In this document: in pieces, positions 1 through 64,000 of the stretch
Layout of the letters: every line of letters starts with the position of its first letter
Numbering within the stretch: position 1 is the stretch's first letter
Source of the DNA: Candidatus Scalinduaceae bacterium
GTDB taxonomy: Bacteria > Planctomycetota > Brocadiia > Brocadiales > Scalinduaceae
Length of the DNA stretch: 64,000 nucleotides
Reading direction: 5' to 3'
NCBI GenBank assembly: GCA_046759445.1
Contig: JBHICG010000002.1
Coordinates: forward strand, 32,001 to 96,000
Translations under genes and position numbers: made by a program
The notes under the pieces: model-generated
Database searches by the model: none
Told to the model about the DNA's origin: nothing
What the model saw: only the letters and a program-made list of their open reading frames with translations

Positions 1-1544
1 ATAAATTTTTTGCCGACTTCCTCGAGTGTATATGTATAACCATCTCCAATACCATAGCGAAGCTTAATTATTTCTCGCTCCCGATATGTTAGTGTATCAA
101 GTACACTTTCAATCTTTTCTTTAAGCATCTCTTGTGCAGCTGCTGATACAGGAGAATCTGATTTCTCGTCTTCTATAAAGTCGCCGAATGAGCTATCCTC
201 ACTTTCTCCAATTGTCCTGTCAAGAGAAATTTGATGTCTAGAGATTTTAAGTACTCTTCTTGCTTCAGAGATTGGTATCTTCACTTCCTTTGCAATCTCT
301 TCAATTCCTGGGCTTCTACCTCTTTCTTGTAATAGTTTTTTTGAAACATTCCTTATTTTGCTCATTGTCTCGATCATATGGACGGGAATCCTAATAGTTC
401 TAGCCTGATCAGCTATTGAACGAGTGATGGCCTGTCTTATCCACCATGTAGCATAAGTGCTAAATTTGTAACCTCTTTTATATTCATACTTATCAACGGC
501 CCTCATCAATCCTGTATTTCCTTCTTGCATAAGGTCAAGAAAACTTAGACCACGATTTCTATATTTCTTTGCAATACTTACTACCAATCTCAGATTCGCA
601 CTAGAAAGTTCTCTCTTCGCAGCTTCATGTTCCTTGTAAATCCTTTCGATGGATTCAATACGTTGTCTTAATTTTTCTGGGTACTCAAGTGTTAAGTTCT
701 CAAATTCGCCAAGTCTAGATTTCAATTCTCGCAATTTGCCATTCCATTTGCCTTGCTTTCTATTGCGTAGTTTAATGTGTTTTTCAATATTAGCCATTTC
801 TTGAGATATTTCCTGTAACCGTTTCATTATCGGTTGTAGTTTCTTGGTACGAATATTTAAATCTTCAAGAATTGCAGAACCTTTTCTTTGGCGATTTCTA
901 ACGTTTTTCAGAAGTCTTACCCTTTCTTTTGCAGATGTCTTTTTCAGCTTTGCCCTGAGGTAATCTTCGCTATTTTTCTTTATGATTATTTTTAATTTTT
1001 TTGCCTTTTCTGGAAATCGCCTAAGAAGCCTATCTTTATGGTTCTCGAATTCAACATTAATAGCCAATGTACGGTCGAACGGAAGATCACCACTAATAAT
1101 ATCCTCTAAAATCTTTAAGCAAGCTTCTTGTGAAAAGCCGAATTTAAGTATTTTCCTGTGAAAATTCTTTCTGGTCATTTCTATTTTTTTTGCTAACGAT
1201 ATCTCTTTTTCCCGAGATAATAGAGGTATTACTCCCATTTGAGTTAAGTACATTCTTACTGGATCGTCAATTTTTTCCTTAACAGTTTCGACTTGACCCA
1301 ATTCTGCTCCTGCTGTTTCACTTAATTCCTCTTCTTCTGTCTCTATTATATCACGAGTTTCTATCTCGGACTCTTCTATAAGGTCAATCCCTAACTCATC
1401 CAACATCATTAATATTTCATCAATCTTTTCGGGACGCATTAAAGCATCCTCAGGTAAAAAATCATTTAACTCTTCGTAAGTTAAAAATCCTTTCTCTTTA
1501 CCTTTCCGTATAAGAGCCTTAATCTTTTGACTCAGCTTTTCCAT
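1..1544 (-). CDS. rpoD: RNA polymerase primary sigma factor (sigma-70), 3' end runs off window
   Basis: Not in the ORF track; translated by hand. ATG at 1544 gives [31 protein letters not shown] (region 1.1), then [38 protein letters not shown] and [19 protein letters not shown] (region 4). GGGAG RBS upstream; follows dnaG. Confidence 0.96.
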
Positions 1545-1584
1545 TAAAGGTTCTCCCTATTTAATAAAACAAAAATTTTGTTTG

Positions 1585-3423
1585 TCAAGATTTCCTTAAA
1601 GAATGGAAATCCATGCTTTTTTTATGAAATATGGTAAGCAATTTGTCAACTTCTTGTGCAGATTCTTTTGAACTGTCTAGAGCTAACATCCTTTTTTTTG
1701 TGTGTTTTAAATCTTCTAGATTTTTTCTTTTCTTAATAAATTGAATACATTCATTAAGCAACTTTTCTCCGTTTTGGTCTAGTTCCATTATGCTGTTTTC
1801 TTCTAATGTACTTTGCTTTGAAATTATATCAATTAAACCTCTGCTCATTTCTGTAGTGTTTAACATATGAGAAATATCACTAAGCCCTACCTGTCCTTCT
1901 TGTGAATAAATCTCTGATATTCTTTCGGCTATGCATCGAAGTCTCTCATTACTAAAACTATTAAAGCCGATATCTGATTCTATCTTTTTAATTAAATCAT
2001 TCTTGGTTAGCATTATGCCTAAGATTGTCATTTCTACAGTTTCTGCCCGATATGAGTTTGGTTTTATTTTATTTTTTAAAGAAGCGTCTAATGTTCTGTC
2101 GTACAACTTCGTTCTATTCATTTCATTCTTTTGTAAAGACTTAAATCTGGCTAAATGTTTACGCAAAATATCTTCTTCTATGGACATTTCTTCTGCAATC
2201 CTCTTGATAGTTAATTCGCGCTTTAAAATATTAGGAATTTTCATAGCCGTTGAGAAAATATCTTCTATTGCCGATGTTTTTCCTGAAACTGAAGAAATAT
2301 TCCATTTATCTTTTGAAAGTTTTATTTTAAAACTGAAAAAATCATATGCTTTCTCCACTTGTTTTAAAAACCTTTGCACACCCTTTTTAACAAGATAATC
2401 GCATGGATCATAATTTTCAGGCAAAAGAACAACGCTTACTTCGAAATCTTCCTCGATGAAAATATCTAAATTTCTTTCTGAAGATTTTTGGCCTGCAGTA
2501 TCGGCATCAAATACTAATACGGCTTTGTCGCAGTAACGTCTTAATAACCTAACGTGCTCGCGAGTCAATGCCGTACCAAGTATTGCAATTGACCAGTCTA
2601 TTCCACATTGATGTGCCATTATAACATCTGTATAGCCTTCCATAAGCAATACCTTACGATTTTTCATTATGGAATTTTTTGCCAAGTTAATTCCATAAAG
2701 TGTCTTGCTTTTATTAAAAATCGGGGTTTCTGGCGAGTTGAGATACTTGGGCAAAGAATTATCTAGTGCCCTTGCTCCAAATCCTACAGGTCTGTTTTGA
2801 AGATCAAAGATTGGAAACATTAATCTATTACGGAAACGGTCGTAGAAAGCATTATCCTCTTTTCTTAATAGAAGCCCTGCCTTTTCAAGCACTTCTGTGC
2901 TTATATTCCACTCTTTTGAATGCGTCAGTATTGAATTCCAACGATTAGGAGAATATCCCAATCTAAATTTTCTAATTGATTCGTCATTTATAAACCTGTT
3001 TGAGACGTAATCTTTTGAACGTTTACCCTCACTGGTTTTCAATAGCATTTTACTGAAAAAAAATGCTGCCTCTTCATTGGCTTCGTACAATACACTTATT
3101 TCCTGCCTTTTTTCATTTGTAACAAAATCATCAATCTTAATATTTGCCTTTTCAGCAAGAAGTTTAACTGCTTCTGGAAATGCCAAACCTTCCTGTTTCA
3201 TCAGAAAATTAAAAACGGTTCCACCCTCCCCACAGCCAAAACATTTGTAAATTTGCTTTTCTACATTAATAGTAAAAGATGGCGTTTTTTCGTGATGAAA
3301 AGGACATAAACCTATAAAATTCCTCCCTTTTTGCTTGAGAGGGATATAATCAGAAACAACGTCAAATATGTTTAGGGTTCTTTGTATTTCAGAAATTTTT
3401 TCGGGGGGGATATAGATAGCCAT
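1585..3423 (-). CDS. dnaG: DNA primase
   Basis: CPFHHEKTPSF...CFGC zinc finger, KYLNSPET, EGYTDV and DADTAG TOPRIM motifs. Confidence 0.97.
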   Translation of the reverse strand: MAIYIPPEKISEIQRTLNIFDVVSDYIPLKQKGRNFIGLCPFHHEKTPSFTINVEKQIYKCFGCGEGGTVFNFLMKQEGLAFPEAVKLLAEKANIKIDDFVTNEKRQEISVLYEANEEAAFFFSKMLLKTSEGKRSKDYVSNRFINDESIRKFRLGYSPNRWNSILTHSKEWNISTEVLEKAGLLLRKEDNAFYDRFRNRLMFPIFDLQNRPVGFGARALDNSLPKYLNSPETPIFNKSKTLYGINLAKNSIMKNRKVLLMEGYTDVIMAHQCGIDWSIAILGTALTREHVRLLRRYCDKAVLVFDADTAGQKSSERNLDIFIEEDFEVSVVLLPENYDPCDYLVKKGVQRFLKQVEKAYDFFSFKIKLSKDKWNISSVSGKTSAIEDIFSTAMKIPNILKRELTIKRIAEEMSIEEDILRKHLARFKSLQKNEMNRTKLYDRTLDASLKNKIKPNSYRAETVEMTILGIMLTKNDLIKKIESDIGFNSFSNERLRCIAERISEIYSQEGQVGLSDISHMLNTTEMSRGLIDIISKQSTLEENSIMELDQNGEKLLNECIQFIKKRKNLEDLKHTKKRMLALDSSKESAQEVDKLLTIFHKKSMDFHSLRKS

Positions 3424-3865
3424 AACAAAATTTACTTATGATATCATATAAAATATAAAAGTCAATACTTATGTTGTTTAAGTTGTTTAATAAAAAAATG
3501 AAAATGTATATATTTTTATTTACATTTTTTAAGTATACTCTGGTTAAAATGGGGCTAAAAATCTTAGCAAATATAACTTTATTTTATAACATATTTAATA
3601 ATGTTTAAGTTCCTACTACCATCTACCATTTTAGATTTATTATATAATTATTTGGAATTTGCCATAACTTCTGTTTAGTTATTGCCTTACAAGTGTTGCA
3701 GGTGGAGAAAAGATTACGTGGGATTTATGTGATAAATTTTGGCAGACTATCCGTCATGCCAGGTTTTTGTCTTATTTGTCTAGGTGATTGATTCAATCCA
3801 GGATGTCTAAGCAAGGCAAGGGGCTTTAACCTAATAATTTATGTTTGCTTCTTTATATAGTAATT

Positions 3866-5284
3866 TTAACAGGATAAATTCACAGCCATCTGGCGAACGT
3901 GCTCTTTAAATCTTTTGCCTCTTTCTTCGTAGTTTGTAAACATGTCATAACTGGCACACGCTGGAGATAGTAAAACTACATCGCCGTGTCTGGCAATTGT
4001 ATTTGCCTTACGTACCGAATCATTAAGAGAAGGCGATAAGTAAATATCAGGCTTTGCATACTTGCTTCTTATGTTCTGGATAAGCTTCTGTATATTTTTG
4101 GCGGTTTCTCCGATTAAGATCACGCTTTTTGTATTTTTTGCGCATTCCCGTGCAAATTGATTAAGGTTTATTCCCTTATCATAACCTCCTGCAATTAATA
4201 TTATGGGATTTTCAAAGGCCTTTATTCCTGCAATAGATGCTTCTGGTGTTGTAGCCTTTGAGTCGTTGTAATATTGTATCCCATTAATCTTGCTTACGAA
4301 TTCCAGTCTATGTTCAAGTCCTGAAAAATTTATAACGGCATTTTTAATAGACCCAGCATTTGCACCAATTATGTTTGCCACACATGCTGCTGCCATTATG
4401 TTTTGTATGTTATGAATACCCTTAATCTTAATTCCTGATAAACAAGAAATAACGGTCTTTTTTAAATTATAGTTGATAATAATTTCATTATTGTGCGGGA
4501 AGGCACCCCATTTCAATTCTCTCTTGGTGCTATACCATAAGATATTGCTTTTACATTCGCTTCCCCACTTTCTCAATACTTGATCATCATAATTCAGTAT
4601 GGCAAAATCACCTTCCTTTTGATAAAGAATGATAGTCTTTTTAGCATCAATATAATCTTTTATATTCTTATGTCTGTCAAGGTGGTTTGGAGCTATATTG
4701 GTAACTACACTTACATGAGGACTCAACTTTATCTTACTGAGATTATCAAGTTGAAAACTTGATATCTCAAGGACAACCATATCACGCGGTTTTATTTCCT
4801 CAATATGTTCCAGTAATGATATGCCTATATTTCCTCCCACCCAAGTGCGAAATCCTGCCTCTTTCAACATATTTCCGATTAATGATGTAGTCGTGGATTT
4901 TCCATTGCTCCCCGTAATCCCAACAATTGGCGCTGGGCAAAGCTTAAAGAATATGTTCAATTCTGTATCAATGTGGACGTTGTTATCTTTAGCTATTTGT
5001 AAGAATTTCGATTCATTCGGTATCGCAGGATTAACAATTAACAGGTCTACATCAGAAAAATCTTCCTCAAGGTGTTTCCCTAGCCTATATTTAACTGGCA
5101 AACCGTCTAGCAATTTTAGAGATTGCGATAACTCTTCAGCGCTTTTCAAGTCTGTTACCGTTACATTTGCATCTTGAGAAACAAGAAATTTAGTAATGCC
5201 AACACCTCCGCCAAATAGTCCTAATCCCATTACGGTTGTCTTTTTGTTTCTAAAACAATCTTTTGGTGTAGTTTTTTTGTCCAT
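3866..5284 (-). CDS. murD: UDP-N-acetylmuramoyl-L-alanine--D-glutamate ligase
   Basis: GITGSNGKSTT P-loop, EISSFQL, NHLDRH, NDSKAT, LLSPACASYDMF. Confidence 0.95.
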   Translation of the reverse strand: MDKKTTPKDCFRNKKTTVMGLGLFGGGVGITKFLVSQDANVTVTDLKSAEELSQSLKLLDGLPVKYRLGKHLEEDFSDVDLLIVNPAIPNESKFLQIAKDNNVHIDTELNIFFKLCPAPIVGITGSNGKSTTTSLIGNMLKEAGFRTWVGGNIGISLLEHIEEIKPRDMVVLEISSFQLDNLSKIKLSPHVSVVTNIAPNHLDRHKNIKDYIDAKKTIILYQKEGDFAILNYDDQVLRKWGSECKSNILWYSTKRELKWGAFPHNNEIIINYNLKKTVISCLSGIKIKGIHNIQNIMAAACVANIIGANAGSIKNAVINFSGLEHRLEFVSKINGIQYYNDSKATTPEASIAGIKAFENPIILIAGGYDKGINLNQFARECAKNTKSVILIGETAKNIQKLIQNIRSKYAKPDIYLSPSLNDSVRKANTIARHGDVVLLSPACASYDMFTNYEERGKRFKEHVRQMAVNLSC

Positions 5285-5296
5285 AATCGGTGTTAT

Positions 5297-5908
5297 TTAT
5301 CCTAATTTGCTCTTAATTGCATCCATTACTTGATTTGTTACTCTATCGAAAAAATCATGTTTGGATTGAATATCTACGAATTTGTGTTTATCAATTGTAA
5401 TTGGTTTATGGTAATAGACAGAAATCTTTCCTGGATGTGGTAGCTTTTTGTGCTTTGGCCATGTTTCATAAGCGCCAACTATAGTAACAGGAATAATACT
5501 GGCATTTGTCTTGGATGCAATCCTGGCAATACCTAACTTAAACTTCTTAACCTTTCCGTCAATACTTCTTCCGCCTTCTGGAAAGATAATCAAGGCCTTT
5601 CCAGCATTCAGGGTTTCAAGGGCTTTAATATAAGCGCTCTTATCGACCTTAGATATTTCCACGGGGAAAGCGCCTAAAAAACGTATTATTTTTCCAAAAA
5701 TGGGTATGGAAAAAAGCCTTCCCCATGCCATGGCTTCCATATTTCTCCTGATACCAATAGCAACAATTACTGGATCGTAATAAGTTATATGATTAGGGGC
5801 TACAATAATAGGCCCATTGGCGGGAATGTTTTCACAACCATAAAACGCAATTCTATGAAAAACCTTAAAATAGAGAAGAGGTATCCATCTAAGAAGTTTA
5901 AATTTCAT
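5297..5908 (-). CDS. plsC: 1-acyl-sn-glycerol-3-phosphate acyltransferase (PlsC family)
   Basis: NHxxxxD (NHITYYD) and IFPEGGRS motifs. Confidence 0.85.
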   Translation of the reverse strand: MKFKLLRWIPLLYFKVFHRIAFYGCENIPANGPIIVAPNHITYYDPVIVAIGIRRNMEAMAWGRLFSIPIFGKIIRFLGAFPVEISKVDKSAYIKALETLNAGKALIIFPEGGRSIDGKVKKFKLGIARIASKTNASIIPVTIVGAYETWPKHKKLPHPGKISVYYHKPITIDKHKFVDIQSKHDFFDRVTNQVMDAIKSKLG

Positions 5909-5923
5909 ATTCGAAATAAATAA

Positions 5924-5952
5924 TTGACACTTATCCTATGCCACAGTAAAAT
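5924..5952 (+). promoter_or_regulatory. sigma-70 promoter upstream of proC
   Basis: TTGACA-N17-TAAAAT. Confidence 0.6.
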
Positions 5953-6103
5953 CCCTATCAAATAAGTATAAATTAAGATAACACTTCTAATAAATCAAGC
6001 ATAAACCCCAATAGGTATCACCTATCTAATGGGGAAAATACTGTCAGCGTCTGTTCTATATGTATCACTGATTTTACAGGTGGTTATAATTAATGGAGTA
6101 AAT

Positions 6104-6943
6104 ATGCTTAAGGAAAGAATAGGCTTTATTGGTGGAGGGAAGATGGGTGAGGCCCTGGTTAAGGGTATCCTTAAGGCGAATCTTAGTGCCATAGATAGGA
6201 TTATGATCAGTGACGTAGACAAAAAGAGATGTCAAATAATAGAAAACGAAACCAGAATACAAACCACACAAGAAAATAGAAAAGTAACGTCCAATTCTGA
6301 TATTATAATTCTTGCTGTCAAACCAAATATGATGGGTGACATCATGGAGGAGTTAAAGAGTGATTTAACTCCCAAACATCTAGTTGTTTCTATAGCAGCC
6401 GGAATCCCTTTGTATTTCATAGAATCACACTTAAACAAAGACTGTAGAGTTGTCAGAGTTATGCCTAATACGCCATGTCTTGTAGGTGAGACTGCCGCTG
6501 GTTATGCATTGGGGAAAAATGCCACTCAGAATGATGGGAAATTAGTTGGTGAGATTTTTGACGCAGTGGGCAAGTCTTATTTGTTAGAAGAAAAATATCT
6601 AGATGCCGTTACGGGTTTAAGTGGGAGCGGACCTGCCTTTGTATATATGGTTATTGAAGCATTATCAGATGGCGGAGTTAAGATGGGTTTGCCAAGGGAT
6701 GTATCAACGGCACTTGCCGCACAAACAGTTCTTGGCGCTGCAAAGATGGTATTAAAGTCTGGCATGCATACTGGTGAACTCAAGGATTCTGTTACCTCTC
6801 CGGAAGGGACTACAATAGAGGGTATTCATGCCTTGGAAAAAGGGGGTATCAGGAATGCGCTGATAGACGCAGTTGAAGCTGCTACTAAAAAATCCAAAAA
6901 ACTGGGGAAAACATTATCAAAACAAAGTTACGAAAAAAACTGA
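6104..6943 (+). CDS. proC: Pyrroline-5-carboxylate reductase
   Basis: IGFIGGGKMG, RVMPNTP, TGLSGSGPAF, VTSPEGTT. Start moved to ATG 6104, which has a GGAG RBS. Confidence 0.95.
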   Translation: MLKERIGFIGGGKMGEALVKGILKANLSAIDRIMISDVDKKRCQIIENETRIQTTQENRKVTSNSDIIILAVKPNMMGDIMEELKSDLTPKHLVVSIAAGIPLYFIESHLNKDCRVVRVMPNTPCLVGETAAGYALGKNATQNDGKLVGEIFDAVGKSYLLEEKYLDAVTGLSGSGPAFVYMVIEALSDGGVKMGLPRDVSTALAAQTVLGAAKMVLKSGMHTGELKDSVTSPEGTTIEGIHALEKGGIRNALIDAVEAATKKSKKLGKTLSKQSYEKN

Positions 6944-7147
6944 TTTAGGTTTTTAGGACAACGAAACATCGAAACGAAGCAAATACACAGATATGGTTAT
7001 TGTGTTAATTTTGAACAAAAAATCTTTTCGAATATGTAAATAGTTTTTTTACAATTATTAATTTAATCGATTTAAAAATTCATGAAGACATGTGTGACTC
7101 ATTTCTTAGAGTATGTCATGCCATTTTGGTGAACAGAAGAATACAAT

Positions 7148-7996
7148 TTAATTTTTATTTATGATGTTCCATACCTTTTCTGCAATCTCTTTCTTAGGTA
7201 AAATTTGATTGTTTATTGTACAACCAATTGTGAACCAGCTACTATCTTCCTTAGCAAGATATGTGTATATGTCTTGAACCTTCTTTAAATAATTTATATC
7301 TTCTTCATGTAAATCCGCTTCTGGTTTGAACCCCTGACTGCCTTTAACTCTAGCCTTGATTAATTCTTGTGAAACATCTATGGATACATGAAGATAAATG
7401 GTTAGGTTAGGCCTGGGGATAGCATACACTTTATATTCAAGTTCTTCTATCCATTTAAAAAATTTGTTTCGTTCACCGATGTCTTTAATCTTTGCTCCCT
7501 GATGTGCCATATTAGAACAAACGTATCGGTTAGATATAATTATGTTTCCTTCATCGAGCCAATTGTCCAGCTGATCTTTCATTTCCCATCTATCACCCGC
7601 ATAAAGCAGAGAAGAAAGGTATGGGTTTACCTCATCAACCTTTGATTCAATTCCTTCGGTGTTTGTAATTTTAGTCAAAAATTTGTTTGAGGTCAGATCA
7701 GATCTATAATTTCTTTTCTTGGGAAGTGGGTAATTTTTTAGATGTTTTTTTAATTCTTGCGGCCACCCAAATTCACCATTCAGATATCTTTCGATCATAT
7801 CTGCAAAAAACGACTTGCCATATTGTGGAAAATCAGTCATTTGTACCTGATAACCTGCTTTCAGCAACCTTTCCACAAGTAGATGAGTTTGAACTGTCTT
7901 TCCACTCCCATCAGTACCCTCTACAACAATAAGTTTGCCCCTCCGCTTGCTATCATTCTGGTGGGTGGGCAAGCTATGAGGTGAATTCATAATCAA
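7148..7996 (-). CDS. tmk: Thymidylate kinase with internal ~40-aa insertion
   Basis: EGTDGSGKT P-loop, LLYAGDR, NRYVCSNMAHQG. Confidence 0.88.
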   Translation of the reverse strand: MIMNSPHSLPTHQNDSKRRGKLIVVEGTDGSGKTVQTHLLVERLLKAGYQVQMTDFPQYGKSFFADMIERYLNGEFGWPQELKKHLKNYPLPKKRNYRSDLTSNKFLTKITNTEGIESKVDEVNPYLSSLLYAGDRWEMKDQLDNWLDEGNIIISNRYVCSNMAHQGAKIKDIGERNKFFKWIEELEYKVYAIPRPNLTIYLHVSIDVSQELIKARVKGSQGFKPEADLHEEDINYLKKVQDIYTYLAKEDSSWFTIGCTINNQILPKKEIAEKVWNIINKN

Positions 7997-8349
7997 AACC
8001 TTTCATTTTCTAAGACAGGATTTTTAGTATAATATCAATTCTTGTGTCAACTTTTTAAAGGTTTACGTATAATCATGAACTGTGTTATTCAGCCTTTTGT
8101 CATCCTTGTGGAAGCAGGAATCTATCTTCATTTTGCGACAACTACATTGGGATTCCACTTTCTCTGCATGAACGAATCGTTTGGATAAGCCATATAGTAT
8201 CAATGTCTTAATAAAAATCAATTGATTTGTTATTATTAATTTAGGGTTAGGTATAGCGGTTAGGATTTTTGAAGTAGTATTAAAAAAATTGGTGCGTGAT
8301 AAAATGTATAATATTGTAAAAGGAATATTTTTTGATATAATTACGCATT

Positions 8350-9849
8350 ATGTATATAAGATTTTTATATTCGTCACAATGTAAGATATTTTGTGTTATT
8401 TTTCTGCTTGTATTCAGTCATAGAGTATTTGCAGGAGATGAAGTTGAAAAGCTAAGACGAGAAATCTTAGAACTGGAAAAGATTGCAAACCCATTTATAC
8501 AGATTTTCCAAAAAGTTTCAAGTTTGGTTGAGCCTTCAGTTGTAAGTATCATAGCAGAAGGTGAACCTGGAACTTCTATGAATCCGCACGATAAGTTGCC
8601 TTCTCCCTTTTCTCTCCCCGAGGAGAATGGGAAGAAAAAACCTAAATCTCATAGGCCAAGCTTTGGTTCAGGAATTATAATAAAAAAGACAGGGTATATT
8701 CTTACTAACTTTCATGTTATAGCTGGTTTTGAAAATGGAAGGATAACCGTAACACTACATAATGGGGATAAATATGATGCTGCAGTCATAGGCAAGGATC
8801 CAAATACAGACTTGGCTATTTTAAAGATAGCCGGCAATAGCCTCAGAGAAGTTACTTTTGGAGACCCAAAGAGCGTAAAGGTTGGAGATTGGGTTATTGC
8901 TATTGGTAATCCTTTTGGATATAGACAAGCCGTTTCAGCAGGCATAATAAGTGCTATAGGGAGAACACATATCACACCATTTCCCAAACCTTTTGCGTAT
9001 GAAAATTTTATTCAGACTGACGCAGCAATAAACCCGGGTAATAGTGGCGGTCCGCTTGTAAATCTACGCGGCCAAGTCATCGGTATTAATTCTGCTATTG
9101 CAACACGAACAGGAGGGTTCCAGGGGGTTGGTTTTGCAATCTCTGCGGAAATAGCAAATGAAGTCATCGATGATCTTATCGAAAAAGGAAGAGTAGTAAG
9201 GGGATATTTAGGTGTCGGAATTCAAGATATCAATGATGGACTTGCCTCGTACCTGAATCTAAAAGATAAAAGTGGTGTATTAAGGCAGTTTAGATTAGAT
9301 TCCGATAAGGGAGCCTTCATATCAGAAGTGTGGCAAAATACTCCTGCATCAAGGGGAGGGATTCATCCTGGAGATGTCATTATTGAGTTTGATGGAAAAA
9401 AGATTCTCAATGCTGATGATCTTCAGAAGGCTATAAGGAATTCGGCCGTTTATAGTAAAGTTAAAGTAAAAGTTATACGTAATAAAAAGAAAGAATTACT
9501 GGTAGTCAAAATAGACCAACAGCCAGGGAACATGTCAGGCAAAACGTTCATAACCGTAAAGGAACCCGAACATACAAGCTTTAGCATGGGTTTAAGTGTT
9601 GAAACCCTGACGTCAGAAAAAGCAGAGGCAATGGGTTGTCAAAAAGGAAGAGGAGTACTTGTAAAACACGTTAAGATAGATAGTCCTGCAGAAAGGGTAG
9701 GCATAATGCCTGGTGACTTAATTTTAAAGGTTGGCTCAAAGGATGTTAATTCAACTGATGAATTCCATTCAGTATTAAGAGGATTTATAGAAAAAGGGTT
9801 GTCTGTTTCTATATTTATTAGATCGAAGGGTTTTATTACCTTGAAATAA
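8350..9849 (+). CDS. HtrA/DegP-family serine protease with two PDZ domains
   Basis: Signal peptide; triad TNFHV / TDLAI / GNSGG; IQTDAAINPG; PDZ motifs. Confidence 0.93.
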   Translation: MYIRFLYSSQCKIFCVIFLLVFSHRVFAGDEVEKLRREILELEKIANPFIQIFQKVSSLVEPSVVSIIAEGEPGTSMNPHDKLPSPFSLPEENGKKKPKSHRPSFGSGIIIKKTGYILTNFHVIAGFENGRITVTLHNGDKYDAAVIGKDPNTDLAILKIAGNSLREVTFGDPKSVKVGDWVIAIGNPFGYRQAVSAGIISAIGRTHITPFPKPFAYENFIQTDAAINPGNSGGPLVNLRGQVIGINSAIATRTGGFQGVGFAISAEIANEVIDDLIEKGRVVRGYLGVGIQDINDGLASYLNLKDKSGVLRQFRLDSDKGAFISEVWQNTPASRGGIHPGDVIIEFDGKKILNADDLQKAIRNSAVYSKVKVKVIRNKKKELLVVKIDQQPGNMSGKTFITVKEPEHTSFSMGLSVETLTSEKAEAMGCQKGRGVLVKHVKIDSPAERVGIMPGDLILKVGSKDVNSTDEFHSVLRGFIEKGLSVSIFIRSKGFITLK

Positions 9850-9860
9850 ATTATCCCCGG

Positions 9861-12185
9861 TTAAGAATCATCAACTAAAGAAGCCAAATCCTTTGCTGTA
9901 AAATCACATTCGGGGTAATTTGTGCAACCGTAAAACCACATGCGTTTTTTTCCGCGGCGTTGTACTAGATTGCCATTGCATCCCTCACGAGGGCATTTTC
10001 TGTCCGTAGGTATGGCCCTGGCGTTTTTACACTTTGGATAATTTGAACAACCTAAAAATTTGCCCATCCGACTATTTCGTATAACCATGTAACTTCCACA
10101 TTTTTCGCATTTTTCGTCAGTTTTTTGTACTTTGGTTTCGACAACTTTATCACCATCAAGTGACTTTGTGTTTTTGCATTCTGGATAACCGGAACATGCT
10201 AAGAACTTAACGTTTCTATTGAATTTAATAACCATATCTTTGCCACATTTTTCGCATACTTGCCCCGGTTTTTCATGTTGAATAGGCTTCCCATCTGTAT
10301 CCAGAGCTGTCGTATTCTTGCAATCCGGAAATCCCGAACAGCCAAGAAACTTGCCGATTCTACTCCATCTGATTACCATTGGTTTACCGCATACCTGGCA
10401 AGTATATTTGCTCTCTTCAGGCAATTGTTTTACACTGCTCATCTCTATTTTTGCTTTTTCTAAATCAGAACTGAAGTTTTTGTAAAACTCGTTTAAGACT
10501 TTGAGCCAATCTTCATGAGCTTCTTCAATTTCATCCAACTTGTCTTCCATTTGAGAAGTAAATTCTACGTCGAGAATCATGGGAAAGTGTTTAATAAGCT
10601 TTTCTGTGACTAATATTCCTAGTTCAGTCGGATAAAATAAGCGTTTTGTTTGTTTTACATAGCCACGGTTTTGTATGGTTGAAATAATTGCCGCATATGT
10701 GCTTGGGCGACCAATACCTTTTTTTTCCAATGCTTTTACCAAAGTCGCCTCCGTAAATCTAGGTGGTGGTTGAGTGAAGTGTTGGCTTGGAGTGAGCTTG
10801 ATAAGATTCAAAGCTTGATCTTTTTTTAATGTTGGTATATCTTGATCTTGTTTACTTCTCTCCTGATCCGTATATGTCAAGATCGTATGTCCATCAAATA
10901 TTGTCTCTTTACCTCTTGCCTTAAAAATATATTTTTTTATCTCTCCTTTTTTTGGTTTGGCAGTTATTTCTACTTCTGTAATTGAATACTGAGCTGGTTT
11001 TATCTGACTCGCAACAAATCTATCCCATATTAGTTTGTAAAGCTTATATTGATCGACTGTTAAAAATGATTTTATACTTTCTGGTTTTCGTTCTACATAG
11101 GTGGGCCGAATAGCTTCGTGACCAAGCTGTGCTCCTTTTTTTGATATATGAGTCTTTGGTTTAGGCAGCAGGTATTCTTTGCCATATGTTTGTTCGATTA
11201 CTTCACGACATGAGCTTATGGCTTGTTGAGACACACCAAAGGAATCTGTTCTCATGTAAGTAATTAATCCGATAGATCCTTCATCTCCAAGTACAATACC
11301 TTCGTATAATTGTTGTGCTAGCAGCATGGTTTTTTTTGTACTGAATCTTAATCTTATTGATGCCTGTTGTTGCAACAGACTTGTAGAAAATGGAGGTGGT
11401 GCATTGTTAAGTTTAGTGCGCTTTGAAATGTTTGTTACAATATATTCAGCATCTTTTAATACTTCTTCTATTTTTTTTGAATCTTTTTCATTGGTGATTT
11501 CTTTATTTTTGTCATTAATTTTGGATAACTCAGCGACAAAAACTTCCTTTTTGGGCTTGGAAGTGCTTTTTGCCTCAGCATGTATTGGCATAAGTTCGGC
11601 CACAATTTCCCAATATTCTTGAGATTTGAATTCCGTTATCTCTCTTTCTCTTTCTACTATAAGTCTAACAGCTACAGACTGTACTCTTCCAGCACTTAAA
11701 CGTTTAGCGATTTTTTTCCATAGTAGGGGACTTATTTGATAACCAACAATTCTGTCAAGAATCCTTCGTGTTTGTTGTGCGTTGACTTTGTCCATGTTAA
11801 GGGGACCTGGTTCTTTAAAAGCATTTTGAATTGCATCCTTTGTTATCTCATTGAAGGTAACGCGCCTAATCTTGTTTTCTGGTATGCTCAAAGCTTTGCA
11901 CAAATGCCATGCTATAGCCTCACCTTCTCGGTCAAGGTCAGAAGCCAAATAAACAAGGTCTGCTTTTTTAACTTCTTTGCGCAATTTCCCAACTAACTCT
12001 TTTCTAGAAGGGATTATTCGATATTTAGGGATAAAATTATTTTCGATTTCTATACCAAGACTTTTACTGGGAAGGTCTCTGATATGTCCTATTGAAGAAC
12101 GAACAAAATATGATCGACCTAAGAATTTGTTTATAGTTTTGGCTTTTGCAGGTGATTCTACAATTACCATTGATTTTGTAACCAC
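9861..12185 (-). CDS. topA: DNA topoisomerase I
   Basis: IVESPAKAKTI, DREGEAI, SAGRVQS, ITYMRTDS; C-terminal C4 zinc ribbons. Confidence 0.97.
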   Translation of the reverse strand: MVTKSMVIVESPAKAKTINKFLGRSYFVRSSIGHIRDLPSKSLGIEIENNFIPKYRIIPSRKELVGKLRKEVKKADLVYLASDLDREGEAIAWHLCKALSIPENKIRRVTFNEITKDAIQNAFKEPGPLNMDKVNAQQTRRILDRIVGYQISPLLWKKIAKRLSAGRVQSVAVRLIVEREREITEFKSQEYWEIVAELMPIHAEAKSTSKPKKEVFVAELSKINDKNKEITNEKDSKKIEEVLKDAEYIVTNISKRTKLNNAPPPFSTSLLQQQASIRLRFSTKKTMLLAQQLYEGIVLGDEGSIGLITYMRTDSFGVSQQAISSCREVIEQTYGKEYLLPKPKTHISKKGAQLGHEAIRPTYVERKPESIKSFLTVDQYKLYKLIWDRFVASQIKPAQYSITEVEITAKPKKGEIKKYIFKARGKETIFDGHTILTYTDQERSKQDQDIPTLKKDQALNLIKLTPSQHFTQPPPRFTEATLVKALEKKGIGRPSTYAAIISTIQNRGYVKQTKRLFYPTELGILVTEKLIKHFPMILDVEFTSQMEDKLDEIEEAHEDWLKVLNEFYKNFSSDLEKAKIEMSSVKQLPEESKYTCQVCGKPMVIRWSRIGKFLGCSGFPDCKNTTALDTDGKPIQHEKPGQVCEKCGKDMVIKFNRNVKFLACSGYPECKNTKSLDGDKVVETKVQKTDEKCEKCGSYMVIRNSRMGKFLGCSNYPKCKNARAIPTDRKCPREGCNGNLVQRRGKKRMWFYGCTNYPECDFTAKDLASLVDDS

Positions 12186-12469
12186 AGTATACCCTCTTTA
12201 TAAAAGTTTGAAGTTTTAAGACAAAAGAATTGATAATATACCTTAGACAAAGACCAAAAATTAAAACAAAGGTATTCATTAGTGTCAAGGACTTTTATGG
12301 TTGATGCCTTTCTTGTGTACTTTTTTACGTGTTTTAAATCACAAAAATCAAATTTTCTACAAAAAGCAGTTGATAGTTATAACGACGCTTTATATAATCA
12401 AACTTTCACTATTCTGTGGATTATTAACTGGTATTTTATTAAGTATTTTAAAATGTATTAGAGGGTTAT

Positions 12470-14182
12470 ATGCCGGCGACAAATTGGTTTAGAAAGAATC
12501 AGAAAAAACTCTTAGGTATTTTAGTCGTATTTTTGATGGTAATATGGGGAATAGGTCCGGCAGTTGATCTTTTGGTGCCGAAACCTCCTATTGGAGAAAT
12601 CTTTGGTGAAAAAGTATCACAGGAAGAGTTTAATGATACCGTTGTCAGGTGGGCTAGAGTTTTTTTCAGAGACTCTAGGGAACCCGTAGCTGAGCAAGTT
12701 TGGAAACAAATGGCATTATTTCGTCAGGCTGATGAAATGGGTATATTGGTAACTAATGAAGAACTGGCACAAGAAACGCAGAATTGGTTTCCTTTTGACC
12801 CGCAGATCTTTGCTGGCAAAGAGGAATACCGACGCATGCTTGGATCGATATTCCATATGACAGAATATCAGTTTGAAAAGACTTTTAGAGAATATCTCTT
12901 AGCCCAGAAGCTTATGTTCTTTTTAAAAAATTCAGTAAAGATAACCAAAGATGAAGCATTCCAGAGGTATATGAAGGAAAATGAAGAGGTAAAAGTAAAA
13001 TATGCAGCCTTTAAAGCCAAAGATTTTATTAACCATGTTGAAGCCAACGAAGATGAGATTAGGTCTTTTTATGACAAATATAGTGGAAATTTTCCAAATC
13101 CTGAAGAAGGGATCTGGGGTTATAAAGAACCGGAGAAGGTTAAAATAGAATATGTGATGGCGAGGTATGATGTGCTAGAAGAAGTTAATATTACTGATGA
13201 GGAAATGCACAAATATTATGAAGATAATAAGGATGTTATATTCAATGAAGATGTATATAAAGAAGCCATAGATGTATTCAAGGGCACGGAAAAGTCCGAA
13301 GAGGAAAAACCAGATAAAACTTCTATACCAGAATATAAACCGTTTGACGAAGTAAAAGAACGAATAAAAAACACGTTACGGCGTGAAAAAAATGAAGAAT
13401 TAGCGAACAAACGAATTGGTAAAGCTGATAAGTATATCAATGATAATATTGGAAAAGAGATATTTATTAGTTTTCCAAAACTTGCAGCAAAAAACAACCT
13501 GTTGTATATAGTGCCAACAAATCCAGGTGACGGAACAAATTACTTCAGAAAAGACGAATTGAGAAAAGTGATTATAGGCATGGAACAATTACCACAGCTT
13601 GTATCTGAAAGGGACGTAAACGATCCCTCACCACCATTGGGTTCTTTAGAAGGAAAGCTTATATTTCAGGTGCTGGAAAGGCTTGAGCCTAGTTCACCTC
13701 CTTATGAAGAAATCCGTGACAGGGTGGAGGAAGACCTACGTTACTCAAAGGCGTTTAAAAAGGCTGAAACATTTGCAGAAAAATGTATCGATAAGATTAA
13801 ACAAACATCTTTTCAAGAAGGTGTAAAATCTATTCAAGAAGAAACAGGTAAGATAGAAATAGTGGAAACTGATTACTTTAGCAGGCCCGGTATTATTAGT
13901 GAAAATGATTATATCAAGGTTTTGGGTTCCGATAGACCTAATCTTGCAGAAATGGCATTTGATTTGAAAATTGGAGAATCTGCGGTTGCTATAGAAGGAA
14001 AAGGAGAAAAAACATGTTATGTGATAACGTTGGTAGATAGAAAGAAGGTTGATCCAGAAAAATTTGAAGCAGAAAGAGATGCAATAATGAAAGGATACCT
14101 AATTGAAAAGCAATTGGCATTTTTATCTGAGTGGGAATCATGGGTAAATAAAAAAACACGATTAGGAAAAGGTAAAAGCTAA
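12470..14182 (+). CDS. Membrane-anchored SurA-N/PpiD-like periplasmic chaperone
   Basis: N-terminal TM helix, helical SurA-like region, PFDEVKERI / PYEEIRDRV repeats typical of PpiD. Confidence 0.6.
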   Translation: MPATNWFRKNQKKLLGILVVFLMVIWGIGPAVDLLVPKPPIGEIFGEKVSQEEFNDTVVRWARVFFRDSREPVAEQVWKQMALFRQADEMGILVTNEELAQETQNWFPFDPQIFAGKEEYRRMLGSIFHMTEYQFEKTFREYLLAQKLMFFLKNSVKITKDEAFQRYMKENEEVKVKYAAFKAKDFINHVEANEDEIRSFYDKYSGNFPNPEEGIWGYKEPEKVKIEYVMARYDVLEEVNITDEEMHKYYEDNKDVIFNEDVYKEAIDVFKGTEKSEEEKPDKTSIPEYKPFDEVKERIKNTLRREKNEELANKRIGKADKYINDNIGKEIFISFPKLAAKNNLLYIVPTNPGDGTNYFRKDELRKVIIGMEQLPQLVSERDVNDPSPPLGSLEGKLIFQVLERLEPSSPPYEEIRDRVEEDLRYSKAFKKAETFAEKCIDKIKQTSFQEGVKSIQEETGKIEIVETDYFSRPGIISENDYIKVLGSDRPNLAEMAFDLKIGESAVAIEGKGEKTCYVITLVDRKKVDPEKFEAERDAIMKGYLIEKQLAFLSEWESWVNKKTRLGKGKS

Positions 14183-14202
14183 GTTCAGGTTAAGAGGCTA
14201 TA

Positions 14203-15150
14203 TTGGATACAATTTTAGGTATTAAAAAATTGCAAAAAAAACTTATTTGGCCGGTTGTTACATTAGGCGTGTTTGATGGCGTACATTTAGGCCACCAGAG
14301 AGTAATAGAAAAAACCGTAAATCTGGCAAATAAAAAGAAAGGGGAATCAATAGTTTTAACTTTCGGTCGTCATCCAAGAAGCATTCTTTCCAAAGAACCG
14401 CAATCATGTATTACATCACTTGAACATAGGTTAGTTTTATTTGAACAATTGGGCGTTGATATAACAGTTGTATTAAAATTTAGTAAAAAAGTCTCAGAAA
14501 CTAGTGCTGAGGATTTTATAACTAGAATAATTTACGGTTGGCTTGGAGCCAAGGTAATTGTGCTTGGTTTTAATTGTTCATTTGGTAAGGATAGAATGGG
14601 TAATGCATCTATGGTTCATGATTTTGCAAACAAGTATGGATTCGAAGTAGTTACCTGTAAACCTGTAGAATCTGAAGGTGAAACAGTAAGCAGTACTGCA
14701 ATACGAAAAAATATTGTTCAAGGGGACTTACAAAAAGCTAAAGGAATGTTGGGAAGACGTGTTTCTGTATTCGGTACTGTTGTTAAAGGTTCTGGTAGGG
14801 GCAAGATGTTAGGATTCCCTACGGCTAACCTTAATCTTCATCATGAGATAAAGCCTCCATCTGGAGTCTATGCTACAAAAGTTTTTTTAAGTGGGAAGGA
14901 GTATGGTGCAATAACTAATGTGGGGAAAAGGCCCACTTTTGGGGAAAACACACGTAGTAGTGAACCTATAGTTGAGGCACATATAGTAGATTTTAATGAA
15001 TCAATTTATGGGAAGGATTTAGAAGTGCAGTTCCTTTTTAAATTAAGAGAAGAAATAAAGTTTGAAAACATTGACGAACTAAAGCAGCAATTAAAACGGG
15101 ATAAAAAGAGATTCACGAATAGGTCTTTCAAAAAGATATTGACAGAATAA
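14203..15150 (+). CDS. ribF: Bifunctional riboflavin kinase/FAD synthetase
   Basis: GVFDGVHLGH, VSSTAIR, GFPTANL, NVGKRPTF. Confidence 0.95.
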   Translation: MDTILGIKKLQKKLIWPVVTLGVFDGVHLGHQRVIEKTVNLANKKKGESIVLTFGRHPRSILSKEPQSCITSLEHRLVLFEQLGVDITVVLKFSKKVSETSAEDFITRIIYGWLGAKVIVLGFNCSFGKDRMGNASMVHDFANKYGFEVVTCKPVESEGETVSSTAIRKNIVQGDLQKAKGMLGRRVSVFGTVVKGSGRGKMLGFPTANLNLHHEIKPPSGVYATKVFLSGKEYGAITNVGKRPTFGENTRSSEPIVEAHIVDFNESIYGKDLEVQFLFKLREEIKFENIDELKQQLKRDKKRFTNRSFKKILTE

Positions 15151-15166
15151 GAGCATAGCATACAAT
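15139..15166 (+). promoter_or_regulatory. Probable tRNA promoter
   Basis: TTGACA-N16-TACAAT about 40 bp upstream of the tRNA. Confidence 0.5.
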
Positions 15167-15207
15167 GCGTAAGGCTTAATAATTAAACAACTTATAATAG
15201 TTTTTTT

Positions 15208-15283
15208 GGGCAGATAGCTCAGTTGGTAGAGCACGGGACTGAAAATCCCGGTGTGGTCGGTTCGATTCCGACTCTGCCCACCA
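15208..15283 (+). tRNA. tRNA-Phe (GAA)
   Basis: GGGCAGA/TCTGCCC acceptor stem, AGCTCAGTTGGTAGAGC D-arm, CGGGA-CTGAAAA-TCCCG anticodon arm, GTTCGATTC T-loop, encoded CCA. Confidence 0.97.
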
Positions 15284-15312
15284 AATCTAAAATATTTTAA
15301 CTTTGCGTTTCT

Positions 15313-15742
15313 CTTTAAAATAGATAAGGCGGTAATATTAAGAAAAGGGGAAGACATTATTCTTGTAGCATGCAGCGCTTTAGTCGCCAATTCCCTAAAG
15401 GCGGCAACAATGTTGTCCGATAAAGGGATAGAAGCTACCGTCGTAAATATGCATACGTTAAAGCCGTTAGATGTAGAAACGTTAGTGCAAGCAGCAAAAG
15501 AAACAGGTGCTATTGTAACGGCGGAACAACATGTTCTTGATGGTGGTTTGGGGAGTTGTGTAGCCGTTGCCCTTGCTAAAGAATATCCGGTGCCAACGGA
15601 GATGATTGGTATAGATAATCGCTTTGGTCAATCGGGTGACCCGGAGATACTCTTTAAAGAGTATCATTTAACTGCTGAAGACATAGTAGATGCGGCGATG
15701 AAGGTAATTAAGAGGAAAAATCAGAATAAGGGAGTGATTTAA
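15313..15742 (+). pseudogene. Transketolase C-terminal domain fragment (5'-truncated)
   Basis: FKIDKAVILRKGEDI...VNMHTLKPLD...TAEQHVLDGGLGS...FGQSG. The pyrimidine-binding domain is absent, and the ORF-track start lies inside the tRNA. Confidence 0.7.
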
Positions 15743-17032
15743 ATGTCAAAAAGTTGTCTTAATTATATCTGGATAATAATTATAATTTTTTCCTTAAGCT
15801 TATACGACATCCATGCGCAAACAGACCCGAAAACTGATCCGGATACTTATTATCAGAATTTCGAAGAGTTTGTAAAAGTAGTTAAGGAAATACAAAATAA
15901 ATATGTTGATAAAGTGGGTCTGGAAGAATTGCTTAAGAATGCTTACGAAGGGATGCTTGCTGGTTTGGATCCTTATAGTCAATACGTTGATTCAGAGAAT
16001 CTTGAAGAGCTGAAGATTGAGACAGAAGGCGAATTTAACGGTCTGGGTATTGAAGTTGTTATTAAGGATGGTATTTTAACTGTTTTAACACCAATCGTAG
16101 ACTCACCTGCCTTTCGTGCAGGCGTGCTTATTGGAGACAAAATTATAAAAATTGATGATGAATCAACAAGAAATATTTCTATTCGTGAAGCCGTTAAAAT
16201 GCTACGTGATAAACCTCATACGAAGGTTAAGATCACGGTTGTTCATGAGGGAGAGAATGAACCCGTTGATATAACTATTGAACGCGCTAATATTCACATA
16301 AAAAGTGTACGTGGAGCAAAGATAGTTGATAAAGAAAGCAAAATTGGCTACATAGCGGTTAGCAGCTTTCAGGAAAATACTATAAATGACATGGATTCTG
16401 TTATCAAAGATTTAAGAAAACAAGGGTTGGAATCTTTAGTCTTAGACTTGCGATTTAACCCCGGAGGTCTCTTAAATATTGCCGTTGACATGGCGGACAG
16501 ATTTATTAAAAAAGGCGTAATTGTAACTACAAAAGGAAGACATAAATCGCAAGATCATAAATATAAGGCTCACAGATCAAGGACATATCCCAAATTTCCA
16601 TTGATAATATTAGTTAATAATGGGAGTGCAAGTGCCTCGGAAATTGTTGCAGGCGCTATTAAGGACCATAAACGTGGACTTTTATTGGGAACGAAGACCT
16701 TTGGTAAAGGCTCTGTTCAGAGTTTGATTCCAATAGAAAACAGGAATTCTGCCTTAAAGATGACAACTGCCAGATACTATACACCCTCAGGGATTCAGAT
16801 TGATAAAACAGGCATCGAACCAGACATAAAGGTTGACCTCACAAAGGCCGAAGTTAAAGAACTATATACATACCTATCCAGGATTAATGCTAAAGACATA
16901 CGAACAGATAACGGTCAAGAATTTTATAATGATAGTAAGAATAAGGCAAGGTTTGTTGACGTACAGCTCTCCAGGGCAATTGATGTCTTAAAAGGCATAA
17001 GAACTTATGCTAAAACAGCAGGGTCTGAATAG
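15743..17032 (+). CDS. ctpA: Carboxyl-terminal processing protease (S41)
   Basis: LDPYSQY, PDZ, DLRFNPGG, SASASEIVAG, TFGKGSVQ. Confidence 0.92.
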   Translation: MSKSCLNYIWIIIIIFSLSLYDIHAQTDPKTDPDTYYQNFEEFVKVVKEIQNKYVDKVGLEELLKNAYEGMLAGLDPYSQYVDSENLEELKIETEGEFNGLGIEVVIKDGILTVLTPIVDSPAFRAGVLIGDKIIKIDDESTRNISIREAVKMLRDKPHTKVKITVVHEGENEPVDITIERANIHIKSVRGAKIVDKESKIGYIAVSSFQENTINDMDSVIKDLRKQGLESLVLDLRFNPGGLLNIAVDMADRFIKKGVIVTTKGRHKSQDHKYKAHRSRTYPKFPLIILVNNGSASASEIVAGAIKDHKRGLLLGTKTFGKGSVQSLIPIENRNSALKMTTARYYTPSGIQIDKTGIEPDIKVDLTKAEVKELYTYLSRINAKDIRTDNGQEFYNDSKNKARFVDVQLSRAIDVLKGIRTYAKTAGSE

Positions 17033-17144
17033 ACCAAAAACAAGATAAAACAGTTCTGTAAATTTTTAATCATTCCCAGAAGTTGAAGGATAATTCTATT
17101 AATCAAATACACATCTTTGATATTTTCCAGTTTCTTATAAAAAT

Positions 17145-18155
17145 ATGATAATATTGGGCATCGAAACGTCCTGTGACGAAACATCCGCAGCCGTGGTGGA
17201 AGATGGCGTAAAAGTCCTTTCAAATATAGTAGCCTCACAACAAAAACTTCATTCAAGGTTTGGCGGTGTAGTTCCTGAAATAGCATGTCGTGCACATACC
17301 GAAACAATCATATCAGTTATTGACAGCGCTATTATAGAAGCAGATATTAATATTAATGATATAAATGCAATCTCGGTGGCAAACACACCGGGTCTTATCG
17401 GCGCATTATTAATAGGTCTTACCACTGCTAAAATGTTGAGCTGGATATTAAAGATTCCACTCATAACTACCAATCATTTACACGCACATATTTATGCGAG
17501 TAAAATCGAACACAAGGATATTGAATACCCGGCCATAAGCCTTGTCGTATCGGGGGGTCATACAACCTTATTTCTAACGCATAGCGAAACAAAACATACA
17601 CCCGTTGGCGGAACTATAGATGATGCTGCGGGAGAAGCCTTTGATAAGGTTGGCAAAATTTTAGGTTTAGGCTACCCCGCCGGGCCGGAAATTGATAGTA
17701 TTTCCAGAAACGGTAACGAACAGGCAATATCATTCCCACGTTCGTACATGGGAAAGGAATCTCTCGATTTTAGTTTTAGCGGTATTAAGACTGCGGTCTT
17801 ATATCATTGTCTGGGGCAGGATACAAAGCTTGACAGGGCAAAGCCGAAATTAAAAGACCAGGAGATTGCAGACCTTGCAGCAAGTTTTCAGGAAGCGGTT
17901 GTTGACGTTCTGGTAGATAAAACCATTTACGCCGCAACTAAATTTTCTGCTAAAGTAATAGTCCTCGGTGGTGGTGTCGCTTCCAACTCAAGACTTAGAC
18001 AAAAACTTGGAAAAGCGGCAAAGAACCAAGAAATACCACTGTATTATCCTTCAAAAATATTGTGTATGGATAACGCTGCGATGGTAGCAGGGCTGGCATA
18101 CCACAAATATCAAGAAAAAGATTTTGCAGAACTTAATGTTGAGGCAATACCTTAG
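17145..18155 (+). CDS. tsaD: tRNA N6-adenosine threonylcarbamoyltransferase
   Basis: GIETSCDET, HLHAH, VSGGHT, DDAAGEAFDK, DNAAMVA. Confidence 0.96.
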   Translation: MIILGIETSCDETSAAVVEDGVKVLSNIVASQQKLHSRFGGVVPEIACRAHTETIISVIDSAIIEADININDINAISVANTPGLIGALLIGLTTAKMLSWILKIPLITTNHLHAHIYASKIEHKDIEYPAISLVVSGGHTTLFLTHSETKHTPVGGTIDDAAGEAFDKVGKILGLGYPAGPEIDSISRNGNEQAISFPRSYMGKESLDFSFSGIKTAVLYHCLGQDTKLDRAKPKLKDQEIADLAASFQEAVVDVLVDKTIYAATKFSAKVIVLGGGVASNSRLRQKLGKAAKNQEIPLYYPSKILCMDNAAMVAGLAYHKYQEKDFAELNVEAIP

Positions 18156-18157
18156 TT

Positions 18158-18907
18158 ATGGATAGCAACTCTATCAAGAATCTTTTGGAAAAGGTAAAAA
18201 AAGGCGAGCTTACGATAGAAAAGGCATTACGTTTCTTTAAAGATTTTCCATACAAAGACCTGGAATTTGCCAAGGTTGACATCCACCGAACTATTCGCTG
18301 CGGGTTTCCTGAGGTGATTTTCTGCGGCGGTAAGACGCCTTCTCAAGTCTTTAATATTGCCGACCAAATCGTTAAAAACGGAGCAGATTTGCTGGCAACT
18401 CGTGCTAATAAAGAGATTTATGAGTATATTTCTCAGAAATATAAGACTGCGCGATATAATGACATTGCCAAAACAATAGTCATTCGAAAATCACGCCATA
18501 AGAAAAAGAAGGGTCTAGTCTTAATTATAACTGCTGGGACTTCAGACATTCCTGTAGCTGAAGAAGCAAAAGAGACAGCGGAAATAATGGGAAACAACGT
18601 AAAGGTACTTTATGATGTCGGAGTTGCTGGCATTCATCGCCTGCTTAAAAACAAAAAAGATATTTCAACTGCCAGGGTGATTATTGTTGTTGCTGGTATG
18701 GAAGGAGCGCTTGCCAGTGTGGTTGGTGGAATGGTTGATCGCCCCGTCATTGGCGTACCAACAAGTGTTGGATACGGTACAAGTTTTGGTGGAGTTGCTC
18801 CGCTATTGGCAATGCTGAATAGCTGTGCCGCTAACGTTACCGTCGTTAATATTGACAATGGTTTTGGAGCAGCTTATGTTGCGTCACTGATAAATAGTAC
18901 CAAATAG
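18158..18907 (+). CDS. larB: Nickel pincer cofactor biosynthesis protein LarB
   Basis: GFPEVIF, TAGTSDIPVAEEA, DVGVAGIHRL, AGMEGAL, PTSVGYG, NIDNGFGA. Confidence 0.9.
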   Translation: MDSNSIKNLLEKVKKGELTIEKALRFFKDFPYKDLEFAKVDIHRTIRCGFPEVIFCGGKTPSQVFNIADQIVKNGADLLATRANKEIYEYISQKYKTARYNDIAKTIVIRKSRHKKKKGLVLIITAGTSDIPVAEEAKETAEIMGNNVKVLYDVGVAGIHRLLKNKKDISTARVIIVVAGMEGALASVVGGMVDRPVIGVPTSVGYGTSFGGVAPLLAMLNSCAANVTVVNIDNGFGAAYVASLINSTK

Positions 18908-19042
18908 TGAGCGATTTACATAGATTTTCGATCAACCCATCAGATGTTAGCTGTGCAAAAATTACGCATTATATACTTCAAAACTTATTGATTCTATGGT
19001 ATAAAACATTAACTAGATTAAAAAATATTGAGTGAGTTCATA

Positions 19043-19477
19043 ATGATGGAAAAGATAAGAAATGATAAAATTTTAATACATAGATTATTGTCAGAAGCGC
19101 GTAAGGTTATAAAGTTTTCTTACTCACCATATTCAAATTTTCGTGTAGGTGCAGCAGTCTTAGATGAAAATGGCAAGATTTACACTGGTTGTAATATTGA
19201 GAATGCATCTTATGGGTTGGCAATCTGTGCAGAAAGGGTTGCTGTATTTAATGCTGTATCCCAAGGAGTTGAGAGAATAAAGGCAATTGCTATATATTGT
19301 GATAAACAGGATTTTTGCTCACCATGCGGTGCATGTAGACAGGTTATTTATGAATTCTCTAAGGATGCAATAGTTATTTTGGGAACTAAGGGAACTGAAT
19401 ATACTATAAAGACAATTGCTGAATTGTTGCCTTTGGGGTTTTGTCCCAAAGATTTAAGGCATCAAAATTTAGATTAA
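19043..19477 (+). CDS. cdd: Cytidine deaminase (homotetrameric type)
   Basis: SYSPYSNFRVGAA, GCNIENASYG, CAERVA, SPCGACRQ. Start uncertain (19028 TTG or 19043/19046 ATG). Confidence 0.9.
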   Translation: MMEKIRNDKILIHRLLSEARKVIKFSYSPYSNFRVGAAVLDENGKIYTGCNIENASYGLAICAERVAVFNAVSQGVERIKAIAIYCDKQDFCSPCGACRQVIYEFSKDAIVILGTKGTEYTIKTIAELLPLGFCPKDLRHQNLD

Positions 19478-19482
19478 AGTCT

Positions 19483-20268
19483 ATGGGAAAGGGTACAAAT
19501 AGAAGGAAGGTGCCAGAGGGATTTGGGGAGGAATTCTGGAAAGGATTTTGGCAAACAATTCAAAGTGTTTTAGAGATAATTAAAATTCTCCCCCTATGGC
19601 AACGTTTACTTGGAATACTTGCTGTTTTTGTCTTCATTATTGTTATTGTTTCTATAATAGCAATCGGTGATAGTACTGTTGTTATAGTCGGTCTTATTAT
19701 TTTTGGTCTCCTTATTTTGGTTTTAGGAGTTGCCAGTTATTTTCCAATTATTAGATTTAAAGCAGTTAAGAAGGAAATGACTAAGTTACCTAAAAACACA
19801 ATTTCTGAGCTCTTAAAAGGTATTACTATAAATGTATCAAGAATATTGAACATCCCAAATGAAAAACTTAGATCCAATATATTTATGCTTGATGAAAATG
19901 ATTATTTAAAAATTCCTAATGGACTCCATTATAACATCGGAACTCCTGTTGAACTTTCAATAAAAATTCCACCAGGGTACGGTAGCACAGGGAATGCATT
20001 TCTCAACAAAGAGCCAACTATTGCAATTCTCAAAGAAGACTGGGGCAAGTATATTCTTGATGATGTGGAAATGCAAAAAGTGGATAAGAACTTAGTGTGG
20101 ATTGTCTCAATGCCAATCCCCTCATCAGGGACTCTTGGTGAGATAATTGGAGTGTTGAATGTAGATTGTCTTAATCTAAAAAAGGGAAGGACTGATCTTG
20201 AAAGAATAGTTGATGACATGTGGTACTGGGTAAACTTAATATCACCCTTATTATTAAGAAAGGAGTAA
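19483..20268 (+). CDS. Two-TM membrane protein with C-terminal GAF-like domain
   Basis: Two hydrophobic helices, then GYGSTGNAF...WIVSMPI...IIGVLNVD (GAF-like pattern). ATG lies 5 nt after the cdd stop. Confidence 0.6.
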   Translation: MGKGTNRRKVPEGFGEEFWKGFWQTIQSVLEIIKILPLWQRLLGILAVFVFIIVIVSIIAIGDSTVVIVGLIIFGLLILVLGVASYFPIIRFKAVKKEMTKLPKNTISELLKGITINVSRILNIPNEKLRSNIFMLDENDYLKIPNGLHYNIGTPVELSIKIPPGYGSTGNAFLNKEPTIAILKEDWGKYILDDVEMQKVDKNLVWIVSMPIPSSGTLGEIIGVLNVDCLNLKKGRTDLERIVDDMWYWVNLISPLLLRKE

Positions 20269-20270
20269 CT

Positions 20271-20468
20271 ATGAAGTTGAAGGAAAAAACTCAATCAGAA
20301 CACTCTATAATTTACGTACCAGAGCATTTTGGGAGCAAGTCAATATCGGGGCCGAGCAGTGCTTTCATGGAAACGGTTAAGGAGATAAAAGCCTTAAATT
20401 TTGTTGGAAAATCTACTGATGAATTTATAAATGTATGCAAGCTCAATATTCGCAAAAGCCCGTCTTAG
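20271..20468 (+). CDS. Small hypothetical protein (65 aa)
   Basis: AAGGAG RBS just before ATG 20271, directly after the upstream stop. Confidence 0.55.
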   Translation: MKLKEKTQSEHSIIYVPEHFGSKSISGPSSAFMETVKEIKALNFVGKSTDEFINVCKLNIRKSPS

Positions 20469-20992
20469 GAATTGATATAGATAACGTTATTTCACAAACT
20501 GATACCACAATAAGGAAACTCATACAGCGTCGATATGGTATATCTCTTATGCAAGCTCATATCATACATTTTGATTATCACAAATGTGGAGTAAATAAGG
20601 AACAAGAGAAAGAGATATTTTCTTTATTTAATACCTCTGAATGCGAAAAATTAAAAGTCATCCCAGGTGCTGCAAGAGCCTTATCTATTCTTAGCAACAC
20701 TTATACGGTCATATTAGTAACGAGTAGGAATCCTTCTATAAAACAAAAGACCGAAGAATGGCTGCATACAAAAGGAATCCATTATGACGAACTTATCTTT
20801 AATGATAGAAAGCATGATATAGATGTCAATTTCGACTACTTTATAGAGGATTGTTGGGAATATTCGATAAAGCTGGCTGAAAAAGGCATAAAAGTTATCT
20901 TATACGACTATCCTTGGAACAGAAACAAAGGAACCTCCCCTAATATTTTAAGATTTAAAAATTGGAATGAAATCCTAATTTTTTTAACATAG
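20435..20992 (+). CDS. HAD-family 5'(3')-deoxyribonucleotidase (NT5C/YorS-like)
   Basis: GIDIDNV (DxD), VTSR, KTEEWL, FIEDC, YPWNR. Confidence 0.82.
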   Translation: MQAQYSQKPVLGIDIDNVISQTDTTIRKLIQRRYGISLMQAHIIHFDYHKCGVNKEQEKEIFSLFNTSECEKLKVIPGAARALSILSNTYTVILVTSRNPSIKQKTEEWLHTKGIHYDELIFNDRKHDIDVNFDYFIEDCWEYSIKLAEKGIKVILYDYPWNRNKGTSPNILRFKNWNEILIFLT

Positions 20993-21333
20993 GTACTATT
21001 TCTACGTTGTCCTAACTGTCTTCAAGCCCTGGGGAAAAATGGACAAATCCTATTTTTTTTAACAAATGATTCAAATGCTAAATATTTAAGCATTGCAAAG
21101 ATCGCAGTTACAGTGTTGGTATACCATATTACCCAAAAGAGGATAATAACGATATAAGAAAACATTTATTGTGTCTCTTCCTATAAATTTGATTTAAATC
21201 TATTACAACCCTCATTTCGTTGTATACTTATTTCTTTACAATCCCAATACTACTTACGCCTTGCTTTTTCAGTTTTTTCTTTGTACATTCAAGCACTTTA
21301 ATTAAGGTTATAGAATTTACGTAACGTTAAATA

Positions 21334-22230
21334 ATGTATAAAGTAAAAGACCTACCTAAACTTATTTCCAGAAAAAAAAATTCACACAAAGGAAATTATG
21401 GTCGCGTATTGGTTCTCGCTGGTTCTCCTGGCATGACGGGTGCTGCGTACCTTTGCTCGAAAGCCGCATTGAGGAGCGGTTCAGGTTTGGTTACGTTGGG
21501 TATACCTGAAAGCCTGAATCTCGTAATGGAAACCAAACTGACATGCGTGATGACATATCCACTACCAGAAACGAAGGTGCTCACATTATCTAATAAGGGT
21601 CGAGAAGAAATCCTGGAGCTATGTAATAAACACGATGTTGTAGCATTAGGTCCCGGTCTTTCACAACAAGCAGAGACAAAAAAGCTAGTCCACTGGTTAA
21701 TAAAAACAATAGACCGCACCATTGTGATTGATGCTGATGGGATTAATGCGCTTGTCGGTAATATTAATATATTGTACAAGATAAAAAGAAACGTCATAAT
21801 CACACCACATCCCGGAGAGATGTCACGTTTATTAGACCTTGGTTCGGCAAAGGATGTACAAAAAAAAAGACTTAGCATTGCAACAGAGTTTGTTCAATCA
21901 ATGCATAAAAGATTAGGAAAAGAAAAGGGCATAACCTTAGTCTTAAAAGGGGATAAGACAATAGTTGCAGATTACGAAAAGATATACATAAATCAAACAG
22001 GTAATCCCGGAATGGCAACTGCTGGCACTGGGGACGTCCTTACGGGAATTATCGTATCCCTGATCGGTCAGGGGTTAAGTGAATTTAATGCCTCCCAGCT
22101 TGGCGTGTACGTCCATGGTCTTGCAGGTGATATAGCATCGAAGGAAAAAGGAGAGACATCAATGATTGCTTCTGATATTCTAGACTCTTTACCTGCTGCA
22201 TTTTTAAGATACGAAAAGAGGTGTAGGTAA
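21334..22230 (+). CDS. nnrD: ADP-dependent NAD(P)H-hydrate dehydratase
   Basis: SHKGNYG, GPGL, IDADG, TPHPGEM, ATAGTGDVLTG. Confidence 0.92.
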   Translation: MYKVKDLPKLISRKKNSHKGNYGRVLVLAGSPGMTGAAYLCSKAALRSGSGLVTLGIPESLNLVMETKLTCVMTYPLPETKVLTLSNKGREEILELCNKHDVVALGPGLSQQAETKKLVHWLIKTIDRTIVIDADGINALVGNINILYKIKRNVIITPHPGEMSRLLDLGSAKDVQKKRLSIATEFVQSMHKRLGKEKGITLVLKGDKTIVADYEKIYINQTGNPGMATAGTGDVLTGIIVSLIGQGLSEFNASQLGVYVHGLAGDIASKEKGETSMIASDILDSLPAAFLRYEKRCR

Positions 22231-22616
22231 TGGCTCTATCAATCGAACAACTTGAATCATGGGAAAAAGAGGCGCGTATTCACCTTGACAAGCTTCATGA
22301 AGTAGATGAGATGATCAAGAGAAAATTAGTAGACAAGAACCTTGCCAGGCGGATGGGAACCGTTGCAGAGGATAATATACAGATACTAATTTCAAAACTA
22401 AGGAACTCCCTGGAGGATTCAGATATATCAGAAATATGTGCCGTACTAGACAAGATCAAGAATAAAGAATCCGATAATGAGGTGAAGGATGGATTGGAGA
22501 AGATAGCGCAAGAAAAAGGTTGCCACAAAGAGTTGATTGAGATGATTAAGGATTATGATGGTCACATACTTTTACTTGCAATGCAGGTTATAAAGAAATT
22601 ACTAAAACCTGAATAA
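22230..22616 (+). CDS. Hypothetical helical protein
   Basis: 128-aa ORF coupled to nnrD (TAATG overlap). Confidence 0.7.
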   Translation: MALSIEQLESWEKEARIHLDKLHEVDEMIKRKLVDKNLARRMGTVAEDNIQILISKLRNSLEDSDISEICAVLDKIKNKESDNEVKDGLEKIAQEKGCHKELIEMIKDYDGHILLLAMQVIKKLLKPE

Positions 22617-22829
22617 AATATTTAACCACAGAGAACACCGAGAGCACAGAGATACTTTATTGAAAGGATTAACAGGATTCAGACTGGACATTTGCGGACA
22701 GAGACCGCATCACCTCCCAATAGACGACCTTTGTTTAATACTAAAACTCCCTTGCCAAAACCTATGGCTGATTGAAACTCTACCGTCCACAAACCATCAT
22801 ACATTTTTATTTCCTCCATTTTACAGATT

Positions 22830-23663
22830 TCAATTTTCCAGTTTATTAACAAATCTCTTAATCACTTCAAAATATTCCTCACCACCCACTATATAAGTAT
22901 CGTTATGCGTGGCGCCAGGAATTGTATAGAATTCCTTTGGTTCATTGGCTGCCTCGTATAAAGTCTTTCCCTGTTCGATTGGTACAAGTTCATCTCTGTC
23001 TCCATGAAGGATAAGGACAGGTACTTTTACGTCCCTTATCTTCGTAATACAATCATATTTTGCCTGTAGGATATAGCCTACTGGTATGTAAGGAAAAAGG
23101 GTCCTTGCAAGTTCTTTCATAGACGTAAAAGGAGTTTCAAGAATCAGACCACAGCATTTTTCCTTTATGGCAAGATCAACGGCTACTGCGCTACCGAGGG
23201 AGCGGCCAAAAAACACAATCTTTTCATGATCTACGTCCCTTCTCGAAAGTAGATACTCAAGGGCTGCATTAGCATCAGTATATGTTCCCTGTTCAGATAC
23301 CTTGCCCTCACTCTTACCATACTGCCGATAATCAAAGATAAAGATATTTAAGGGCACTCTGTCGTATAGCATCTTTATGTTTTCGAGTCTATGGCTTATG
23401 TTTCCTGCATTGCCGTGAAACCACAGGAGTGTATGCAGATTGTTAGCAGTTAGAATTTCTGTTTTACCCGGGATAAACCATCCGTTAAGCTTCAGTCCAT
23501 CTTCGGTATTGAACGTGACATCATCATATTCAATACCCCAATCATCAGGTGTTGAATATACGTCTTTGTCCGGGTAGAAAATGAATTGATTTTCTATGAA
23601 GTCAGCACAACCCATTATAAATAATGTAGTGAAAACTAAGGATATTACATATTTCTTTACCAT
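22830..23663 (-). CDS. Alpha/beta hydrolase (BEM46/ABHD-like), probable lipoprotein
   Basis: FHGNAGN, GRSLG nucleophile, HGDRD, HND; IMGC lipobox. Confidence 0.88.
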   Translation of the reverse strand: MVKKYVISLVFTTLFIMGCADFIENQFIFYPDKDVYSTPDDWGIEYDDVTFNTEDGLKLNGWFIPGKTEILTANNLHTLLWFHGNAGNISHRLENIKMLYDRVPLNIFIFDYRQYGKSEGKVSEQGTYTDANAALEYLLSRRDVDHEKIVFFGRSLGSAVAVDLAIKEKCCGLILETPFTSMKELARTLFPYIPVGYILQAKYDCITKIRDVKVPVLILHGDRDELVPIEQGKTLYEAANEPKEFYTIPGATHNDTYIVGGEEYFEVIKRFVNKLEN

Positions 23664-23758
23664 TGTAATTAATACAGTTCATGAACTATGTTGTTGATTC
23701 CACATTACTATTCTTTTTCTGTGGATTTTTTAGTGGTGTTTTCATTGATAAGGACAAT

Positions 23759-24022
23759 TTATGTTTCCCTTTGAGTTCCTTGTTTAATATGATATGTAAT
23801 TTTGTTTTTATACATAAAAGGGTCTGTAGAAAAGCATAGATGAACATACTTTATCTTATTTCTATATTTTGGTATTTCTTTGTCCAGAAGCTCTAAAGCA
23901 TTGGAAACAATCTTAGGTTGACACCATTCTTTATTACTCATTATTTTTGTATATGCACTTGCATATTCCTTAATGATCTCTAATTTAATCTCGGACCAGA
24001 TTCCTATTTGGTCAAGTTTCAT
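23759..24022 (-). pseudogene. Chimeric remnant: TcmP-like N-terminus joined to a radical-SAM-like internal fragment
   Basis: DQIGIWSEIKLEIIKEYASAY resembles three-Cys-motif partner protein N-termini. PKIVSNALELLDKEI...VHLCFSTDPF resembles SPL-like radical SAM proteins. Far too short for either. Confidence 0.5.
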
Positions 24023-24076
24023 TACTATTTTGTTTATAGATTACTTATTTTTATCTTTTAAGCAAGGCTTGATCCT

Positions 24077-24092
24077 TTTTTAACGGTCGCTG
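24077..24092. repeat. 16-bp motif copy 1 (TTTTTAACGGTCGCTG)
   Basis: Direct repeat with 28311-28326 and 30257-30272. Confidence 0.85.
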
Positions 24093-24148
24093 GTATTATT
24101 ATTTTGCAACTCTAAAATGGAATAATTTTCCAATTTCATTTTGATCGT

Positions 24149-25750
24149 CTAAATCATCAAGCTATTGTAATACTTTTTTCTGTATTTCTGAAGAATAAAG
24201 CTATCCTTGCATGCTGAGCAGTTCTTTTGTGGAAGGGGTGAAAATTTTATCCAATGGTTGGGTCTAGAAAAGAGGTCATGATCTATGTAAGTGACATCTC
24301 CCTTTAGCGCTCTATCAGGAAAGATGCGTTCTTTAAGAATTTCTCCTCCAATGAGTATTCCGGGAAGAACCGCTGCAAAAGGTATTGGAACTATCAAAGA
24401 AGCCTGTCCCTCAAAACTCATTTGGCCGCAATGTAAAGATACCCAATCTGTAAAACGTTCTCCTAAAGATGGTAATGGAAATCCTAACCTACATTGGACT
24501 TCTTGCATTTGAGATATATGCCAGTCCTTAAAATATCCGTTATTATTACGCAATGTTTTTACTTCTTCGTATGGGAGTCCTATGAAATTTGCTAAATCTC
24601 TGTCTGGATCCTGCTTATTGTTATTTTGCAAGCAAACATGACAAGCAGTTAGACCCATTTCTACCCTTTTTACATAGAACCCTCTTTCTGCCACACCAGC
24701 ATCAAATATAATTCTAGGAAGGTCCCACTGAATTGCTTGTCGAGTTTCTAGGTTGTCAACGGTTGAAATAAGTAAATCGAAAGAATCGTACTTAGTGATC
24801 TTTGAGAACTCTAAATAAGTCTTTTTATAAGCATCAATTTCAAGGTTCGGAAATTGATCAAATAGTTTTCGTATTAGGTGGACTTTTGGCACTTTTTCCT
24901 TTGCATCTTTTCTGATGGCATATATATAACGATTAAGATTTGACAAGGTCACTTCATCTGGGTCTACCAAAACTACTTTACCTTGTAACTCAGGCAGACA
25001 TACAAGGCAATATAGACAAGCACCCCCTCCAGCGCCAACTCCAACTGTAAATACTTGCCCGAGATCAATAGTTTTAGGTAAAGTAGGGTTATCAGCATTT
25101 AACTTAATTTGTTCGTACGAAAAGAGAGAAAAGTGTATTTCGTCTTCAAGTAAATTCATTCTGGGTAGTTCGCTTGATTTAATACCTAAAGTTGTACCTT
25201 TATATTCTAAGACTCTTTTGAATATTTCGCTTACCGCCCAACAAGCAGTTGCCATAGCTCCTATTGGATTGAAGTTCGATGAAAATTCTCTGTCGTCACT
25301 TTTAGCCACTAGATGTACAAACCAACCGTCAGATGAGATTGAGACCATGTTAGGATGCCTTATACCTGTTTTTCCTATACCTATTAGTACTAATGGCTCA
25401 CAAGATAAAGAAGGCAAAATTCGAAGATTAACCCCGGTGGATATAATAGAAGAAAAATGGGTAACGGCTTCAGTTAGACTAGTATTATTTACTAAAGGGA
25501 TAGGGGTTATAAGTCTAGAATTTCGTTCAAAGATTACATAAATTTCTGTAATAATTGGATGAAGTCGTAATAAAAGGTTAAGAACTGTAAAGAAAGTAAG
25601 TTGACCATTTGGATTAACAGAAGCTTCTTTTCCTAATATTACTATTATAGGCGCAGGCACCTTAGCCCATCTATGAACTTCTTGTGGGGAAGATGGCATG
25701 AGCTGCCTAAGAAGTGTCATCGTCCTTAAGCACTCCTGTTCAGATTTCAT
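24149..25750 (-). CDS. E1-like ubiquitin-activating enzyme (ThiF family, BilD-like)
   Basis: N-terminal inactive-adenylation-like half (NPIGAMATACWAVSEIFK), GVGAGG, DPDEVTLSNLNRY, CHVC and CSAC Zn pairs, candidate catalytic Cys in LHCG. Confidence 0.88.
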   Translation of the reverse strand: MKSEQECLRTMTLLRQLMPSSPQEVHRWAKVPAPIIVILGKEASVNPNGQLTFFTVLNLLLRLHPIITEIYVIFERNSRLITPIPLVNNTSLTEAVTHFSSIISTGVNLRILPSLSCEPLVLIGIGKTGIRHPNMVSISSDGWFVHLVAKSDDREFSSNFNPIGAMATACWAVSEIFKRVLEYKGTTLGIKSSELPRMNLLEDEIHFSLFSYEQIKLNADNPTLPKTIDLGQVFTVGVGAGGGACLYCLVCLPELQGKVVLVDPDEVTLSNLNRYIYAIRKDAKEKVPKVHLIRKLFDQFPNLEIDAYKKTYLEFSKITKYDSFDLLISTVDNLETRQAIQWDLPRIIFDAGVAERGFYVKRVEMGLTACHVCLQNNNKQDPDRDLANFIGLPYEEVKTLRNNNGYFKDWHISQMQEVQCRLGFPLPSLGERFTDWVSLHCGQMSFEGQASLIVPIPFAAVLPGILIGGEILKERIFPDRALKGDVTYIDHDLFSRPNHWIKFSPLPQKNCSACKDSFILQKYRKKYYNSLMI

Positions 25751-26241
25751 ATTCGAATCTCCAAAGGTAAGATAATGAATCTTTTCTGGATTTCCTTAAC
25801 AGGCAATTTTCTCCACCATAGTTTTCCTTGGTACTCGTAAATATAACAATTCTTTGAAAGTTCCATTCCTGAAAGACAATAGTTCCATACAACTATTGAG
25901 ATGTAGCCAATATGAAAACTCACTGGATGCCTTTCATCACCTGTTGAATGTTCTACCTGGTTTGGGTGACTATGAACTTGCGCTAGTAAGGTTAAACTAT
26001 GCCTTGAAAGCTTAGTTACAAGTCTTATCAAATCGTTTTGCTCGAGAGAAACTCCCTCTCCCCACTCAGAACCCCCAACAAACATAGTGGTTATAATAGA
26101 AGATTCTTGTGCTCTTTTACCAGCCCAAAGTACAAGACCTTCTTTACCGATTTCCCCCTTTAGTTTTAAATACGCTTCTGTGCCAGATATTATCTTATGA
26201 GAGATATAGAATTTATTAGCTATGGCGGTAACTAACTTCAT
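25747..26241 (-). CDS. JAB/JAMM metallopeptidase (deubiquitinase, BilC-like)
   Basis: KEGLVLWAG and QVHSHP...HSTGD (E...HxH...S..D); ATGA overlaps on both sides. Confidence 0.87.
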   Translation of the reverse strand: MKLVTAIANKFYISHKIISGTEAYLKLKGEIGKEGLVLWAGKRAQESSIITTMFVGGSEWGEGVSLEQNDLIRLVTKLSRHSLTLLAQVHSHPNQVEHSTGDERHPVSFHIGYISIVVWNYCLSGMELSKNCYIYEYQGKLWWRKLPVKEIQKRFIILPLEIRI

Positions 26242-26666
26242 TGATAAGCTTTGTCCATTTCAACTTGAATATCTTCTAATACCTTAGATAATAAATATTT
26301 CTTTACATTCCAAGTATAGTTAGTATGTAGAATCTCATGAAACTCTCTAATGCCTGGAATACACAACTGTGGTGGATTACGCCCCAGCGCAGCCTGAAAG
26401 GCTGATCCTAGTTTTGGCCAGAATTGCTTCCCTTCTTGCCTAGTCTGTGGATCAACAAAAGTAAAAGCAGGAGCTCTTTGTGGGTATCCCTCGTAATATA
26501 AGCGTGCCATAAATTTTAAGGTTGGACTCTTTTTAGGATACATAAGTACATATACATATAACCCCTCTGGTGTTACCTTCCATCCGTGATAAATAAACAG
26601 GTTATTATGCGCTTGGAGACAATCTAATTGTTCTTGAATTTTGTGACTAATAACTTCACTTTCCAT
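26238..26666 (-). CDS. E2-like ubiquitin-conjugating protein (BilB-like)
   Basis: GYPQRAPAFTFVDP (UBC YP..P motif) and LCIPGIREFHEILH...W (catalytic Cys plus His). Confidence 0.8.
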   Translation of the reverse strand: MESEVISHKIQEQLDCLQAHNNLFIYHGWKVTPEGLYVYVLMYPKKSPTLKFMARLYYEGYPQRAPAFTFVDPQTRQEGKQFWPKLGSAFQAALGRNPPQLCIPGIREFHEILHTNYTWNVKKYLLSKVLEDIQVEMDKAYQ

Positions 26667-26920
26667 TAGATCACCACTGCACCAAGAGGGGTTAGAATAA
26701 GCGTAGCACCGTTTGGCACATTTGATTCGCCGATAGTATCATCCTCAGACAGGGGATTACCATTGAATATTAAACGATAGTTGTCCGCTTGTGACGGATC
26801 GATCCCCAACTTAGCCATAGTAGATACTTTCAAAGCTCGAATAGGTTGGTTCGTATTTACCTCAACTTCTAAAGGCTGTTCTGTTGCCGCAGATTCAATT
26901 GTTAGTATAAGTTTTTCCAT
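26666..26920 (-). CDS. Single-domain ubiquitin-like (beta-grasp) protein (BilA-like)
   Basis: 84 aa; YRLIFNGNPLSEDDTIGESNVPNGATLIL matches the ubiquitin RLIFxGxxL.D..TL..YNI...L.L pattern; AGGAGG RBS. Confidence 0.87.
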   Translation of the reverse strand: MEKLILTIESAATEQPLEVEVNTNQPIRALKVSTMAKLGIDPSQADNYRLIFNGNPLSEDDTIGESNVPNGATLILTPLGAVVI

Positions 26921-26999
26921 TGCATTTCCTCCTATTTAACTTAAATTAAAAATTTTTAATTTTTCATTAATCACGAGATAGAACTTGAAAATATAGTAG

Positions 27000-27096
27000 T
27001 TAATAAATATTTAACCATAGCTTAACGTACCTGTCAAGGGAAAAATTTACTAATAGTTAATTATTTATTGACCTATCTTTCACAACTCGTTATACT
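27000..27096. promoter_or_regulatory. Back-to-back divergent promoters with phased TTAA boxes
   Basis: + strand TTGACC(27068)-N17-TATACT(27091). - strand TTGACA (27037-27032) with a weak -10. TTAA at 27000, 27011 and 27022; TTTA/TTAA at 27046 and 27057. Confidence 0.6.
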
Positions 27097-27124
27097 TTAT
27101 GCAATTAAGGAGACCTAATAAATA

Positions 27125-27472
27125 ATGGAAGACCAACTTGCCAAACGAATTGGACATCGCATAAAGAGCAAAAGAATTGAACGCAATATAAATCAAAACA
27201 AATTGGCTGAGAAGGTAGGTATAAGTCCCGCAGCAATAAACCAGTTTGAGAAAGGAGAAAAGAAACCATCGTCCGATGTACTCACTAGGATCGCAAAAGA
27301 ATTAAGTGTCTCCACTGACAGTCTTCTTACTGAAAAGGGGGATGAAATTTTCGTAGATGAAGAGGTTAAAATAGCTTTTAGAGCATTCAAAAAGTTGGAA
27401 AAAGGGGATAGAGACATAATCGTAAAGAATATACAATTTCTTAAAGAACAAGCGAAAAGAAAAGGAAAATGA
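27125..27472 (+). CDS. XRE-family HTH transcriptional regulator (CapH-like)
   Basis: NQNKLAEKVGISPAAINQFEKGEKKPS HTH_3 pattern; AAGGAG RBS. Confidence 0.9.
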   Translation: MEDQLAKRIGHRIKSKRIERNINQNKLAEKVGISPAAINQFEKGEKKPSSDVLTRIAKELSVSTDSLLTEKGDEIFVDEEVKIAFRAFKKLEKGDRDIIVKNIQFLKEQAKRKGK

Positions 27473-28248
27473 ACATAGCAAAACTTTACGCAAAAGATCT
27501 TCTCATAGAATTTGAGAACTTATCTTTACCTATAAATCCAAAGAAAATTGCTGAGGCTAAAGGGATTATAATTAAAGAAGATGATCTAGAAGGCTTTAGT
27601 GGTATGTTGCTTAAGGTAGGCAAAAGAACTCTTATTAGCGTTAAAAGAAGCATAAGAGAAAGAGGGAAAAAGAGATTCACACTAGCCCATGAACTAGGGC
27701 ATTATCTTTTGACTAAACACTTAACACCTTCAGATATCTCATTTGAATGTACTGATGAAGACATACATCATTTCGGAGAAAAAGATAATAAAGAGTCAGA
27801 CGTGAATGCATTTGCAGCAGAGTTACTTATGCCAGAAGAATTTTTCAGAGAAAGAATTAGGTTAAGCGATCTTACTTATGAACTGATAGATAGTCTTACA
27901 AAAGATTTTGATACCACACTTACGGCTACTGGTAGAAGATTTGTGGAACTTAGTTCTTCATATGCATTAGTTTGTTCTCAAAATTCTAAAATAAAGTGGT
28001 TCCTTAAGGGAGAAGATTTTCCTTATTATTTGTACTCTTCAGGTACCGTAAGCGAATCTTCGGTTGCCATAGATTTTTACTAGAGAAAAAAATTACCTAC
28101 TTGTTTTGAATTGGTACCTGCAAACGCTTGGATTGATGACAACAGAATAGAGGACATGGAAATCTTGGAAATGGCTATACCACTTCCATACTATAATCAG
28201 GTTTTAAGTTTTTTAAGCATTGATAATTCCAATGAAGATAATGACTAG
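27469..28248 (+). pseudogene. ImmA/IrrE-family Zn metallopeptidase (CapP-like), interrupted by an in-frame TAG at 28081-28083
   Basis: RFTLAHELGHY (HExxH), NAFAAELLMP. The frame continues 54 codons past the TAG (RKKLPTCFELVPANAWIDD...EMAIPLPYYNQVLSFL) to TAG 28246-28248. Confidence 0.8.
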
Positions 28249-28310
28249 TAGACCCAAGTCAGACTTCTACTGATAAATTGCCTAAAATCGGCCAATTAAG
28301 CATAATACAT

Positions 28311-28326
28311 TTTTTAACGGTCGTTG
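28311..28326. repeat. 16-bp motif copy 2 (TTTTTAACGGTCGTTG)
   Basis: One mismatch to copies 1 and 3. Confidence 0.85.
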
Positions 28327-28444
28327 TCCCTAGTTTGTATAAACTTATAGAAAGGCTAATAAACCTCTGTTTCACTTGTCTATCGTATGATGGACATGTA
28401 TAATTTGATGAGTTATGGGGTAAGAATGCTACAAAGCAAAAAAC

Positions 28445-28473
28445 TTGACTCGTTATTCCAATGGTGATAAAAT
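28445..28473 (+). promoter_or_regulatory. sigma-70 promoter of the papain-like gene
   Basis: TTGACT-N17-TAAAAT with extended TGn. Confidence 0.65.
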
Positions 28474-28512
28474 CTTTAATACTTTCCTTAAAGTTCACCC
28501 ACTAGACCTATC

Positions 28513-29964
28513 ATGTCTATCCTTAACAAAGCAGAAATAGTAAATATTAAAAATGAAGATGATTGGATGGATGTTTTGTCTTCATGCGAAGGCCATTTAT
28601 CAATAAAAGACTACCCCAAGATATCTGAATATTTATCGAATAATATCAAGACAGTATTTATTGAAAAAGATTATATTGATAAAGATTTTCGAGATACATT
28701 TTATAACTTCTATTCAAAAAAATTCGCAGATTACCCCAACAAGGCTATTAGACTTCACTTTTTTACTACCCTTATTAGCAACGATGACATTTATGATTTA
28801 GACAAGTATCAAAACCATTATGTTGGTTTTATAGTTATAAGGCCTACAAGAATTAACACAATAGGTAGAACTATTTTAGATCCTTCTAAAATATCAAAAG
28901 CAGGCGGATATATTTGCTCTACAGATTATAAAGTCCATATTCTTGGTGCAGAATTAAATGTTAATGGGTTTCCTTACATAAGCCAAGACACAGACGTTAC
29001 TGTTTGTGCTCATGCCGCTTGTTGGATGGTTTTTAGATATTTCAGTGAAAGATATCCAACTTATGCAGAGATTTTACCGTTTAAGATTTCCCAATTAACA
29101 GAAAACCTTTCTTATGGCAGACTTGTTCCATCAAAGGGGTTATACCTTTCTCAAGTTGCAGAAATATTTTCAAAGTTCGGATTTTATCCTGAAATTTATA
29201 TTAAAGCTCAGTATCAAGATAATTTTGACAGGCTACTTTATTACTATATTGAATCGGGTTTGCCAGTAGTTGCTGGACTTAGCAGACATAATCATGCAAT
29301 AACAATCTTGGGCCATCTTTCTAATTATGAAAGATCTGTTTCAAATAACAGTGTAGAATATGTTGATGGTCTTATAATTAATGATAATAATCATCTCCCT
29401 TACCAAAAACTTTTAAGAAGTAATCTTAAAAAAGAAGGTTACTGTTCAAAGTATCACTTTGAAGATATAGATAGCTTTATCGTTCCCCTGTATGAAAAAA
29501 TTTACTTTTCTGCCGAATATGTTGATGCTATGGCGGAAGCTTTGTTAGATGACACACATTTTGGTATTAACGCTTTGTCTCAGCTTGTAAAGAAAAACAA
29601 CATTATAAAAAGAATATTTCTTACATCTTCTAAGTCCTATAAAATACAAAGAAGAAAACAAAATTTACCTTTTAATCTGTCATCGACATACTGTGGAATG
29701 AATATGCCAAAGTTTATTTGGGTATGTGAATTATCCACCTCAGAATTTTACTCAAAAGGTGAAATTATAGGTGAAATTATTTTTGATGCTACAGCAAACC
29801 ATATTGATACATTCTGTTTTTTGGTTATACATTACCCAGACTTTATAGTATTTAATGATAGAAATTATTTGACTTATAATCCAGAAAGGTTTATAAAGGG
29901 CACACTTAAAACAAAAGATTTGCTATCATATCAATTATATAAAAATAATCTAAAGGAGATATGA
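28513..29964 (+). CDS. Papain-fold (C39-like) cysteine peptidase-like protein
   Basis: PYISQDTDVTVCAHAACW (Q...C), GLPVV...HAITILGH (H), IINDNN (D/N). Confidence 0.65.
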   Translation: MSILNKAEIVNIKNEDDWMDVLSSCEGHLSIKDYPKISEYLSNNIKTVFIEKDYIDKDFRDTFYNFYSKKFADYPNKAIRLHFFTTLISNDDIYDLDKYQNHYVGFIVIRPTRINTIGRTILDPSKISKAGGYICSTDYKVHILGAELNVNGFPYISQDTDVTVCAHAACWMVFRYFSERYPTYAEILPFKISQLTENLSYGRLVPSKGLYLSQVAEIFSKFGFYPEIYIKAQYQDNFDRLLYYYIESGLPVVAGLSRHNHAITILGHLSNYERSVSNNSVEYVDGLIINDNNHLPYQKLLRSNLKKEGYCSKYHFEDIDSFIVPLYEKIYFSAEYVDAMAEALLDDTHFGINALSQLVKKNNIIKRIFLTSSKSYKIQRRKQNLPFNLSSTYCGMNMPKFIWVCELSTSEFYSKGEIIGEIIFDATANHIDTFCFLVIHYPDFIVFNDRNYLTYNPERFIKGTLKTKDLLSYQLYKNNLKEI

Positions 29965-29965
29965 T

Positions 29966-30139
29966 ATGTCAATTATGAAATTTCCACCAATGGAAGAAAA
30001 AAAAGGATTTTTAGATACTAATGAAAAGGTTCATGAGGCTTGGTGTTCTTTAGAAAAAGCAACGGAGAAAGATTATAAGAAATACGATGAAGCGAAAAGG
30101 GCTGTACAAGAAATATCCCAAACTAAACTTTTAGACTAA
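29966..30139 (+). CDS. Small hypothetical protein (57 aa), not in ORF track
   Basis: AAAGGAG RBS; ATG 1 nt after the upstream stop; MSIMKFPPMEEKKGFLDTNEKVHEAWCSLEKATEKDYKKYDEAKRAVQEISQTKLLD. Confidence 0.6.
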   Translation: MSIMKFPPMEEKKGFLDTNEKVHEAWCSLEKATEKDYKKYDEAKRAVQEISQTKLLD

Positions 30140-30256
30140 GATTAAAACGAAGAAATTATTTCCCATAAAATAACAGTTCGGTCTTACATTTAAATTAATC
30201 AACTCACTTCTCAAAGATTTCAATTGCTTGGTTTATGCTTATATCCCATCGTAAGA

Positions 30257-30272
30257 TTTTTAACGGTCGCTG
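30257..30272. repeat. 16-bp motif copy 3 (TTTTTAACGGTCGCTG)
   Basis: Identical to copy 1. Confidence 0.85.
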
Positions 30273-30329
30273 TTGTATATGCTCAGTAATTAAGTAACTC
30301 TTTTGGTATAATAAATCAAAAACATTTTT

Positions 30330-30530
30330 CTAAGACAGAATCATCCTTTCAACTTTGGTTTTTGCTGTTTTAATAATTTTTTTTGCTTCTTCTTGTAACT
30401 TTTCTGCATTTTGCATTCATTCATTAACTTCATCTACGATTTTTTGCTGAATATTTAGAGATGGGATTGGGATCTTGGTGGTATTCAATAATTCAACATT
30501 TACCCCTGACTGATTATTCCAATTTGTACA
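30330..30530 (-). pseudogene. Type I R-M specificity subunit (HsdS-like) C-terminal remnant
   Basis: NQSGVNVELLNTTKIPIPSLNIQQKIVDEVNE*MQNAEKLQEEAKKIIKTAKTKVERMILS*: IPIP.L..Q.KIV motif plus coiled coil, with an internal TGA. Confidence 0.65.
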
Positions 30531-30866
30531 TATAGTAAAAAATATCTTATGTTTTTGATATATATTTAGAATTATTGTTAAGTATTCTGGGCAAAATAGG
30601 GCCAATAAGAGAAAGGAAATAAATTACGTTTTTATTGCATAACATTTTACTTAAGCTAACTGTAAATTAGTCATACCTTTCAATATTTTATCTCCTTCCA
30701 TTCTACATTTCTTTACTGCAGTTAGGGTTCATTCTTCCAGCAATGTTTTTGTCTAAAATAATTTCTCTATCCAAGTTCTGTAAGTTCTTCAATTACTTTT
30801 AAGTCTGTATCTGTGGCTTCGTTAATATTTGGCATATTAATACACACTCATCTTTTTTGTTGAGGC

Positions 30867-31032
30867 TTACTTTTCTATGATATCTTCTGTGGTTGTGAAA
30901 ATAGCTCCAGCATCTTTCATTTCATTCAGTGCTTCTTCTACCCTCTTCGTTAACAGCCTTAATCGCATCTGTAACCAGTGAAACTTTGTACCCACGTCTT
31001 AGCAGTTCAAGGATGGCCACCTTAACACAAAA
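30867..31032 (-). pseudogene. Isochorismatase/nicotinamidase C-terminal remnant
   Basis: FCVKVAILELLRRGYKVSLVTDAIKAV, then a frameshift to EEALNEMKDAGAIFTTTEDII. Confidence 0.6.
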
Positions 31033-31130
31033 TTAATTAAGGAACCTAATTATATCCTTGCTGTCTTTTGTATGATAAATAATTATTACAATCGGTAAAT
31101 TATTTTTCGCTTCCACCTGAATAACCCTTT

Positions 31131-31346
31131 TTAATAGTTCTTGTTGTGACATTTATCGAGACGCTTCAAGAGCATTTTTTTGAATTCTTTTTCTGAAAGA
31201 TTCGGAAATCTCTTACGTAATCCATGAATAAAAAGTTTATTTGCAAATTCGGACAACTCAAATGCCTTAAGCAACCTCCTTTCAGGTGACATTTTACGAA
31301 GCACTTGAATGTATATCTTATGATTTGGACGTTCTTTAATATTCAT
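31131..31346 (-). CDS. Small putative antitoxin-like protein; overlapping downstream partner truncated
   Basis: LRKMSPERRL...GLRKRFPNLSE pattern of small proteins that precede nucleotidyltransferases. The overlapping ORF 31152-31033 starts MSQQELLKRVIQV and then degenerates. Confidence 0.5.
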   Translation of the reverse strand: MNIKERPNHKIYIQVLRKMSPERRLLKAFELSEFANKLFIHGLRKRFPNLSEKEFKKMLLKRLDKCHNKNY

Positions 31347-31425
31347 ATTTGATAAAGTTCTTTTAAGGCTTCTTTTTCTCTTTCTTCACTAACAACTTTA
31401 ACTGTTCCACAATATTTTATCACTT

Positions 31426-31806
31426 CTATAACTGTTTTTTTAACCATTTTAGAACCTCTTTGCCTTTTTCAAATATTACCTTTGTTTTCTCTTTATCATA
31501 GTCTTTTAGCATCTTCTGGAGGTCGTCTGGATAATATGGGAAGATTCTCATCTTATTCAGGGCAGAAATAGTATCAGAAAATTCTTCAGGAAGCTTTAAG
31601 TGAACTTTTTCAATGAGATACGGTAGATTGTTTGTGTTTAAGGGTATTGCGTTGAATTTCTTCTGATAAAGCCCTTTAAGGGCTTTTTCAATGGAAAGAT
31701 GGCACAGAAATACGGCATAAAAATACCTTTCGGCCTTAAGCATATACTCGGCAGTATCCATATCGTAATCAGCCTGACTCAGCCATTCTTCAGGTTTTTT
31801 TGCCAT
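31426..31806 (-). CDS. HEPN-domain protein (HEPN-MNT type), degenerate motif, partner truncated
   Basis: EWLSQADYDMDTA...FLCHLSIEKALKG; the usual THNL reads TNNL. The overlapping ORF 31447-31343 (MVKKTVIEVIK...) is only 34 aa. Confidence 0.75.
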   Translation of the reverse strand: MAKKPEEWLSQADYDMDTAEYMLKAERYFYAVFLCHLSIEKALKGLYQKKFNAIPLNTNNLPYLIEKVHLKLPEEFSDTISALNKMRIFPYYPDDLQKMLKDYDKEKTKVIFEKGKEVLKWLKKQL

Positions 31807-32072
31807 ACTTACTCCTATCCCTTAGATTATGTGTATGTATATTTGCAAATCTTTTTTACAGTATCGCTCTACCGAAAAAGCGATTTTATAAAAAGCCCCG
31901 TTTATATAAGATTGTAATATACTTGTTTCGATTTGTAAACGCAGAGTTTTTGAGATGAGATTGCGAATAGATATGGCTATCTGGGATAATCTCTAAGACC
32001 ATAGAATTAAAAAGGAAGAGAGTGGTCTTTTATCCTTAGGAGACAGTGTTTATTATGTGGAACTTGTCGCTA

Positions 32073-32657
32073 CTAGCCGGGTAAACCGAGCGTGTATGAT
32101 TCTTGTTTATGTTTAGAAAGATTTATAAATTCCATCCCCCGCTCTATAGCTAGTTTATTTACCTCAAAAAAAGGAGCTTTATTACCTTTTAAGACATTTT
32201 TTAGACATGAGAGAAAGATAGGGATAGAAACAAGTTTTTTTACGGCATTGTATGCACCCAACATAACCATGTTTGATGCTACTACATTACCCAGTTTGTT
32301 TGCTATTTCAGTTGCTGGAATTTTAAAAATGCTTGTTGTACCTGTTTCGTTATCTATTTTATCAATCATGGACGAGTTTAAAAAGAGCGAACCGCCTGGC
32401 TTAAGATAACTCTTAAATTTTAGATAGGAAGGCATGTTCATCATAACAAGTGAATCAGCCTCTTCGATAACGGGAGAGAAAATTTCCTCTTCTGAAACTA
32501 CTAAGTGATAAAAAGCTGTGCCACCTCGTACTTCCGTACCATAGGAGGGAAAAAAGGTTACGTTTTTCCCATCAAGCATCACTGCCTGTGCGATTAATCT
32601 ACCAAGAAGCATCATCCCCTGTCCGCCCAAGCCGGCCAAGATTACGTTTTCCGTCAT
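32073..32657 (-). CDS. 2-oxoacid:ferredoxin oxidoreductase gamma subunit
   Basis: AGLGGQG, PSYGTEVRGG, NMVMLGA. Confidence 0.9.
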   Translation of the reverse strand: MTENVILAGLGGQGMMLLGRLIAQAVMLDGKNVTFFPSYGTEVRGGTAFYHLVVSEEEIFSPVIEEADSLVMMNMPSYLKFKSYLKPGGSLFLNSSMIDKIDNETGTTSIFKIPATEIANKLGNVVASNMVMLGAYNAVKKLVSIPIFLSCLKNVLKGNKAPFFEVNKLAIERGMEFINLSKHKQESYTLGLPG

Positions 32658-32672
32658 TTTAATAGAAGGTCT

Positions 32673-33419
32673 TTAATTTTTGTTTTCCCAGTCTTTGAAA
32701 ATACCCAGTGGATACGTCTCGGTCATTTTATCATCTATGAATTTCATAGCATCTTGGGGATTCATTCGCCAGTACACTGGACATGGAGAAAGAACCTCTA
32801 TTAACGAAAACCCCTTTTTCTCTATTTGGGTCACAAACCCTTTTTCTAATAATTGTTTCGTTTTAATGATTTTTTTTGGAGAAGATACTGAGGTTCTTGC
32901 GAGAAAACTGCTTCCATCTATTACAGAGAGGATTTCGCAAACACGGAGGGGGTATCCATCGTTCTTCTCACTGCGCCCTTGAGGCGTTGTTAATGTCCTT
33001 TGATCGAGTAAGGTGGTTGGCGCCATTTGTCCGTTTGTCATACCGTATACTGCGTTGTTTACAAAGATTACGGTTATATTTTCGCCACGATTGGCGGTAT
33101 GGATTATTTCTGCTGTTCCGATTGCGGCCAGGTCACCGTCTCCCTGATAAGAAAAAACAATCCTGTCTGGATGAACCCGTTTTATCCCGGTAGCAACCGC
33201 AGGTGGGCGTCCATGAGCTGCCTCGCACATGTCTATATCAAGATAGTTATACGCTAATACTGCACATCCTACAGGGGCTAACCCTATTGTCTTATCCTTA
33301 ATATCCATATCGTCAATTATCTCAGCAATTAATCTGTGAACGATACCATGCCCGCAGCCAGGGCAATAATGTGTTGGAGTATCAATTAGTGTTTGTGGGT
33401 TTTCATATACTGCTTCCAT
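32673..33419 (-). CDS. 2-oxoacid:ferredoxin oxidoreductase beta subunit (TPP-binding)
   Basis: YCPGCGHG, GDGDLAAIG, NNAVYGMTNGQMAPTT. Confidence 0.92.
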   Translation of the reverse strand: MEAVYENPQTLIDTPTHYCPGCGHGIVHRLIAEIIDDMDIKDKTIGLAPVGCAVLAYNYLDIDMCEAAHGRPPAVATGIKRVHPDRIVFSYQGDGDLAAIGTAEIIHTANRGENITVIFVNNAVYGMTNGQMAPTTLLDQRTLTTPQGRSEKNDGYPLRVCEILSVIDGSSFLARTSVSSPKKIIKTKQLLEKGFVTQIEKKGFSLIEVLSPCPVYWRMNPQDAMKFIDDKMTETYPLGIFKDWENKN

Positions 33420-33476
33420 TTAACATATCTCCTCCTCGTTATCTTGAGGATAACGATTAAAATCTGTTTATTTATT

Positions 33477-34568
33477 TTATGTTACACAGGTTACCTTCTC
33501 TTTAGAAGGCGTTATTTCAAGAATCTTCTCAAATATTTCTTTAGGAGAAGGTATTCCACCGCCTGTTCTTCCGTAAAAGTGAACCGGACATCGTCCATAA
33601 ACTGATAATCGAACGTCTTCCACCATTTGTCCCGCACTCATTTCCACAGTTAGTATAGCATGTACTCTTTCTGAAATTCTTTGTAAAATATTACATGGAA
33701 AGGGCCACAAGGTAATTGGCCTTATTAAGCCTACTTTTACATTTAGATTTTCACATTTCCTTATAACATCTTTACATATCCTTGCACATGTGCCATAAGC
33801 GACTAAAACAATATCTGCTTCTTTGGTATTTATTTCTTCATAGCGTACTTCCTCTGCCTTAATTTCACTATATTTCTTTTGCAGTTTGGCGTTAAATTCC
33901 TCAAGCTCTCCTTTAACCGGATAAAACGACTTGATAATGTTTCTTTTCCTTTCCTTGGCGCCCGTAAGAGCCCAGGTTTTTGGTGGCAAGTTTGGCTTTT
34001 GTTTTTTGTTAAATACAACAGGTTCCATCATCTGGCCTAATTGAGCATCGCCTAAAATCATTACCGGATTTCTGTAACAATCTGCCAAATCAAACGCATC
34101 GAAAACAAGGTCTGCCGTCTCTTGTACCGAACTCGGCGCTAACACGATGGTGTGATAGTCGCCATGTCCCCCACCTTTTACGGCTTGAAAGTAGTCGGCT
34201 TGAGAAGGAGAGATGTCTCCTAAACCAGGTCCACCACGCTGCATATTTACGATTATGCATGGAAGTTCACTTCCCGCCAGATAAGATATCCCTTCCTGTT
34301 TGAGACTAATCCCGGGACTTGAAGAGGATGTCATCGTCCTGGCCCCTGCAGCAGCGCTCCCATGTACCATGTTTATGGCAGCAAGTTCACTTTCTACCTG
34401 TATGAATGTACCACCGACTTGTGGCATTCTGATGGCCATGTGCGTCACAATTTCATTTTGCGGTGTTATTGGATATCCATAGTAGAATCTACAACCAGCC
34501 AATATAGCAGCTTCTGCAGCAGCCTCATTGCCGGTAAAGAGTTGTTTCTGGTTCTTTTCAGTTGGCAT
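33477..34568 (-). CDS. 2-oxoacid:ferredoxin oxidoreductase alpha subunit (VorB-like)
   Basis: GYPITPQ, ESELAA, SSSPGISLKQE, RGGPGLG. Confidence 0.92.
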   Translation of the reverse strand: MPTEKNQKQLFTGNEAAAEAAILAGCRFYYGYPITPQNEIVTHMAIRMPQVGGTFIQVESELAAINMVHGSAAAGARTMTSSSSPGISLKQEGISYLAGSELPCIIVNMQRGGPGLGDISPSQADYFQAVKGGGHGDYHTIVLAPSSVQETADLVFDAFDLADCYRNPVMILGDAQLGQMMEPVVFNKKQKPNLPPKTWALTGAKERKRNIIKSFYPVKGELEEFNAKLQKKYSEIKAEEVRYEEINTKEADIVLVAYGTCARICKDVIRKCENLNVKVGLIRPITLWPFPCNILQRISERVHAILTVEMSAGQMVEDVRLSVYGRCPVHFYGRTGGGIPSPKEIFEKILEITPSKEKVTCVT

Positions 34569-35400
34569 TGTAAGTAGGTTGCCCCCTCCAATTCAATTTT
34601 TCCCTCAAGACATCATAAAAAGTTCTTGTTTGTGTATCAACAAGTTGCAGCTTTTCTTTAGCCTTTTCAACAAGAATTTTATCTCCAGCCATGATATCAG
34701 TATATACCTGGCCATCAATGGTTAGTCCAACTCCTTTTGATTCAGATACCTGTTCCATTTCAATCCTGGAATCACCGGAAACCACAAGTGGACGGTTTGA
34801 TAAGGTATGAGGGCATATCGGCGTAATAATAAAGGCTTCCATATCTGGTGTAACTATCGGACCGCCAGCAGATAAAGAATGTGCGGTTGACCCTGCTGGA
34901 GTCGATATAATCAGGCCGTCACTGCTATAGGTGGTAACCTCTTTTCCGTTTATATATAATTTGATCGAAATTAACCTTGATAGAGAAGCCCTGGAAATAA
35001 CAGCATCATTCAAGCCCAGGGTTTTCTTGATGATTTGTTTAGAGCGGATTACATGACAAGTTAATAACATTCTTTGCGAGATAACATATTTCTCGGCAAA
35101 TATTTTATCAAGGGAATGACTAATTTCTTTGGGGGTGAGTTCAGCCAAAAAACCGAATTTCCCCAGGTGTACGCCGATTAGGGGAATTTGCCTTCCATGA
35201 AGTTTTCTGCAGGCCGCCAGTATTGTACCATCTCCTCCAAAAACAAATGCTAAATCGGCTGATAAATCTTCCATTTTGTCTTCATTAGTAATGTCAACTA
35301 TCGAGAGGTGACATTTCTTGCGGAACAGGGGTTCCAGTTCAGCTATTGTCTCTCGTATCCTTTTCTTGCTTTTATTGCCTAGGATTAAAATCTTCTTCAT
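34558..35400 (-). CDS. nadK: NAD kinase
   Basis: GGDGT, GFL, LND, DGLIISTPAGSTAHSLSAGG. Confidence 0.93.
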   Translation of the reverse strand: MKKILILGNKSKKRIRETIAELEPLFRKKCHLSIVDITNEDKMEDLSADLAFVFGGDGTILAACRKLHGRQIPLIGVHLGKFGFLAELTPKEISHSLDKIFAEKYVISQRMLLTCHVIRSKQIIKKTLGLNDAVISRASLSRLISIKLYINGKEVTTYSSDGLIISTPAGSTAHSLSAGGPIVTPDMEAFIITPICPHTLSNRPLVVSGDSRIEMEQVSESKGVGLTIDGQVYTDIMAGDKILVEKAKEKLQLVDTQTRTFYDVLREKLNWRGQPTYNAN

Positions 35401-37340
35401 ATCAAATTAGGAGTCTGTTTATACTCCTCTTTATTTTTGGTAATTGCAGGTTCTTGTTTGTTCCAGGACGAAATAAAGCTTTTATAGATGCCTTCCGCAT
35501 CAAGACTAAGGGTTTTTAATATTACATCGCGAGAACCGTGTTCAATAAATTTATCAGGGAGACCCAGTCTATGAAGACATTGGGCATTAATACCTTTGTC
35601 ACCCAGTAATTCTTGAATTGCTGAGCCAAATCCTCCAATTAATGAATGGTCTTCTACCGTAATAACAATTTGGTGCTCTTTTACAACGTCTATGATAAGA
35701 TTCTCATCCAACGGTTTAGCAAAACGGGCATTTACAACGGTAATATCAATTCCTTTTTTGGTAAGCATATCCGCACACTGCATGGATTGATATACCATTG
35801 CTCCGTATGCAATAATTGCGCCGTCTTTACCTTTTCTTAAGACTTCACCTTTTCCTATTTCTATGGATTCAAATTTTTTATTAAGATTTTCTTCCGGCAC
35901 ATTTGCTCTCGGATAACGTATTGCTACTGGAGAATTAAGTTGAACCGCCTTATTTAACATTATCTTTAATTCAGTGCCGTCTTTTGGAGCCATTAATATT
36001 ATCCCTGGCAGATGCCTTAAGTAGGCGATATCAAAAACACCATTATGAGTGGGCCCATCACTCCCTACGACACCTGCCCTATCGAGGGCCATCACAATAC
36101 CATGTCCCTGAAGACAGACGTCATGAAAGACTTGGTCATATGCACGCTGTAAAAAGGTCGAATATATTGCTGCCACAGGTTTAAGTCCAGCGGCTACTAA
36201 TCCGTTTGCAAGTCCAATGGCGTGTTGTTCGCACATCCCTACATCAAAGTACCTATCGGGAATTTTTTTACCAAAAGTATCAGTACCTGTTCCTTCAGGC
36301 ATTGCGGCTGTTATTGCCACTATATTTTTATTAGATTTGGCGATTTCAACAAGCGTTTCGCTGAATATCTTCGTGTAGCTAATTTTTTTAGGATCTTTAG
36401 GGGCCTCTATAACCTTTCCATTCTGCATTTGAAAGTTGCCAGCGCTGTGATAATAAGCGGGGTTTTTTGATGCAGGTTCAAATCCCTTACCCTTTTCGGT
36501 AATTACGTGAAGTAATATAGGTCCTTTCAGGTGTTTAATATCACGTAAGATGTCTAATAGGGTTCTAATGTCATGACCATCAACAGGCCCGAAATAGTTA
36601 AATCCCAAGTCGACAAATATCTGTCCTGGAGTAATTTCCCGCCTTAATATTTCTATAATATGTTCTAATGTATGGTCCATACGTTTACCAACAATTGGCA
36701 ACGATTGTAATAAATGATGGACTTCTTTTTTGAAATCCGTAAAAATGGGTGTGGTGCGAATTTTATTTAAATATTTTGAGAATGCACCTACTGTATTTGA
36801 GATTGCCATTTCGTTATCATTGAGCACTACGATTAAGTTTCTTTTTAAATACCCCGCATGGTTAAGCGCTTCAAAGGACATACCGGCTCCTATTGCCGCA
36901 TCTCCGGCGACAACAACAATTTTCCTGTTCACATCATTTATTTTATCAGCACAAGAGAGGCCGAGAGCGGAAGAAATCGCATGTCCGCTGTGACCACAGG
37001 TGAATGGGTCGTATTCGCTTTCATTCTTATCCGGAAAACCACTTAGTCCTTTATATTGTCTTAGAGTTGAAAATGCCTTTCTCCTTCCTGTGAGTAATTT
37101 GTGGACATAAGTTTGATGACCTACATCCCAGATTAGCTTGTCTTTAAGAAAGTCAAACGTATAGTGTAAGGCAATTGTAAGTTCAACTACACCAAGGTTT
37201 GATGCCAGATGGCCAGGATTTTTGGAAACAACGTCAATTATAAATTCCCTCATTTCCTGTGCTAAGACCATCAAATCTTCCGTGTTTAGTTGCTGCAAAT
37301 CCTGCGGATAGTTTATTTTTTCTAATATTTTATGTGCCAT
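35397..37340 (-). CDS. dxs: 1-deoxy-D-xylulose-5-phosphate synthase
   Basis: GHLASNLGVVEL, WDVGHQ, NDNEM, DRAGVVGSDGPTH. Confidence 0.96.
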   Translation of the reverse strand: MAHKILEKINYPQDLQQLNTEDLMVLAQEMREFIIDVVSKNPGHLASNLGVVELTIALHYTFDFLKDKLIWDVGHQTYVHKLLTGRRKAFSTLRQYKGLSGFPDKNESEYDPFTCGHSGHAISSALGLSCADKINDVNRKIVVVAGDAAIGAGMSFEALNHAGYLKRNLIVVLNDNEMAISNTVGAFSKYLNKIRTTPIFTDFKKEVHHLLQSLPIVGKRMDHTLEHIIEILRREITPGQIFVDLGFNYFGPVDGHDIRTLLDILRDIKHLKGPILLHVITEKGKGFEPASKNPAYYHSAGNFQMQNGKVIEAPKDPKKISYTKIFSETLVEIAKSNKNIVAITAAMPEGTGTDTFGKKIPDRYFDVGMCEQHAIGLANGLVAAGLKPVAAIYSTFLQRAYDQVFHDVCLQGHGIVMALDRAGVVGSDGPTHNGVFDIAYLRHLPGIILMAPKDGTELKIMLNKAVQLNSPVAIRYPRANVPEENLNKKFESIEIGKGEVLRKGKDGAIIAYGAMVYQSMQCADMLTKKGIDITVVNARFAKPLDENLIIDVVKEHQIVITVEDHSLIGGFGSAIQELLGDKGINAQCLHRLGLPDKFIEHGSRDVILKTLSLDAEGIYKSFISSWNKQEPAITKNKEEYKQTPNLI

Positions 37341-37408
37341 TTTGCTCCTTCACGATTTAGCTTTTTTCGAGCTACCTGAATTATAAGGCAGTTCAATAAT
37401 CTACATGC

Positions 37409-37651
37409 TTAATTCTCATCCTGAGTTTTTTCCAAATTGAATTCTTGAATACAGGTTTCGCCAGTTGCGTTTTTAAATAGGATGTTAATCTTCTTTTCAG
37501 TATTTTCTAATATTTGATAACATTGTTTGTATATTTTAATACCCCTTTCGTATTTTGCAAGGGTTTCGTCTAATGTTATTTCACCTTTTTCTAACTGTTC
37601 AACTATTTCTTCAAGCTCTTTTAGGGATGCCTCGAAATTTTTCTTCTTCAA
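37409..37651 (-). CDS. xseB: Exodeoxyribonuclease VII small subunit
   Basis: FEASLKELEEIVEQLEKGEITLDE; adjacent to xseA. Confidence 0.92.
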   Translation of the reverse strand: MKKKNFEASLKELEEIVEQLEKGEITLDETLAKYERGIKIYKQCYQILENTEKKINILFKNATGETCIQEFNLEKTQDEN

Positions 37652-37669
37652 TTATTTATTAATCCTTAA

Positions 37670-38923
37670 TTATCTTTCAGTAGAAAGTATTGTAGAGATG
37701 ATACTGCCTTTAAATAACTTTGTTTTAATTTTGTCGCCTTCGTTTAAATCCTCCACTTCGCAAAGAGATTTATTATTTTCCAACCGGGTCGTAATAGTAT
37801 ACCCTCTTTTTAATACACTGAAAGGATTTAAACTTTCCAATTTACCTGCAATGCCCGACAATTTTTCACGTTCAGTGTTTAAGGTATGTGTTATATTTAA
37901 GTTAAGCCTCTGGGTAAATTCATCTAATCTTTGTTGCAGCCTGTGAAGCTTATCTAATGGTTGTTTCATTATATAACTATCGGCAATTCTGGTAAGCTTA
38001 TCTTTTGATAATGTTAGTTTATTTTTAAGTGACTGAAAAAGTCTTATCTTAAATTTTTCTAACATCTCAAGGAGTAAATCTCTGCGAGGTACAACTAATT
38101 CACCTGCCTCGGAAGGTGTAAGAGCTCTCCTGTCTGCAACCAGATCAGCTATTGTTATATCAATTTCATGCCCTACTGCAGAGATTACGGGTATTCTAGA
38201 GTTGTATACGCTCCATGCAACAATTTCTTCATTAAAGGCCCATAAGTCTTCCAGGCTGCCACCTCCTCTGCCTACAATAATTACGTCAATGTCAGGCAGC
38301 TTATTTAATTCTATAATTGCCTCAGCGATTTCTTCTGCGGCACCGTCACCTTGTACTTTCACGGGATTTAGGAGTATCTCAACGTTGGCAAAGCGACGGT
38401 TTATAATGTTTAAGATGTCTTTGATTGCGGCGCCGGTAGGTGATGTTACTATTCCTATTTTCTTTGGTATGAATGGAATAGTTTTTTTATGAGAGGGATC
38501 AAACAAGCCTTCTTTTTCCAACTTTTCCTTTAGTTGTTGAAATGCAAGCTGCAGGGCGCCTATGCCTTTAGGTTCTATTTCATCAATTATTAATTGATAC
38601 TGTCCTCTTGGTTCATAAACGGTAATTGAACCAAAAGACATTACTTCTATTCCATCCTTGAGTTCAAACTTAATCTTGTTAGCGGTATTTCTGAAAATAA
38701 CTGCCTGAAGTTGTGCATTTTCATCCTTAAGTGTTAAATAAACATGGCCTGAACCTGGTTTTCTTACGTTAGATATTTCACCCACTATACTTATATTAGA
38801 AAAACTCTGTTCCAGGGATGTTCTGATTTTTCTTGTAATTTCAGAAACAGAGAATACCTTTTCGATTTGTTGTCTGAAAAGAGATTCTTGGTTTACTTTG
38901 TTTACCGGGAATTTATCAGACAT
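37670..38923 (-). CDS. xseA: Exodeoxyribonuclease VII large subunit
   Basis: GEISN...SGHVYLTLKD, RGGGSLEDLWAFNEE, SAVGHEID. Confidence 0.95.
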   Translation of the reverse strand: MSDKFPVNKVNQESLFRQQIEKVFSVSEITRKIRTSLEQSFSNISIVGEISNVRKPGSGHVYLTLKDENAQLQAVIFRNTANKIKFELKDGIEVMSFGSITVYEPRGQYQLIIDEIEPKGIGALQLAFQQLKEKLEKEGLFDPSHKKTIPFIPKKIGIVTSPTGAAIKDILNIINRRFANVEILLNPVKVQGDGAAEEIAEAIIELNKLPDIDVIIVGRGGGSLEDLWAFNEEIVAWSVYNSRIPVISAVGHEIDITIADLVADRRALTPSEAGELVVPRRDLLLEMLEKFKIRLFQSLKNKLTLSKDKLTRIADSYIMKQPLDKLHRLQQRLDEFTQRLNLNITHTLNTEREKLSGIAGKLESLNPFSVLKRGYTITTRLENNKSLCEVEDLNEGDKIKTKLFKGSIISTILSTER

Positions 38924-38978
38924 TTCTATGCAGCCCTAATGTTGTGATTATAACTAAAGTTTTTGCTCAAAATCGCAC

Positions 38979-39791
38979 TCAATTATTAGCATAAACATTA
39001 TAGCCATTTTCATTAATTTTAACTCTCTTTATCTTCTCAGCCTTGCCTGTTTCCTTGTTTACGGTTATTACTGCTCCTTCTATATGAAGATCCTTTTCGG
39101 CTATGTCATAACGAGCAGGCACTTGTGTGACAATAGACTTTAATACAGGGTCTATACGCCTGCCTAGAATTGATTCATGTGGACCTGTCATACCCAGGTC
39201 TGTGATATAGCCGGTTCCTTTGGGTAAAATCTTTTCATCTGCCGTTTGTACATGTGTATGTGTGCCAACAACTGCGCTTACCTTGCCGTCTAGATGCCAT
39301 CCCATTGCTATTTTTTCAGAGGTTGCTTCAGCATGCATGTCAACGATTATTATTTTTGTCAGTTTTGAAAGTTCCTTTACTGCCGCATCTGCAGCCCTGA
39401 ATGGGCAATCTACTGGTTTCATAAATACGCGCCCTAAAAGATTAATTATACCAATAGAGCAACCCTCCTTTGTTTTAATAGCAACATATCCTCTACCGTG
39501 TGCTAAAGGAGAATAATTCGCTGGCCTGAGTAGCCTTTGTTCGGACTGTAGAGAATTGAAGATTTCTTTTCTTTTCCAGACATGATCTCCCATTGTTATT
39601 ACGTTTATGTCGTAAGAGAAGAGTTTGTTAGCAATATTAACGGTTATTCCCGAGCCACCTGCAGAGTTTTCTGCATTTGCTATGCAAAAACCGACATCTT
39701 GTTCTTTAATAAAATTTTGAAGTTTTTCCCCTAAAATCTTTCTTCCCGGTTGCCCTACGATATCGCCAATTGCGAGGATATTTAATTGCAT
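38979..39791 (-). CDS. YmdB-like metallophosphoesterase
   Basis: GDIVG, NAEN, DMHAEATSEK, GTHTHVQTAD; start set at MQLNIL. Confidence 0.9.
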   Translation of the reverse strand: MQLNILAIGDIVGQPGRKILGEKLQNFIKEQDVGFCIANAENSAGGSGITVNIANKLFSYDINVITMGDHVWKRKEIFNSLQSEQRLLRPANYSPLAHGRGYVAIKTKEGCSIGIINLLGRVFMKPVDCPFRAADAAVKELSKLTKIIIVDMHAEATSEKIAMGWHLDGKVSAVVGTHTHVQTADEKILPKGTGYITDLGMTGPHESILGRRIDPVLKSIVTQVPARYDIAEKDLHIEGAVITVNKETGKAEKIKRVKINENGYNVYANN

Positions 39792-40051
39792 TTTAAAAAA
39801 TTGAGTATGATTTGAAAAATCATATAATAGACAGCGTATTAATTTTTTTGTGGGGTTATTATATCCCCTGTACATTACCCTTTCAATGAAATCTTGAGCC
39901 TTCAGAGAGAAAATATAACTGTACTTACGTTCTATATTTCAATTCTCTTAATATTGCTATACAAGCGATGGTACTAAAAAATATGTTATCATCATTGCAA
40001 ACTGAAAACCAACAAATTCTGTTAACCCATGATTTCTTAACAATTTCTTGC

Positions 40052-40105
40052 TTGACACTTTTAATACAATATATTACATTGTATTCTCTTTGAATACACG
40101 TATTC
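40052..40105 (+). promoter_or_regulatory. TA operon promoter with two palindromic operators
   Basis: TTGACA-N17-TACATT; AATACAAT-N7-ATTGTATT (40063-40085) and GAATAC-AC-GTATTC (40092-40105). Confidence 0.65.
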
Positions 40106-40139
40106 GTAATGAAAAAGCAAATTATTGGAGGTAATTATA

Positions 40140-40370
40140 TTGAAAGTTTTAACTATACGTTTACCAAAAGATATCGAAAACAAAATCAGGATCAAGGCTA
40201 AACTCAAACATCGATCAGTTTCAGAACAGATAAAAAAGTATATCAGTGAAGCAATGATTTGCGAAGAAAACCCGGATTTGCCACTAAGATTTATAAAAGA
40301 AACACTTGAAGCCAAAGCAGAAATTGAAGCGGGACTTGGGGTAGAATATAAGTTTGGCACAATTAAATGA
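40140..40370 (+). CDS. ParD-like RHH antitoxin
   Basis: LTIRLP...HRSVSEQI...EENPDLPLRFIKE; GGAGG RBS before TTG 40140. Confidence 0.8.
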   Translation: MKVLTIRLPKDIENKIRIKAKLKHRSVSEQIKKYISEAMICEENPDLPLRFIKETLEAKAEIEAGLGVEYKFGTIK

Positions 40371-40645
40371 AGAGCATAATCGCTTCGAATCGTTTCTTAA
40401 AATTTAAGAAAAAATCACCTAAGAAATTACAACTGGAGATTGACAATGAGGTAAAGAAAATTATCAATAATCCCAACATTGGTGAATTGAAAAAAGGAGA
40501 CTTGAAAGCAATACACGTTCACAAGTTCAAGTTTAAAACACAACTTTATTTACTTTCATATGAAGTTAAAGGAAGCACGTTATTTTTGTATCTAATTGAC
40601 ACACACGAAAATTACTATAAGCAATTAAAGAGGTATCTGTCTTAG
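40367..40645 (+). CDS. RelE/ParE-family toxin
   Basis: NPNIGELKKGDL...VHKFKF...THENYY; ATGA overlap with the antitoxin. Confidence 0.85.
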   Translation: MKSIIASNRFLKFKKKSPKKLQLEIDNEVKKIINNPNIGELKKGDLKAIHVHKFKFKTQLYLLSYEVKGSTLFLYLIDTHENYYKQLKRYLS

Positions 40646-40798
40646 AATAACTCTTAAGCGTATAATTTCTTCATACAATTCGATAAAAACTTTTTGAAAT
40701 ACGTAATCATACAATCAAACGGCAGCATTTGCGAGTTTGATTTTTAATAACTATAATCACAAATCAAGGTTTGATAATATCCTCCCCCTTCAATAAAT

Positions 40799-40872
40799 AA
40801 AGAAAAATTATCTTTGCTTTTTTTCTATTAGGAGAGGTTTATCTCTTGACAACGGGGGCCTTATAGGGCTTA
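40799..40872. repeat. ~72-bp direct repeat copy A (abuts AbiV stop codon)
   Basis: Near-identical to 43851-43922; shared core TTTTTTCTATTAGGAGAGGTTTATCTCTTGACAACGGGG. Confidence 0.9.
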
Positions 40873-41427
40873 GGCAGAGTGTAAGTTAGCTTGATTATTC
40901 TCTCTAAATTCATCGGCCTCTTTGATGATCCTTTGCCACTCAGTTGGTCCCGTTCCAGAATATAAGCCTTGGATTTCCCCGTATATTTCCCCAGAAATAC
41001 AGACTAACAGAAATGAATCAGCCCTTGATATCGAGTCGGCTGGAACTTGGACTCTACCATTATCTATTTCGATGTAGATGGAAGAATTGCGTATCTTGAA
41101 GAGATCGCCGTCTCTAAACCATTTGGCAAACCTTGATTCCTCTCTGCCATAGATACGCTTGACTCGCGCATTCACTTCGAGTGTCATACCAACCGCATAT
41201 ATATACTTCTGCTCATGATTATAGAAACTTCTCTTATCAAGTTTGCCTGAAAGATCCTTATTGCCAAGTATGATTATCTTACCCACCTCTTCAATGAGAG
41301 TGATGGCAAAGAAAGAAGCAAGAGCAAAATCATTCTTCTCGTAGAAACGGCGAGCTAATAACCAATACTTCTCTAGGTGATCTCGCGCCCCTTGCGGTAG
41401 AGAGATAGGCTTAGTATGGATATCCAT
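40870..41427 (-). CDS. AbiV-family (HEPN) abortive infection protein
   Basis: ASFFAITLIEEVGK, FYNHEQK, IRNSSIYIE. Confidence 0.72.
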   Translation of the reverse strand: MDIHTKPISLPQGARDHLEKYWLLARRFYEKNDFALASFFAITLIEEVGKIIILGNKDLSGKLDKRSFYNHEQKYIYAVGMTLEVNARVKRIYGREESRFAKWFRDGDLFKIRNSSIYIEIDNGRVQVPADSISRADSFLLVCISGEIYGEIQGLYSGTGPTEWQRIIKEADEFRENNQANLHSA

Positions 41428-41605
41428 TAAAGCTCAATCCTTGCTTTGTGAAAGCCATTCATTACTTATTGGACACTCTGCCTAACACCATGCATAACCT
41501 AGTGGGATACTAACCTTGTATTATTGAATAAGTTTGAATGCATTTATAAGCTTGAACCTAGAAAAAGCCCTACATTCCCGTTCAGGTTCATGCGATAGAT
41601 AGATA

Positions 41606-42493
41606 TTAATTTTCAACCTCACTACGAAATAAAAACCTTTCTTTTTCAAATAGAATTTTTGAAATAATAATATCCAAAATAAGGAACATTCTCTTTTCAA
41701 GTTTTTTGCTGGGTCCATAGTTAGCAGGAGCAAAATAATTAATTCTTTTGGCTTTGACTAATTTTTTGCAAACATTTAATGATTTTGGGCTATTTGGCTT
41801 ATATACAGCAATGGCAAATCCACTGTTCATCTTTACTACTGTCATCGATGGTACATCAGTGAGACCATCTCCAATATAAATCATATTAGAAAAAGGGATT
41901 GCTCTTTCGCTTTCAGGCATATATTCATTAATTGATTTCGTAACATCTTCTATTCCTTTATTTATTCGAAATAAAAATTGAGTTTTTGATGTATCATTAA
42001 TCACTATTGTTGGAAATTTTGCCACATGATGATGATCAAAGAAATATTCAGAGGCATACATTCTTTCGAAATTTTTTTTAATATCTATTCCCTCTAATAT
42101 TTCCTTTAAACCTGACGAAATAATGTAATGTTTTATTTTTACTTTATCATTTGACTTCTCTTTAACATAATCATTAATCCGATCAAACCATGTCTTAACA
42201 CCAGGATAATAATTAATATTTTTAGCAAGACTTTGAAGTTTGTTTTTATCGAGATGAGTTCTTTTTTCTTCAATTTTTTCAATGAGTAACCGCATATAAG
42301 TAAGCATACCATCCGCTTTTGTTTTTTTTGTTTCTTTTTTGACTTCTTCCCAAAACTTCTTTGAACTGAGCTGTAACTCGGGAAGCATAGTATATTCTTG
42401 CATTGGTAGAGGAGTTAGGGTTCCATCAAAATCATAAACCACTGCGATTACATTTTGGCCAAAAGATCTTCTGGTTTTTTTACTTTTTTTCAT
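41606..42493 (-). CDS. HAD-superfamily hydrolase
   Basis: VYDFDGTL, IISSG, K, YIGDGLTD motifs I-IV. Confidence 0.85.
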   Translation of the reverse strand: MKKSKKTRRSFGQNVIAVVYDFDGTLTPLPMQEYTMLPELQLSSKKFWEEVKKETKKTKADGMLTYMRLLIEKIEEKRTHLDKNKLQSLAKNINYYPGVKTWFDRINDYVKEKSNDKVKIKHYIISSGLKEILEGIDIKKNFERMYASEYFFDHHHVAKFPTIVINDTSKTQFLFRINKGIEDVTKSINEYMPESERAIPFSNMIYIGDGLTDVPSMTVVKMNSGFAIAVYKPNSPKSLNVCKKLVKAKRINYFAPANYGPSKKLEKRMFLILDIIISKILFEKERFLFRSEVEN

Positions 42494-42514
42494 AAGGGTT
42501 ATTTACTTTTTTGT

Positions 42515-42627
42515 TTCTAATGGCAGAATTGAACGGCAACCGCAGGCGACACGGAGAAAGTGAACGCAAGCGCTCGCATATTAATGTCGGCAAGGCGGCA
42601 GCCCCGCTTGCAATGCATTTGTCAATA
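42515..42627 (-). other. Degenerate integron attC-like site
   Basis: GC-rich imperfect palindrome. Minus strand reads TATTGAC-aaatgcattgCAAGCGG...CCGTTCAAttctgcc-ATTAGAA, 21 nt before the HAD ATG. Confidence 0.55.
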
Positions 42628-42824
42628 TGAAATAATTCTTATTTCATTTCTGTGCAACCAATAAGAGACTCGGCCCCTTAGTCCGTGACTTTGGCCCTTT
42701 AATTGGGATATGTTGTACCCGAACCTTCATTATTCAACAATTAATTGTTTTTTTAATACTTCAATCTCTTTCTGGAATTTCTTATCTCTTTTTATCCAGG
42801 TTTCTAATCTCTTTAGAGCTTCAC

Positions 42825-43748
42825 TTACCGTTGACCCTTTATTCCCATCCCAATTTCTATATTCTTCATATCGTTTTTTATTTTGACGAGCTCAATTAAA
42901 AGCTCAATTTTTTTTTCCCATAGTTCTTCTCTTTCTTTCTCAAGTGCCCCAATTTTTTGTATGCTATATTGATTGTAGGTATCTAATAATGATGTAGTAT
43001 CCTTACTTTTTTTAGTAGCTGAAATAGGTTGAATATAAAATTTCAAAAAATCCTTTCTTACAGTAATACGTTTTTCACTATGCAAAAAGACTCTCAGTTC
43101 ACGAAGAACAGTTTCTCCACTGTTTAAACCAACAGCGCCGAAACTTTCTGTTTCCACAGTATCAACCCAAGGTACTTTCCTTCCTTCCTCTAAGATACGA
43201 AAGGATATATTTAAACTATATATAGGAAATTCATTGTTATTCGTAATTTCTATGGGAACAGTAATCCAATGATTAGATTCCAACTGTGGAGTAATAAAAG
43301 TTAATGCCACACTTTTGGCAGTTTTTGCTAAATCTCTTTCAATATAATAATTTGCTAAAACAGAATCTATCTTTTTAAAACGGTCGTTTAGTGTTGTATA
43401 TTCACTATTTATTTGATTATATTTTATAAGAAGATCAGCTTTTTCTAATAACGCCGAGAAAGAAATACCGTCGATTAATGCCAGATATTCAGGTGGGCGT
43501 ATTGTTTCGTTGAAAAAAGAAGGGTAGCGTGACAAAAAGTGGTCATATTTCTGTTCAAGTATATGAATGATTTGCTCCTGTTGATCAGGAGATGCTTTAT
43601 TAAGCAAACTAGCAAGGCTTTTTTGGTATGCTTCTTGTGATGAACCATCAATTTCTTCGTAGGAACCACCACACGAAATCAGTAATGTAGTACACAACAG
43701 AGCCGTTAAAACAATTATGAAATTTTTCATAATTAATGTAGACATCAA
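42825..43748 (-). CDS. Hypothetical lipoprotein
   Basis: MKNFIIVLTALLCTTLLISC lipobox; no recognised family. Confidence 0.7.
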   Translation of the reverse strand: MMSTLIMKNFIIVLTALLCTTLLISCGGSYEEIDGSSQEAYQKSLASLLNKASPDQQEQIIHILEQKYDHFLSRYPSFFNETIRPPEYLALIDGISFSALLEKADLLIKYNQINSEYTTLNDRFKKIDSVLANYYIERDLAKTAKSVALTFITPQLESNHWITVPIEITNNNEFPIYSLNISFRILEEGRKVPWVDTVETESFGAVGLNSGETVLRELRVFLHSEKRITVRKDFLKFYIQPISATKKSKDTTSLLDTYNQYSIQKIGALEKEREELWEKKIELLIELVKIKNDMKNIEIGMGIKGQR

Positions 43749-43850
43749 GTCGTGGTTTATAGTAGTAAACTATCTGCCTTTGTCAATCGAGAACAACCTG
43801 AATTTGGGGAGTATTTTATCCGACATTTTTTGGTAGATCTATAAATTATT

Positions 43851-43922
43851 AAAGAAAATTATCTTTACTTTTTTCTATTAGGAGAGGTTTATCTCTTGAC
43901 AACGGGGACCTTATAGGTGTTA
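43851..43922. repeat. ~72-bp direct repeat copy B (abuts HEPN gene stop codon)
   Basis: Near-identical to 40799-40872. Confidence 0.9.
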
Positions 43923-44606
43923 TGTGCGATATTTATCTAAGAATCTCTGAATTTCATTTTCTATTTCTTTGAAAAAAGCTTGGAGAATTTCTATATATGC
44001 AGAAATAAATTCGCTCCTAAAAATTACAATATCGCCAGGGTTGCCTGACAAAGATTCTTGCGCCTTTACAAACTTATTGATTTTGTCGCTTTCATTCTCT
44101 GGCAAAACACTGCCATTATGAACAACGCAGTTTCTCAATCTGTTAGTGTTTTTAATGAAAGATAGCTCCTTATTAATTCTATCAAATTTGAATTCTGGTA
44201 TTTTTTTCAAGAATAATAGAGCTCGTTCGATACCACTACCTTTTAAGTCACGAATGCAAATATTGCTTTTTAGTTCATCTCCTATCTGACTGCATAATAG
44301 GTTTAAATGATGTTCTAGAAAATTATATAGCGTTATAAACATTGACCCTCGATGCATAGAAGGAAACATAAATTGGTTTTTGTGTAAATCGTATGTATAG
44401 CTTTCAATAAACCGATCATGATTATTTTCAGGTATTTCTTTTAGTTTTTCTGTGATATGGGCCTGTAATTTCTCATCATTTTTTTCAAATAATTTTTCAA
44501 CCTCAGTATAAAACTGCCTGTAATCGTGAAGATCATTAACAATAGAATGTGGATATGTGACCAACTCGAAACTAAAAGGAATATTGTTACTTTCTTGTTT
44601 GTGCAT
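43920..44606 (-). CDS. Hypothetical protein with HEPN-like Rx4H motif
   Basis: YNFLEHHL and LRNCVVHNG; all-helical. Confidence 0.6.
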   Translation of the reverse strand: MHKQESNNIPFSFELVTYPHSIVNDLHDYRQFYTEVEKLFEKNDEKLQAHITEKLKEIPENNHDRFIESYTYDLHKNQFMFPSMHRGSMFITLYNFLEHHLNLLCSQIGDELKSNICIRDLKGSGIERALLFLKKIPEFKFDRINKELSFIKNTNRLRNCVVHNGSVLPENESDKINKFVKAQESLSGNPGDIVIFRSEFISAYIEILQAFFKEIENEIQRFLDKYRT

Positions 44607-44869
44607 TTTATTTTTTCCTGCACATAATTTACTTTTATATAGAGAATATAGATAGTATAAAAGAATATAGCAAAAGTAGCAAAAGAATATAGGTGACCTT
44701 ATTAGATGAAATGTTATATTGCAAGACCTGAACCCATTCTTGCGCTGGCCCCGTTTCTTACCCTGTTTCTCCCTGTTGGTTTCCCGACACCTCGAGAAAA
44801 TCTACACCAACCCTATTTTTTCCCTTTATTGTCAGCAACAAAGTGAGCAATAACTTACTGCACATGCTC

Positions 44870-45205
44870 TTATTTCGTGACAATGAGCGCAATGAACACC
44901 CCCGTGAGTGCCAAATAGAGGCCTTTGATAGCAACACCAAAAAGAATTAGCTCAAATCCTGACCAGATCATAAGTGCTACACCAGCAGCAGTCAGCACCA
45001 CGGTAATTGTAGCAATCCCAATCAACTCTTTCGCGTTGTAATTATTTTTGTGCCTCGTCCGCAAAGAACCAATGAAACCTGCCGGACCAATGAAACATAA
45101 CGCGCACGCCACGAGCGCGGCGGTACCACTTACAAGTGAGCTTTTAAACATTACTTGAATGCAAGTGATCACGGTGATAAGGAAATAAAAATAAGCGAGC
45201 CACAT
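44870..45205 (-). CDS. Small 4-TM membrane protein
   Basis: 111 aa with four hydrophobic segments. Confidence 0.6.
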   Translation of the reverse strand: MWLAYFYFLITVITCIQVMFKSSLVSGTAALVACALCFIGPAGFIGSLRTRHKNNYNAKELIGIATITVVLTAAGVALMIWSGFELILFGVAIKGLYLALTGVFIALIVTK

Positions 45206-45495
45206 TGGAGAATATAGGTCCAGAGAAAGTTAAATAAGAAATCTAAGATTTATATTTAAGCGAAAAGTGTAACTAATTTGTAAGTAAATCAAATTTTCAT
45301 AAAGCAATTCGATTAATCAATTGATTGAGGAATCATCTAGTAGGAAAAGTCTGTTTACTCCGTGGAACCAACTATTCCACTGGGGTTTTGTTCTTGACAT
45401 CTATCTCAATAGGTGACCCCGTTCCGCTCTTGTAACGCACAGAGGGGATCTTTTGCGAACACCCAGGGCCATGATTGCGGGGCCGCTGAAACGCT

Positions 45496-45777
45496 TTAGA
45501 AGTCGCGAGGGTCCGGGTTCAAAATTTCTTCATCACCTTCAATGGGATATTCAGCATCGTTCAATTCTTTACAGTCAACATGATCACCCAATGACCAAGG
45601 ACTAATAGCTGTAGGTTGCGCTATTGATTTTTTTTCAACTGCGATGGAGAATTCTAATGTCGCTTTTCTCCGAGCTTTCTTTTCATCTTCTGCTCGCACT
45701 ATTACATTACCTTTATATATACTTGCATCCCAATGTTGAGAATTTAAATTTTTCGCTTCTAAATAGAATATTTTCAT
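45496..45777 (-). CDS. Hypothetical protein (cassette-like)
   Basis: 93-aa ORF bounded by complementary TTAGAAG / CTTCTAAC boxes. Confidence 0.65.
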   Translation of the reverse strand: MKIFYLEAKNLNSQHWDASIYKGNVIVRAEDEKKARRKATLEFSIAVEKKSIAQPTAISPWSLGDHVDCKELNDAEYPIEGDEEILNPDPRDF

Positions 45778-46122
45778 TGTCGATTTCTTTCTTCTAACAT
45801 TTACTTTTATATTTATTTTATATTTCTCAGCGTGTTATCGTAGTACGTGTTGGATATCAAGCTCAAACCGATAGAATTGTACTGGGACATAAATATAGAC
45901 AGCGACTGTTTTACCTAAACCAGTTAACCGTCATTGTACTAACTCAATAATTCGGTAATAAATTTTAGTCTTATATGCTCTTTTATAATAGTGTTATAGT
46001 AAAAAAAAGTTACCTATTTACTGAGCATATACAGCTGTACCTATTTATTCACCTAGCAAACTCAGTCTCTCTTGAAAAATCTTGAGCAATTATTTCTGTA
46101 CTAGTTAAAGCTAATTCACTCA

Positions 46123-46905
46123 TTACTGAAATAACCTCTCATATTCTAAACGTTCTTCAGGGGTAAGTGACCTTTGCTGAAGTATTTTTATAAGTTTCTT
46201 TGCTGTTTTTTGTTTTTCTTCTGTTATTTCCTCAAAATTTGGGATGGGTATGGCCTCTACCAATTCGCCAGTTGATATAAAGCTTGGGGGAATTACAACT
46301 TTATTTACTTCGTAGCCACTAGTAGAACCATATAGTTCATACGTTCTGGATCTATTTAATTCGTCTATTTTTGCGACAACGAAATAATCTGGCTCGCTAA
46401 AATAGCGAAATGAACGGAACATAAAACCTTCTCGTTTTGCTCCCAGAAATTGTTTAACGTTATCTTCAGAAGCAGTTAGCCGAAAGCGTATAGTTGTTTT
46501 ATTTACATATGGGCACAAAAATTCAACGACAATATCGTTTTCAGTCTTTTCTATATCTTCGAGATATCCTTTGAACAAGATGGGGTTCTTAGAATGGGCT
46601 TCCATGAATTTTTGGATTTCATAAGTGAAAGATGAAACACCCAAATTTTGCGGCAGGAAATAAACTGCGCTGTACTTACTTTTCAATTCATCAATCTTGA
46701 GTCTTTCTTCCTTTTGAGATTTTTGTACTCGTTCTTTCCTTTCAGCTTCTTCTTGCGACCTCCTTTCTTCGTAGGATGGGCCACACCCAGAGCTAAGAAG
46801 CAATAGACTCAAGATGATCGTATAGGCCAAATGAGTTGTGGATGTCGATTTTTTAGGTTGAGGATCGCATCTTTGATATTTGATATTCACATTGAGGACT
46901 TGCAT
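46123..46905 (-). CDS. Hypothetical lipoprotein
   Basis: LLLLSSGC lipobox followed by a coiled coil; start uncertain. Confidence 0.6.
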   Translation of the reverse strand: MQVLNVNIKYQRCDPQPKKSTSTTHLAYTIILSLLLLSSGCGPSYEERRSQEEAERKERVQKSQKEERLKIDELKSKYSAVYFLPQNLGVSSFTYEIQKFMEAHSKNPILFKGYLEDIEKTENDIVVEFLCPYVNKTTIRFRLTASEDNVKQFLGAKREGFMFRSFRYFSEPDYFVVAKIDELNRSRTYELYGSTSGYEVNKVVIPPSFISTGELVEAIPIPNFEEITEEKQKTAKKLIKILQQRSLTPEERLEYERLFQ

Positions 46906-47335
46906 TATTCACAATCCTATGAAACAAGTATTATGATTTGAGAACGACTATTTTTGGCAAGAAAGCTCATGTTTCTACACTCGTGTAGACATAAACCTGA
47001 ATTATGTTAACTAATCCACATCATAAGACGCGGCAAAGTTTTTATGCTGGTGAATAAGGTGATATTAAATATACTTATTATTGAAGTCAAGTATAAAAAG
47101 AGAGGTGGATTCAGGGCCTGTTTCGTATTCTTTTCTGGATTGTCTTGCTCAGGAGAATTAAGTTTAAAAGGCTGAAGCCTTAACTCCTAATAGTATTGTA
47201 ACGAAGGCCGATTTGTAATTTAAAATTGCAAAATTAAAAATCCCATCATCCTGTCTAAAAAACCCATAATGTTGGTGGAAGCCTAAAGGCTTCCGCTACA
47301 TATTTTACCTGTGTTTCGTGACCTGCCCGATTATT

Positions 47336-48988
47336 TCATTTGGGTGAGTTGAAAGGTTCTAATTTAAAAAGTTCTCGCAGCATTGATTCAGGATAGATAC
47401 AAAAAAGATATTCTCTATTTGTAACAATTGAATTGTACATTAACTTCTTCTCTATTTGCTCTATTTCTGTTTCTTTCTCATCAATTAAGGGTTTGATCTT
47501 TTCCTTCATCAATGCATTAAGTTGTTTAAGTCTGTTAAAAATCCAACGTCTTTCTTTACTATCATGTGTTTCCCTGGCTATAAGGTCTTTTTTTTCACTT
47601 ATCATAGACCTCATGCCTACGTCTTCCATAGTTTCCCTTGGGGCGTATCTTTCAGGATTGTAATTCATATCATTAATATCTTGCTTGAGGACTCTAATAT
47701 CTTTGCCAGAAGCATTATAAGGTTTATATGGCAGATGTAGAGTTGCCGTAATCGTTGCATGCCCGGGAGGCTCCACGCCAAAAAAAGCCCTTATGATTTC
47801 ATCAGTTACCAAATCATATTTTGCGCCCCCAACCCCATGAATAAACAGGTCAGAAAAAAACATCCTTGAATACATGGTTGTAATTATGGCCTTTGGCCGT
47901 ATCTTCATACCAGCGTTTATCAAAATCTTTATTTTCCTTAAATTTTCCGACGAATTTACCTTTCCGTAGAAATCAAGATCAGCAACAACTATATTTTCGG
48001 ATACTAAGCTTACGTGTTTATCACTTGTCACGGAAGCAAACAGTCTTTCCCTTGGTTCATTTTTCTTCCATATCCAAAATGGTAATTCAATCATGTCTTC
48101 TTTTACCATCAAATCAGGTAATGGATTAGCCTTTGAACTAATCTTTTTTAATTTACGATACTCTCCAAGTTTTGCGTTATAAATTCGCACAAAATTCCTT
48201 ATATCCCCTACTATGTGCAGAAAGAAATTTAAAAAAGACTCTGTCTCAGATATAAGAGAGACAGGTATCTCCAGATTGCTAATGCTAAATCTCTGTAAGT
48301 ATGAGTGAATTGAATAGGTAAACAAATCACCAAGACTTTTCGTTTCCTTGCTAAGTGCTATTACCATATCTATAAAATCTTTGAATGTCTTCTTCATGTC
48401 AGGATTAGATATGATTCGAAGCACATTTTTTTTAAAGGCCGTCAATTGTGTTGCATCTGTATATCTGACTTCTTCAAAAGCAAGATTATATAACCTTGAG
48501 ACAAATTCTATCTTTTCCATTGAAGAACTTAATCCGTTTATTTTTGGAATGTTCAAATAATTGTCATGGCAGCCGTCATTATCAACTACCATATTTATGC
48601 CGATGCCATTTACGCTTTTTGAAATACTATTTACGAGTTTATTCTTTACCATTATACCTGGGTGTGCGAGGATTGGTGGGTGTCCGGTTTGTATTATGGT
48701 TTTGTCTGGAGTGTAAGAATTATGAATAGATGGCAGGTCTTTTTTAGATATTATCTTTAATTTTGAACAGGTGAACCATAATTTCTCAGAATATTCCCTT
48801 GCCTTTTTTAGTATCTCGGTTCTGGCCTGTTTGCGAAACTTAGAAAAGGGGATACCGTTAATATTAAAATTGTAAGATTGAAATCTCTCCTTATTTAGTT
48901 CGATTAATCCGGGAATGTCTTTATAAATGGGCTTGATGAATATCTCTTTGTCTTTTTTTGGAATCACAAATGTTTCAATTTTCATAGA
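47336..48988 (-). CDS. Conserved hypothetical protein, distantly BshC-like
   Basis: QTGHPP..AHPG, VVDND, LFIHGVGGAKYD, C-terminal coiled coil and NRE. Start set at MKIETF. Confidence 0.5.
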   Translation of the reverse strand, partial: SMKIETFVIPKKDKEIFIKPIYKDIPGLIELNKERFQSYNFNINGIPFSKFRKQARTEILKKAREYSEKLWFTCSKLKIISKKDLPSIHNSYTPDKTIIQTGHPPILAHPGIMVKNKLVNSISKSVNGIGINMVVDNDGCHDNYLNIPKINGLSSSMEKIEFVSRLYNLAFEEVRYTDATQLTAFKKNVLRIISNPDMKKTFKDFIDMVIALSKETKSLGDLFTYSIHSYLQRFSISNLEIPVSLISETESFLNFFLHIVGDIRNFVRIYNAKLGEYRKLKKISSKANPLPDLMVKEDMIELPFWIWKKNEPRERLFASVTSDKHVSLVSENIVVADLDFYGKVNSSENLRKIKILINAGMKIRPKAIITTMYSRMFFSDLFIHGVGGAKYDLVTDEIIRAFFGVEPPGHATITATLHLPYKPYNASGKDIRVLKQDINDMNYNPERYAPRETMEDVGMRSMISEKKDLIARETHDSKERRWIFNRLKQLNALMKEKIKPLIDEKETEIEQIEKKLMYNSIVTNREYLFCIYPESMLRELFKLEPFNSPK

Positions 48989-49065
48989 CATTAGCTTCTC
49001 AGCCTGCCTGTGCGAAGCACGCAAACAGGTCGCTAATTTAAATGTATAGGAATTTCAATCATAGT

Positions 49066-49144
49066 TTCCCCTCTAGAAAGAGGGGATTAAGGGGTGTGTA
49101 GATATACCTTTAACACACCCCCAGCCCCTCTTTTTAGAGGGGAA
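49066..49144. repeat. GC-rich nested palindrome (REP-like, possible mutS terminator)
   Basis: TTCCCCTCT...AGAGGGG...GGGGTGTGT...ACACACCCC...CCCCTCT...AGAGGGGAA. Confidence 0.65.
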
Positions 49145-49248
49145 CATGAAAGTCGCTGCCAAAGGCAGCTTAACTTGTTGCTTTTTGCTCCGCAAAATAA
49201 AACTTAAAATATTTGGTTCAGGTTACAAACTTGAAGCCATTTAGAGAT

Positions 49249-51879
49249 TTATTTTTCCAATTTCTCTTTTAAATTATGAAGTTTGTTGAGGGCATCAATT
49301 GGTGTGATTTTTGAGGTGTCAAGATTCTTTAACTCTTGAATCACTTTATTCTCAGGCGTATTAAAGAGAGGAAGTTGCATTGGTTTAGTTACCTCTTCTT
49401 TTTTATTAATAGTCGCAAATTTGGGTTTGCCGTTAATGTCCAGAGTTTCTGCCTCAAGATTGGCAAGTATTACCTTTGCCCTTCCAATGACCTCATTAGG
49501 CATACCAGCCAATCTGGCGACATGGATACCATAGCTTTTATCTGTACCGCCCTCAATAATCTTTCTTAAGAAGATTATTTCATCTTCCCATTCCCTCACT
49601 GCAATGTTAAAGTTTTTGATACCCGGGAAAAGTAAGGCCAATTCGGCAAGTTCGTGGTAGTGAGTAGCAAACAACGTTCTTGCCTTAAGATGCTCATATA
49701 TGTATTCTGTTAATGCCCACGCAATACTCACGCCATCAAAGGTACTGGTACCACGACCAACTTCATCAAGTATTATCAAGCTCTGTTTTGTAGCATTGTT
49801 CAGGATATTTGCGGCCTCATTCATCTCCACCATAAATGTACTCTGACCTTTTGCTAATTCATCCATTGCCCCCACCCTCGTAAATATACGGTCAACAACA
49901 CCTATGGTTGCCTCTTTTGCAGGAATAAAACTACCCATCTGTGCCATGAGGACAAGCAAAGCTACCTGGCGAATGTACGTACTTTTACCTGCCATGTTAG
50001 GCCCCGTAATAACCATGATTTGATTATTTACTCCATCGATATCAGTATCATTAGGTATAAACTTCTCGCCTATCAGGGTCTTTTCCAGTACAGGATGCCT
50101 CCCATCAATAATTCTGAGGCAGTGACCATCTTTAACTACGGGTCTTGAATATCCGCTATCAACGGCAATACACGCAAGCGCTGCAATACAATCTAAATGG
50201 GCAATAACATCTGCTATCTTTTGAATGCGTTCAGTATATGTGCTTATGTCCTCTCGAATCTCTTGAAAGATATCATACTCTAATTCCTTTGCCCTTTCAT
50301 CAGCAGTAAGAACCTTTGCCTCATATTCCTTGAGTTCGGGGGTAATATATCTTTCTGCATTCTTAAGAGTTTGTTTGCGAATATACGTATCAGGTATATT
50401 ATTTTTGTGAACATTTGTGATTTCAATATAATATCCAAAAACCTTGTTGTAACCAGCCTTTAATGAATTTATGCCTGTCCGTTCAATCTCTTTTGCCTGA
50501 AAGTTTGCTATCCAGGTCTTCCCATTCCTACTGGTATTTCGTAACTCATCCAAATTGTGATCATAACCTTCTTGTATAATGCCACCTTCACGAACAGAAT
50601 GAGGTGGTTCGGGAACTATGGCAGTGCTTATAAGCACCCTGACTTCCTCTAATATATCCAGCGCTTCATAAAGTGATTTAAGAATAGGCGAATTGCAGAC
50701 AGAAATCATCTTTTTTAATTTTGGTAATACAGAAATCGATTGCTTTAGTGAAATAAGGTCTCTTGCGTTTGCTCGACCAAAGCTGATTTTCGTAGAGATC
50801 CTTTCAATATCATAAACGTCCTTCAAATGTTCCCTGATTTCCTTGCACAGGTTTTTATTATCATATAATTCCTCAACCCCATCCTGTCTAAATCTTATAT
50901 CCTCTGACGTACAAAGCGGACTTATCAACCAGCCTTTTATTAGACGTCCTCCCATGGGAGTTTTAGTCTTATCAATTATACCAAGCAGGGAACCTTCCTT
51001 TTGATGCGTTCTTATCGTCTTAACCAGTTCTAAACTTTGTTGTGTTGAATGATCTAACATCAGACGATTTCGACTTGAGAATTTTTCAATTCTATGGATA
51101 TGTTTAAGTGATGTTTTTTGTGTTTCGTTCAGGTAATTCATTAATGCACCTGCTGCGTTTATGGATGGGCCGGAATCTTCACAACCAAATCCCTCCAGCG
51201 AAGAAGTGCCAAAATGACTAATGAGCCTGCTATATGCCGTCTCTCGCGTAAATTCCCAATCCGCACGATATGTTATCATCGTGCTAAAATCTCCAGACAA
51301 TCTTTTCGGAAGGTCAAACTCTTTAAAAGTAAAATTTTCTGGCAGAATACACTCAGATGGATTTATCCTCGTTAATTCATCCATTAAACGAACCTCACTA
51401 ATGTCCTGTATCATGAATTTACCGGTAGAAATATCAACCCACGATAAACCAATACTATCGTCATTTAAAAACATGGATAAAAGATAATTGTTGTCCTTAT
51501 CATTCAGCATTGCATCTTCAGTAAGTGTGCCAGGTGTTATGATCCTTATAACATCTCGTTCAACTATTTCCCCTGTCTCCATTTTTGAGCTGGATTTTCT
51601 TAAGCTATCTTGTATCTGCTCACATACAGCAACCTTATATCCAGCCTTAATCAACTTTTGGATATAAGACTCGGCTGCGTGATGAGGTATACCGGCCATA
51701 GGTACAGCCTTTTCTCCTTTAGACCTTGAGGTCAAAGCAATACCAAGAATTTTCGTTGCAATCTTGGCATCATCATAGAACATCTCATAAAAGTCACCCA
51801 TACGGAAAAACAATAATGCATCCTCATGTTTCCTCTTTATGCTCATATATTGTTTCATCATGGGGGTTGAAAAAGTCAT
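49249..51879 (-). CDS. mutS: DNA mismatch repair protein MutS
   Basis: TPMMKQY, FFRMGDFYE, TGPNMAGKSTY, DEVGRGTSTFDG, ATHYHEL. Confidence 0.97.
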   Translation of the reverse strand: MTFSTPMMKQYMSIKRKHEDALLFFRMGDFYEMFYDDAKIATKILGIALTSRSKGEKAVPMAGIPHHAAESYIQKLIKAGYKVAVCEQIQDSLRKSSSKMETGEIVERDVIRIITPGTLTEDAMLNDKDNNYLLSMFLNDDSIGLSWVDISTGKFMIQDISEVRLMDELTRINPSECILPENFTFKEFDLPKRLSGDFSTMITYRADWEFTRETAYSRLISHFGTSSLEGFGCEDSGPSINAAGALMNYLNETQKTSLKHIHRIEKFSSRNRLMLDHSTQQSLELVKTIRTHQKEGSLLGIIDKTKTPMGGRLIKGWLISPLCTSEDIRFRQDGVEELYDNKNLCKEIREHLKDVYDIERISTKISFGRANARDLISLKQSISVLPKLKKMISVCNSPILKSLYEALDILEEVRVLISTAIVPEPPHSVREGGIIQEGYDHNLDELRNTSRNGKTWIANFQAKEIERTGINSLKAGYNKVFGYYIEITNVHKNNIPDTYIRKQTLKNAERYITPELKEYEAKVLTADERAKELEYDIFQEIREDISTYTERIQKIADVIAHLDCIAALACIAVDSGYSRPVVKDGHCLRIIDGRHPVLEKTLIGEKFIPNDTDIDGVNNQIMVITGPNMAGKSTYIRQVALLVLMAQMGSFIPAKEATIGVVDRIFTRVGAMDELAKGQSTFMVEMNEAANILNNATKQSLIILDEVGRGTSTFDGVSIAWALTEYIYEHLKARTLFATHYHELAELALLFPGIKNFNIAVREWEDEIIFLRKIIEGGTDKSYGIHVARLAGMPNEVIGRAKVILANLEAETLDINGKPKFATINKKEEVTKPMQLPLFNTPENKVIQELKNLDTSKITPIDALNKLHNLKEKLEK

Positions 51880-52120
51880 CTTACATCCTTTTTTACTAAA
51901 GGGTTGTAATCAAAATCCGAATCTAGTGATTTCTTAAAATACACCTACCATTACGGAATGTCAAGATATAGACTAAGTATCTATTTAATAAAGACCAAAA
52001 AAAATTGGAAGTTCTAAATTGAATTATGATAGTATTAAAGAGAAAAAGAAGGTGTTTTAAATTACCTAGTTTTTATGAATTCTTGAAATAGAACTTTTTT
52101 GAAGAAAGGAGTGAAAAACG

Positions 52121-52453
52121 ATGTCTAAACTGGCCAGTAAACAATGTGTACCTTGTATGGGCGGTGTACCGCCTTTGAAAGGTGAGGAACTTGAACGACT
52201 TAGCGAGCAAGTAAAAGGATGGGACGTAAATGAAGAGCATCACATTTCCAAGACATACAAATTCCCCAACTTCGTAAAAGCGCTTGCGTTTGTCAACAAA
52301 GTGGGTGAAATTGCAGAACAACAGGGACACCATCCAGACATCTTTCTGACCTGGGGGAAGGTTCGTATTAAAACATGGACTCATAAGATAGATGGTCTGA
52401 CAGAAAGTGACTTTATCCTTGCCGCTAAGATTGATGAGATCCCTATTGTCTAG
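52121..52453 (+). CDS. phhB: Pterin-4-alpha-carbinolamine dehydratase
   Basis: GHHPDI, WTHKIDGLTESDFILAAKID; AAGGAG RBS. Confidence 0.9.
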   Translation: MSKLASKQCVPCMGGVPPLKGEELERLSEQVKGWDVNEEHHISKTYKFPNFVKALAFVNKVGEIAEQQGHHPDIFLTWGKVRIKTWTHKIDGLTESDFILAAKIDEIPIV

Positions 52454-52604
52454 CAGTTGTACTATATAACCTAAATTCCAGAGTTATAATCGTCTGCTAT
52501 TCTCTGGTAAAAATAGCAAAAGCTGTGGTGCAGTACTGAATAAAGAATTATCCAGAGTCAATTAATTGGTACTTTTACATTTATGTCTAGGAATTTCAAA
52601 GATA

Positions 52605-53080
52605 AGATTCTTCGTCATGGAGTTTACCCTCGAGCCTGTCAATCTGAATACAAAGTTCGAAGACTCTAAAAAGTAAGATTCTTCGGTCGCTTAGCTCCCT
52701 CAGAATGACAGGTGAAGGGTACCTCAGAATGACATCGTGGTGATGAAAGTGTTACTCTTCGCCAGGCTGTCCGAGAATAAACAAAAGCACCATTTTTGTC
52801 ATTCTGACCCCGCTGCTTTCTTGCCGAAAGTAGGCTCTGTAAGAGCGAAAGCAAGAAGCGGGGTCAGAATCTTTAATTATAAGTATTTACAGAAGTATTA
52901 GATTCCGGATCAAGTCTGGGTGTGATTCTGTCTGTCCTTCGGACAGTTTAGCAGAATCACCTAAGCAATTCTGCAACAACAGAATTGCCAATGACAATTC
53001 TCGGACAACCTGTTGCTCCCAGACTGTGTTACAATTATAAAAATGCACTCAATGTCATTCTGGAGCGTAGCGAAGAATCC
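52605..53080. repeat. Cluster of REP-like palindromes (TGTCATTC...GAATCT family)
   Basis: Copies at 52676-52710, 52797-52872, 52899-52996 and 53053-53080; relatives at 55316-55344, 59945-60055, ~61360-61420, 63495-63580 and ~63672-63720. Confidence 0.75.
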
Positions 53081-53133
53081 AACTTGTGGCAAGAGATTTC
53101 GTGATTAATATACAGAAAACTAGAACAATTGTT

Positions 53134-53547
53134 ATGAAAACTATAGAAAAAATAGGGTTAATATATTATTTAAGTAAGAAGCGGTTTCTTAAGAAAGGAA
53201 TAAAAGTTTTGGATATTGCACCTTCAATGGCTTGTAAAAGATATTTTGAAAGAAGAGATATTGATTATATTTCTATTAATATACAAAGGCCATTAAATCC
53301 TCAATCGATTAAAACACAGATGGATTTAACTATGTTAGGTTTTAAGAACGAAAAGTTTGATTTGGTAATTATAAGTCATGTTCTGGATTATATAAAAAAG
53401 GATATACAAGCACTAAAGGAATCATACAGGGTATTAAAAAAAAGTGGGAAATGTCTTATACTAATTCCCTTTTACGGAGACAGAATTATTACTGAAGAAT
53501 TAAACAAAATTATAATTTTCCAGTATGTAATTTATGTATTTACCTAA
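53134..53547 (+). pseudogene. Class I SAM methyltransferase, truncated
   Basis: VLDIAP, DLTMLGFKNEKFDLVIISHVLDY, RVLKKSG; ends prematurely. Confidence 0.6.
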
Positions 53548-53899
53548 GGATCCAAATATTATTTATTTATCACAAACATTTCCATCTGTTACCACAACAT
53601 TTGAATTAAATGAGATATATGAACTTGAAAGATCAGGATGCAAAATAGAATTATTTTCTCTGAAACGACCTTGCCACACTATAGTACATAATAAAGCCCG
53701 AAGCTTTGTAAGCGGGGTTACTTATGCCTCTCCCATCTCCCTTTGGAAGGGAATGTCAGCGAATCTTTATTTTTTGTTTTCATCTCCTTTAAATTATCTT
53801 GAAGCCCTTTTTTTGCACATAATATTTTTTTTATTGCCGTATCATTACCATGAAGTTTCTGTTTTTATAAAGTCCGTATACCTTGCAAAGATTATGTGA
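53534..53899 (+). pseudogene. Glycosyltransferase family 4 N-terminal fragment
   Basis: IIYLSQTFPSVTTTFELNEIYELERSG...FSL; only 121 aa. Confidence 0.6.
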
Positions 53900-54144
53900 A
53901 CTTTATAGATGCATTTTGAGGTTTCTAAGAAAGGAAGGTATTTTATAGATCGGTGGGTGACAACTTTCAATATTGATAACTGTAGGATTTTTGTCGTAAT
54001 TACTCTATAACTTGTAATGGCAATTTAACCATCATAAAAAACTTGACAATTTGCAACAAACTTATATATATTTATACGCTTTGCTGAAAGAACATTTTCA
54101 AGATATTAGAATTTGTAACTATAATTTAGACTTAATGGAGGTTT

Positions 54145-54336
54145 ATGATGAAAGCAAAAGTAGATGCGGATACTTGTACAGGTTGCGAACTTTGTGTGCA
54201 AACATGCCCTGAGGTTTTTGAAATGGAAGACGACTTAGCTGTCGCAAAGGTTGATGAAGTTCCGGCGGATGCAGAAGAAACCTGCAGACAGGCAGCCGAA
54301 GAATGTCCTGTTGAAGCAATAATTATTGAAGAATAA
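54145..54336 (+). CDS. Monocluster ferredoxin
   Basis: CTGCELCVQTCP...ECPVEAI; GGAGG RBS; TTGACA promoter at 54043. Confidence 0.93.
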   Translation: MMKAKVDADTCTGCELCVQTCPEVFEMEDDLAVAKVDEVPADAEETCRQAAEECPVEAIIIEE

Positions 54337-54475
54337 TTATTGTGTGAAAACCGCAGGATAAGTATTTTGCCACAGAAGACAAATGGAATGTTGTGCGTGT
54401 CCGTGTTTAAGCTGTCTAAAGTTCTCTACGAACATTTCAGAACTGTTTTGAAGATTGTATGGGAAGTGATATAGT

Positions 54476-55186
54476 TTATGGAAATCTGCTCAGTACGATA
54501 TCCGAGTACCAAGCCTCAACCTTTCCGTGAGTTCGATCAGCATTGGTCTGAAGCCCCACGTAGATAATTACGGGTGGTTCCTCTCCAAATTCCTGGGTAT
54601 AGTCCTCATAATGGTTCACCTTGTAGCTTAACCACTTACCAGCATCTTTTTCACCACTCTGGACTATTATCATCTTTGCCCTGGCCTCACATGGATTTTT
54701 AAAACGTTCTCCCACAGTCAGGTTATTTCCGTATGCATATATTAAGATCTTGTATTTGTATGGTATCCCCAAAAACATTTTCCCGTAGACCACACACACG
54801 GCAGCGGGGTAATCATCACCACCCACTTCCTTCTCTCTACTGTTCGGCAGGATATTAGAGATCTTCCAGTTCCAACTCAAAAATGGATATTCTTTTGGGC
54901 CAAGATTAAGTGGTTTAAAGAGAATAGCACCACTATCATTTGCTTTTACATAAAGTGTATTTTTACCTTCTATTTTTACAAGCTTAGGCATAATCCTGTT
55001 CTTAATCTCCCTGCAGATTCCCTTATGGGTTTTCCAACCTATAGGTTCACCCTTAGCCATCTCTTGTTCATTGAAAGTGGTGATAAGAATAGAATCTTTT
55101 AGTGGCATTTCAGAAGCTGTGGCACAGGAAAAGGGAAAGAAGATAGTCATAATGATCAAGCCTCTCATAAAAGGCACGTCAAACAT
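54476..55186 (-). CDS. DUF3047-like exported protein
   Basis: YPFLSWNWKI, DDYPAAV, QSG...GKW...NHYEDY...FGEEPP. Confidence 0.7.
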   Translation of the reverse strand: MFDVPFMRGLIIMTIFFPFSCATASEMPLKDSILITTFNEQEMAKGEPIGWKTHKGICREIKNRIMPKLVKIEGKNTLYVKANDSGAILFKPLNLGPKEYPFLSWNWKISNILPNSREKEVGGDDYPAAVCVVYGKMFLGIPYKYKILIYAYGNNLTVGERFKNPCEARAKMIIVQSGEKDAGKWLSYKVNHYEDYTQEFGEEPPVIIYVGLQTNADRTHGKVEAWYSDIVLSRFP

Positions 55187-55372
55187 TTTGGGTTCACCGC
55201 AAAGAATGCAGAGATAATAGAGAAAATTCTTAATATATCAAAAATAAAAGGGCGAAGACTTAATTTCTAAAAGAAGTATTTACCCTTTAGGGTTTTATAA
55301 TAGGCTGCCCATGCATGTCATTCTGAGCCGTAGGTGAAGAATCTCTTACTTAGTAATCTCTGTGGTAAGTGA

Positions 55373-56380
55373 TTATAATAATCTTTCAGCAATCTGGACT
55401 GCATTCAAGGCAGCGCCTTTCAATAAATTATCACTTACAATCCACAGGTTTAGTCCGTTTTCAACTGAGTTATCTTCCCTTATCCTTCCGACAAATGTTT
55501 CGTCTTTGCCTGCCGCATCAGTTGCCAGTGGATATAACTGCCTTGACGGATCATCAATGACGACTAAACCCTCAGCCTTGCTCAGCAAGTTCCTTGCCTC
55601 ATCGGCGTTTATCTTTGCTTCAGTTTCTATATTAACCGATTCACTATGCCCTCTAAAAACTGGCACCCTTACGGTGGTCGCAGTCATACATAAAGAATTG
55701 TCATCCAATATCTTTTTTGTTTCATTAATCATCTTCATTTCTTCTTCTGTGTAACCGTTTTGCAAAAAGGCGTTACTCTGTGGTATCTGAGGCAGGACAT
55801 TAAATGCGATCTGATGAGGAAATACGTTTCGGTTATAATTGTCTTCATTAGAAAGCAGATATTCACTCTCCCTCCTTAATTCGTCCATGGCCTTTAGCCC
55901 AGCCCCTGATACCGCCTGATATGTTGATACCACGACCCTCTTGATCTTTACGGCATCATGTAACGGTTTTAAAACCAGGACAAGTTGGATTGTTGAGCAG
56001 TTTGGATTTGCAATTATGCCATTATGCTCTGTTATCTTATTTGCATTTACTTCTGGTACTACAAGGGGCACATCATCGTCCATTCTGAAGGCGCTTGTGT
56101 TGTCCACAACAACGCTGTTGCCCTCAATAGCATATGGTGCAAATTCCCTGCTTATGGTACCACCCGCGCTAAAAAGGGCAATGTTTATGCCTTCAAAGGA
56201 GTCCTTAGTTAATTCTTGTATCTGTATTTCATTTCCCCTGAAAACCACCTTCTTTCCTGCTGAACGACTTGAGGCAAGTGGCCTTATCGTATCGGCGGGA
56301 AAGTTCCTTCTTTCGAGCACCTTGAGCATTTCCGCTCCTACTGCTCCGGTAGCTCCAACTATTGCGACATTAACCCCCAT
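55373..56380 (-). CDS. asd: Aspartate-semialdehyde dehydrogenase
   Basis: GATGAVG, NPNCST, QAVSGAG, GHSE, DNLLKGAALNAVQ. Confidence 0.96.
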   Translation of the reverse strand: MGVNVAIVGATGAVGAEMLKVLERRNFPADTIRPLASSRSAGKKVVFRGNEIQIQELTKDSFEGINIALFSAGGTISREFAPYAIEGNSVVVDNTSAFRMDDDVPLVVPEVNANKITEHNGIIANPNCSTIQLVLVLKPLHDAVKIKRVVVSTYQAVSGAGLKAMDELRRESEYLLSNEDNYNRNVFPHQIAFNVLPQIPQSNAFLQNGYTEEEMKMINETKKILDDNSLCMTATTVRVPVFRGHSESVNIETEAKINADEARNLLSKAEGLVVIDDPSRQLYPLATDAAGKDETFVGRIREDNSVENGLNLWIVSDNLLKGAALNAVQIAERLL

Positions 56381-56453
56381 TCAATCTTGCTCCTTTTTTA
56401 TATATTTTCCAGTGGTATTCCGTGTAACTCAGTGGTAAACTTTCCTCTCCTTT

Positions 56454-57419
56454 TTATTTGACTCTGATTAAGATATCATCACTGATTCCTAGTTTGTTCT
56501 TTGTTTTATGAATCTGAGATAAAAATCTTTTGGCATCTTCTGGATAACCTGCAGTTGGCTTTATGTCGTGTACCCTCTCTTGCCAGTACTCATTAAATAA
56601 TCTTATAAATAGTTCTCGTATGTATTTACTGAACATTGATGCAAGCGCAGTTGGAAAATACTTTGAGTCTGCACCTACTGCAAATGATACATTCATCTTT
56701 CTTCTCTCATTGCTAATCTTATACGTTGATATTGAATTTCCCTCCAAAATAGCGTTTACGTTACATCCCTCAAAACTATTTGCCAGTAATTTATGATAGT
56801 GATTTCTTCCCCCGTGTTTATCGATTAAGACTTGAGGTTCATTTTTCCCAAATTGCTCAAATATTCCTTTAAGATGTTTTTCGCTGTTCTTAAAAAGGAG
56901 TAAAGATTTGTTTCCGTAAAGTTTTAGCTGCTTGTTTATTTCATACGCACAAATAAAGATGCTCTTGACTTCAAGCAAACTTACCTCTTGTAGACTTATA
57001 GTGTTTTTGACGAGGTCAACATAATTCAGGATGGCAGATACATTTGATGCGACTGGTAAATCTATATCTTTTCCTTTATACCATGGATATTTATTAAATA
57101 CTTCTTCGTTGTAGTTTGACAATAATTTTAACAAATCAGAAAATCTTGTTACTTGACCTTTTGTACACCAGATAAAGGATAAAACTGCTTCCTCCAAAAT
57201 TTTTAATCCACTTTTTTGTGAATATATTTTTTTACTGTCATGTACAACTACACGGTTACGGCGTTTTTGAATCTTATCTGAAATCGCCTCTTTGAGTAAG
57301 TGCCAGATGTTAATTTTATTGTTATATTTAACAGGTATGTCAATGGCGACAGTGGTTAACACAAGTGGCCCCAATTTCGGGCCGTAACCAGCCTCGTCAA
57401 TACCCGCAATTATTGACAT
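56454..57419 (-). CDS. Ribonuclease HII-like protein
   Basis: AGIDEAGYGP..GPLV, DSKK, DKHGG, ALASMFSK. Confidence 0.75.
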   Translation of the reverse strand: MSIIAGIDEAGYGPKLGPLVLTTVAIDIPVKYNNKINIWHLLKEAISDKIQKRRNRVVVHDSKKIYSQKSGLKILEEAVLSFIWCTKGQVTRFSDLLKLLSNYNEEVFNKYPWYKGKDIDLPVASNVSAILNYVDLVKNTISLQEVSLLEVKSIFICAYEINKQLKLYGNKSLLLFKNSEKHLKGIFEQFGKNEPQVLIDKHGGRNHYHKLLANSFEGCNVNAILEGNSISTYKISNERRKMNVSFAVGADSKYFPTALASMFSKYIRELFIRLFNEYWQERVHDIKPTAGYPEDAKRFLSQIHKTKNKLGISDDILIRVK

Positions 57420-57777
57420 CTTTTTACGATTTCTTAAATTTTTCTTTGAGAATTATAAATGGAAATATTAAAAAAACAAAAGGCATCTTGGATTATAACG
57501 CATGGGTTAAGGCTGTCAAGAAACCATTTGTAGTCGAATAACCGGAGATTTATACAACCCTGCTAACTCTATTATATTTTGGAACACTACTCACAATTGG
57601 AATGGTTGAATAATAATATTGGGTCTGGCTCCACGCCATTAGTTAATAAACCTTAAAAAGTATTGACAGCTAAAATGTTTTATGCGATAAATAGTCTTAA
57701 TTACAAAAAAAAAAATTAACAAAGCCAACATGATTACCAAACTTAATATCAACAAGTTATAGGTTTTTCACAAAGTT

Positions 57778-58221
57778 ATGACAAAAATGATAGAAGGTAA
57801 AGTTGTTAGAATACTTGATGAATACAGCATAGTTATCAATGTCGGCAGAAACGATGTGGTATCAGAAGGCATGGTTTTTGCGGTTTTTACGCAGAGTGAT
57901 GACGAAATAAAAGATCCAGATAATGGTGAAGTCCTCGGGAAGCTGGAAAACGTAAAAGACTATGTCACCGTAGCTCATGTTCAAGAAAAATTTTCCACCT
58001 GTGTTGCAAGAGGGCAGGAAAAAATAACTAAAGAGAGTCAAAGCTCTGGTGTTCAAACTCTTAGTGGGGCTATGATGGCTGAATCTATGACAGCAAGACC
58101 AGGTGGCTATAAAGTCGGTACTGAGAAGTTAAATGTTAACGTCTCTCAGATTATGGGTATGCCGCAATCTGGCCCAATTTCAGTTGGTGATAGAGTACGT
58201 TCTGTTGGGATAAAAGTATAA
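57778..58221 (+). CDS. Hypothetical beta-rich protein
   Basis: KVVRILDEYSIVINVG...IKDPDNGEVLG...ISVGDRV. Confidence 0.7.
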   Translation: MTKMIEGKVVRILDEYSIVINVGRNDVVSEGMVFAVFTQSDDEIKDPDNGEVLGKLENVKDYVTVAHVQEKFSTCVARGQEKITKESQSSGVQTLSGAMMAESMTARPGGYKVGTEKLNVNVSQIMGMPQSGPISVGDRVRSVGIKV

Positions 58222-58473
58222 AATCTAAAGATATCGCTACTTCTTTTTTAACCTCCAAGATATTAATCTCTAATTCAACAATTTCTTGCTTTTTCTATCA
58301 GAATATTTATTAATGAAATTTCCCCAAATATCTGACAAGCGCTAAATTCGAAACCCGAAGCACGAAATGTGAAATAAATTCAATGTACTGCACCCCTTTT
58401 ATCAAGCAGCAAAATTTGTATTTGTGAAAATTGTAATATCAACAAGACGTTTATTGAAAAGAGAACCTAAATT

Positions 58474-59820
58474 ATGAGAATTCTCAGATCACAAGATGGC
58501 AGTATTATGCGTGATATTGAAAAGATTAAACAGGAATTGTGTATATTTGCCGATACGGTGACAGAGGTGATGTACGAAAAGACTAAAGAGGTATTTGGTG
58601 AACCACAATCTCCTCTGGAAAGTGTCAAACGCATTGTCAATGATGTGAGGGAAAAGGGTGATGATGCCCTGGAGTATTATTCAGAAAAATTTGACAGAGT
58701 TACTTTGCCTGCAGAGGATTTTAGAGTTGAAGATTCTGAGATTGAGGATGCCTATAAGAGGGTGTCTTCAAATTTTATAAGTGCTATAAAAAATGCGAGA
58801 GAAAATATCCGAGTGTTTCAAGAATATATACGCGTCCGTGAACCTAAACCATTCTTTTCGAATGGTGCAAAAATAAACGTAAAATATGAACCCATTGAAA
58901 ACATAGGAATTTATATCCCCGGGGGTTCTGCTTCATATCCATCTACAGTTCTGATGAATGCGATACCCGCAAGGGTTGCAGGAGTAAAGAAAATTACAGT
59001 TGTTTCGCCGCCCGGAGCGGATGGAAATATATCACCTGAAAGGCTGGTTGCATGTAAGGAATCATATGTAGATGAAGTTTATAAGATTGGTGGAGTCCAC
59101 GTGATTGCAGCCCTCACATTTGGCACCAATACAATCCAAAAGGTGGATAAGATAGTTGGACCTGGCAATATCTTTGTAACGCTTGCAAAGAGAGAGGTCT
59201 TTGGGTATGTGGGGATAGATATACTAGCAGGTCCAAGTGAAGTCTTAATAATAACTGATGATATTGAGAATTGTGCTTACGTTGCATCTGATTTACTGTC
59301 GCAGGCGGAACATGCCCCGGGTATTTCGATGTTGGTTACATGTTCTGAAGAACTTGCCAATAAAGTACAGGACGAAATATCTAAACAGCTTAAGAATTTA
59401 TCTCGATGTGATTCAATCAAAGAATCAATCGACAAATTTGGTTTTGTCATTATTACGAAAGATTTGAATGAGGCTGTAGATATTTCAAATGCCCTGGCTC
59501 CGGAACATCTGCAGGTTGTCGTGAGAAATAATGAAGAAGGAGTTTTATCCAGGATAAAACATGCAGGCGCTATTTTTGTTGGTCCATTTACACCTGTGGC
59601 AGTTGGAGACTACATTGCCGGACCTTCACACGTTCTCCCGACTGGTGGGACAGCAAGGTTTTTCTCAGGACTGTCGGTAAATGATTTTTTGAAGAGGACG
59701 AGCGTAATTACATATTCAAAAGACGTTTTGGAATCATCAGCCAGGGACATAATTACAATTGCAGAGGCAGAAGGCCTGGAGGCACATGCTCAATCTATTC
59801 GTATAAGGGTAGATAAATAA
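58474..59820 (+). CDS. hisD: Histidinol dehydrogenase
   Basis: YIPGG.A.YPS, GPGNIFV, AGPSE, DLLSQAEH, GDYIAGPSHVLPT. Confidence 0.96.
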   Translation: MRILRSQDGSIMRDIEKIKQELCIFADTVTEVMYEKTKEVFGEPQSPLESVKRIVNDVREKGDDALEYYSEKFDRVTLPAEDFRVEDSEIEDAYKRVSSNFISAIKNARENIRVFQEYIRVREPKPFFSNGAKINVKYEPIENIGIYIPGGSASYPSTVLMNAIPARVAGVKKITVVSPPGADGNISPERLVACKESYVDEVYKIGGVHVIAALTFGTNTIQKVDKIVGPGNIFVTLAKREVFGYVGIDILAGPSEVLIITDDIENCAYVASDLLSQAEHAPGISMLVTCSEELANKVQDEISKQLKNLSRCDSIKESIDKFGFVIITKDLNEAVDISNALAPEHLQVVVRNNEEGVLSRIKHAGAIFVGPFTPVAVGDYIAGPSHVLPTGGTARFFSGLSVNDFLKRTSVITYSKDVLESSARDIITIAEAEGLEAHAQSIRIRVDK

Positions 59821-60129
59821 ATCAAAAAATAGATTTAGAGAATTCTTTGGACAGGATTTACAGGATAAACAAGTTATTGTAAGCCTAATAATATAGACTT
59901 GTCCTTGAGTAAAAACGAAGGAATGATAGTTGGTTTTTCCCCTAGTCATTTTGAACGAAGTGAAGAATCTCTTGTAAGTATGCCAATAGATGATTTGTGA
60001 GGTTAATGTGATTTCCATAAAAAGATTCTTCGGTCGTTCCTTCCTCAGAATGACATGTATGTTATTAAAACCTTTGAGGTTGCATTGTTATGTAAAAAAG
60101 TTTGCCCGAAGGGCAATAAATTCAAAAAG

Positions 60130-61203
60130 ATGGAAACTAAAAAAAAATCAAGCTACTTCAGGAAAAATATTGATAGAATGGCCGGTTACGTTCCTGGTGA
60201 ACAGCCAAAAGACGACGCTTATATCAAGTTGAACACAAATGAGAATCCATACCCTCCATCCCCCAAAGCTATTGCTGCTTTGAAGAATGAGGTAAACGAG
60301 AAATTAAGACTGTATCCTGATCCAGGCTCTACAAGTGTCAGAAATAAAGTTGCAGAGGTTTTTGGTACAGTAGCTGAAAGAGTAATGATAGGCAATGGGT
60401 CTGATGAACTCTTAACCATAATAATCCGTTGTTTTGTGGGTCAAGGTGATAAGGTTGTTTATCCGTATCCAACATATCTTTTATATAAGACTTTGTCTGA
60501 AATTCAAGATGCCAAAGCATGCATAGTGGATTATCTTGAAGATTACTCGTTGCCTGAAGAAATCCTGGTTGAAGATGCGGCAGTTACTTTTATATGTAAC
60601 CCTAACTCACCTTCAGGAACTATGGTACCAGTAGACAAAGTCTCTGATATTGCAGGGAGAGTAGATGGTGTGCTTGTGGTTGATGAGGCTTATGTGGACT
60701 TTGCCGATGATAATTGTTTGAGGTTGGTAGATGAACATTCGAACGTAATTGTTTTACGTACCCTTTCCAAGTCATATTCTTTAGCCGGAATGCGTCTGGG
60801 TTTTGCTGTGGCTCAGGAAGATTTGATTAAGGGCATGATGAAGGTCAAAGATTCATACAATGTTGACAGGCTTAGCATGGCAGTTGCGATTGCTGCGCTG
60901 GACGACCAGGAAACGTTTAGGAGAAATGTTGACAGGATAAAAGCGACAAGAAAACGTCTCATAGATTCGCTTGAGGAGATGGGTTTTTTTGTATATCCAT
61001 CTCAGGCAAACTTTGTTATGATAAGATGCAAAAATGCCATTAAGGCAAAAGAGATTTATCTGGAATTAAAAAAACAAAAGATACTTATCAGGTATATAGA
61101 ACAACCAAAACTGGATGATTGTTTGAGAATAACTATTGGTACTGATGATGAAATAAAGGCCTTGCTTGATAAATTGGCTGAAGTAAAGGCAATTTTGCCT
61201 TAG
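60130..61203 (+). CDS. hisC: Histidinol-phosphate aminotransferase
   Basis: KLNTNENP, GNGSDE, DEAY, RTLSKSYSLAGMRLG; start set at METKKK. Confidence 0.95.
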   Translation: METKKKSSYFRKNIDRMAGYVPGEQPKDDAYIKLNTNENPYPPSPKAIAALKNEVNEKLRLYPDPGSTSVRNKVAEVFGTVAERVMIGNGSDELLTIIIRCFVGQGDKVVYPYPTYLLYKTLSEIQDAKACIVDYLEDYSLPEEILVEDAAVTFICNPNSPSGTMVPVDKVSDIAGRVDGVLVVDEAYVDFADDNCLRLVDEHSNVIVLRTLSKSYSLAGMRLGFAVAQEDLIKGMMKVKDSYNVDRLSMAVAIAALDDQETFRRNVDRIKATRKRLIDSLEEMGFFVYPSQANFVMIRCKNAIKAKEIYLELKKQKILIRYIEQPKLDDCLRITIGTDDEIKALLDKLAEVKAILP

Positions 61204-61456
61204 CAAAATTGCTAAGCAATTCCGATCTTTGATAGGAATTGCCGTAAATCCGAAATCAAAGCCCAATAGTATAGTCCAAAGAATAGATTCCCAATCAAGT
61301 TGGGAATGACATTGTATTCTATTGAACCGTCTACTTTCGATTGCTAATGTTGTGCTTTTTGTCATTCCCGCCCTGTTTATGGCCGTCCAAAGGACGGCAC
61401 GCAGGCATAAGCGGGAATCTATATAGAAACTAGCAACAACATAATAAGAGGAATTT

Positions 61457-62047
61457 ATGAAAAAAAGAACCTCAAACATAAACAGAAAGACGAGTGAAAC
61501 GAGTATCAGTCTATCACTTAATTTGGATGGTGAGGGCAAGCGTAAAATATCCACTGGTATAGGCTTCTTTGATCATATGCTGGATTTACTTGCAAAACAC
61601 GCCCTGTTTGATTTAGAGATTAAGGCATCTGGCGATACGGACGTAGATTATCATCATACGGTTGAGGATGTTGGTATTTGTCTGGGTCAGGCAGTGAAAG
61701 AGGCTCTAGGTGACAAGTCTGGCATAATCCGTTTTGCCAATGTTAGTGTACCCATGCAGGAGGCGCTGGCCAATGTTGCACTGGATATTAGTGGGCGTTC
61801 GGCCCTTATCTTTAATGCGAAGTTAGAGTCAGAAAAGATTGGTGATTTTGATACTGAATTGATTAAAGAATTTCTGGAGGCATTTTCTGTAAATGCAGGC
61901 GTTAACCTTCATGTGGATGTTCCGTACGGTGAAAATGCACATCACATATCAGAGGCAGTCTTCAAAGGGGTAGCAAAGGCCCTTGATAAAGCCACAAGAA
62001 CGGATGAACGAACCAAAGATGTTCCATCAACAAAGGGTGTTCTATAA
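61457..62047 (+). CDS. hisB: Imidazoleglycerol-phosphate dehydratase
   Basis: GFFDHML, DYHHTVED, NAHHISEA, PSTKG. Confidence 0.96.
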   Translation: MKKRTSNINRKTSETSISLSLNLDGEGKRKISTGIGFFDHMLDLLAKHALFDLEIKASGDTDVDYHHTVEDVGICLGQAVKEALGDKSGIIRFANVSVPMQEALANVALDISGRSALIFNAKLESEKIGDFDTELIKEFLEAFSVNAGVNLHVDVPYGENAHHISEAVFKGVAKALDKATRTDERTKDVPSTKGVL

Positions 62048-62206
62048 AAAACATACCTATATTGTACATAAATCACCGATAGACACGGGTAAACACTGAT
62101 AAGATAGTTTCTTTATCTTAATCCATACCATCCTGTAAATCTGTGAGGAACTAAGGGTGAGATTCCCTTGGTCTACTCGACTCTGATAAGAAGGAGATTA
62201 TGATTA

Positions 62207-63388
62207 ATGACAACGCGTTATAACATTTTGCAAAAATATGGAGCTTTATTATCTTTTTTATTTCTTTCTTATGTTATTTTCCTTACAGGTTGTGCTCATG
62301 CGGAAAAAAAAGTTTCGTCACAACCGAAATCTGCAGTGGGAAAACTCGCTGACACACCCTGGCCGATGCATCGTCATGATCTGCACCATACGGGACGCAG
62401 TCCTTATGCGGGCTCTCAGACAAATGACATAAAGTGGACGTTTCAATCAGGGGCAGCAATCTCTTCTTCTCCCGTAATAGGCGTTGACGGTGCTATATAT
62501 TTTGGATCGCAGGACAAACACCTTTATGCCATTAATCCGGACGGATCTCTGAAATGGAAATTTGAGACAGGAGCTGAGGTGGATTCAACTCCCGCAATTG
62601 ATATTGACGGTGTAATATATTTCGGCTCGTGGGACCAACATCTCTATGCGCTTTATCCGGACGGCAAATTAAAATGGAAGCACAAGACGTATGGAGGTAT
62701 TATCTCATCTCCTGCAATAGGAGATGATGGCTCGCTTTACTTTGGATGCTGGGATGACAGGATACATGCCGTGGATTCGGAAGGTAAGCACAGATGGGAA
62801 TATAAGACGGCGGATCATATATGGTCTTCACCTGCTATAGGGAGTAATGGCATGATTTATTGTGGGTCGGAGGACTATTATATGTTTGCCCTCACGCAGG
62901 ATGGCAAGGCCATCTGGTCATTCGGGACTCATTACCTGCTTGAATCATCTCCTTCAATTGGTGACGATGGGACTATTTATTTCGGTTCCGAAGATGCGAA
63001 CCTCTTCGCCCTTAAACCTGACGGTCATCTGAAATGGCAGTATAAGACCGAGTATGATATTGATTCATCCACTGCTCTGGCGCTGGACGGGACGATTTAT
63101 ATAGGTTCAGGAGACGGGCGCCTCTATGCTATAAATCCTGACGGTACGCTTAAGTGGACGTTTGAGACAAAATATTCAGTAATGTCATCGCCCGTCATTG
63201 ATGCCAATGGGACTGTGTATGTGGGTTCCCGGGATAAGAAATTTTATGCCGTAAACAGCGATGGCACCTTGAAGTGGTATATTGAAACAGGCGGCGCCAT
63301 CGAATCCTCAGCCGCAATAGACAAAGACGGGACTATTTATATCGCCTCAACAGACGGCAAGCTCTATGCGATTGGGAAGAAAGATTGA
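62207..63388 (+). CDS. PQQ-like beta-propeller repeat lipoprotein
   Basis: LTGC lipobox; about eight 40-aa repeats SSPAIGxDGTIYFGSxDxxLYAxNPDGxLKW. Confidence 0.88.
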   Translation: MTTRYNILQKYGALLSFLFLSYVIFLTGCAHAEKKVSSQPKSAVGKLADTPWPMHRHDLHHTGRSPYAGSQTNDIKWTFQSGAAISSSPVIGVDGAIYFGSQDKHLYAINPDGSLKWKFETGAEVDSTPAIDIDGVIYFGSWDQHLYALYPDGKLKWKHKTYGGIISSPAIGDDGSLYFGCWDDRIHAVDSEGKHRWEYKTADHIWSSPAIGSNGMIYCGSEDYYMFALTQDGKAIWSFGTHYLLESSPSIGDDGTIYFGSEDANLFALKPDGHLKWQYKTEYDIDSSTALALDGTIYIGSGDGRLYAINPDGTLKWTFETKYSVMSSPVIDANGTVYVGSRDKKFYAVNSDGTLKWYIETGGAIESSAAIDKDGTIYIASTDGKLYAIGKKD

Positions 63389-63761
63389 TAAAAAAAGATT
63401 ATTGAGACGCCTCGGGAAATTAGACACCAAGAAGATTAATCAAATAAAATCAATTATAAAGGAAATGCTAGTTGATTAATTTTTGATCTGAAAATAGATT
63501 CCCGATCGGGGTCGGCGTGTGATTCAACTCGCCGAGTAGAATCACCTAAGCAATTCCGCTGTTGTGGAATTGCCAATGACCAATTTATAACGCTCTATGT
63601 TATACCCATAATTCAACTTATCCCGACAGAAGACGGGTCTGGAGCTGGATTCAGGGTCGTCCTCAGACGACTGTCATTCCCGAGGAACAGCTTACCTGGT
63701 TAGCAAACAGGGAATCTAGATTTTTATCCTTCGTGGTGCCCTGGAGGGGCATGAGAGTTTA

Positions 63762-63875
63762 ACAAGAAATTCAGTCAAAAAAAGACGTTTTACTGTTTCA
63801 GGTAAATTGTCGGACGATCTCATGTCTGGAACCTTGAATAGTATCTTCAAACAAGCCAAGTTAAAGAATGGATAA
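63762..63875 (+). pseudogene. HicA toxin C-terminal remnant
   Basis: VKKRRFTVSGKLSDDLMSGTLNSIFKQAKL*; no N-terminal half. Confidence 0.65.
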
Positions 63876-63878
63876 GAT

Positions 63879-64000
63879 ATGCGTTACGCTATAGTTATTG
63901 AAAAAGGTCCAGAAAATTATTCGGCATATGTACCGGTTTTACCCGGTTGCATTTCTACTGGTTCAACAGTTAGCGAAGCCGAAAAAAATATAAAGGAAGC
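63879..64000 (+). CDS. HicB-family antitoxin (partial, runs off window)
   Basis: MRYAIVIEKGPENYSAYVPVLPGCISTGSTVSEAEKNIKEA. Confidence 0.85.
   Translation, partial: MRYAIVIEKGPENYSAYVPVLPGCISTGSTVSEAEKNIKE

Follow-up and report, generated by a model that had tools for sequence, protein, structure and literature searches.

How does a bacterium come to carry, between two housekeeping genes, a second cytidine deaminase together with a nucleotidase and an unannotated membrane protein, and what might such a set of genes do? The window, by which we mean the whole 64,000-nucleotide stretch of DNA that was analysed, contains at 19043-20992 a cassette of four co-oriented genes: a cytidine deaminase gene (cdd), a gene for a protein with two transmembrane segments and a GAF-fold domain (TM-GAF), a gene for a 65-aa protein and a gene for an NT5C-type HAD nucleotidase (Table 1). 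The junctions between them are, in order, 5 nt, 2 nt and a 34-nt overlap, and this combination of tight spacing and overlap indicates translational coupling. A preliminary description of the locus had reported just this arrangement between larB and nnrD, and the open reading frames and the Pfam matches of the flanking genes agree with it. We tentatively read the cassette as a mobile, self-contained conflict module, most likely anti-phage, in which a GAF-2TM effector would be gated by a pyrimidine ligand on which Cdd and the HAD act; it is a serious candidate, if one that we stop short of calling probable.

Table 1. Features of the inserted block and of the cassette that it carries.
Feature	Coordinates	Strand	Details
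Inserted block, 2426 bp	18908..21333	+	between larB (stop 18907) and nnrD (start 21334)
cdd, homotetramer-type cytidine/deoxycytidine deaminase, genome's second copy	19043..19477	+	TIGR01354, PF00383
261-aa TM-GAF membrane protein	19483..20268	+	ATG at 19483, 5 nt after cdd; stop at 20268; amphipathic N-terminal helix, 2TM hairpin, cytoplasmic GAF-fold domain (about 105-260; predicted fold)
65-aa protein, no known family	20271..20468	+	AAGGAG 7 nt before ATG
NT5C-type HAD 5'(3')-deoxyribonucleotidase homologue	20435..20992	+	PF06941, 60.4 bits against a cut-off of 24.8
Insert tail, AT-rich, non-coding	20993..21333	.	GC 0.299

The first part of the question can be answered by comparison with relatives. 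The left flank of the block is LarB-like (PF00731 AIRC, 59.7 bits) and the right flank is NnrD (PF01256, 178 bits). These two genes adjoin in all four relatives examined, with a gap of 2 nt in G001 and G002 and of less than about 80 nt in G003 and G004, and G002 keeps the gene order tsaD-larB-nnrD-orf128-hydrolase without the inserted block. A metagenome contig (X5 record 10) joins position 18906 to position 21376 via an nnrD-like start. The block is an accessory insertion at a conserved larB/nnrD junction, and the cassette is horizontally acquired and mobile. Its composition had been described as visibly AT-rich, which holds against the direct flanks, the GC of the insert (0.331) being clearly lower than that of tsaD and larB (0.415) or nnrD (0.408), but is a modest effect against the window (0.364), where 8.8% of 2.4-kb windows are equally low or lower. 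At the insert boundaries we found no terminal repeats, integrase or mobility genes, the repeats being short and unconvincing; a 20-nt direct repeat lies toward the end of the insert (20970-20989 and 21045-21064). No tRNA marks the insert, the sole one found being at 15208, promoter and terminator scans scored no better than shuffle level, and an Rfam search of the tail gave no match at E<=0.1. RNA-library contigs cover this part of the locus: one, identical to 20317-20588, runs from within the 65-aa gene into the NT5C gene, and contig sequence reaches 21042, inside the non-coding tail.

Could the cassette cdd nevertheless be the genome's vertically inherited copy, sitting next to larB in all relatives? 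The preliminary description had raised this as one of the results that would undo its proposal, and the data point the other way. In addition to the direct larB-nnrD adjacency in the relatives, the tree places the cassette cdd as sister to its cassette counterpart in a Dehalococcoidia MAG (86/87), and the genome's other cdd, on contig C126, groups with the cdd of congeners (99/99). The cassette gene is a second, xenologous copy, the vertical one being that on C126. Its product has 144 aa in a single domain and is an equivalog of the nucleoside cdd (TIGR01354, 154.3 bits against a cut-off of 113.65), with a PF00383 match of 78.1 bits against a cut-off of 25. In an alignment of 14 cdd sequences the zinc/catalytic residues C62, A63, E64, P94, C95 and C98 (C-A-E and P-C-G-x-C-R-Q) are invariant, as are the nucleoside-binding N51 and E53. 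The earlier claim of intact catalytic motifs is borne out here and also in the NT5C protein, where HAD motif I (D-I-D-N-V) occupies residues 14-18 and VTSR is also present in the translation. In two other host genomes, G429 and G430, no cdd besides that of the cassette was detected, and it may simply serve salvage there. A complex prediction for Cdd with the GAF domain (residues 100-261), run without controls, scored 0.02 against a mark of 0.32, which speaks neither for nor against a contact between the two.

The partner that follows the deaminase is a membrane protein. Two hydrophobic segments, at residues 38-62 and 64-86, have mean Kyte-Doolittle values of 2.49 and 2.51 and are helices in the model, in keeping with the 2TM assignment made earlier. 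The GAF assignment fared differently depending on the level at which we looked: the window protein has no Pfam match at E<=0.01 (PF01590 and PF13185 included) and no NCBIfam match, whereas its predicted fold and its relatives both point to GAF. The AlphaFold2 model has a mean pLDDT of 88.9, rising to about 98 over residues 105-260, and a Foldseek search with it returned 144 PDB matches at E<=0.001. Among the matches listed, GAF domains make up nearly all of the top ones, at a probability of 1.00 and a TM by target of 0.5-0.65; they include fRMsr 3ksf (E 1.3e-7), 1f5m, the cAMP-bound Lcd1 GAF 5w10 and CyaB2 1ykd. The matching ESM Atlas structure rows are GAF_2 clusters. Three relatives pass the Pfam GAF cut-offs in their own right (P0029, 35.0 against 28.6; P0124, 30.8 against 28.6; P0148, 22.9 against 22.4), and sub-threshold Pfam GAF matches occur in a further 16/105 and 5/47 relatives. 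At the fold level, and through these relatives, the C-terminal domain is confirmed as GAF. Across 69 sequences of this domain R130 and E157 never vary and S209, N226 and D228 hardly do, as expected for a putative ligand site.

The family to which this protein belongs has 265 representatives (50% identity) at E<=1e-3. A TM segment is present in 101 of 152 family representatives, and in 16 of the 152 a lipase-like alpha/beta-hydrolase replaces the TM hairpin; the N-terminal modules are swapped, hairpin against hydrolase. One protein only, P0152, is a cdd-GAF fusion, and it has no TM; we looked for longer fused forms of the family and found none. A search of a 5.8-billion-protein collection with the A2 alignment gave 9 proteins and no new architecture, and the A2 profile against PDB sequences gave weak matches in the TM part only (best E 0.018).

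The two remaining proteins have counterparts in related loci. The 65-aa gene starts 2 nt after the TM-GAF stop, and its product resembles the small ORF after TM-GAF in locus L027 (E 5e-7), which in turn matches a C-terminal extension of the TM-GAF protein in L044 (E 3e-4); the window's 65-aa protein itself has no similarity to that extension or to the small ORF of L029. The NT5C protein also matches phrog_420 (E 2.8e-20) and shares 31% identity (E 1e-22) with the HAD encoded downstream of TM-GAF and a small ORF in L029. It has no similarity to the HAD of L044, which belongs to a different HAD family, PF00702.

How often, then, do these genes occur together? The TM-GAF gene was found in 1/41 relatives, 1/132 genomes of the class and 2/401 of the phylum; for the Dehalococcoidia host the counts are 3/401 (phylum) and 2/401 (class), and for the orders of the other two hosts 1/36 and 1/9. 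We found no relatives of the window protein on 72,556 plasmids or in 50,697 phage records, and a search of viral contigs (A1) gave 0. The linkage counts rest on a small sample, 8 loci with readable context and one contig. A cdd lies directly upstream of the family member in four of the eight (the window, L027, L031 and L044), which belong to two phyla, a HAD adjoins it in three (the window, L029 and L044), and in three (L028, L035 and L036) neither enzyme accompanies the family member. From marine sediment comes a 2311-nt contig with a diverged copy in which all four genes are represented: cdd, the 3' portion of the GAF gene, the small ORF and NT5C, with about 88-94% of nucleotides identical. 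The co-occurrence of GAF homologues with these enzymes, whose absence would have refuted the original proposal, is found, in the form of adjacency and of one fusion. Because a genome has one or two cdd genes, direct adjacency in 4/8 loci of different lineages is far beyond chance; the cdd-linked members occupy several separate parts of the family tree. The recurrence of the same GAF/cdd pairing in unrelated bacteria means that the cassette is probably a working unit. A family link to EndoIII-like glycosylases, considered from an HhH-GPD protein downstream in L027 and an Fe-S-looking ORF in L028, was rejected, the two proteins being dissimilar.

The neighbourhoods of the eight loci differ in how much they speak of defence. 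The L029 genes come directly after PbeA and PbeC (E about 1e-196), the L044 operon comes after a CapP-like peptidase (E 1.1e-26) with HEPN also near, and the window's cassette has a BilC/BilD/CEHH operon, together with CapH and CapP, at a distance of about 3 kb. The genes immediately to either side in the window, L027 and L031 are housekeeping ones, L027 and L031 have no defence neighbours, and the neighbours in L036 have no family match. On plasmids, homologues of the family's alpha/beta-hydrolase occur in proteins whose N-termini match the PADLOC candidates PDC-M60C and PDC-M63A, and these proteins adjoin Gabija and Olokun genes. PADLOC itself, one of the checks suggested at the outset, came back blank: none of the four cassette proteins matches at E<=0.1 in the 2023 library, which may predate Kongming. 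In keeping with the preliminary description, which gave no named system of this composition, we found no paper naming a system of cdd, TM-GAF, small protein and HAD.

How might the four proteins work together? In the conflict module that we favour, the 2TM-GAF protein would be an effector at the membrane under the control of a ligand, a pyrimidine nucleoside or nucleotide bound by its cytoplasmic GAF domain; on binding, the TM hairpins would assemble and the membrane would leak. The HAD nucleotidase and the extra Cdd would set the level of this ligand, either by making it, from dCMP or modified dCMP through the deoxynucleoside to a deaminated, deoxyuridine-type nucleoside, or alternatively by removing it, and the 65-aa protein may serve the GAF protein as an accessory subunit. 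What we infer is the ligand, which way the signal runs, the action at the membrane and the defence role; the defence reading and the path from dCMP through deoxyuridine to a GAF signal in the preliminary description were interpretations of the same kind. A more specific form is immune signalling that needs no dedicated synthase: nucleotidase and Cdd would act on dCMP that arises from infection and may carry phage modifications, and the resulting deaminated deoxynucleoside would be the messenger, opening a GAF-gated 2TM pore or, in sister systems, activating a GAF-lipase, with the 65-aa protein as a brake. We regard this detailed form as unlikely. In favour of the conflict reading in general are the accessory nature of the insertion, the recurrent linkage of the GAF family with cdd and HAD genes, the spread of cdd-linked members over the family tree, the conserved polar residues of the GAF domain, the exchange of N-terminal modules, and the defence genes near L029, L044 and the window's cassette. 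Several observations count against it: Cdd acts on free nucleosides, and together with a HAD it makes up a pair that is common in catabolism; no signal synthase such as a cyclase is encoded in the operon, and the cdd-GAF fusion is a single protein; and PADLOC is blank, no phage or plasmid copies were found, flanks at three loci are housekeeping genes, G429 and G430 have no other detected cdd, and three of eight loci have neither enzyme.

Pycsar PycTM, the 2TM effectors of CBASS and TM-CARF/TM-SAVED proteins are signal-activated membrane effectors in nucleotide-signalling defence. In architecture, the cassette protein is like the Pycsar and CBASS effectors, with an N-terminal TM hairpin, a cytoplasmic domain of small-molecule-binding type and no enzymatic output, and relatives of its sensor domain have a lipase-like hydrolase in the place of the TM. 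It differs in that the sensor is a GAF fold and not a cNMP-binding, SAVED or CARF domain, that none of the four proteins has a cyclase, CD-NTase or nucleotidyltransferase domain, and that the enzymes beside it, a deaminase and a phosphatase, are degradative. For the proposed signal the analogy is with Kongming, where an immune signal is made by a base deaminase from a deoxynucleotide that derives from infection (bioRxiv 10.1101/2024.12.20.629578; PMC13454610). The idea of a deaminase-made immune signal would be shared. The components are not: Kongming has purine chemistry, dITP as its signal and the proteins KomA (adenosine deaminase), KomB (HAM1-like, NTP pyrophosphatase-like) and KomC (SIR2); the cassette has a cytidine deaminase, a HAD nucleotidase and TM-GAF, and Pfam, which finds only dCMP_cyt_deam and NT5C domains, finds no SIR2 or HAM1-type domain.

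The alternative that survives best is an accessory module for pyrimidine salvage, homeostasis or detoxification with no phage conflict, in which HAD and Cdd would break down nucleotides of (deoxy)cytidine, or cytidine analogues that are toxic, and the membrane GAF would sense a nucleoside, and regulate or tether the enzymes or gate nucleoside flux. Both enzymes do belong to the families of housekeeping cdd plus deoxyribonucleotidase salvage, with their sites intact, but the window genome already has a vertical cdd, and, unlike housekeeping salvage, the cassette has a second, xenologous copy in a mobile block, always with an unannotated GAF-fold membrane protein. Genomes G429 and G430, where no other cdd was found, suit such a module better than do the extremely patchy distribution and the insertion at a conserved operon junction. 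Housekeeping flanks at three loci and the lack of a PADLOC match are set against PbeA/PbeC and CapP-like genes as neighbours elsewhere. Finally, a cdd-GAF fusion that lacks any effector-like part agrees with allosteric control of the enzyme, whereas in 16/152 representatives this GAF domain is joined to a lipase-like alpha/beta-hydrolase, and a 2TM hairpin is not known as a transporter architecture. On balance we consider this reading rather unlikely.

Another alternative keeps the defence role and dispenses with the messenger. Following the logic of AvcD/DcdV and dCTP deaminases, HAD and Cdd would on infection irreversibly drain the deoxycytidine pool to deoxyuridine, and TM-GAF and the small protein would hold the enzymes off until a signal arrives. 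Deamination of deoxycytidine nucleotides is an established anti-phage strategy, with the conversion of deoxycytidine to deoxyuridine compounds as its antiviral principle (PMC10511110; bioRxiv 10.1101/2021.04.26.441389; PMC13276650). The enzyme families fit a dCMP to dC to dU chemistry and the cdd-GAF fusion places the enzyme under a GAF, yet kinases easily refill a pool drained at the nucleoside level, the TM hairpin and the hydrolase-GAF relatives are left unexplained, and family members also exist without either enzyme. The known depletion deaminases, those of AvcID/DcdV included, are of the dCMP/dCTP-deaminase type, RNA-antitoxin-regulated or standing alone, and act on nucleotides, and those of AvcD type usually carry an N-terminal NTPase or kinase-like domain; the cassette enzyme is instead a 144-aa TIGR01354 nucleoside deaminase with no extra domain and with a membrane GAF partner, which leaves depletion quite improbable here. 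That the genes are a chance or selfish hitch-hiking cluster and no functional unit, or that the GAF protein acts alone beside passenger enzymes, would agree with the three of eight loci without enzymes and with the lack of element boundaries or mobility genes found at the insert, but is highly improbable in the face of a cdd adjacency far beyond chance in four of eight loci of different lineages, the existence of the fusion, a diverged marine-sediment copy with all four genes, and 2-5 nt spacing and overlap that indicate translational coupling.

If the cassette, 2 kb in size and with no pathogen context, is the defence system of our tentative reading, it would add a GAF-fold receptor to the repertoire of bacterial immune sensors, put a plain nucleoside, or its removal, on the list of immune messengers, and show that bacteria can turn enzymes of salvage type into producers of a signal. 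Should its role be metabolic instead, an unannotated GAF-fold family of 265 representatives, whose query no Pfam model matches, is now defined, and it has a clear, testable functional partner in cytidine deaminase.

The four genes between larB and nnrD, which encode a LarB-type AIRC protein and NnrD, form a mobile block that was inserted there and is a real functional unit, apparently undescribed so far. The positions of the four co-oriented ORFs are exactly those of the preliminary description, and the junctions it reported as 5 nt, 2 nt and overlapping are found again, the overlap being 34 nt long. The first ORF scores 154.3 bits on its family model (cut-off 113.65) and the last 60.4 bits on the NT5C model (cut-off 24.8); by family and sequence, these are two intact pyrimidine-processing enzymes. 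For the 261-aa and 65-aa proteins, Pfam, NCBIfam, PADLOC and PHROGs give no match. The genes had also been called AT-rich, which holds against the direct flanks (GC 0.33 vs 0.41) but not window-wide: GC is at or below this level in 8.8% of windows of the same size.

Positions of the cassette and of associated features (in the window unless another record is named)
Feature	Position	Orientation	Match or remark
cdd	19043-19477	same as other three cassette ORFs	TIGR01354
TM-GAF gene (261 aa)	19483-20268	co-oriented	
65-aa ORF	20271-20468	co-oriented	AAGGAG 7 nt 5' of ATG
NT5C-type HAD gene (185 aa)	20435-20992	co-oriented	PF06941
20-nt direct repeat	20970-20989 and 21045-21064		19/20 identical, 75 nt apart; spans NT5C end and non-coding tail
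47-aa ORF	21022-21165	-	very hydrophobic, within AT-rich tail of insert; gene status unsupported
87-aa ORF	23759-24022	-	first ~33 residues match N-terminus of PADLOC PDC-M41A (E 5e-5; profile length about 280)
Second variable block	24149-28083		
Region with 73-aa, 818-aa and 263-aa ORFs	L044 8048-11550		downstream of HAD-cdd-GAF operon; no Pfam or PADLOC match
Region of PDC-M63A-like gene with hydrolase module	L045 (Klebsiella plasmid) 4479-8389		between Gabija and Olokun genes
PDC-M60A/B/C-like genes	L046 (Enterobacter plasmid) 531-5705		third protein bears hydrolase module

The insertion is seen by comparison with relatives. In both congeners of the host (G001 and G002) larB stop and nnrD start lie 2 nt apart, and the two genes are probably translationally coupled there; two further genera of the family likewise have them side by side. 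The order tsaD-larB-nnrD-orf128 is kept without the four cassette genes in G002, where a hydrolase gene follows, and in G003, from one of those other genera. Metagenome contigs from relatives hold the same empty junction: record 10 of sequencing run X5 joins 18906 to 21376 via an nnrD-like start, and record 7 of run X4 goes from larB into 'TAACCATG...'. Because the insertion parts larB (18907) from nnrD (21334) by 2.4 kb, nnrD must here use read-through or a new promoter within the tail. At the insert borders we found no repeats, integrase or tRNA. The direct repeat where NT5C ends could be a scar that the insertion left behind.

Another cdd of the host genome lies on contig C126 and groups with the single cdd of each congener (support 99/99), while the cassette cdd is sister to that of a Dehalococcoidia MAG (86/87). 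Given this placement and the second copy, the cassette cdd is therefore not the vertically inherited one, a finding that would have counted against the preliminary description. On its 1989-bp contig (L002) the vertical copy adjoins a 211-aa ORF and an ORF that, judged by eye, may encode topoisomerase VI subunit B.

The second cassette gene had been described as a two-TM GAF protein. Modelled with AlphaFold2 from 69 homologues (mean pLDDT 88.9, about 98 across residues 105-260), it consists of one amphipathic helix, a pair of hydrophobic helices (38-62 and 64-86, Kyte-Doolittle means 2.5), which bear out the TM hairpin, and a C-terminal alpha/beta domain. Foldseek returns 144 PDB matches at E<=0.001, with GAF domains as the top-ranked chains (fRMsr 3ksf, yeast YKG9 1f5m, the cAMP-bound Lcd1 GAF 5w10, CyaB2 and PDE GAFs). 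The GAF assignment thus stands at the level of fold, and three homologues (P0029, P0124 and P0148) exceed Pfam GAF cut-offs, but the Pfam models do not reach the window's own protein; sub-threshold matches occur in a further 16/105 and 5/47 homologues scanned. Basic residues on either side of the hairpin would make the GAF domain cytoplasmic (positive-inside rule), and its residue conservation, with R130, E157, G167, G170, W206 and P211 invariant over 69 sequences and F134, G165, L204, S209, N226 and D228 nearly so, fits a conserved putative ligand site.

An exhaustive HMMER search of 1.84 billion representatives yields 265 proteins at E<=1e-3, of which 121 reach E<=1e-10 and 10 reach E<=1e-30, and the part common to this family is the GAF-fold domain. 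Among the 152 representatives listed (the window's own protein left out), one or more strongly hydrophobic 19-residue windows occur in 101, 22 fall short of 200 aa and are probably fragments, and 16 bear an N-terminal, lipase-like alpha/beta-hydrolase in place of the TM part, most of these matches being sub-threshold and two above the cut-off. The hydrolase members form one clade (SH-aLRT 100). In one more of the 152, P0152, a cytidine deaminase (57.9 bits) is fused straight to the GAF domain without any TM; no such fusion was found in the other 151 listed. Homologues of the hydrolase module lie on 26-27 plasmid records, with matches that never take in the GAF part and cover at least 80% of the query in 0 records. 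In both plasmid records opened the module is the C-terminal half of the proteins, whose N-termini match the PADLOC candidates PDC-M63A and PDC-M60C, and its gene adjoins GajA (E 1.7e-241) and OloA/OloB in L045 and PDC-M60A/B in L046. Indirectly, this points to the hydrolase as a shuffled effector module.

The TM part varies between copies of the cassette as well. A 2311-nt marine-sediment contig from another study (X5 record 12) shows 25 differences in 421 nt from the window's cdd, then 528 letters unalignable at 85% identity against the window's 532 nt of TM-coding sequence (19476-20007), and realigns with 117 differences over 20008-20998, a stretch that takes in what remains of the GAF gene as well as the small ORF and NT5C. 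The flanks of the unalignable stretch align at 88-94%, and the TM part either evolves much faster than they do or was exchanged. Sequencing run X6 contains the same diverged variant. Since the size of the X5 contig is that of the largest contig on record for family representative P0003, and the letters after cdd in X6 translate to the P0003 N-terminus, we infer that the P0003 gene belongs to such a set of four genes.

The supposed co-occurrence of GAF homologues with the two enzymes recurs in our neighbourhood sample of 8 loci and one aligned metagenome contig: cdd adjoins a family member in 4/8 loci, a HAD phosphatase in 3/8, and one or the other in 5/8. Besides the window's own order (cdd, TM-GAF, small ORF, NT5C), we find cdd, TM-GAF and small ORF in a Dehalococcoidia MAG (L027); cdd overlapping TM-GAF in the GC-rich G429 of the same phylum as the host (L031); a CapP-like M78 peptidase, a PF00702 HAD, cdd and a TM-GAF with C-terminal extension in G1164 of the Dehalococcoidia class (L044); and, in a metagenome (L029), PbeA, PbeC, a 123-aa ORF, TM-GAF, a 95-aa ORF and, before the contig end, an NT5C-like HAD 31% identical to the window's. 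At L028 a multi-TM protein precedes a 361-aa GAF protein, and at L035 and L036 the family member stands alone. In the family tree, whose long branches make exact placements unsure, L029 groups with L031, and the cdd-linked members fall in separate parts (one clade with the window's protein, one with L027 and P0004, and the long branches that lead to L044, L031 and P0152); with this spread, the cdd link looks family-wide rather than the product of a single recent event.

Queried with the TM-GAF protein or its family profile (A2), the gene is found in 1/41 relatives, 1/132 genomes of the class and 2/401 of the phylum, in 3/401 (phylum) and 2/401 (class) genomes around the Dehalococcoidia host, and in 1/36 and 1/9 genomes of two other hosts' orders; in the large searches six first-look candidates were scored per genome, and some copies may have been missed. 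Plasmids, phages and viral contigs gave no match.

Downstream, nnrD, orf128 and a hydrolase separate the insert from a second variable block, missing from the G002 synteny, which encodes a BilD-like E1 (PADLOC 1.1e-18, ThiF), a BilC-like protein, a CEHH metal-binding protein, CapH (3.2e-17), CapP (4.5e-50) and a ubiquitin-like protein. CapP with CapH is described as a regulator of many immune operons (PMC13228613). The 87-aa ORF, which lies at the edge of this defence block, is probably what is left of a truncated gene. Elsewhere, the L029 genes come straight after PbeA and PbeC, the L044 operon comes after the CapP-like gene with a HEPN gene nearby, and the neighbours at L027 and L031 are housekeeping genes. 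Upstream of the L044 operon the HEPN gene is joined by a weak nucleoside 2-deoxyribosyltransferase-like ORF (E 0.0015), and these surroundings, with the three ORFs downstream, may be another unknown system. Our search of full texts from outside the subscription journals, covering main articles, found no named system of cytidine deaminase, GAF membrane protein and nucleotidase; papers refer in general terms to GAF as a domain of conflict systems that binds nucleotides (PMC7159879), mention a GAF-like domain in Septu (PMC11381338), and list dCTP deaminases and dGTPases (PMC13276650). A defence role of the cassette is plausible but unproven.

For its function we tentatively put forward a family of models in which the GAF protein is a ligand-gated effector. 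The GAF domain would bind a pyrimidine nucleoside or nucleotide, HAD and Cdd would control the level of this ligand by making it, as the preliminary description proposed, or by clearing it, and binding would switch the TM hairpin (the hydrolase in sister proteins) to a membrane-damaging state, by analogy with Pycsar and CBASS, in which ligand binding switches the TM part of the effectors in this way. The main rival, which seems to us less likely, is that the cassette is an accessory module for salvage or detoxification, regulated by a GAF protein in the membrane, a reading that draws on the lack of PADLOC matches for the cassette proteins and on G429 and another host genome, G430, in which no cdd besides that of the cassette was detected. 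That it acts by depletion, as a defence in the manner of AvcD, we consider improbable.

Two contigs of X3, a DNase-treated metatranscriptome library from another study, are identical to 20317-20588 and 20839-21042, the former bridging the small ORF/NT5C junction; DNA can persist in RNA libraries and a contig that spans both genes is no proof of one transcript, and we read them as a weak hint of expression. The 65-aa protein resembles the 74-aa ORF of L027 (32% identity over 31 residues, pairwise E 5e-7), and is unrelated to the small ORF of L029 in pairwise comparison. The L027 ORF is in turn similar to part of the C-terminal extension of the L044 GAF protein (residues 332-363, E 3e-4), to which the 65-aa protein itself gives no match; transitively, this faintly hints that the small protein may be a detachable tail of the GAF protein.

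Follow-up and report, generated by a model that had tools for sequence, protein, structure and literature searches.

What is a short sequence that recurs, always in one orientation, in the gaps between the modules of a bacterial defence island? The window analysed here, a 64-kb stretch of a Candidatus Scalinduaceae genome, raises this question with three copies of a 16-base motif, which a first-pass annotation had placed between credible genes, with unrelated flanks, and had read as crossover sites of a cassette-capture system. The motif, TTTTTAACGGTCGYTG, lies at 24077-24092, 28311-28326 and 30257-30272, all on the plus strand. Our scan of the whole window, allowing up to two mismatches, returned exactly these three matches, each with no mismatch to the degenerate pattern and each intergenic, as the annotation had it. 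The chance expectation is 0.05 copies in the window (dinucleotide shuffles), and three or more copies were found in 0 of 100 shuffles. The flanks are indeed unrelated: they cannot be aligned past the motif, except for one extra 5' T common to copies 1 and 2, and those of copy 1 are unique in the genome.

The island and its edges hold the following genes and remnants:

23759..24022, minus strand: 87-aa ORF with weak sub-cut-off matches, TcmP-like and PDC-M41A-like
24149..26920, minus strand: Bil-type ubiquitin-like conjugation defence operon (Pfam and PADLOC), made up of the next four genes
24149-25750, minus strand: E1/BilD (Pfam ThiF; PADLOC BilD 1e-18)
25747-26241, minus strand: JAB/BilC (PADLOC BilC 9e-14)
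26238-26666, minus strand: E2-like gene, Bil-type operon member
26666-26920, minus strand: Ubl (Pfam ubiquitin)
27125-27472, plus strand: CapH-like HTH (PADLOC capH 3e-17; Pfam HTH_3)
27469-28083, plus strand: CapP-like M78 peptidase (PADLOC capP 4.5e-50; Pfam Peptidase_M78), with CapH a regulator pair (27125..28083)
28513..30139, plus strand: module 2, a 483-aa protein without family match (28513-29964) and a 57-aa gene (29966-30139)
30417..30605, minus strand: remnant of HsdS, type I restriction specificity (Pfam Methylase_S, E 1.2e-4)
30853..31030, minus strand: 3' remnant of an isochorismatase-family gene, at the right edge of the island

Pfam and PADLOC thus uphold the Ubl-E2-JAB-E1 and HTH/peptidase modules of the first-pass annotation, while its papain-like label for the 483-aa protein is not confirmed, because neither Pfam nor PADLOC nor NCBIfam gives a match for this protein. 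The gene pair of module 2 recurs in metagenome locus L136 (75% nucleotide identity), where the motif is absent, as it is from all the close relatives of this module that we found (6 metagenome loci, 75% being the best identity). The 87-aa ORF probably represents a longer gene of which the N-terminal part remains; its PDC-M41A match (PADLOC, 5e-5) covers residues 7-32 against a 281-position model, and it scores 18 bits with NCBIfam TIGR04474 against a cut-off of 53. Similarly, the HsdS remnant scores 22.8 bits against a cut-off of 22, the match being limited to profile positions 107-147. In relatives, the isochorismatase gene is intact (198 aa; Pfam Isochorismatase, 1.4e-30) and directly adjoins an alpha/beta-hydrolase gene. 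We searched 91 other genomes of the order and found the island as a whole in none of them. Aligned relatives place its edges at ~23677 and ~30853, that is, 400-600 bp from the motif copies, and this, like the motif-free relatives of module 2, does not support the reading of the motif as a crossover site. No recombinase was found among the 19 ORFs of the island and its flanks that we scanned.

Copy 1 lies 57 nt beyond the stop of the BilD/E1-like gene, copy 2 between CapP and the 483-aa gene, 187 nt upstream of the latter, and copy 3 118 nt past the 57-aa gene. All three have the same orientation, each stands at the right-hand end of a module, and no inverted partner was found adjoining any of them. 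It had been remarked that copy 2 runs on into TGTCCC; this is correct and led us to the full repeat, TTTTTAACGGTCGYTGTCCCTAGTTT (28311-28336), whose outer part is missing from copies 1 and 3. On the other strand, this repeat of ~21-26 nt reads TAGGGACAGCGACYGTTWWA from the outside in. Its inner half is the 16-base motif, and the whole is a terminal inverted repeat (TIR) that flanks small HUH/tyrosine transposase genes. The members in the window are:

24077..24092, minus strand: copy 1, inner half of the TIR unit, CAGCGACCGTTAAAAA outside-in on the minus strand
28311..28336, minus strand: copy 2, complete TIR unit, TTTTTAACGGTCGTTGTCCCTAGTTT on the plus and AAACTAGGGACAACGACCGTTAAAAA on the minus strand
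30257..30273, minus strand: copy 3, TIR unit that an insertion-sequence end cuts after GCTGT
45894..45910, plus strand: fourth member of the family, degenerate and oppositely oriented, TATAGACAGCGACTGTTTT on the plus and AACAGTCGCTGTCTATA on the minus strand

Copy 1 is without the outer 6 nt, TAGGGA, its GCTG being followed by GTATTA. Copy 2 departs from the family consensus by one substitution, a T at 28324, where runs X3 and X4 (two other samples) have the canonical C. The 45-nt left flank of copy 3 recurs together with a complete TIR unit in an unrelated context in another genus (G014:C119). The fourth member accounts for a 10/11 inverted match reported at 45900-45910, which is therefore real.

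A scan of the whole genome, which the annotation had proposed, showed that the motif is not confined to the island. With up to one mismatch allowed, the genome yields 13 copies of the 16-mer and none of a reversed control; for the 17-mer AACGGTCGCTGTCCCTA, with up to three substitutions, the counts are 43 and 4. The union of the searches comes to 47 copies, 42 of them outside long ORFs: the centres of only five fall inside ORFs of at least 100 aa, although such ORFs make up 80% of the genome. Outside-in, the full unit of about 21-26 nt reads (AAAnTA)GGGACAGCGACYGTT(WWAA). Gene-less TIR copies are scattered as solos, direct doublets (on contigs C6, C14, C25 and C50) and a few inverted doublets (C92), nearly always in intergenic positions and mostly downstream of functionally unrelated genes; Pfam matches of 28 ORFs near them include restriction enzymes, NAPRTase, ETF, metallo-beta-lactamases and TPR proteins, among others. 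Contig ends lie within 2 kb of 18 of the 47 copies, against 15% expected. The island is dense in copies, with three in 6.2 kb against ~0.08 under an even spread, and the sole other group of three in 6.2 kb adjoins a transposase gene. A short tandem duplication starts from the outer end at 9 of the 47 copies, against 204 of 20000 random places.

Enzymes encoded near other copies had been proposed as a further check, and here the repeat proved to flank a Y1/HUH transposase gene, not a recombinase gene. On C86, a 222-aa ORF (128-796) is bracketed by inverted TIR copies at 70 and 792, and on C19 copies at 40941 and 41666 enclose a frameshifted transposase gene; partial transposase copies on C16, C61, C50 and C8 carry the expected arm on whichever side is present. 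The gene is multi-copy, with ~5 close copies plus fragments (72-100% identity) and four matches at E<=1e-40 in this genome (G000). Its 222-aa product matches Pfam Y1_Tnp (E 1.1e-14) and reaches 78.9 bits with the NCBIfam model of the REP-associated tyrosine transposase (REP_Tyr_transpos), just below the cut-off of 80, and 19 bits with transpos_IS200, whose cut-off is 55. The best structure match of a profile built from 24 homologues is E. coli TnpA-REP (4er8, E 3e-6), followed by IS200/IS605 transposases. The 24 homologues all keep N59, H60 and H62 (HUH motif) as well as Y119, and a C-terminal extension of ~95 aa is conserved among them; none of the 24 matches the C-terminal HTH domains Bac_DnaA_C, HTH_23 or HTH_28 (Pfam, E<=1).

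The association of gene and repeat is widespread. Near-full-length homologues were compared at 50 loci (Planctomycetota, Nitrospirota, Desulfobacterota, Omnitrophota, Alphaproteobacteria and others); at 43 of them the gene is flanked by inverted repeats that carry a G-G-G-A-C-A(G) core, mostly at ~33-48 nt on the upstream and 0-30 nt on the downstream side. In the 84 arms that we aligned, G12, C14 and A15 are invariant and the GTT positions vary (ATT, TTT, GTT). GGGGWSAS is present in 23 of these arms and NGGGWSAS in a further 57, with AGGGACAG, the core in this genome, agreeing at 7/8 positions of GGGGWSAS; a GTAG/CTAC tag was seen in a single arm. Within the order, a transposase of at least 67% identity occurs in five other genomes (G014, G015, G018, G037 and G051), and each of them contains 2-14 motif matches. 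The motif was also found without a transposase match at E<=1e-40 in G058 (16 matches) and in G016, G049 and G003 (3-5), where the missing transposase may be an unassembled gene, because these are incomplete draft genomes; the homologues of G001, G002 and G023 are only 38-54% identical. Altogether, the Y1/HUH gene between inverted copies, in this genome and at 43 of the 50 loci, supports what the annotation had listed as an alternative, a HUH/RAYT-related end motif. We conclude that the motif is very probably the inner half of the TIR of small mobile elements that encode a RAYT-like Y1 (HUH) transposase.

These results bear directly on the annotation's main proposal, in which a tyrosine recombinase acting in trans would use the GTT core as an integron-like crossover point for cassette capture. 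The minus strand, CAGCGACC-GTTAAAA, does fit the GTTRRRY core at 6/7 positions, the copies stand at the 3' ends of modules in a common orientation, and block boundaries in X3 and X4 (see below) count in its favour. However, what is conserved across phyla is GGGACAG, the GTT part being variable in the 84 arms, and the repeat flanks a Y1/HUH transposase gene, not a recombinase. An attC-type hairpin is absent (fold energy ~0), the copies are dispersed singly over 47 sites and not in arrays, the modules lie on both strands with their own regulators, and the relatives of module 2 are without the motif. We hence consider this proposal extremely improbable. Because it is a transposase-flanking end repeat with ~47 scattered copies, the motif represents a selfish repeat of a known kind rather than a cassette-capture site. 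An apparent new cassette-capture system is thereby struck off, its site being an end repeat that belongs to a known class of HUH elements on which there has been hardly any work.

Copy 3 is split by an insertion sequence that specifically targets the TIR repeat, two ends of which lie in the window:

30274..30322, plus strand: left-end remnant, ~50 nt long, of a multi-copy insertion sequence, TGTATATGCTCAGTAATTA...
46003..46033, minus strand: second end of the same insertion sequence, abutting the TIR-like AATAGGTACAGC

In G002, G018 and G014 the left-end remnant is matched over 48-58 nt at 98% identity; it also shows raised depth and loose ends. In other genomes this left end runs into a ribosome-binding site and a transposase-like ORF, whose recovered portions (80-126 aa) have no Pfam or NCBIfam match. 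The end of the insertion sequence lies inside the TIR repeat at 7 of 9 convincing sites in the genome, and also in several relatives, the insertion position being after ..GCTGT or ..ACAGC within the GGGACAGCGACC core.

The same insertion sequence weighs on another reading of the copies, in which they would serve a transcription factor as a common operator or promoter box through which the island modules are co-regulated. Extended -10-like sequences (TGGAATAAT, TGGTATAAT) are indeed located 25-35 nt downstream of copies 1 and 3, and the distance of copy 2 from the 483-aa gene, 187 nt upstream, could suit such a role. Nevertheless, the -10-like sequence past copy 3 is part of the insertion-sequence end, copy 1 points into the 3' end of a convergent gene, copies genome-wide are mostly downstream of unrelated genes, and the association with a transposase is kept across phyla, so that a regulatory box is a very doubtful explanation.

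Could TIRs nevertheless have moved the modules? In X3 and X4, the alignable part of an island ~97% identical to ours begins at 24087, inside copy 1, and ends at 30260, at the start of copy 3; the island contigs run unbroken through copy 2. Coverage of the island in these samples is only 2-6x and the boundaries are taken from alignment extents; beyond 30260 the X3 contig continues with 201 nt of unlike sequence. This one result is in keeping with the boundary idea of the annotation for the whole 6.2-kb block (24087-30260) in X3/X4, though not for single modules. A reported joint of 23931 to 30270 in X3 is out of register with the copies and has one 30-nt side in a multi-copy insertion-sequence end and a depth of 29.6, so that it stems from another locus or organism.

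An account by mobilisation would take directly oriented solo TIRs as live ends, with the Y1/HUH enzyme moving the DNA on the body side. A purely passive repeat does not predict the X3/X4 block between copies 1 and 3, and the side to the left of the motif (plus orientation) behaves as the body of an element: G001:C64 has the 163-nt left flank and TIR of G000:C6 at 92% identity, with the outer end of its TIR joined to DNA found on another G000 contig, and G014:C119 has 45 nt of the left flank of copy 3 with a complete TIR. The single orientation of the three island copies, each closing a module at its right, and the outer-end tandem duplications, which suggest repeated nicking and rejoining at those ends, point the same way. 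On the other hand, the X3/X4 break points are out of register (after motif base 10 in copy 1, after base 4 in copy 3), were obtained at low coverage and come from contigs that cross copy 2 without a break, and the X3 joint is out of register as well as from another locus or organism. The six closest relatives of module 2 are without the motif, copies 1 and 3 are truncated, the island edges in relatives are ~400-600 bp away from the copies, and breaks in similarity at five other copies mostly mark the end of a conserved gene, as expected at any intergenic site. We judge such mobilisation unlikely, and equally unlikely the modes by which it would stack TIR-closed defence modules, that is, same-strand double nicking at two copies or one-ended, rolling-circle-like transfer. 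If true, an anammox-type genome would stack TIR-closed defence modules, in a HUH-enzyme counterpart of gene capture by ISCR elements and integrons.

Returning to the end-repeat explanation, we asked whether the repeat folds. The window copies have no stable fold (predicted DNA hairpin energy 0 to -0.3 kcal/mol, z-scores above 0), and with inverted partners absent this agrees with the annotation, which had seen no attC hairpin. The gene-flanking arms reach -1.0 to -2.7 kcal/mol, none beating shuffles at z<-1.1. Covariation of a 7-bp stem across homologues is 0.177 against 0.091 in shuffles (0/500 shuffles reach 0.177), yet the register slid by +1 pairs nearly as well (70.4% against 71.9%). Because the window copies do not fold and the slid register pairs almost as well, a REP-like hairpin is not established.

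IS200/IS605 TnpA and E. coli TnpA-REP serve as the analogues from which we infer recognition, nicking and spreading: the transposase would act in trans and recognise the conserved GGGACAG core on single-stranded DNA, its candidate site carrying TAGGGACAGCGACYGTT. It would nick at the core through its HUH and Tyr residues, and copies would spread or be rearranged as a result. The three island copies are solo TIRs between the genes of a locus that is decayed and variable, where they are likely hot spots of insertion and rearrangement; they have no demonstrated role in the function of the defence genes. For the study of TIRYT action, the system offers a 21-nt site whose GGGACAG core is kept across many phyla, several copies of the gene, 47 copies of the repeat in the genome with micro-duplications at one end, and an insertion sequence homing to this very site. 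Should the block boundaries of the second population hold up, TIR repeats would also be shown to shape defence islands.

Compared with known systems, the repeat resembles an integron attC site as a short site at the 3' ends of modules, in one orientation and with a GTT-containing stretch. It differs in having no R''-L''/L'-R' hairpin, array or adjacent integrase, in that its conserved part is GGGACAG and not the GTT core, and in that its enzyme is a HUH transposase. IS200/IS605 elements need differing subterminal hairpins without TIRs, whereas here the ends are inverted copies of one sequence. Classical REP/RAYT systems are reportedly treated by Nunvar (2010). As in REP/REPIN-RAYT systems (Bertels & Rainey 2011, PMC3116915), the repeats are short, extragenic and mostly downstream of genes, flank a Y1/HUH transposase gene in inverted orientation and are presumed to spread in trans. 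However, the GTAG tag is present in 1/84 arms and there is no stable palindrome; copies number tens rather than hundreds, mostly as solos or direct doublets instead of inverted REPIN doublets; and the classical RAYT gene is single-copy and vertically inherited, while several transposase copies are found here. The GTAG-tagged stable stem-loop in inverted doublets that marks classical REPINs was not found, the one inverted doublet being that on C92. The insertion sequence is akin to those that target REPs (Tobes & Pareja 2006, PMC1525189), such as ISPpu9 (PMC12288879), in its repeated insertion at one position within a short dispersed repeat, although its target is a TIRYT-type TIR and not a REP hairpin.

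The closest system is that of Di Nocera 2013 (BMC Genomics 14:522, PMC3733652), who describes RAYT-like transposases flanked by GGGGWSAS TIRs, TIRYT being the enzyme and TIRtron the gene with its two inverted TIRs, and TIR families that are moderately abundant and occur as singles, dimers or groups. Most TIRYTs belong to subclass 2.1 of TnpA-REP (Quentin 2018, PMC6006769), for which C-terminal HTH domains (Bac_DnaA_C, HTH_23 or HTH_28) are given that Pfam did not detect in our 24 homologues. Our element also differs in its core (AGGGACAG, 7/8 GGGGWSAS positions) and in its multi-copy transposase gene (~5 close copies or fragments), and the repeat-targeting insertion sequence and outer-end micro-duplications are not mentioned in the available portions of these two papers (PMC3733652, PMC6006769). 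It shares with TIRYT/TIRtrons the RAYT-like Y1 transposase with HUH and catalytic Tyr, the gene bracketed at short fixed distances by TIRs instead of GTAG-tagged REP hairpins, the GGGGWSAS-type core in the TIR, and TIRs that form a moderately abundant dispersed family of singles, doublets and groups. In these respects the element matches the published class.

The 16-base motif TTTTTAACGGTCGYTG occurs exactly three times in the window when up to two mismatches are allowed, at 24077, 28311 and 30257 (copies 1, 2 and 3), always on the + strand. Chance predicts 0.05 matches, and three or more were obtained in 0 of 100 shuffles of the 64-kb sequence. The flanks of the copies cannot be aligned with one another. 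This agrees with the first-pass annotation, which had described three copies in one orientation with unrelated flanks, and had read them as crossover sites of an integron-like cassette-capture system, with an HUH/RAYT-related end motif or a regulator box as alternatives.

Across the genome, an assembly of 3.62 Mb in 145 contigs with 37% G+C, the 16-mer at no more than one mismatch yielded 13 copies, compared with none for the reversed control. In most genome copies, window copy 2 included, the motif continues as TCCCTAGTTT; a search with AACGGTCGCTGTCCCTA allowing three substitutions recovered 43 copies against 4 for its reversed control, and pooling both searches gives 47. The centres of 5 of these 47 fall within ORFs of at least 100 aa, which make up 80% of the genome. 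Moreover, 18 of the 47 are found no more than 2 kb from a contig end (15% expected), as is usual for repetitive mobile DNA at which assemblies break. Read in the + orientation, the DNA to the left of the motif forms subfamilies, and that to the right is unrelated among copies. Whole units are doubled directly on C6, C14, C25 and C50. A TAA inside the repeat (gTTAaaa, complementary strand) is the stop codon of three ORFs (C31:32874-35207, C99:6604-6975 and C45:24279-24506), so that the last codons and stop of a 777-aa type ISP restriction enzyme, for example, come from the repeat. The copies at C95:6358 and C123:1229 share a different continuation, CCTGCCCGACGrTTwGTkTGGCGrGCC, with a G+C-rich stem that at C95:6358 is followed by a T run, giving it the look of a terminator.

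On contigs C19 and C86, two copies of the repeat face each other about 720 bp apart with a 222-aa ORF between them, frameshifted on C19. The 222-aa protein matches Pfam Y1_Tnp (PF01797, E = 1.1e-14) and scores 78.9 bits with the NCBIfam model of REP-associated tyrosine transposases (cut-off 80), and only 19 bits with the IS200 model (cut-off 55). Searched singly against solved structures the protein gave no match at E≤0.01; the profile of 24 homologues alone reached E. coli TnpA-REP (4er8, E = 3e-6), its best solved structure, with IS200/IS605 transposases ranking behind. The HUH histidines H60 and H62 and the tyrosine Y119 are invariant in 24 of 24 homologues. By tblastn, the genome holds about five close copies or fragments of the gene (C86, C16, C19, C61 and C50), further fragments on C8 and C77, and at least ten distant Y1-transposase paralogues (25-45% identity). 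One distant paralogue lies on the window's own contig, outside the window, at C2:115138-115773. The repeat stands on every present side of each transposase gene copy, the downstream arm on C16 being degenerate at its outer end. That inverted copies bracket a Y1/HUH transposase gene supports the annotation's alternative of an HUH/RAYT-related end motif.

Other candidates were rejected. When 11 loci that contain the motif were compared with Rfam at E≤1, the single match was a sub-threshold one due to chance (Dicty class I RNA, 27 bits against a cut-off of 41.5); the motif does not correspond to a known RNA. A tRNA as integration target was dismissed, the single tRNA of the window being at 15208. 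ORFs of a possible leader peptide or start signal in the motif complement and ATTATGCC span 5-14 codons and are unconserved. Repeats of the type III toxin-antitoxin kind, prompted by a 36-nt doublet on C6, amount to two units only, in a family tied to a transposase; Tn7, Tn3 and IS630-type ends were superseded by the transposase between inverted copies.

A scan of one genome per species found 80 loci with transposase relatives, the closest of which, 87-97% identical, come from MAGs that bear the label Candidatus Scalindua. The flanks were analysed at the 50 loci with near-full-length matches. At 43 of them inverted repeats with a G-G-G-A-C-A core lie on either side of the gene; the other seven comprise one with an unrelated palindromic inverted repeat and six without any. 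All 84 arms from the 43 loci align gap-free to AAATAGGGACAGCGACCATTT, with G12, C14 and A15 invariant and five further columns at least 90% conserved. Among 61 genomes of the order, this one included, the motif ACNGTCGCTGTCCCTA is present at no more than one mismatch in 26, and a transposase match at E≤1e-40 in 14. All five other genomes whose transposase is at least 67% identical carry 2-14 motif matches. Motif matches also occur without a transposase match at E≤1e-40 in G058 (16) and in G016, G049 and G003 (3-5), draft MAGs in which absence of the gene is not implied; the draft MAGs G001, G002 and G023 have distant transposase homologues only.

The motif seen in the window makes up the inner half of this terminal inverted repeat (TIR). 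Its copies stand among the following features of the defence island and its edges.

22830-23663, alpha/beta-hydrolase gene
23759-24022, probable gene fragment
24077, copy 1, ending after GCTG
24149-25750, E1/BilD, module 1, Bil-type operon
25747-26241, JAB/BilC, module 1, Bil-type operon
26238-26666, E2-like gene, module 1, Bil-type operon
26666-26920, Ubl, module 1, Bil-type operon
27125-28083, CapH/CapP-like HTH and M78-peptidase pair, module 1
28311-28336, copy 2, complete TIR with one substitution
30257, copy 3, ending after GCTGT, then TGTATATGCTCAGTAATTA...
30274-30322, insertion-sequence end
30417-30605, HsdS remnant
30853-31030, minus strand, last ~180 bp of an isochorismatase-family gene, all that the window holds of it

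In a sister population, sequenced in runs X3 and X4 from two other samples of the same study, copy 2 has the canonical C at 28324. Copy 3 runs into one end of a multi-copy insertion sequence, whose terminal repeat of about 31 nt, TGTATATGCTCAGTAATTAGGTAACTCTTTT, also lies at 46003-46033, near a degenerate fourth copy of the motif (45894-45910). In G002, G014 and G018 this end leads to an ORF (MQYSQQ...) preceded by a ribosome-binding site; the ORF, recovered over 80-126 aa, had no match in Pfam or NCBIfam. Of about nine convincing ends in the genome, seven directly adjoin ..GCTGT or ..ACAGC within a TIR-like core, consistent with a 5-bp duplication of ACAGC; the sites outside the window are C6:88262, C8:66415, C28:128, C29:14937, C31:30825, C54:22417 and C65:17836. 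Several sites in relatives (L034-L039) likewise have the insertion sequence inside the repeat. Insertion sequences that target REPs are already known (PMC1525189).

Module 2 consists of a 483-aa protein and a 57-aa gene. The gene content first described for the island stands as regards the Bil-type operon, the HTH/peptidase pair and the 57-aa gene; the label 'papain-like' is unconfirmed, since the 483-aa protein matches no Pfam, PADLOC or NCBIfam family. In the genus-g2 relatives G006, G014 and G017, an intact isochorismatase-family gene of 198 aa stands 50-260 bp beyond the alpha/beta-hydrolase gene. This adjacency defines a segment specific to the genome under study, ~23677-30852, which includes the probable gene fragment, the insertion-sequence end and the HsdS remnant; as only the 3' remnant of the isochorismatase gene is left, the island replaced its 5' part. 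All five loci that relatives have in synteny lack the motif. A search of 91 further genomes of the order (three candidates scored per genome) yielded no island DNA except for a 67% identical match to the CapP region in G016; plasmids gave no match to the island, and no BilD relatives were found in viral contigs. A second genome-specific segment, 18908-21330 (~2.4 kb, ORFs 19028-20992), is absent from G006, where homologues of 18356-18908 and of 21330 onwards adjoin. On the minus strand at 31131-31806, a HEPN-domain protein (126 aa, Pfam 3.5e-21) lies beside a 71-aa gene, the two probably forming a pair of toxin-antitoxin type; in X3 and X4, other organisms carry homologues of the 71-aa gene at higher depth.

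One observation speaks for the cassette idea. Contigs of X3 and X4 (depth 2-6) carry the island at ~93-99% identity. In either run the alignments start at 24087, and their end is at 30260, beyond which an X3 contig has 201 unlike bases, so that the common block is bounded by copies 1 and 3. However, its ends, known from alignment coordinates alone, are out of register, after motif base 10 in copy 1 and base 4 in copy 3, and the alignments run uninterrupted across copy 2. Uncovered stretches (e.g. 22817-23133, 30425-30741 and 31376-32000) are, at 2-6x depth, no sign of absence. The single reported joint, 23931 to 30270 (X3, depth 29.6, side 30), does not keep the register of the motif copies and falls in the end of the multi-copy insertion sequence; we read it as another locus or organism. 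No joint between two motif copies was seen in the X3 and X4 contigs, a result of little weight because contigs drop rare forms. Against the cassette idea, four search patterns detected no motif copy in the six metagenome loci most closely related to module 2, of which L136 is the best (75% identical over 28538-30108, in a different gene context). Distant module-2 homologues (29-35% identity) occur in 6 genomes out of 400 others from the phylum, at loci with chance-level core matches at two mismatches only. Furthermore, Pfam assignment of 28 ORFs next to 16 other copies gave mixed neighbours (10 of the 28 without a family match): restriction or defence-type genes at four sites (C31, C45, C6 and C99) and, at the others, housekeeping-type genes (NAPRTase, ETF, metallo-beta-lactamases, a response regulator and others). 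With 47 dispersed copies, a transposase link and module-2 relatives devoid of the motif, our results do not support the cassette-capture reading.

The repeat does show signs of movement. G001:C64 carries the left flank and TIR of C6 at 92% identity, its outer end joined to DNA that in the genome under study is found on C45, and in G014:C119 an unrelated gene pair is followed by 45 nt of the left flank of copy 3 and a complete TIR. These loci show that TIR-ended pieces move, with their body on the left of the motif; they do not show whole gene modules riding along. When a further five TIR sites were set against five relatives, similarity usually stopped at the end of the conserved neighbour gene, within ~30-50 nt of the TIR, a comparison that does not discriminate, because intergenic sites in general would give this picture at ~80% identity. 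We consider it improbable that the HUH enzyme moves adjacent defence modules by means of directly oriented TIRs.

Beyond the observed architecture, conservation, catalytic residues and dispersed extragenic distribution, the action of the transposase can be modelled on IS608 TnpA and E. coli TnpA-REP, which nick single-stranded DNA. By this analogy, the enzyme would nick single-stranded DNA at the conserved core and spread or rearrange copies in trans, the TIR sequence TAGGGACAGCGACYGTT being its putative target. Cleavage at GGGA↓CAGC (complement GCTG↓TCCC) would account for both the shortened copy 1 and the micro-duplications. Independent breaks at GCTG↓TCCC, a possible clue to the nick site, are found in the copy 1 truncation, in degenerate outer ends on C16 and in short tandem duplications (period 8-16 nt). 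The latter begin precisely at the repeat's outer end, (G)TCCCTA..., for 9 of the 47 copies (C16:850, C16:51382, C19:40941, C25:32156, C49:21083, C50:146, C50:1838, C55:1726 and C117:1252), compared with 204 of 20000 random places.

A hairpin in the repeat is not established. Predicted DNA fold energies are 0 to -0.3 kcal/mol for the window copies, no better than shuffles, and -2.7 and -1.0 kcal/mol for the gene-flanking arms on C86. For a 7-bp stem (AAATAGG/CCTATTT), 71.9% of cells in the alignment of 84 arms are paired, compared with 65.8% after shuffling and 70.4% when the register is slid by +1; its covariation score is 0.177 against 0.091 shuffled, a value reached by 0 of 500 shuffles. Arms of one locus are not independent.

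RAYT-like genes in which long terminal inverted repeats replace GTAG REPs have been described as TIRYTs, and their units as TIRtrons (Di Nocera 2013, PMC3733652), with a common GGGGWSAS motif and similar gene distances (PMC3733652). Most TIRYTs were placed in subclass 2.1, with the consensus GGGG[AT][CG]A[CG] (Quentin 2018, PMC6006769). The C-terminal HTH of that subclass could not be confirmed for our family, as 0 of 24 homologues match it in Pfam at E≤1; the C-terminal extension of the protein measures ~95 aa. The family resembles TIRYTs in its RAYT-like gene inside terminal inverted repeats, in its GGGGWSAS-type core and in the near absence of GTAG: 23 of the 84 arms contain GGGGWSAS, 57 more NGGGWSAS and one the GTAG tag, and the core version of this genome, AGGGACAG, fits GGGGWSAS at 7 of 8 positions. 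On the strength of this arm architecture and motif match, we class the repeat as a TIRYT-type TIR family, of a kind that is known though little studied.
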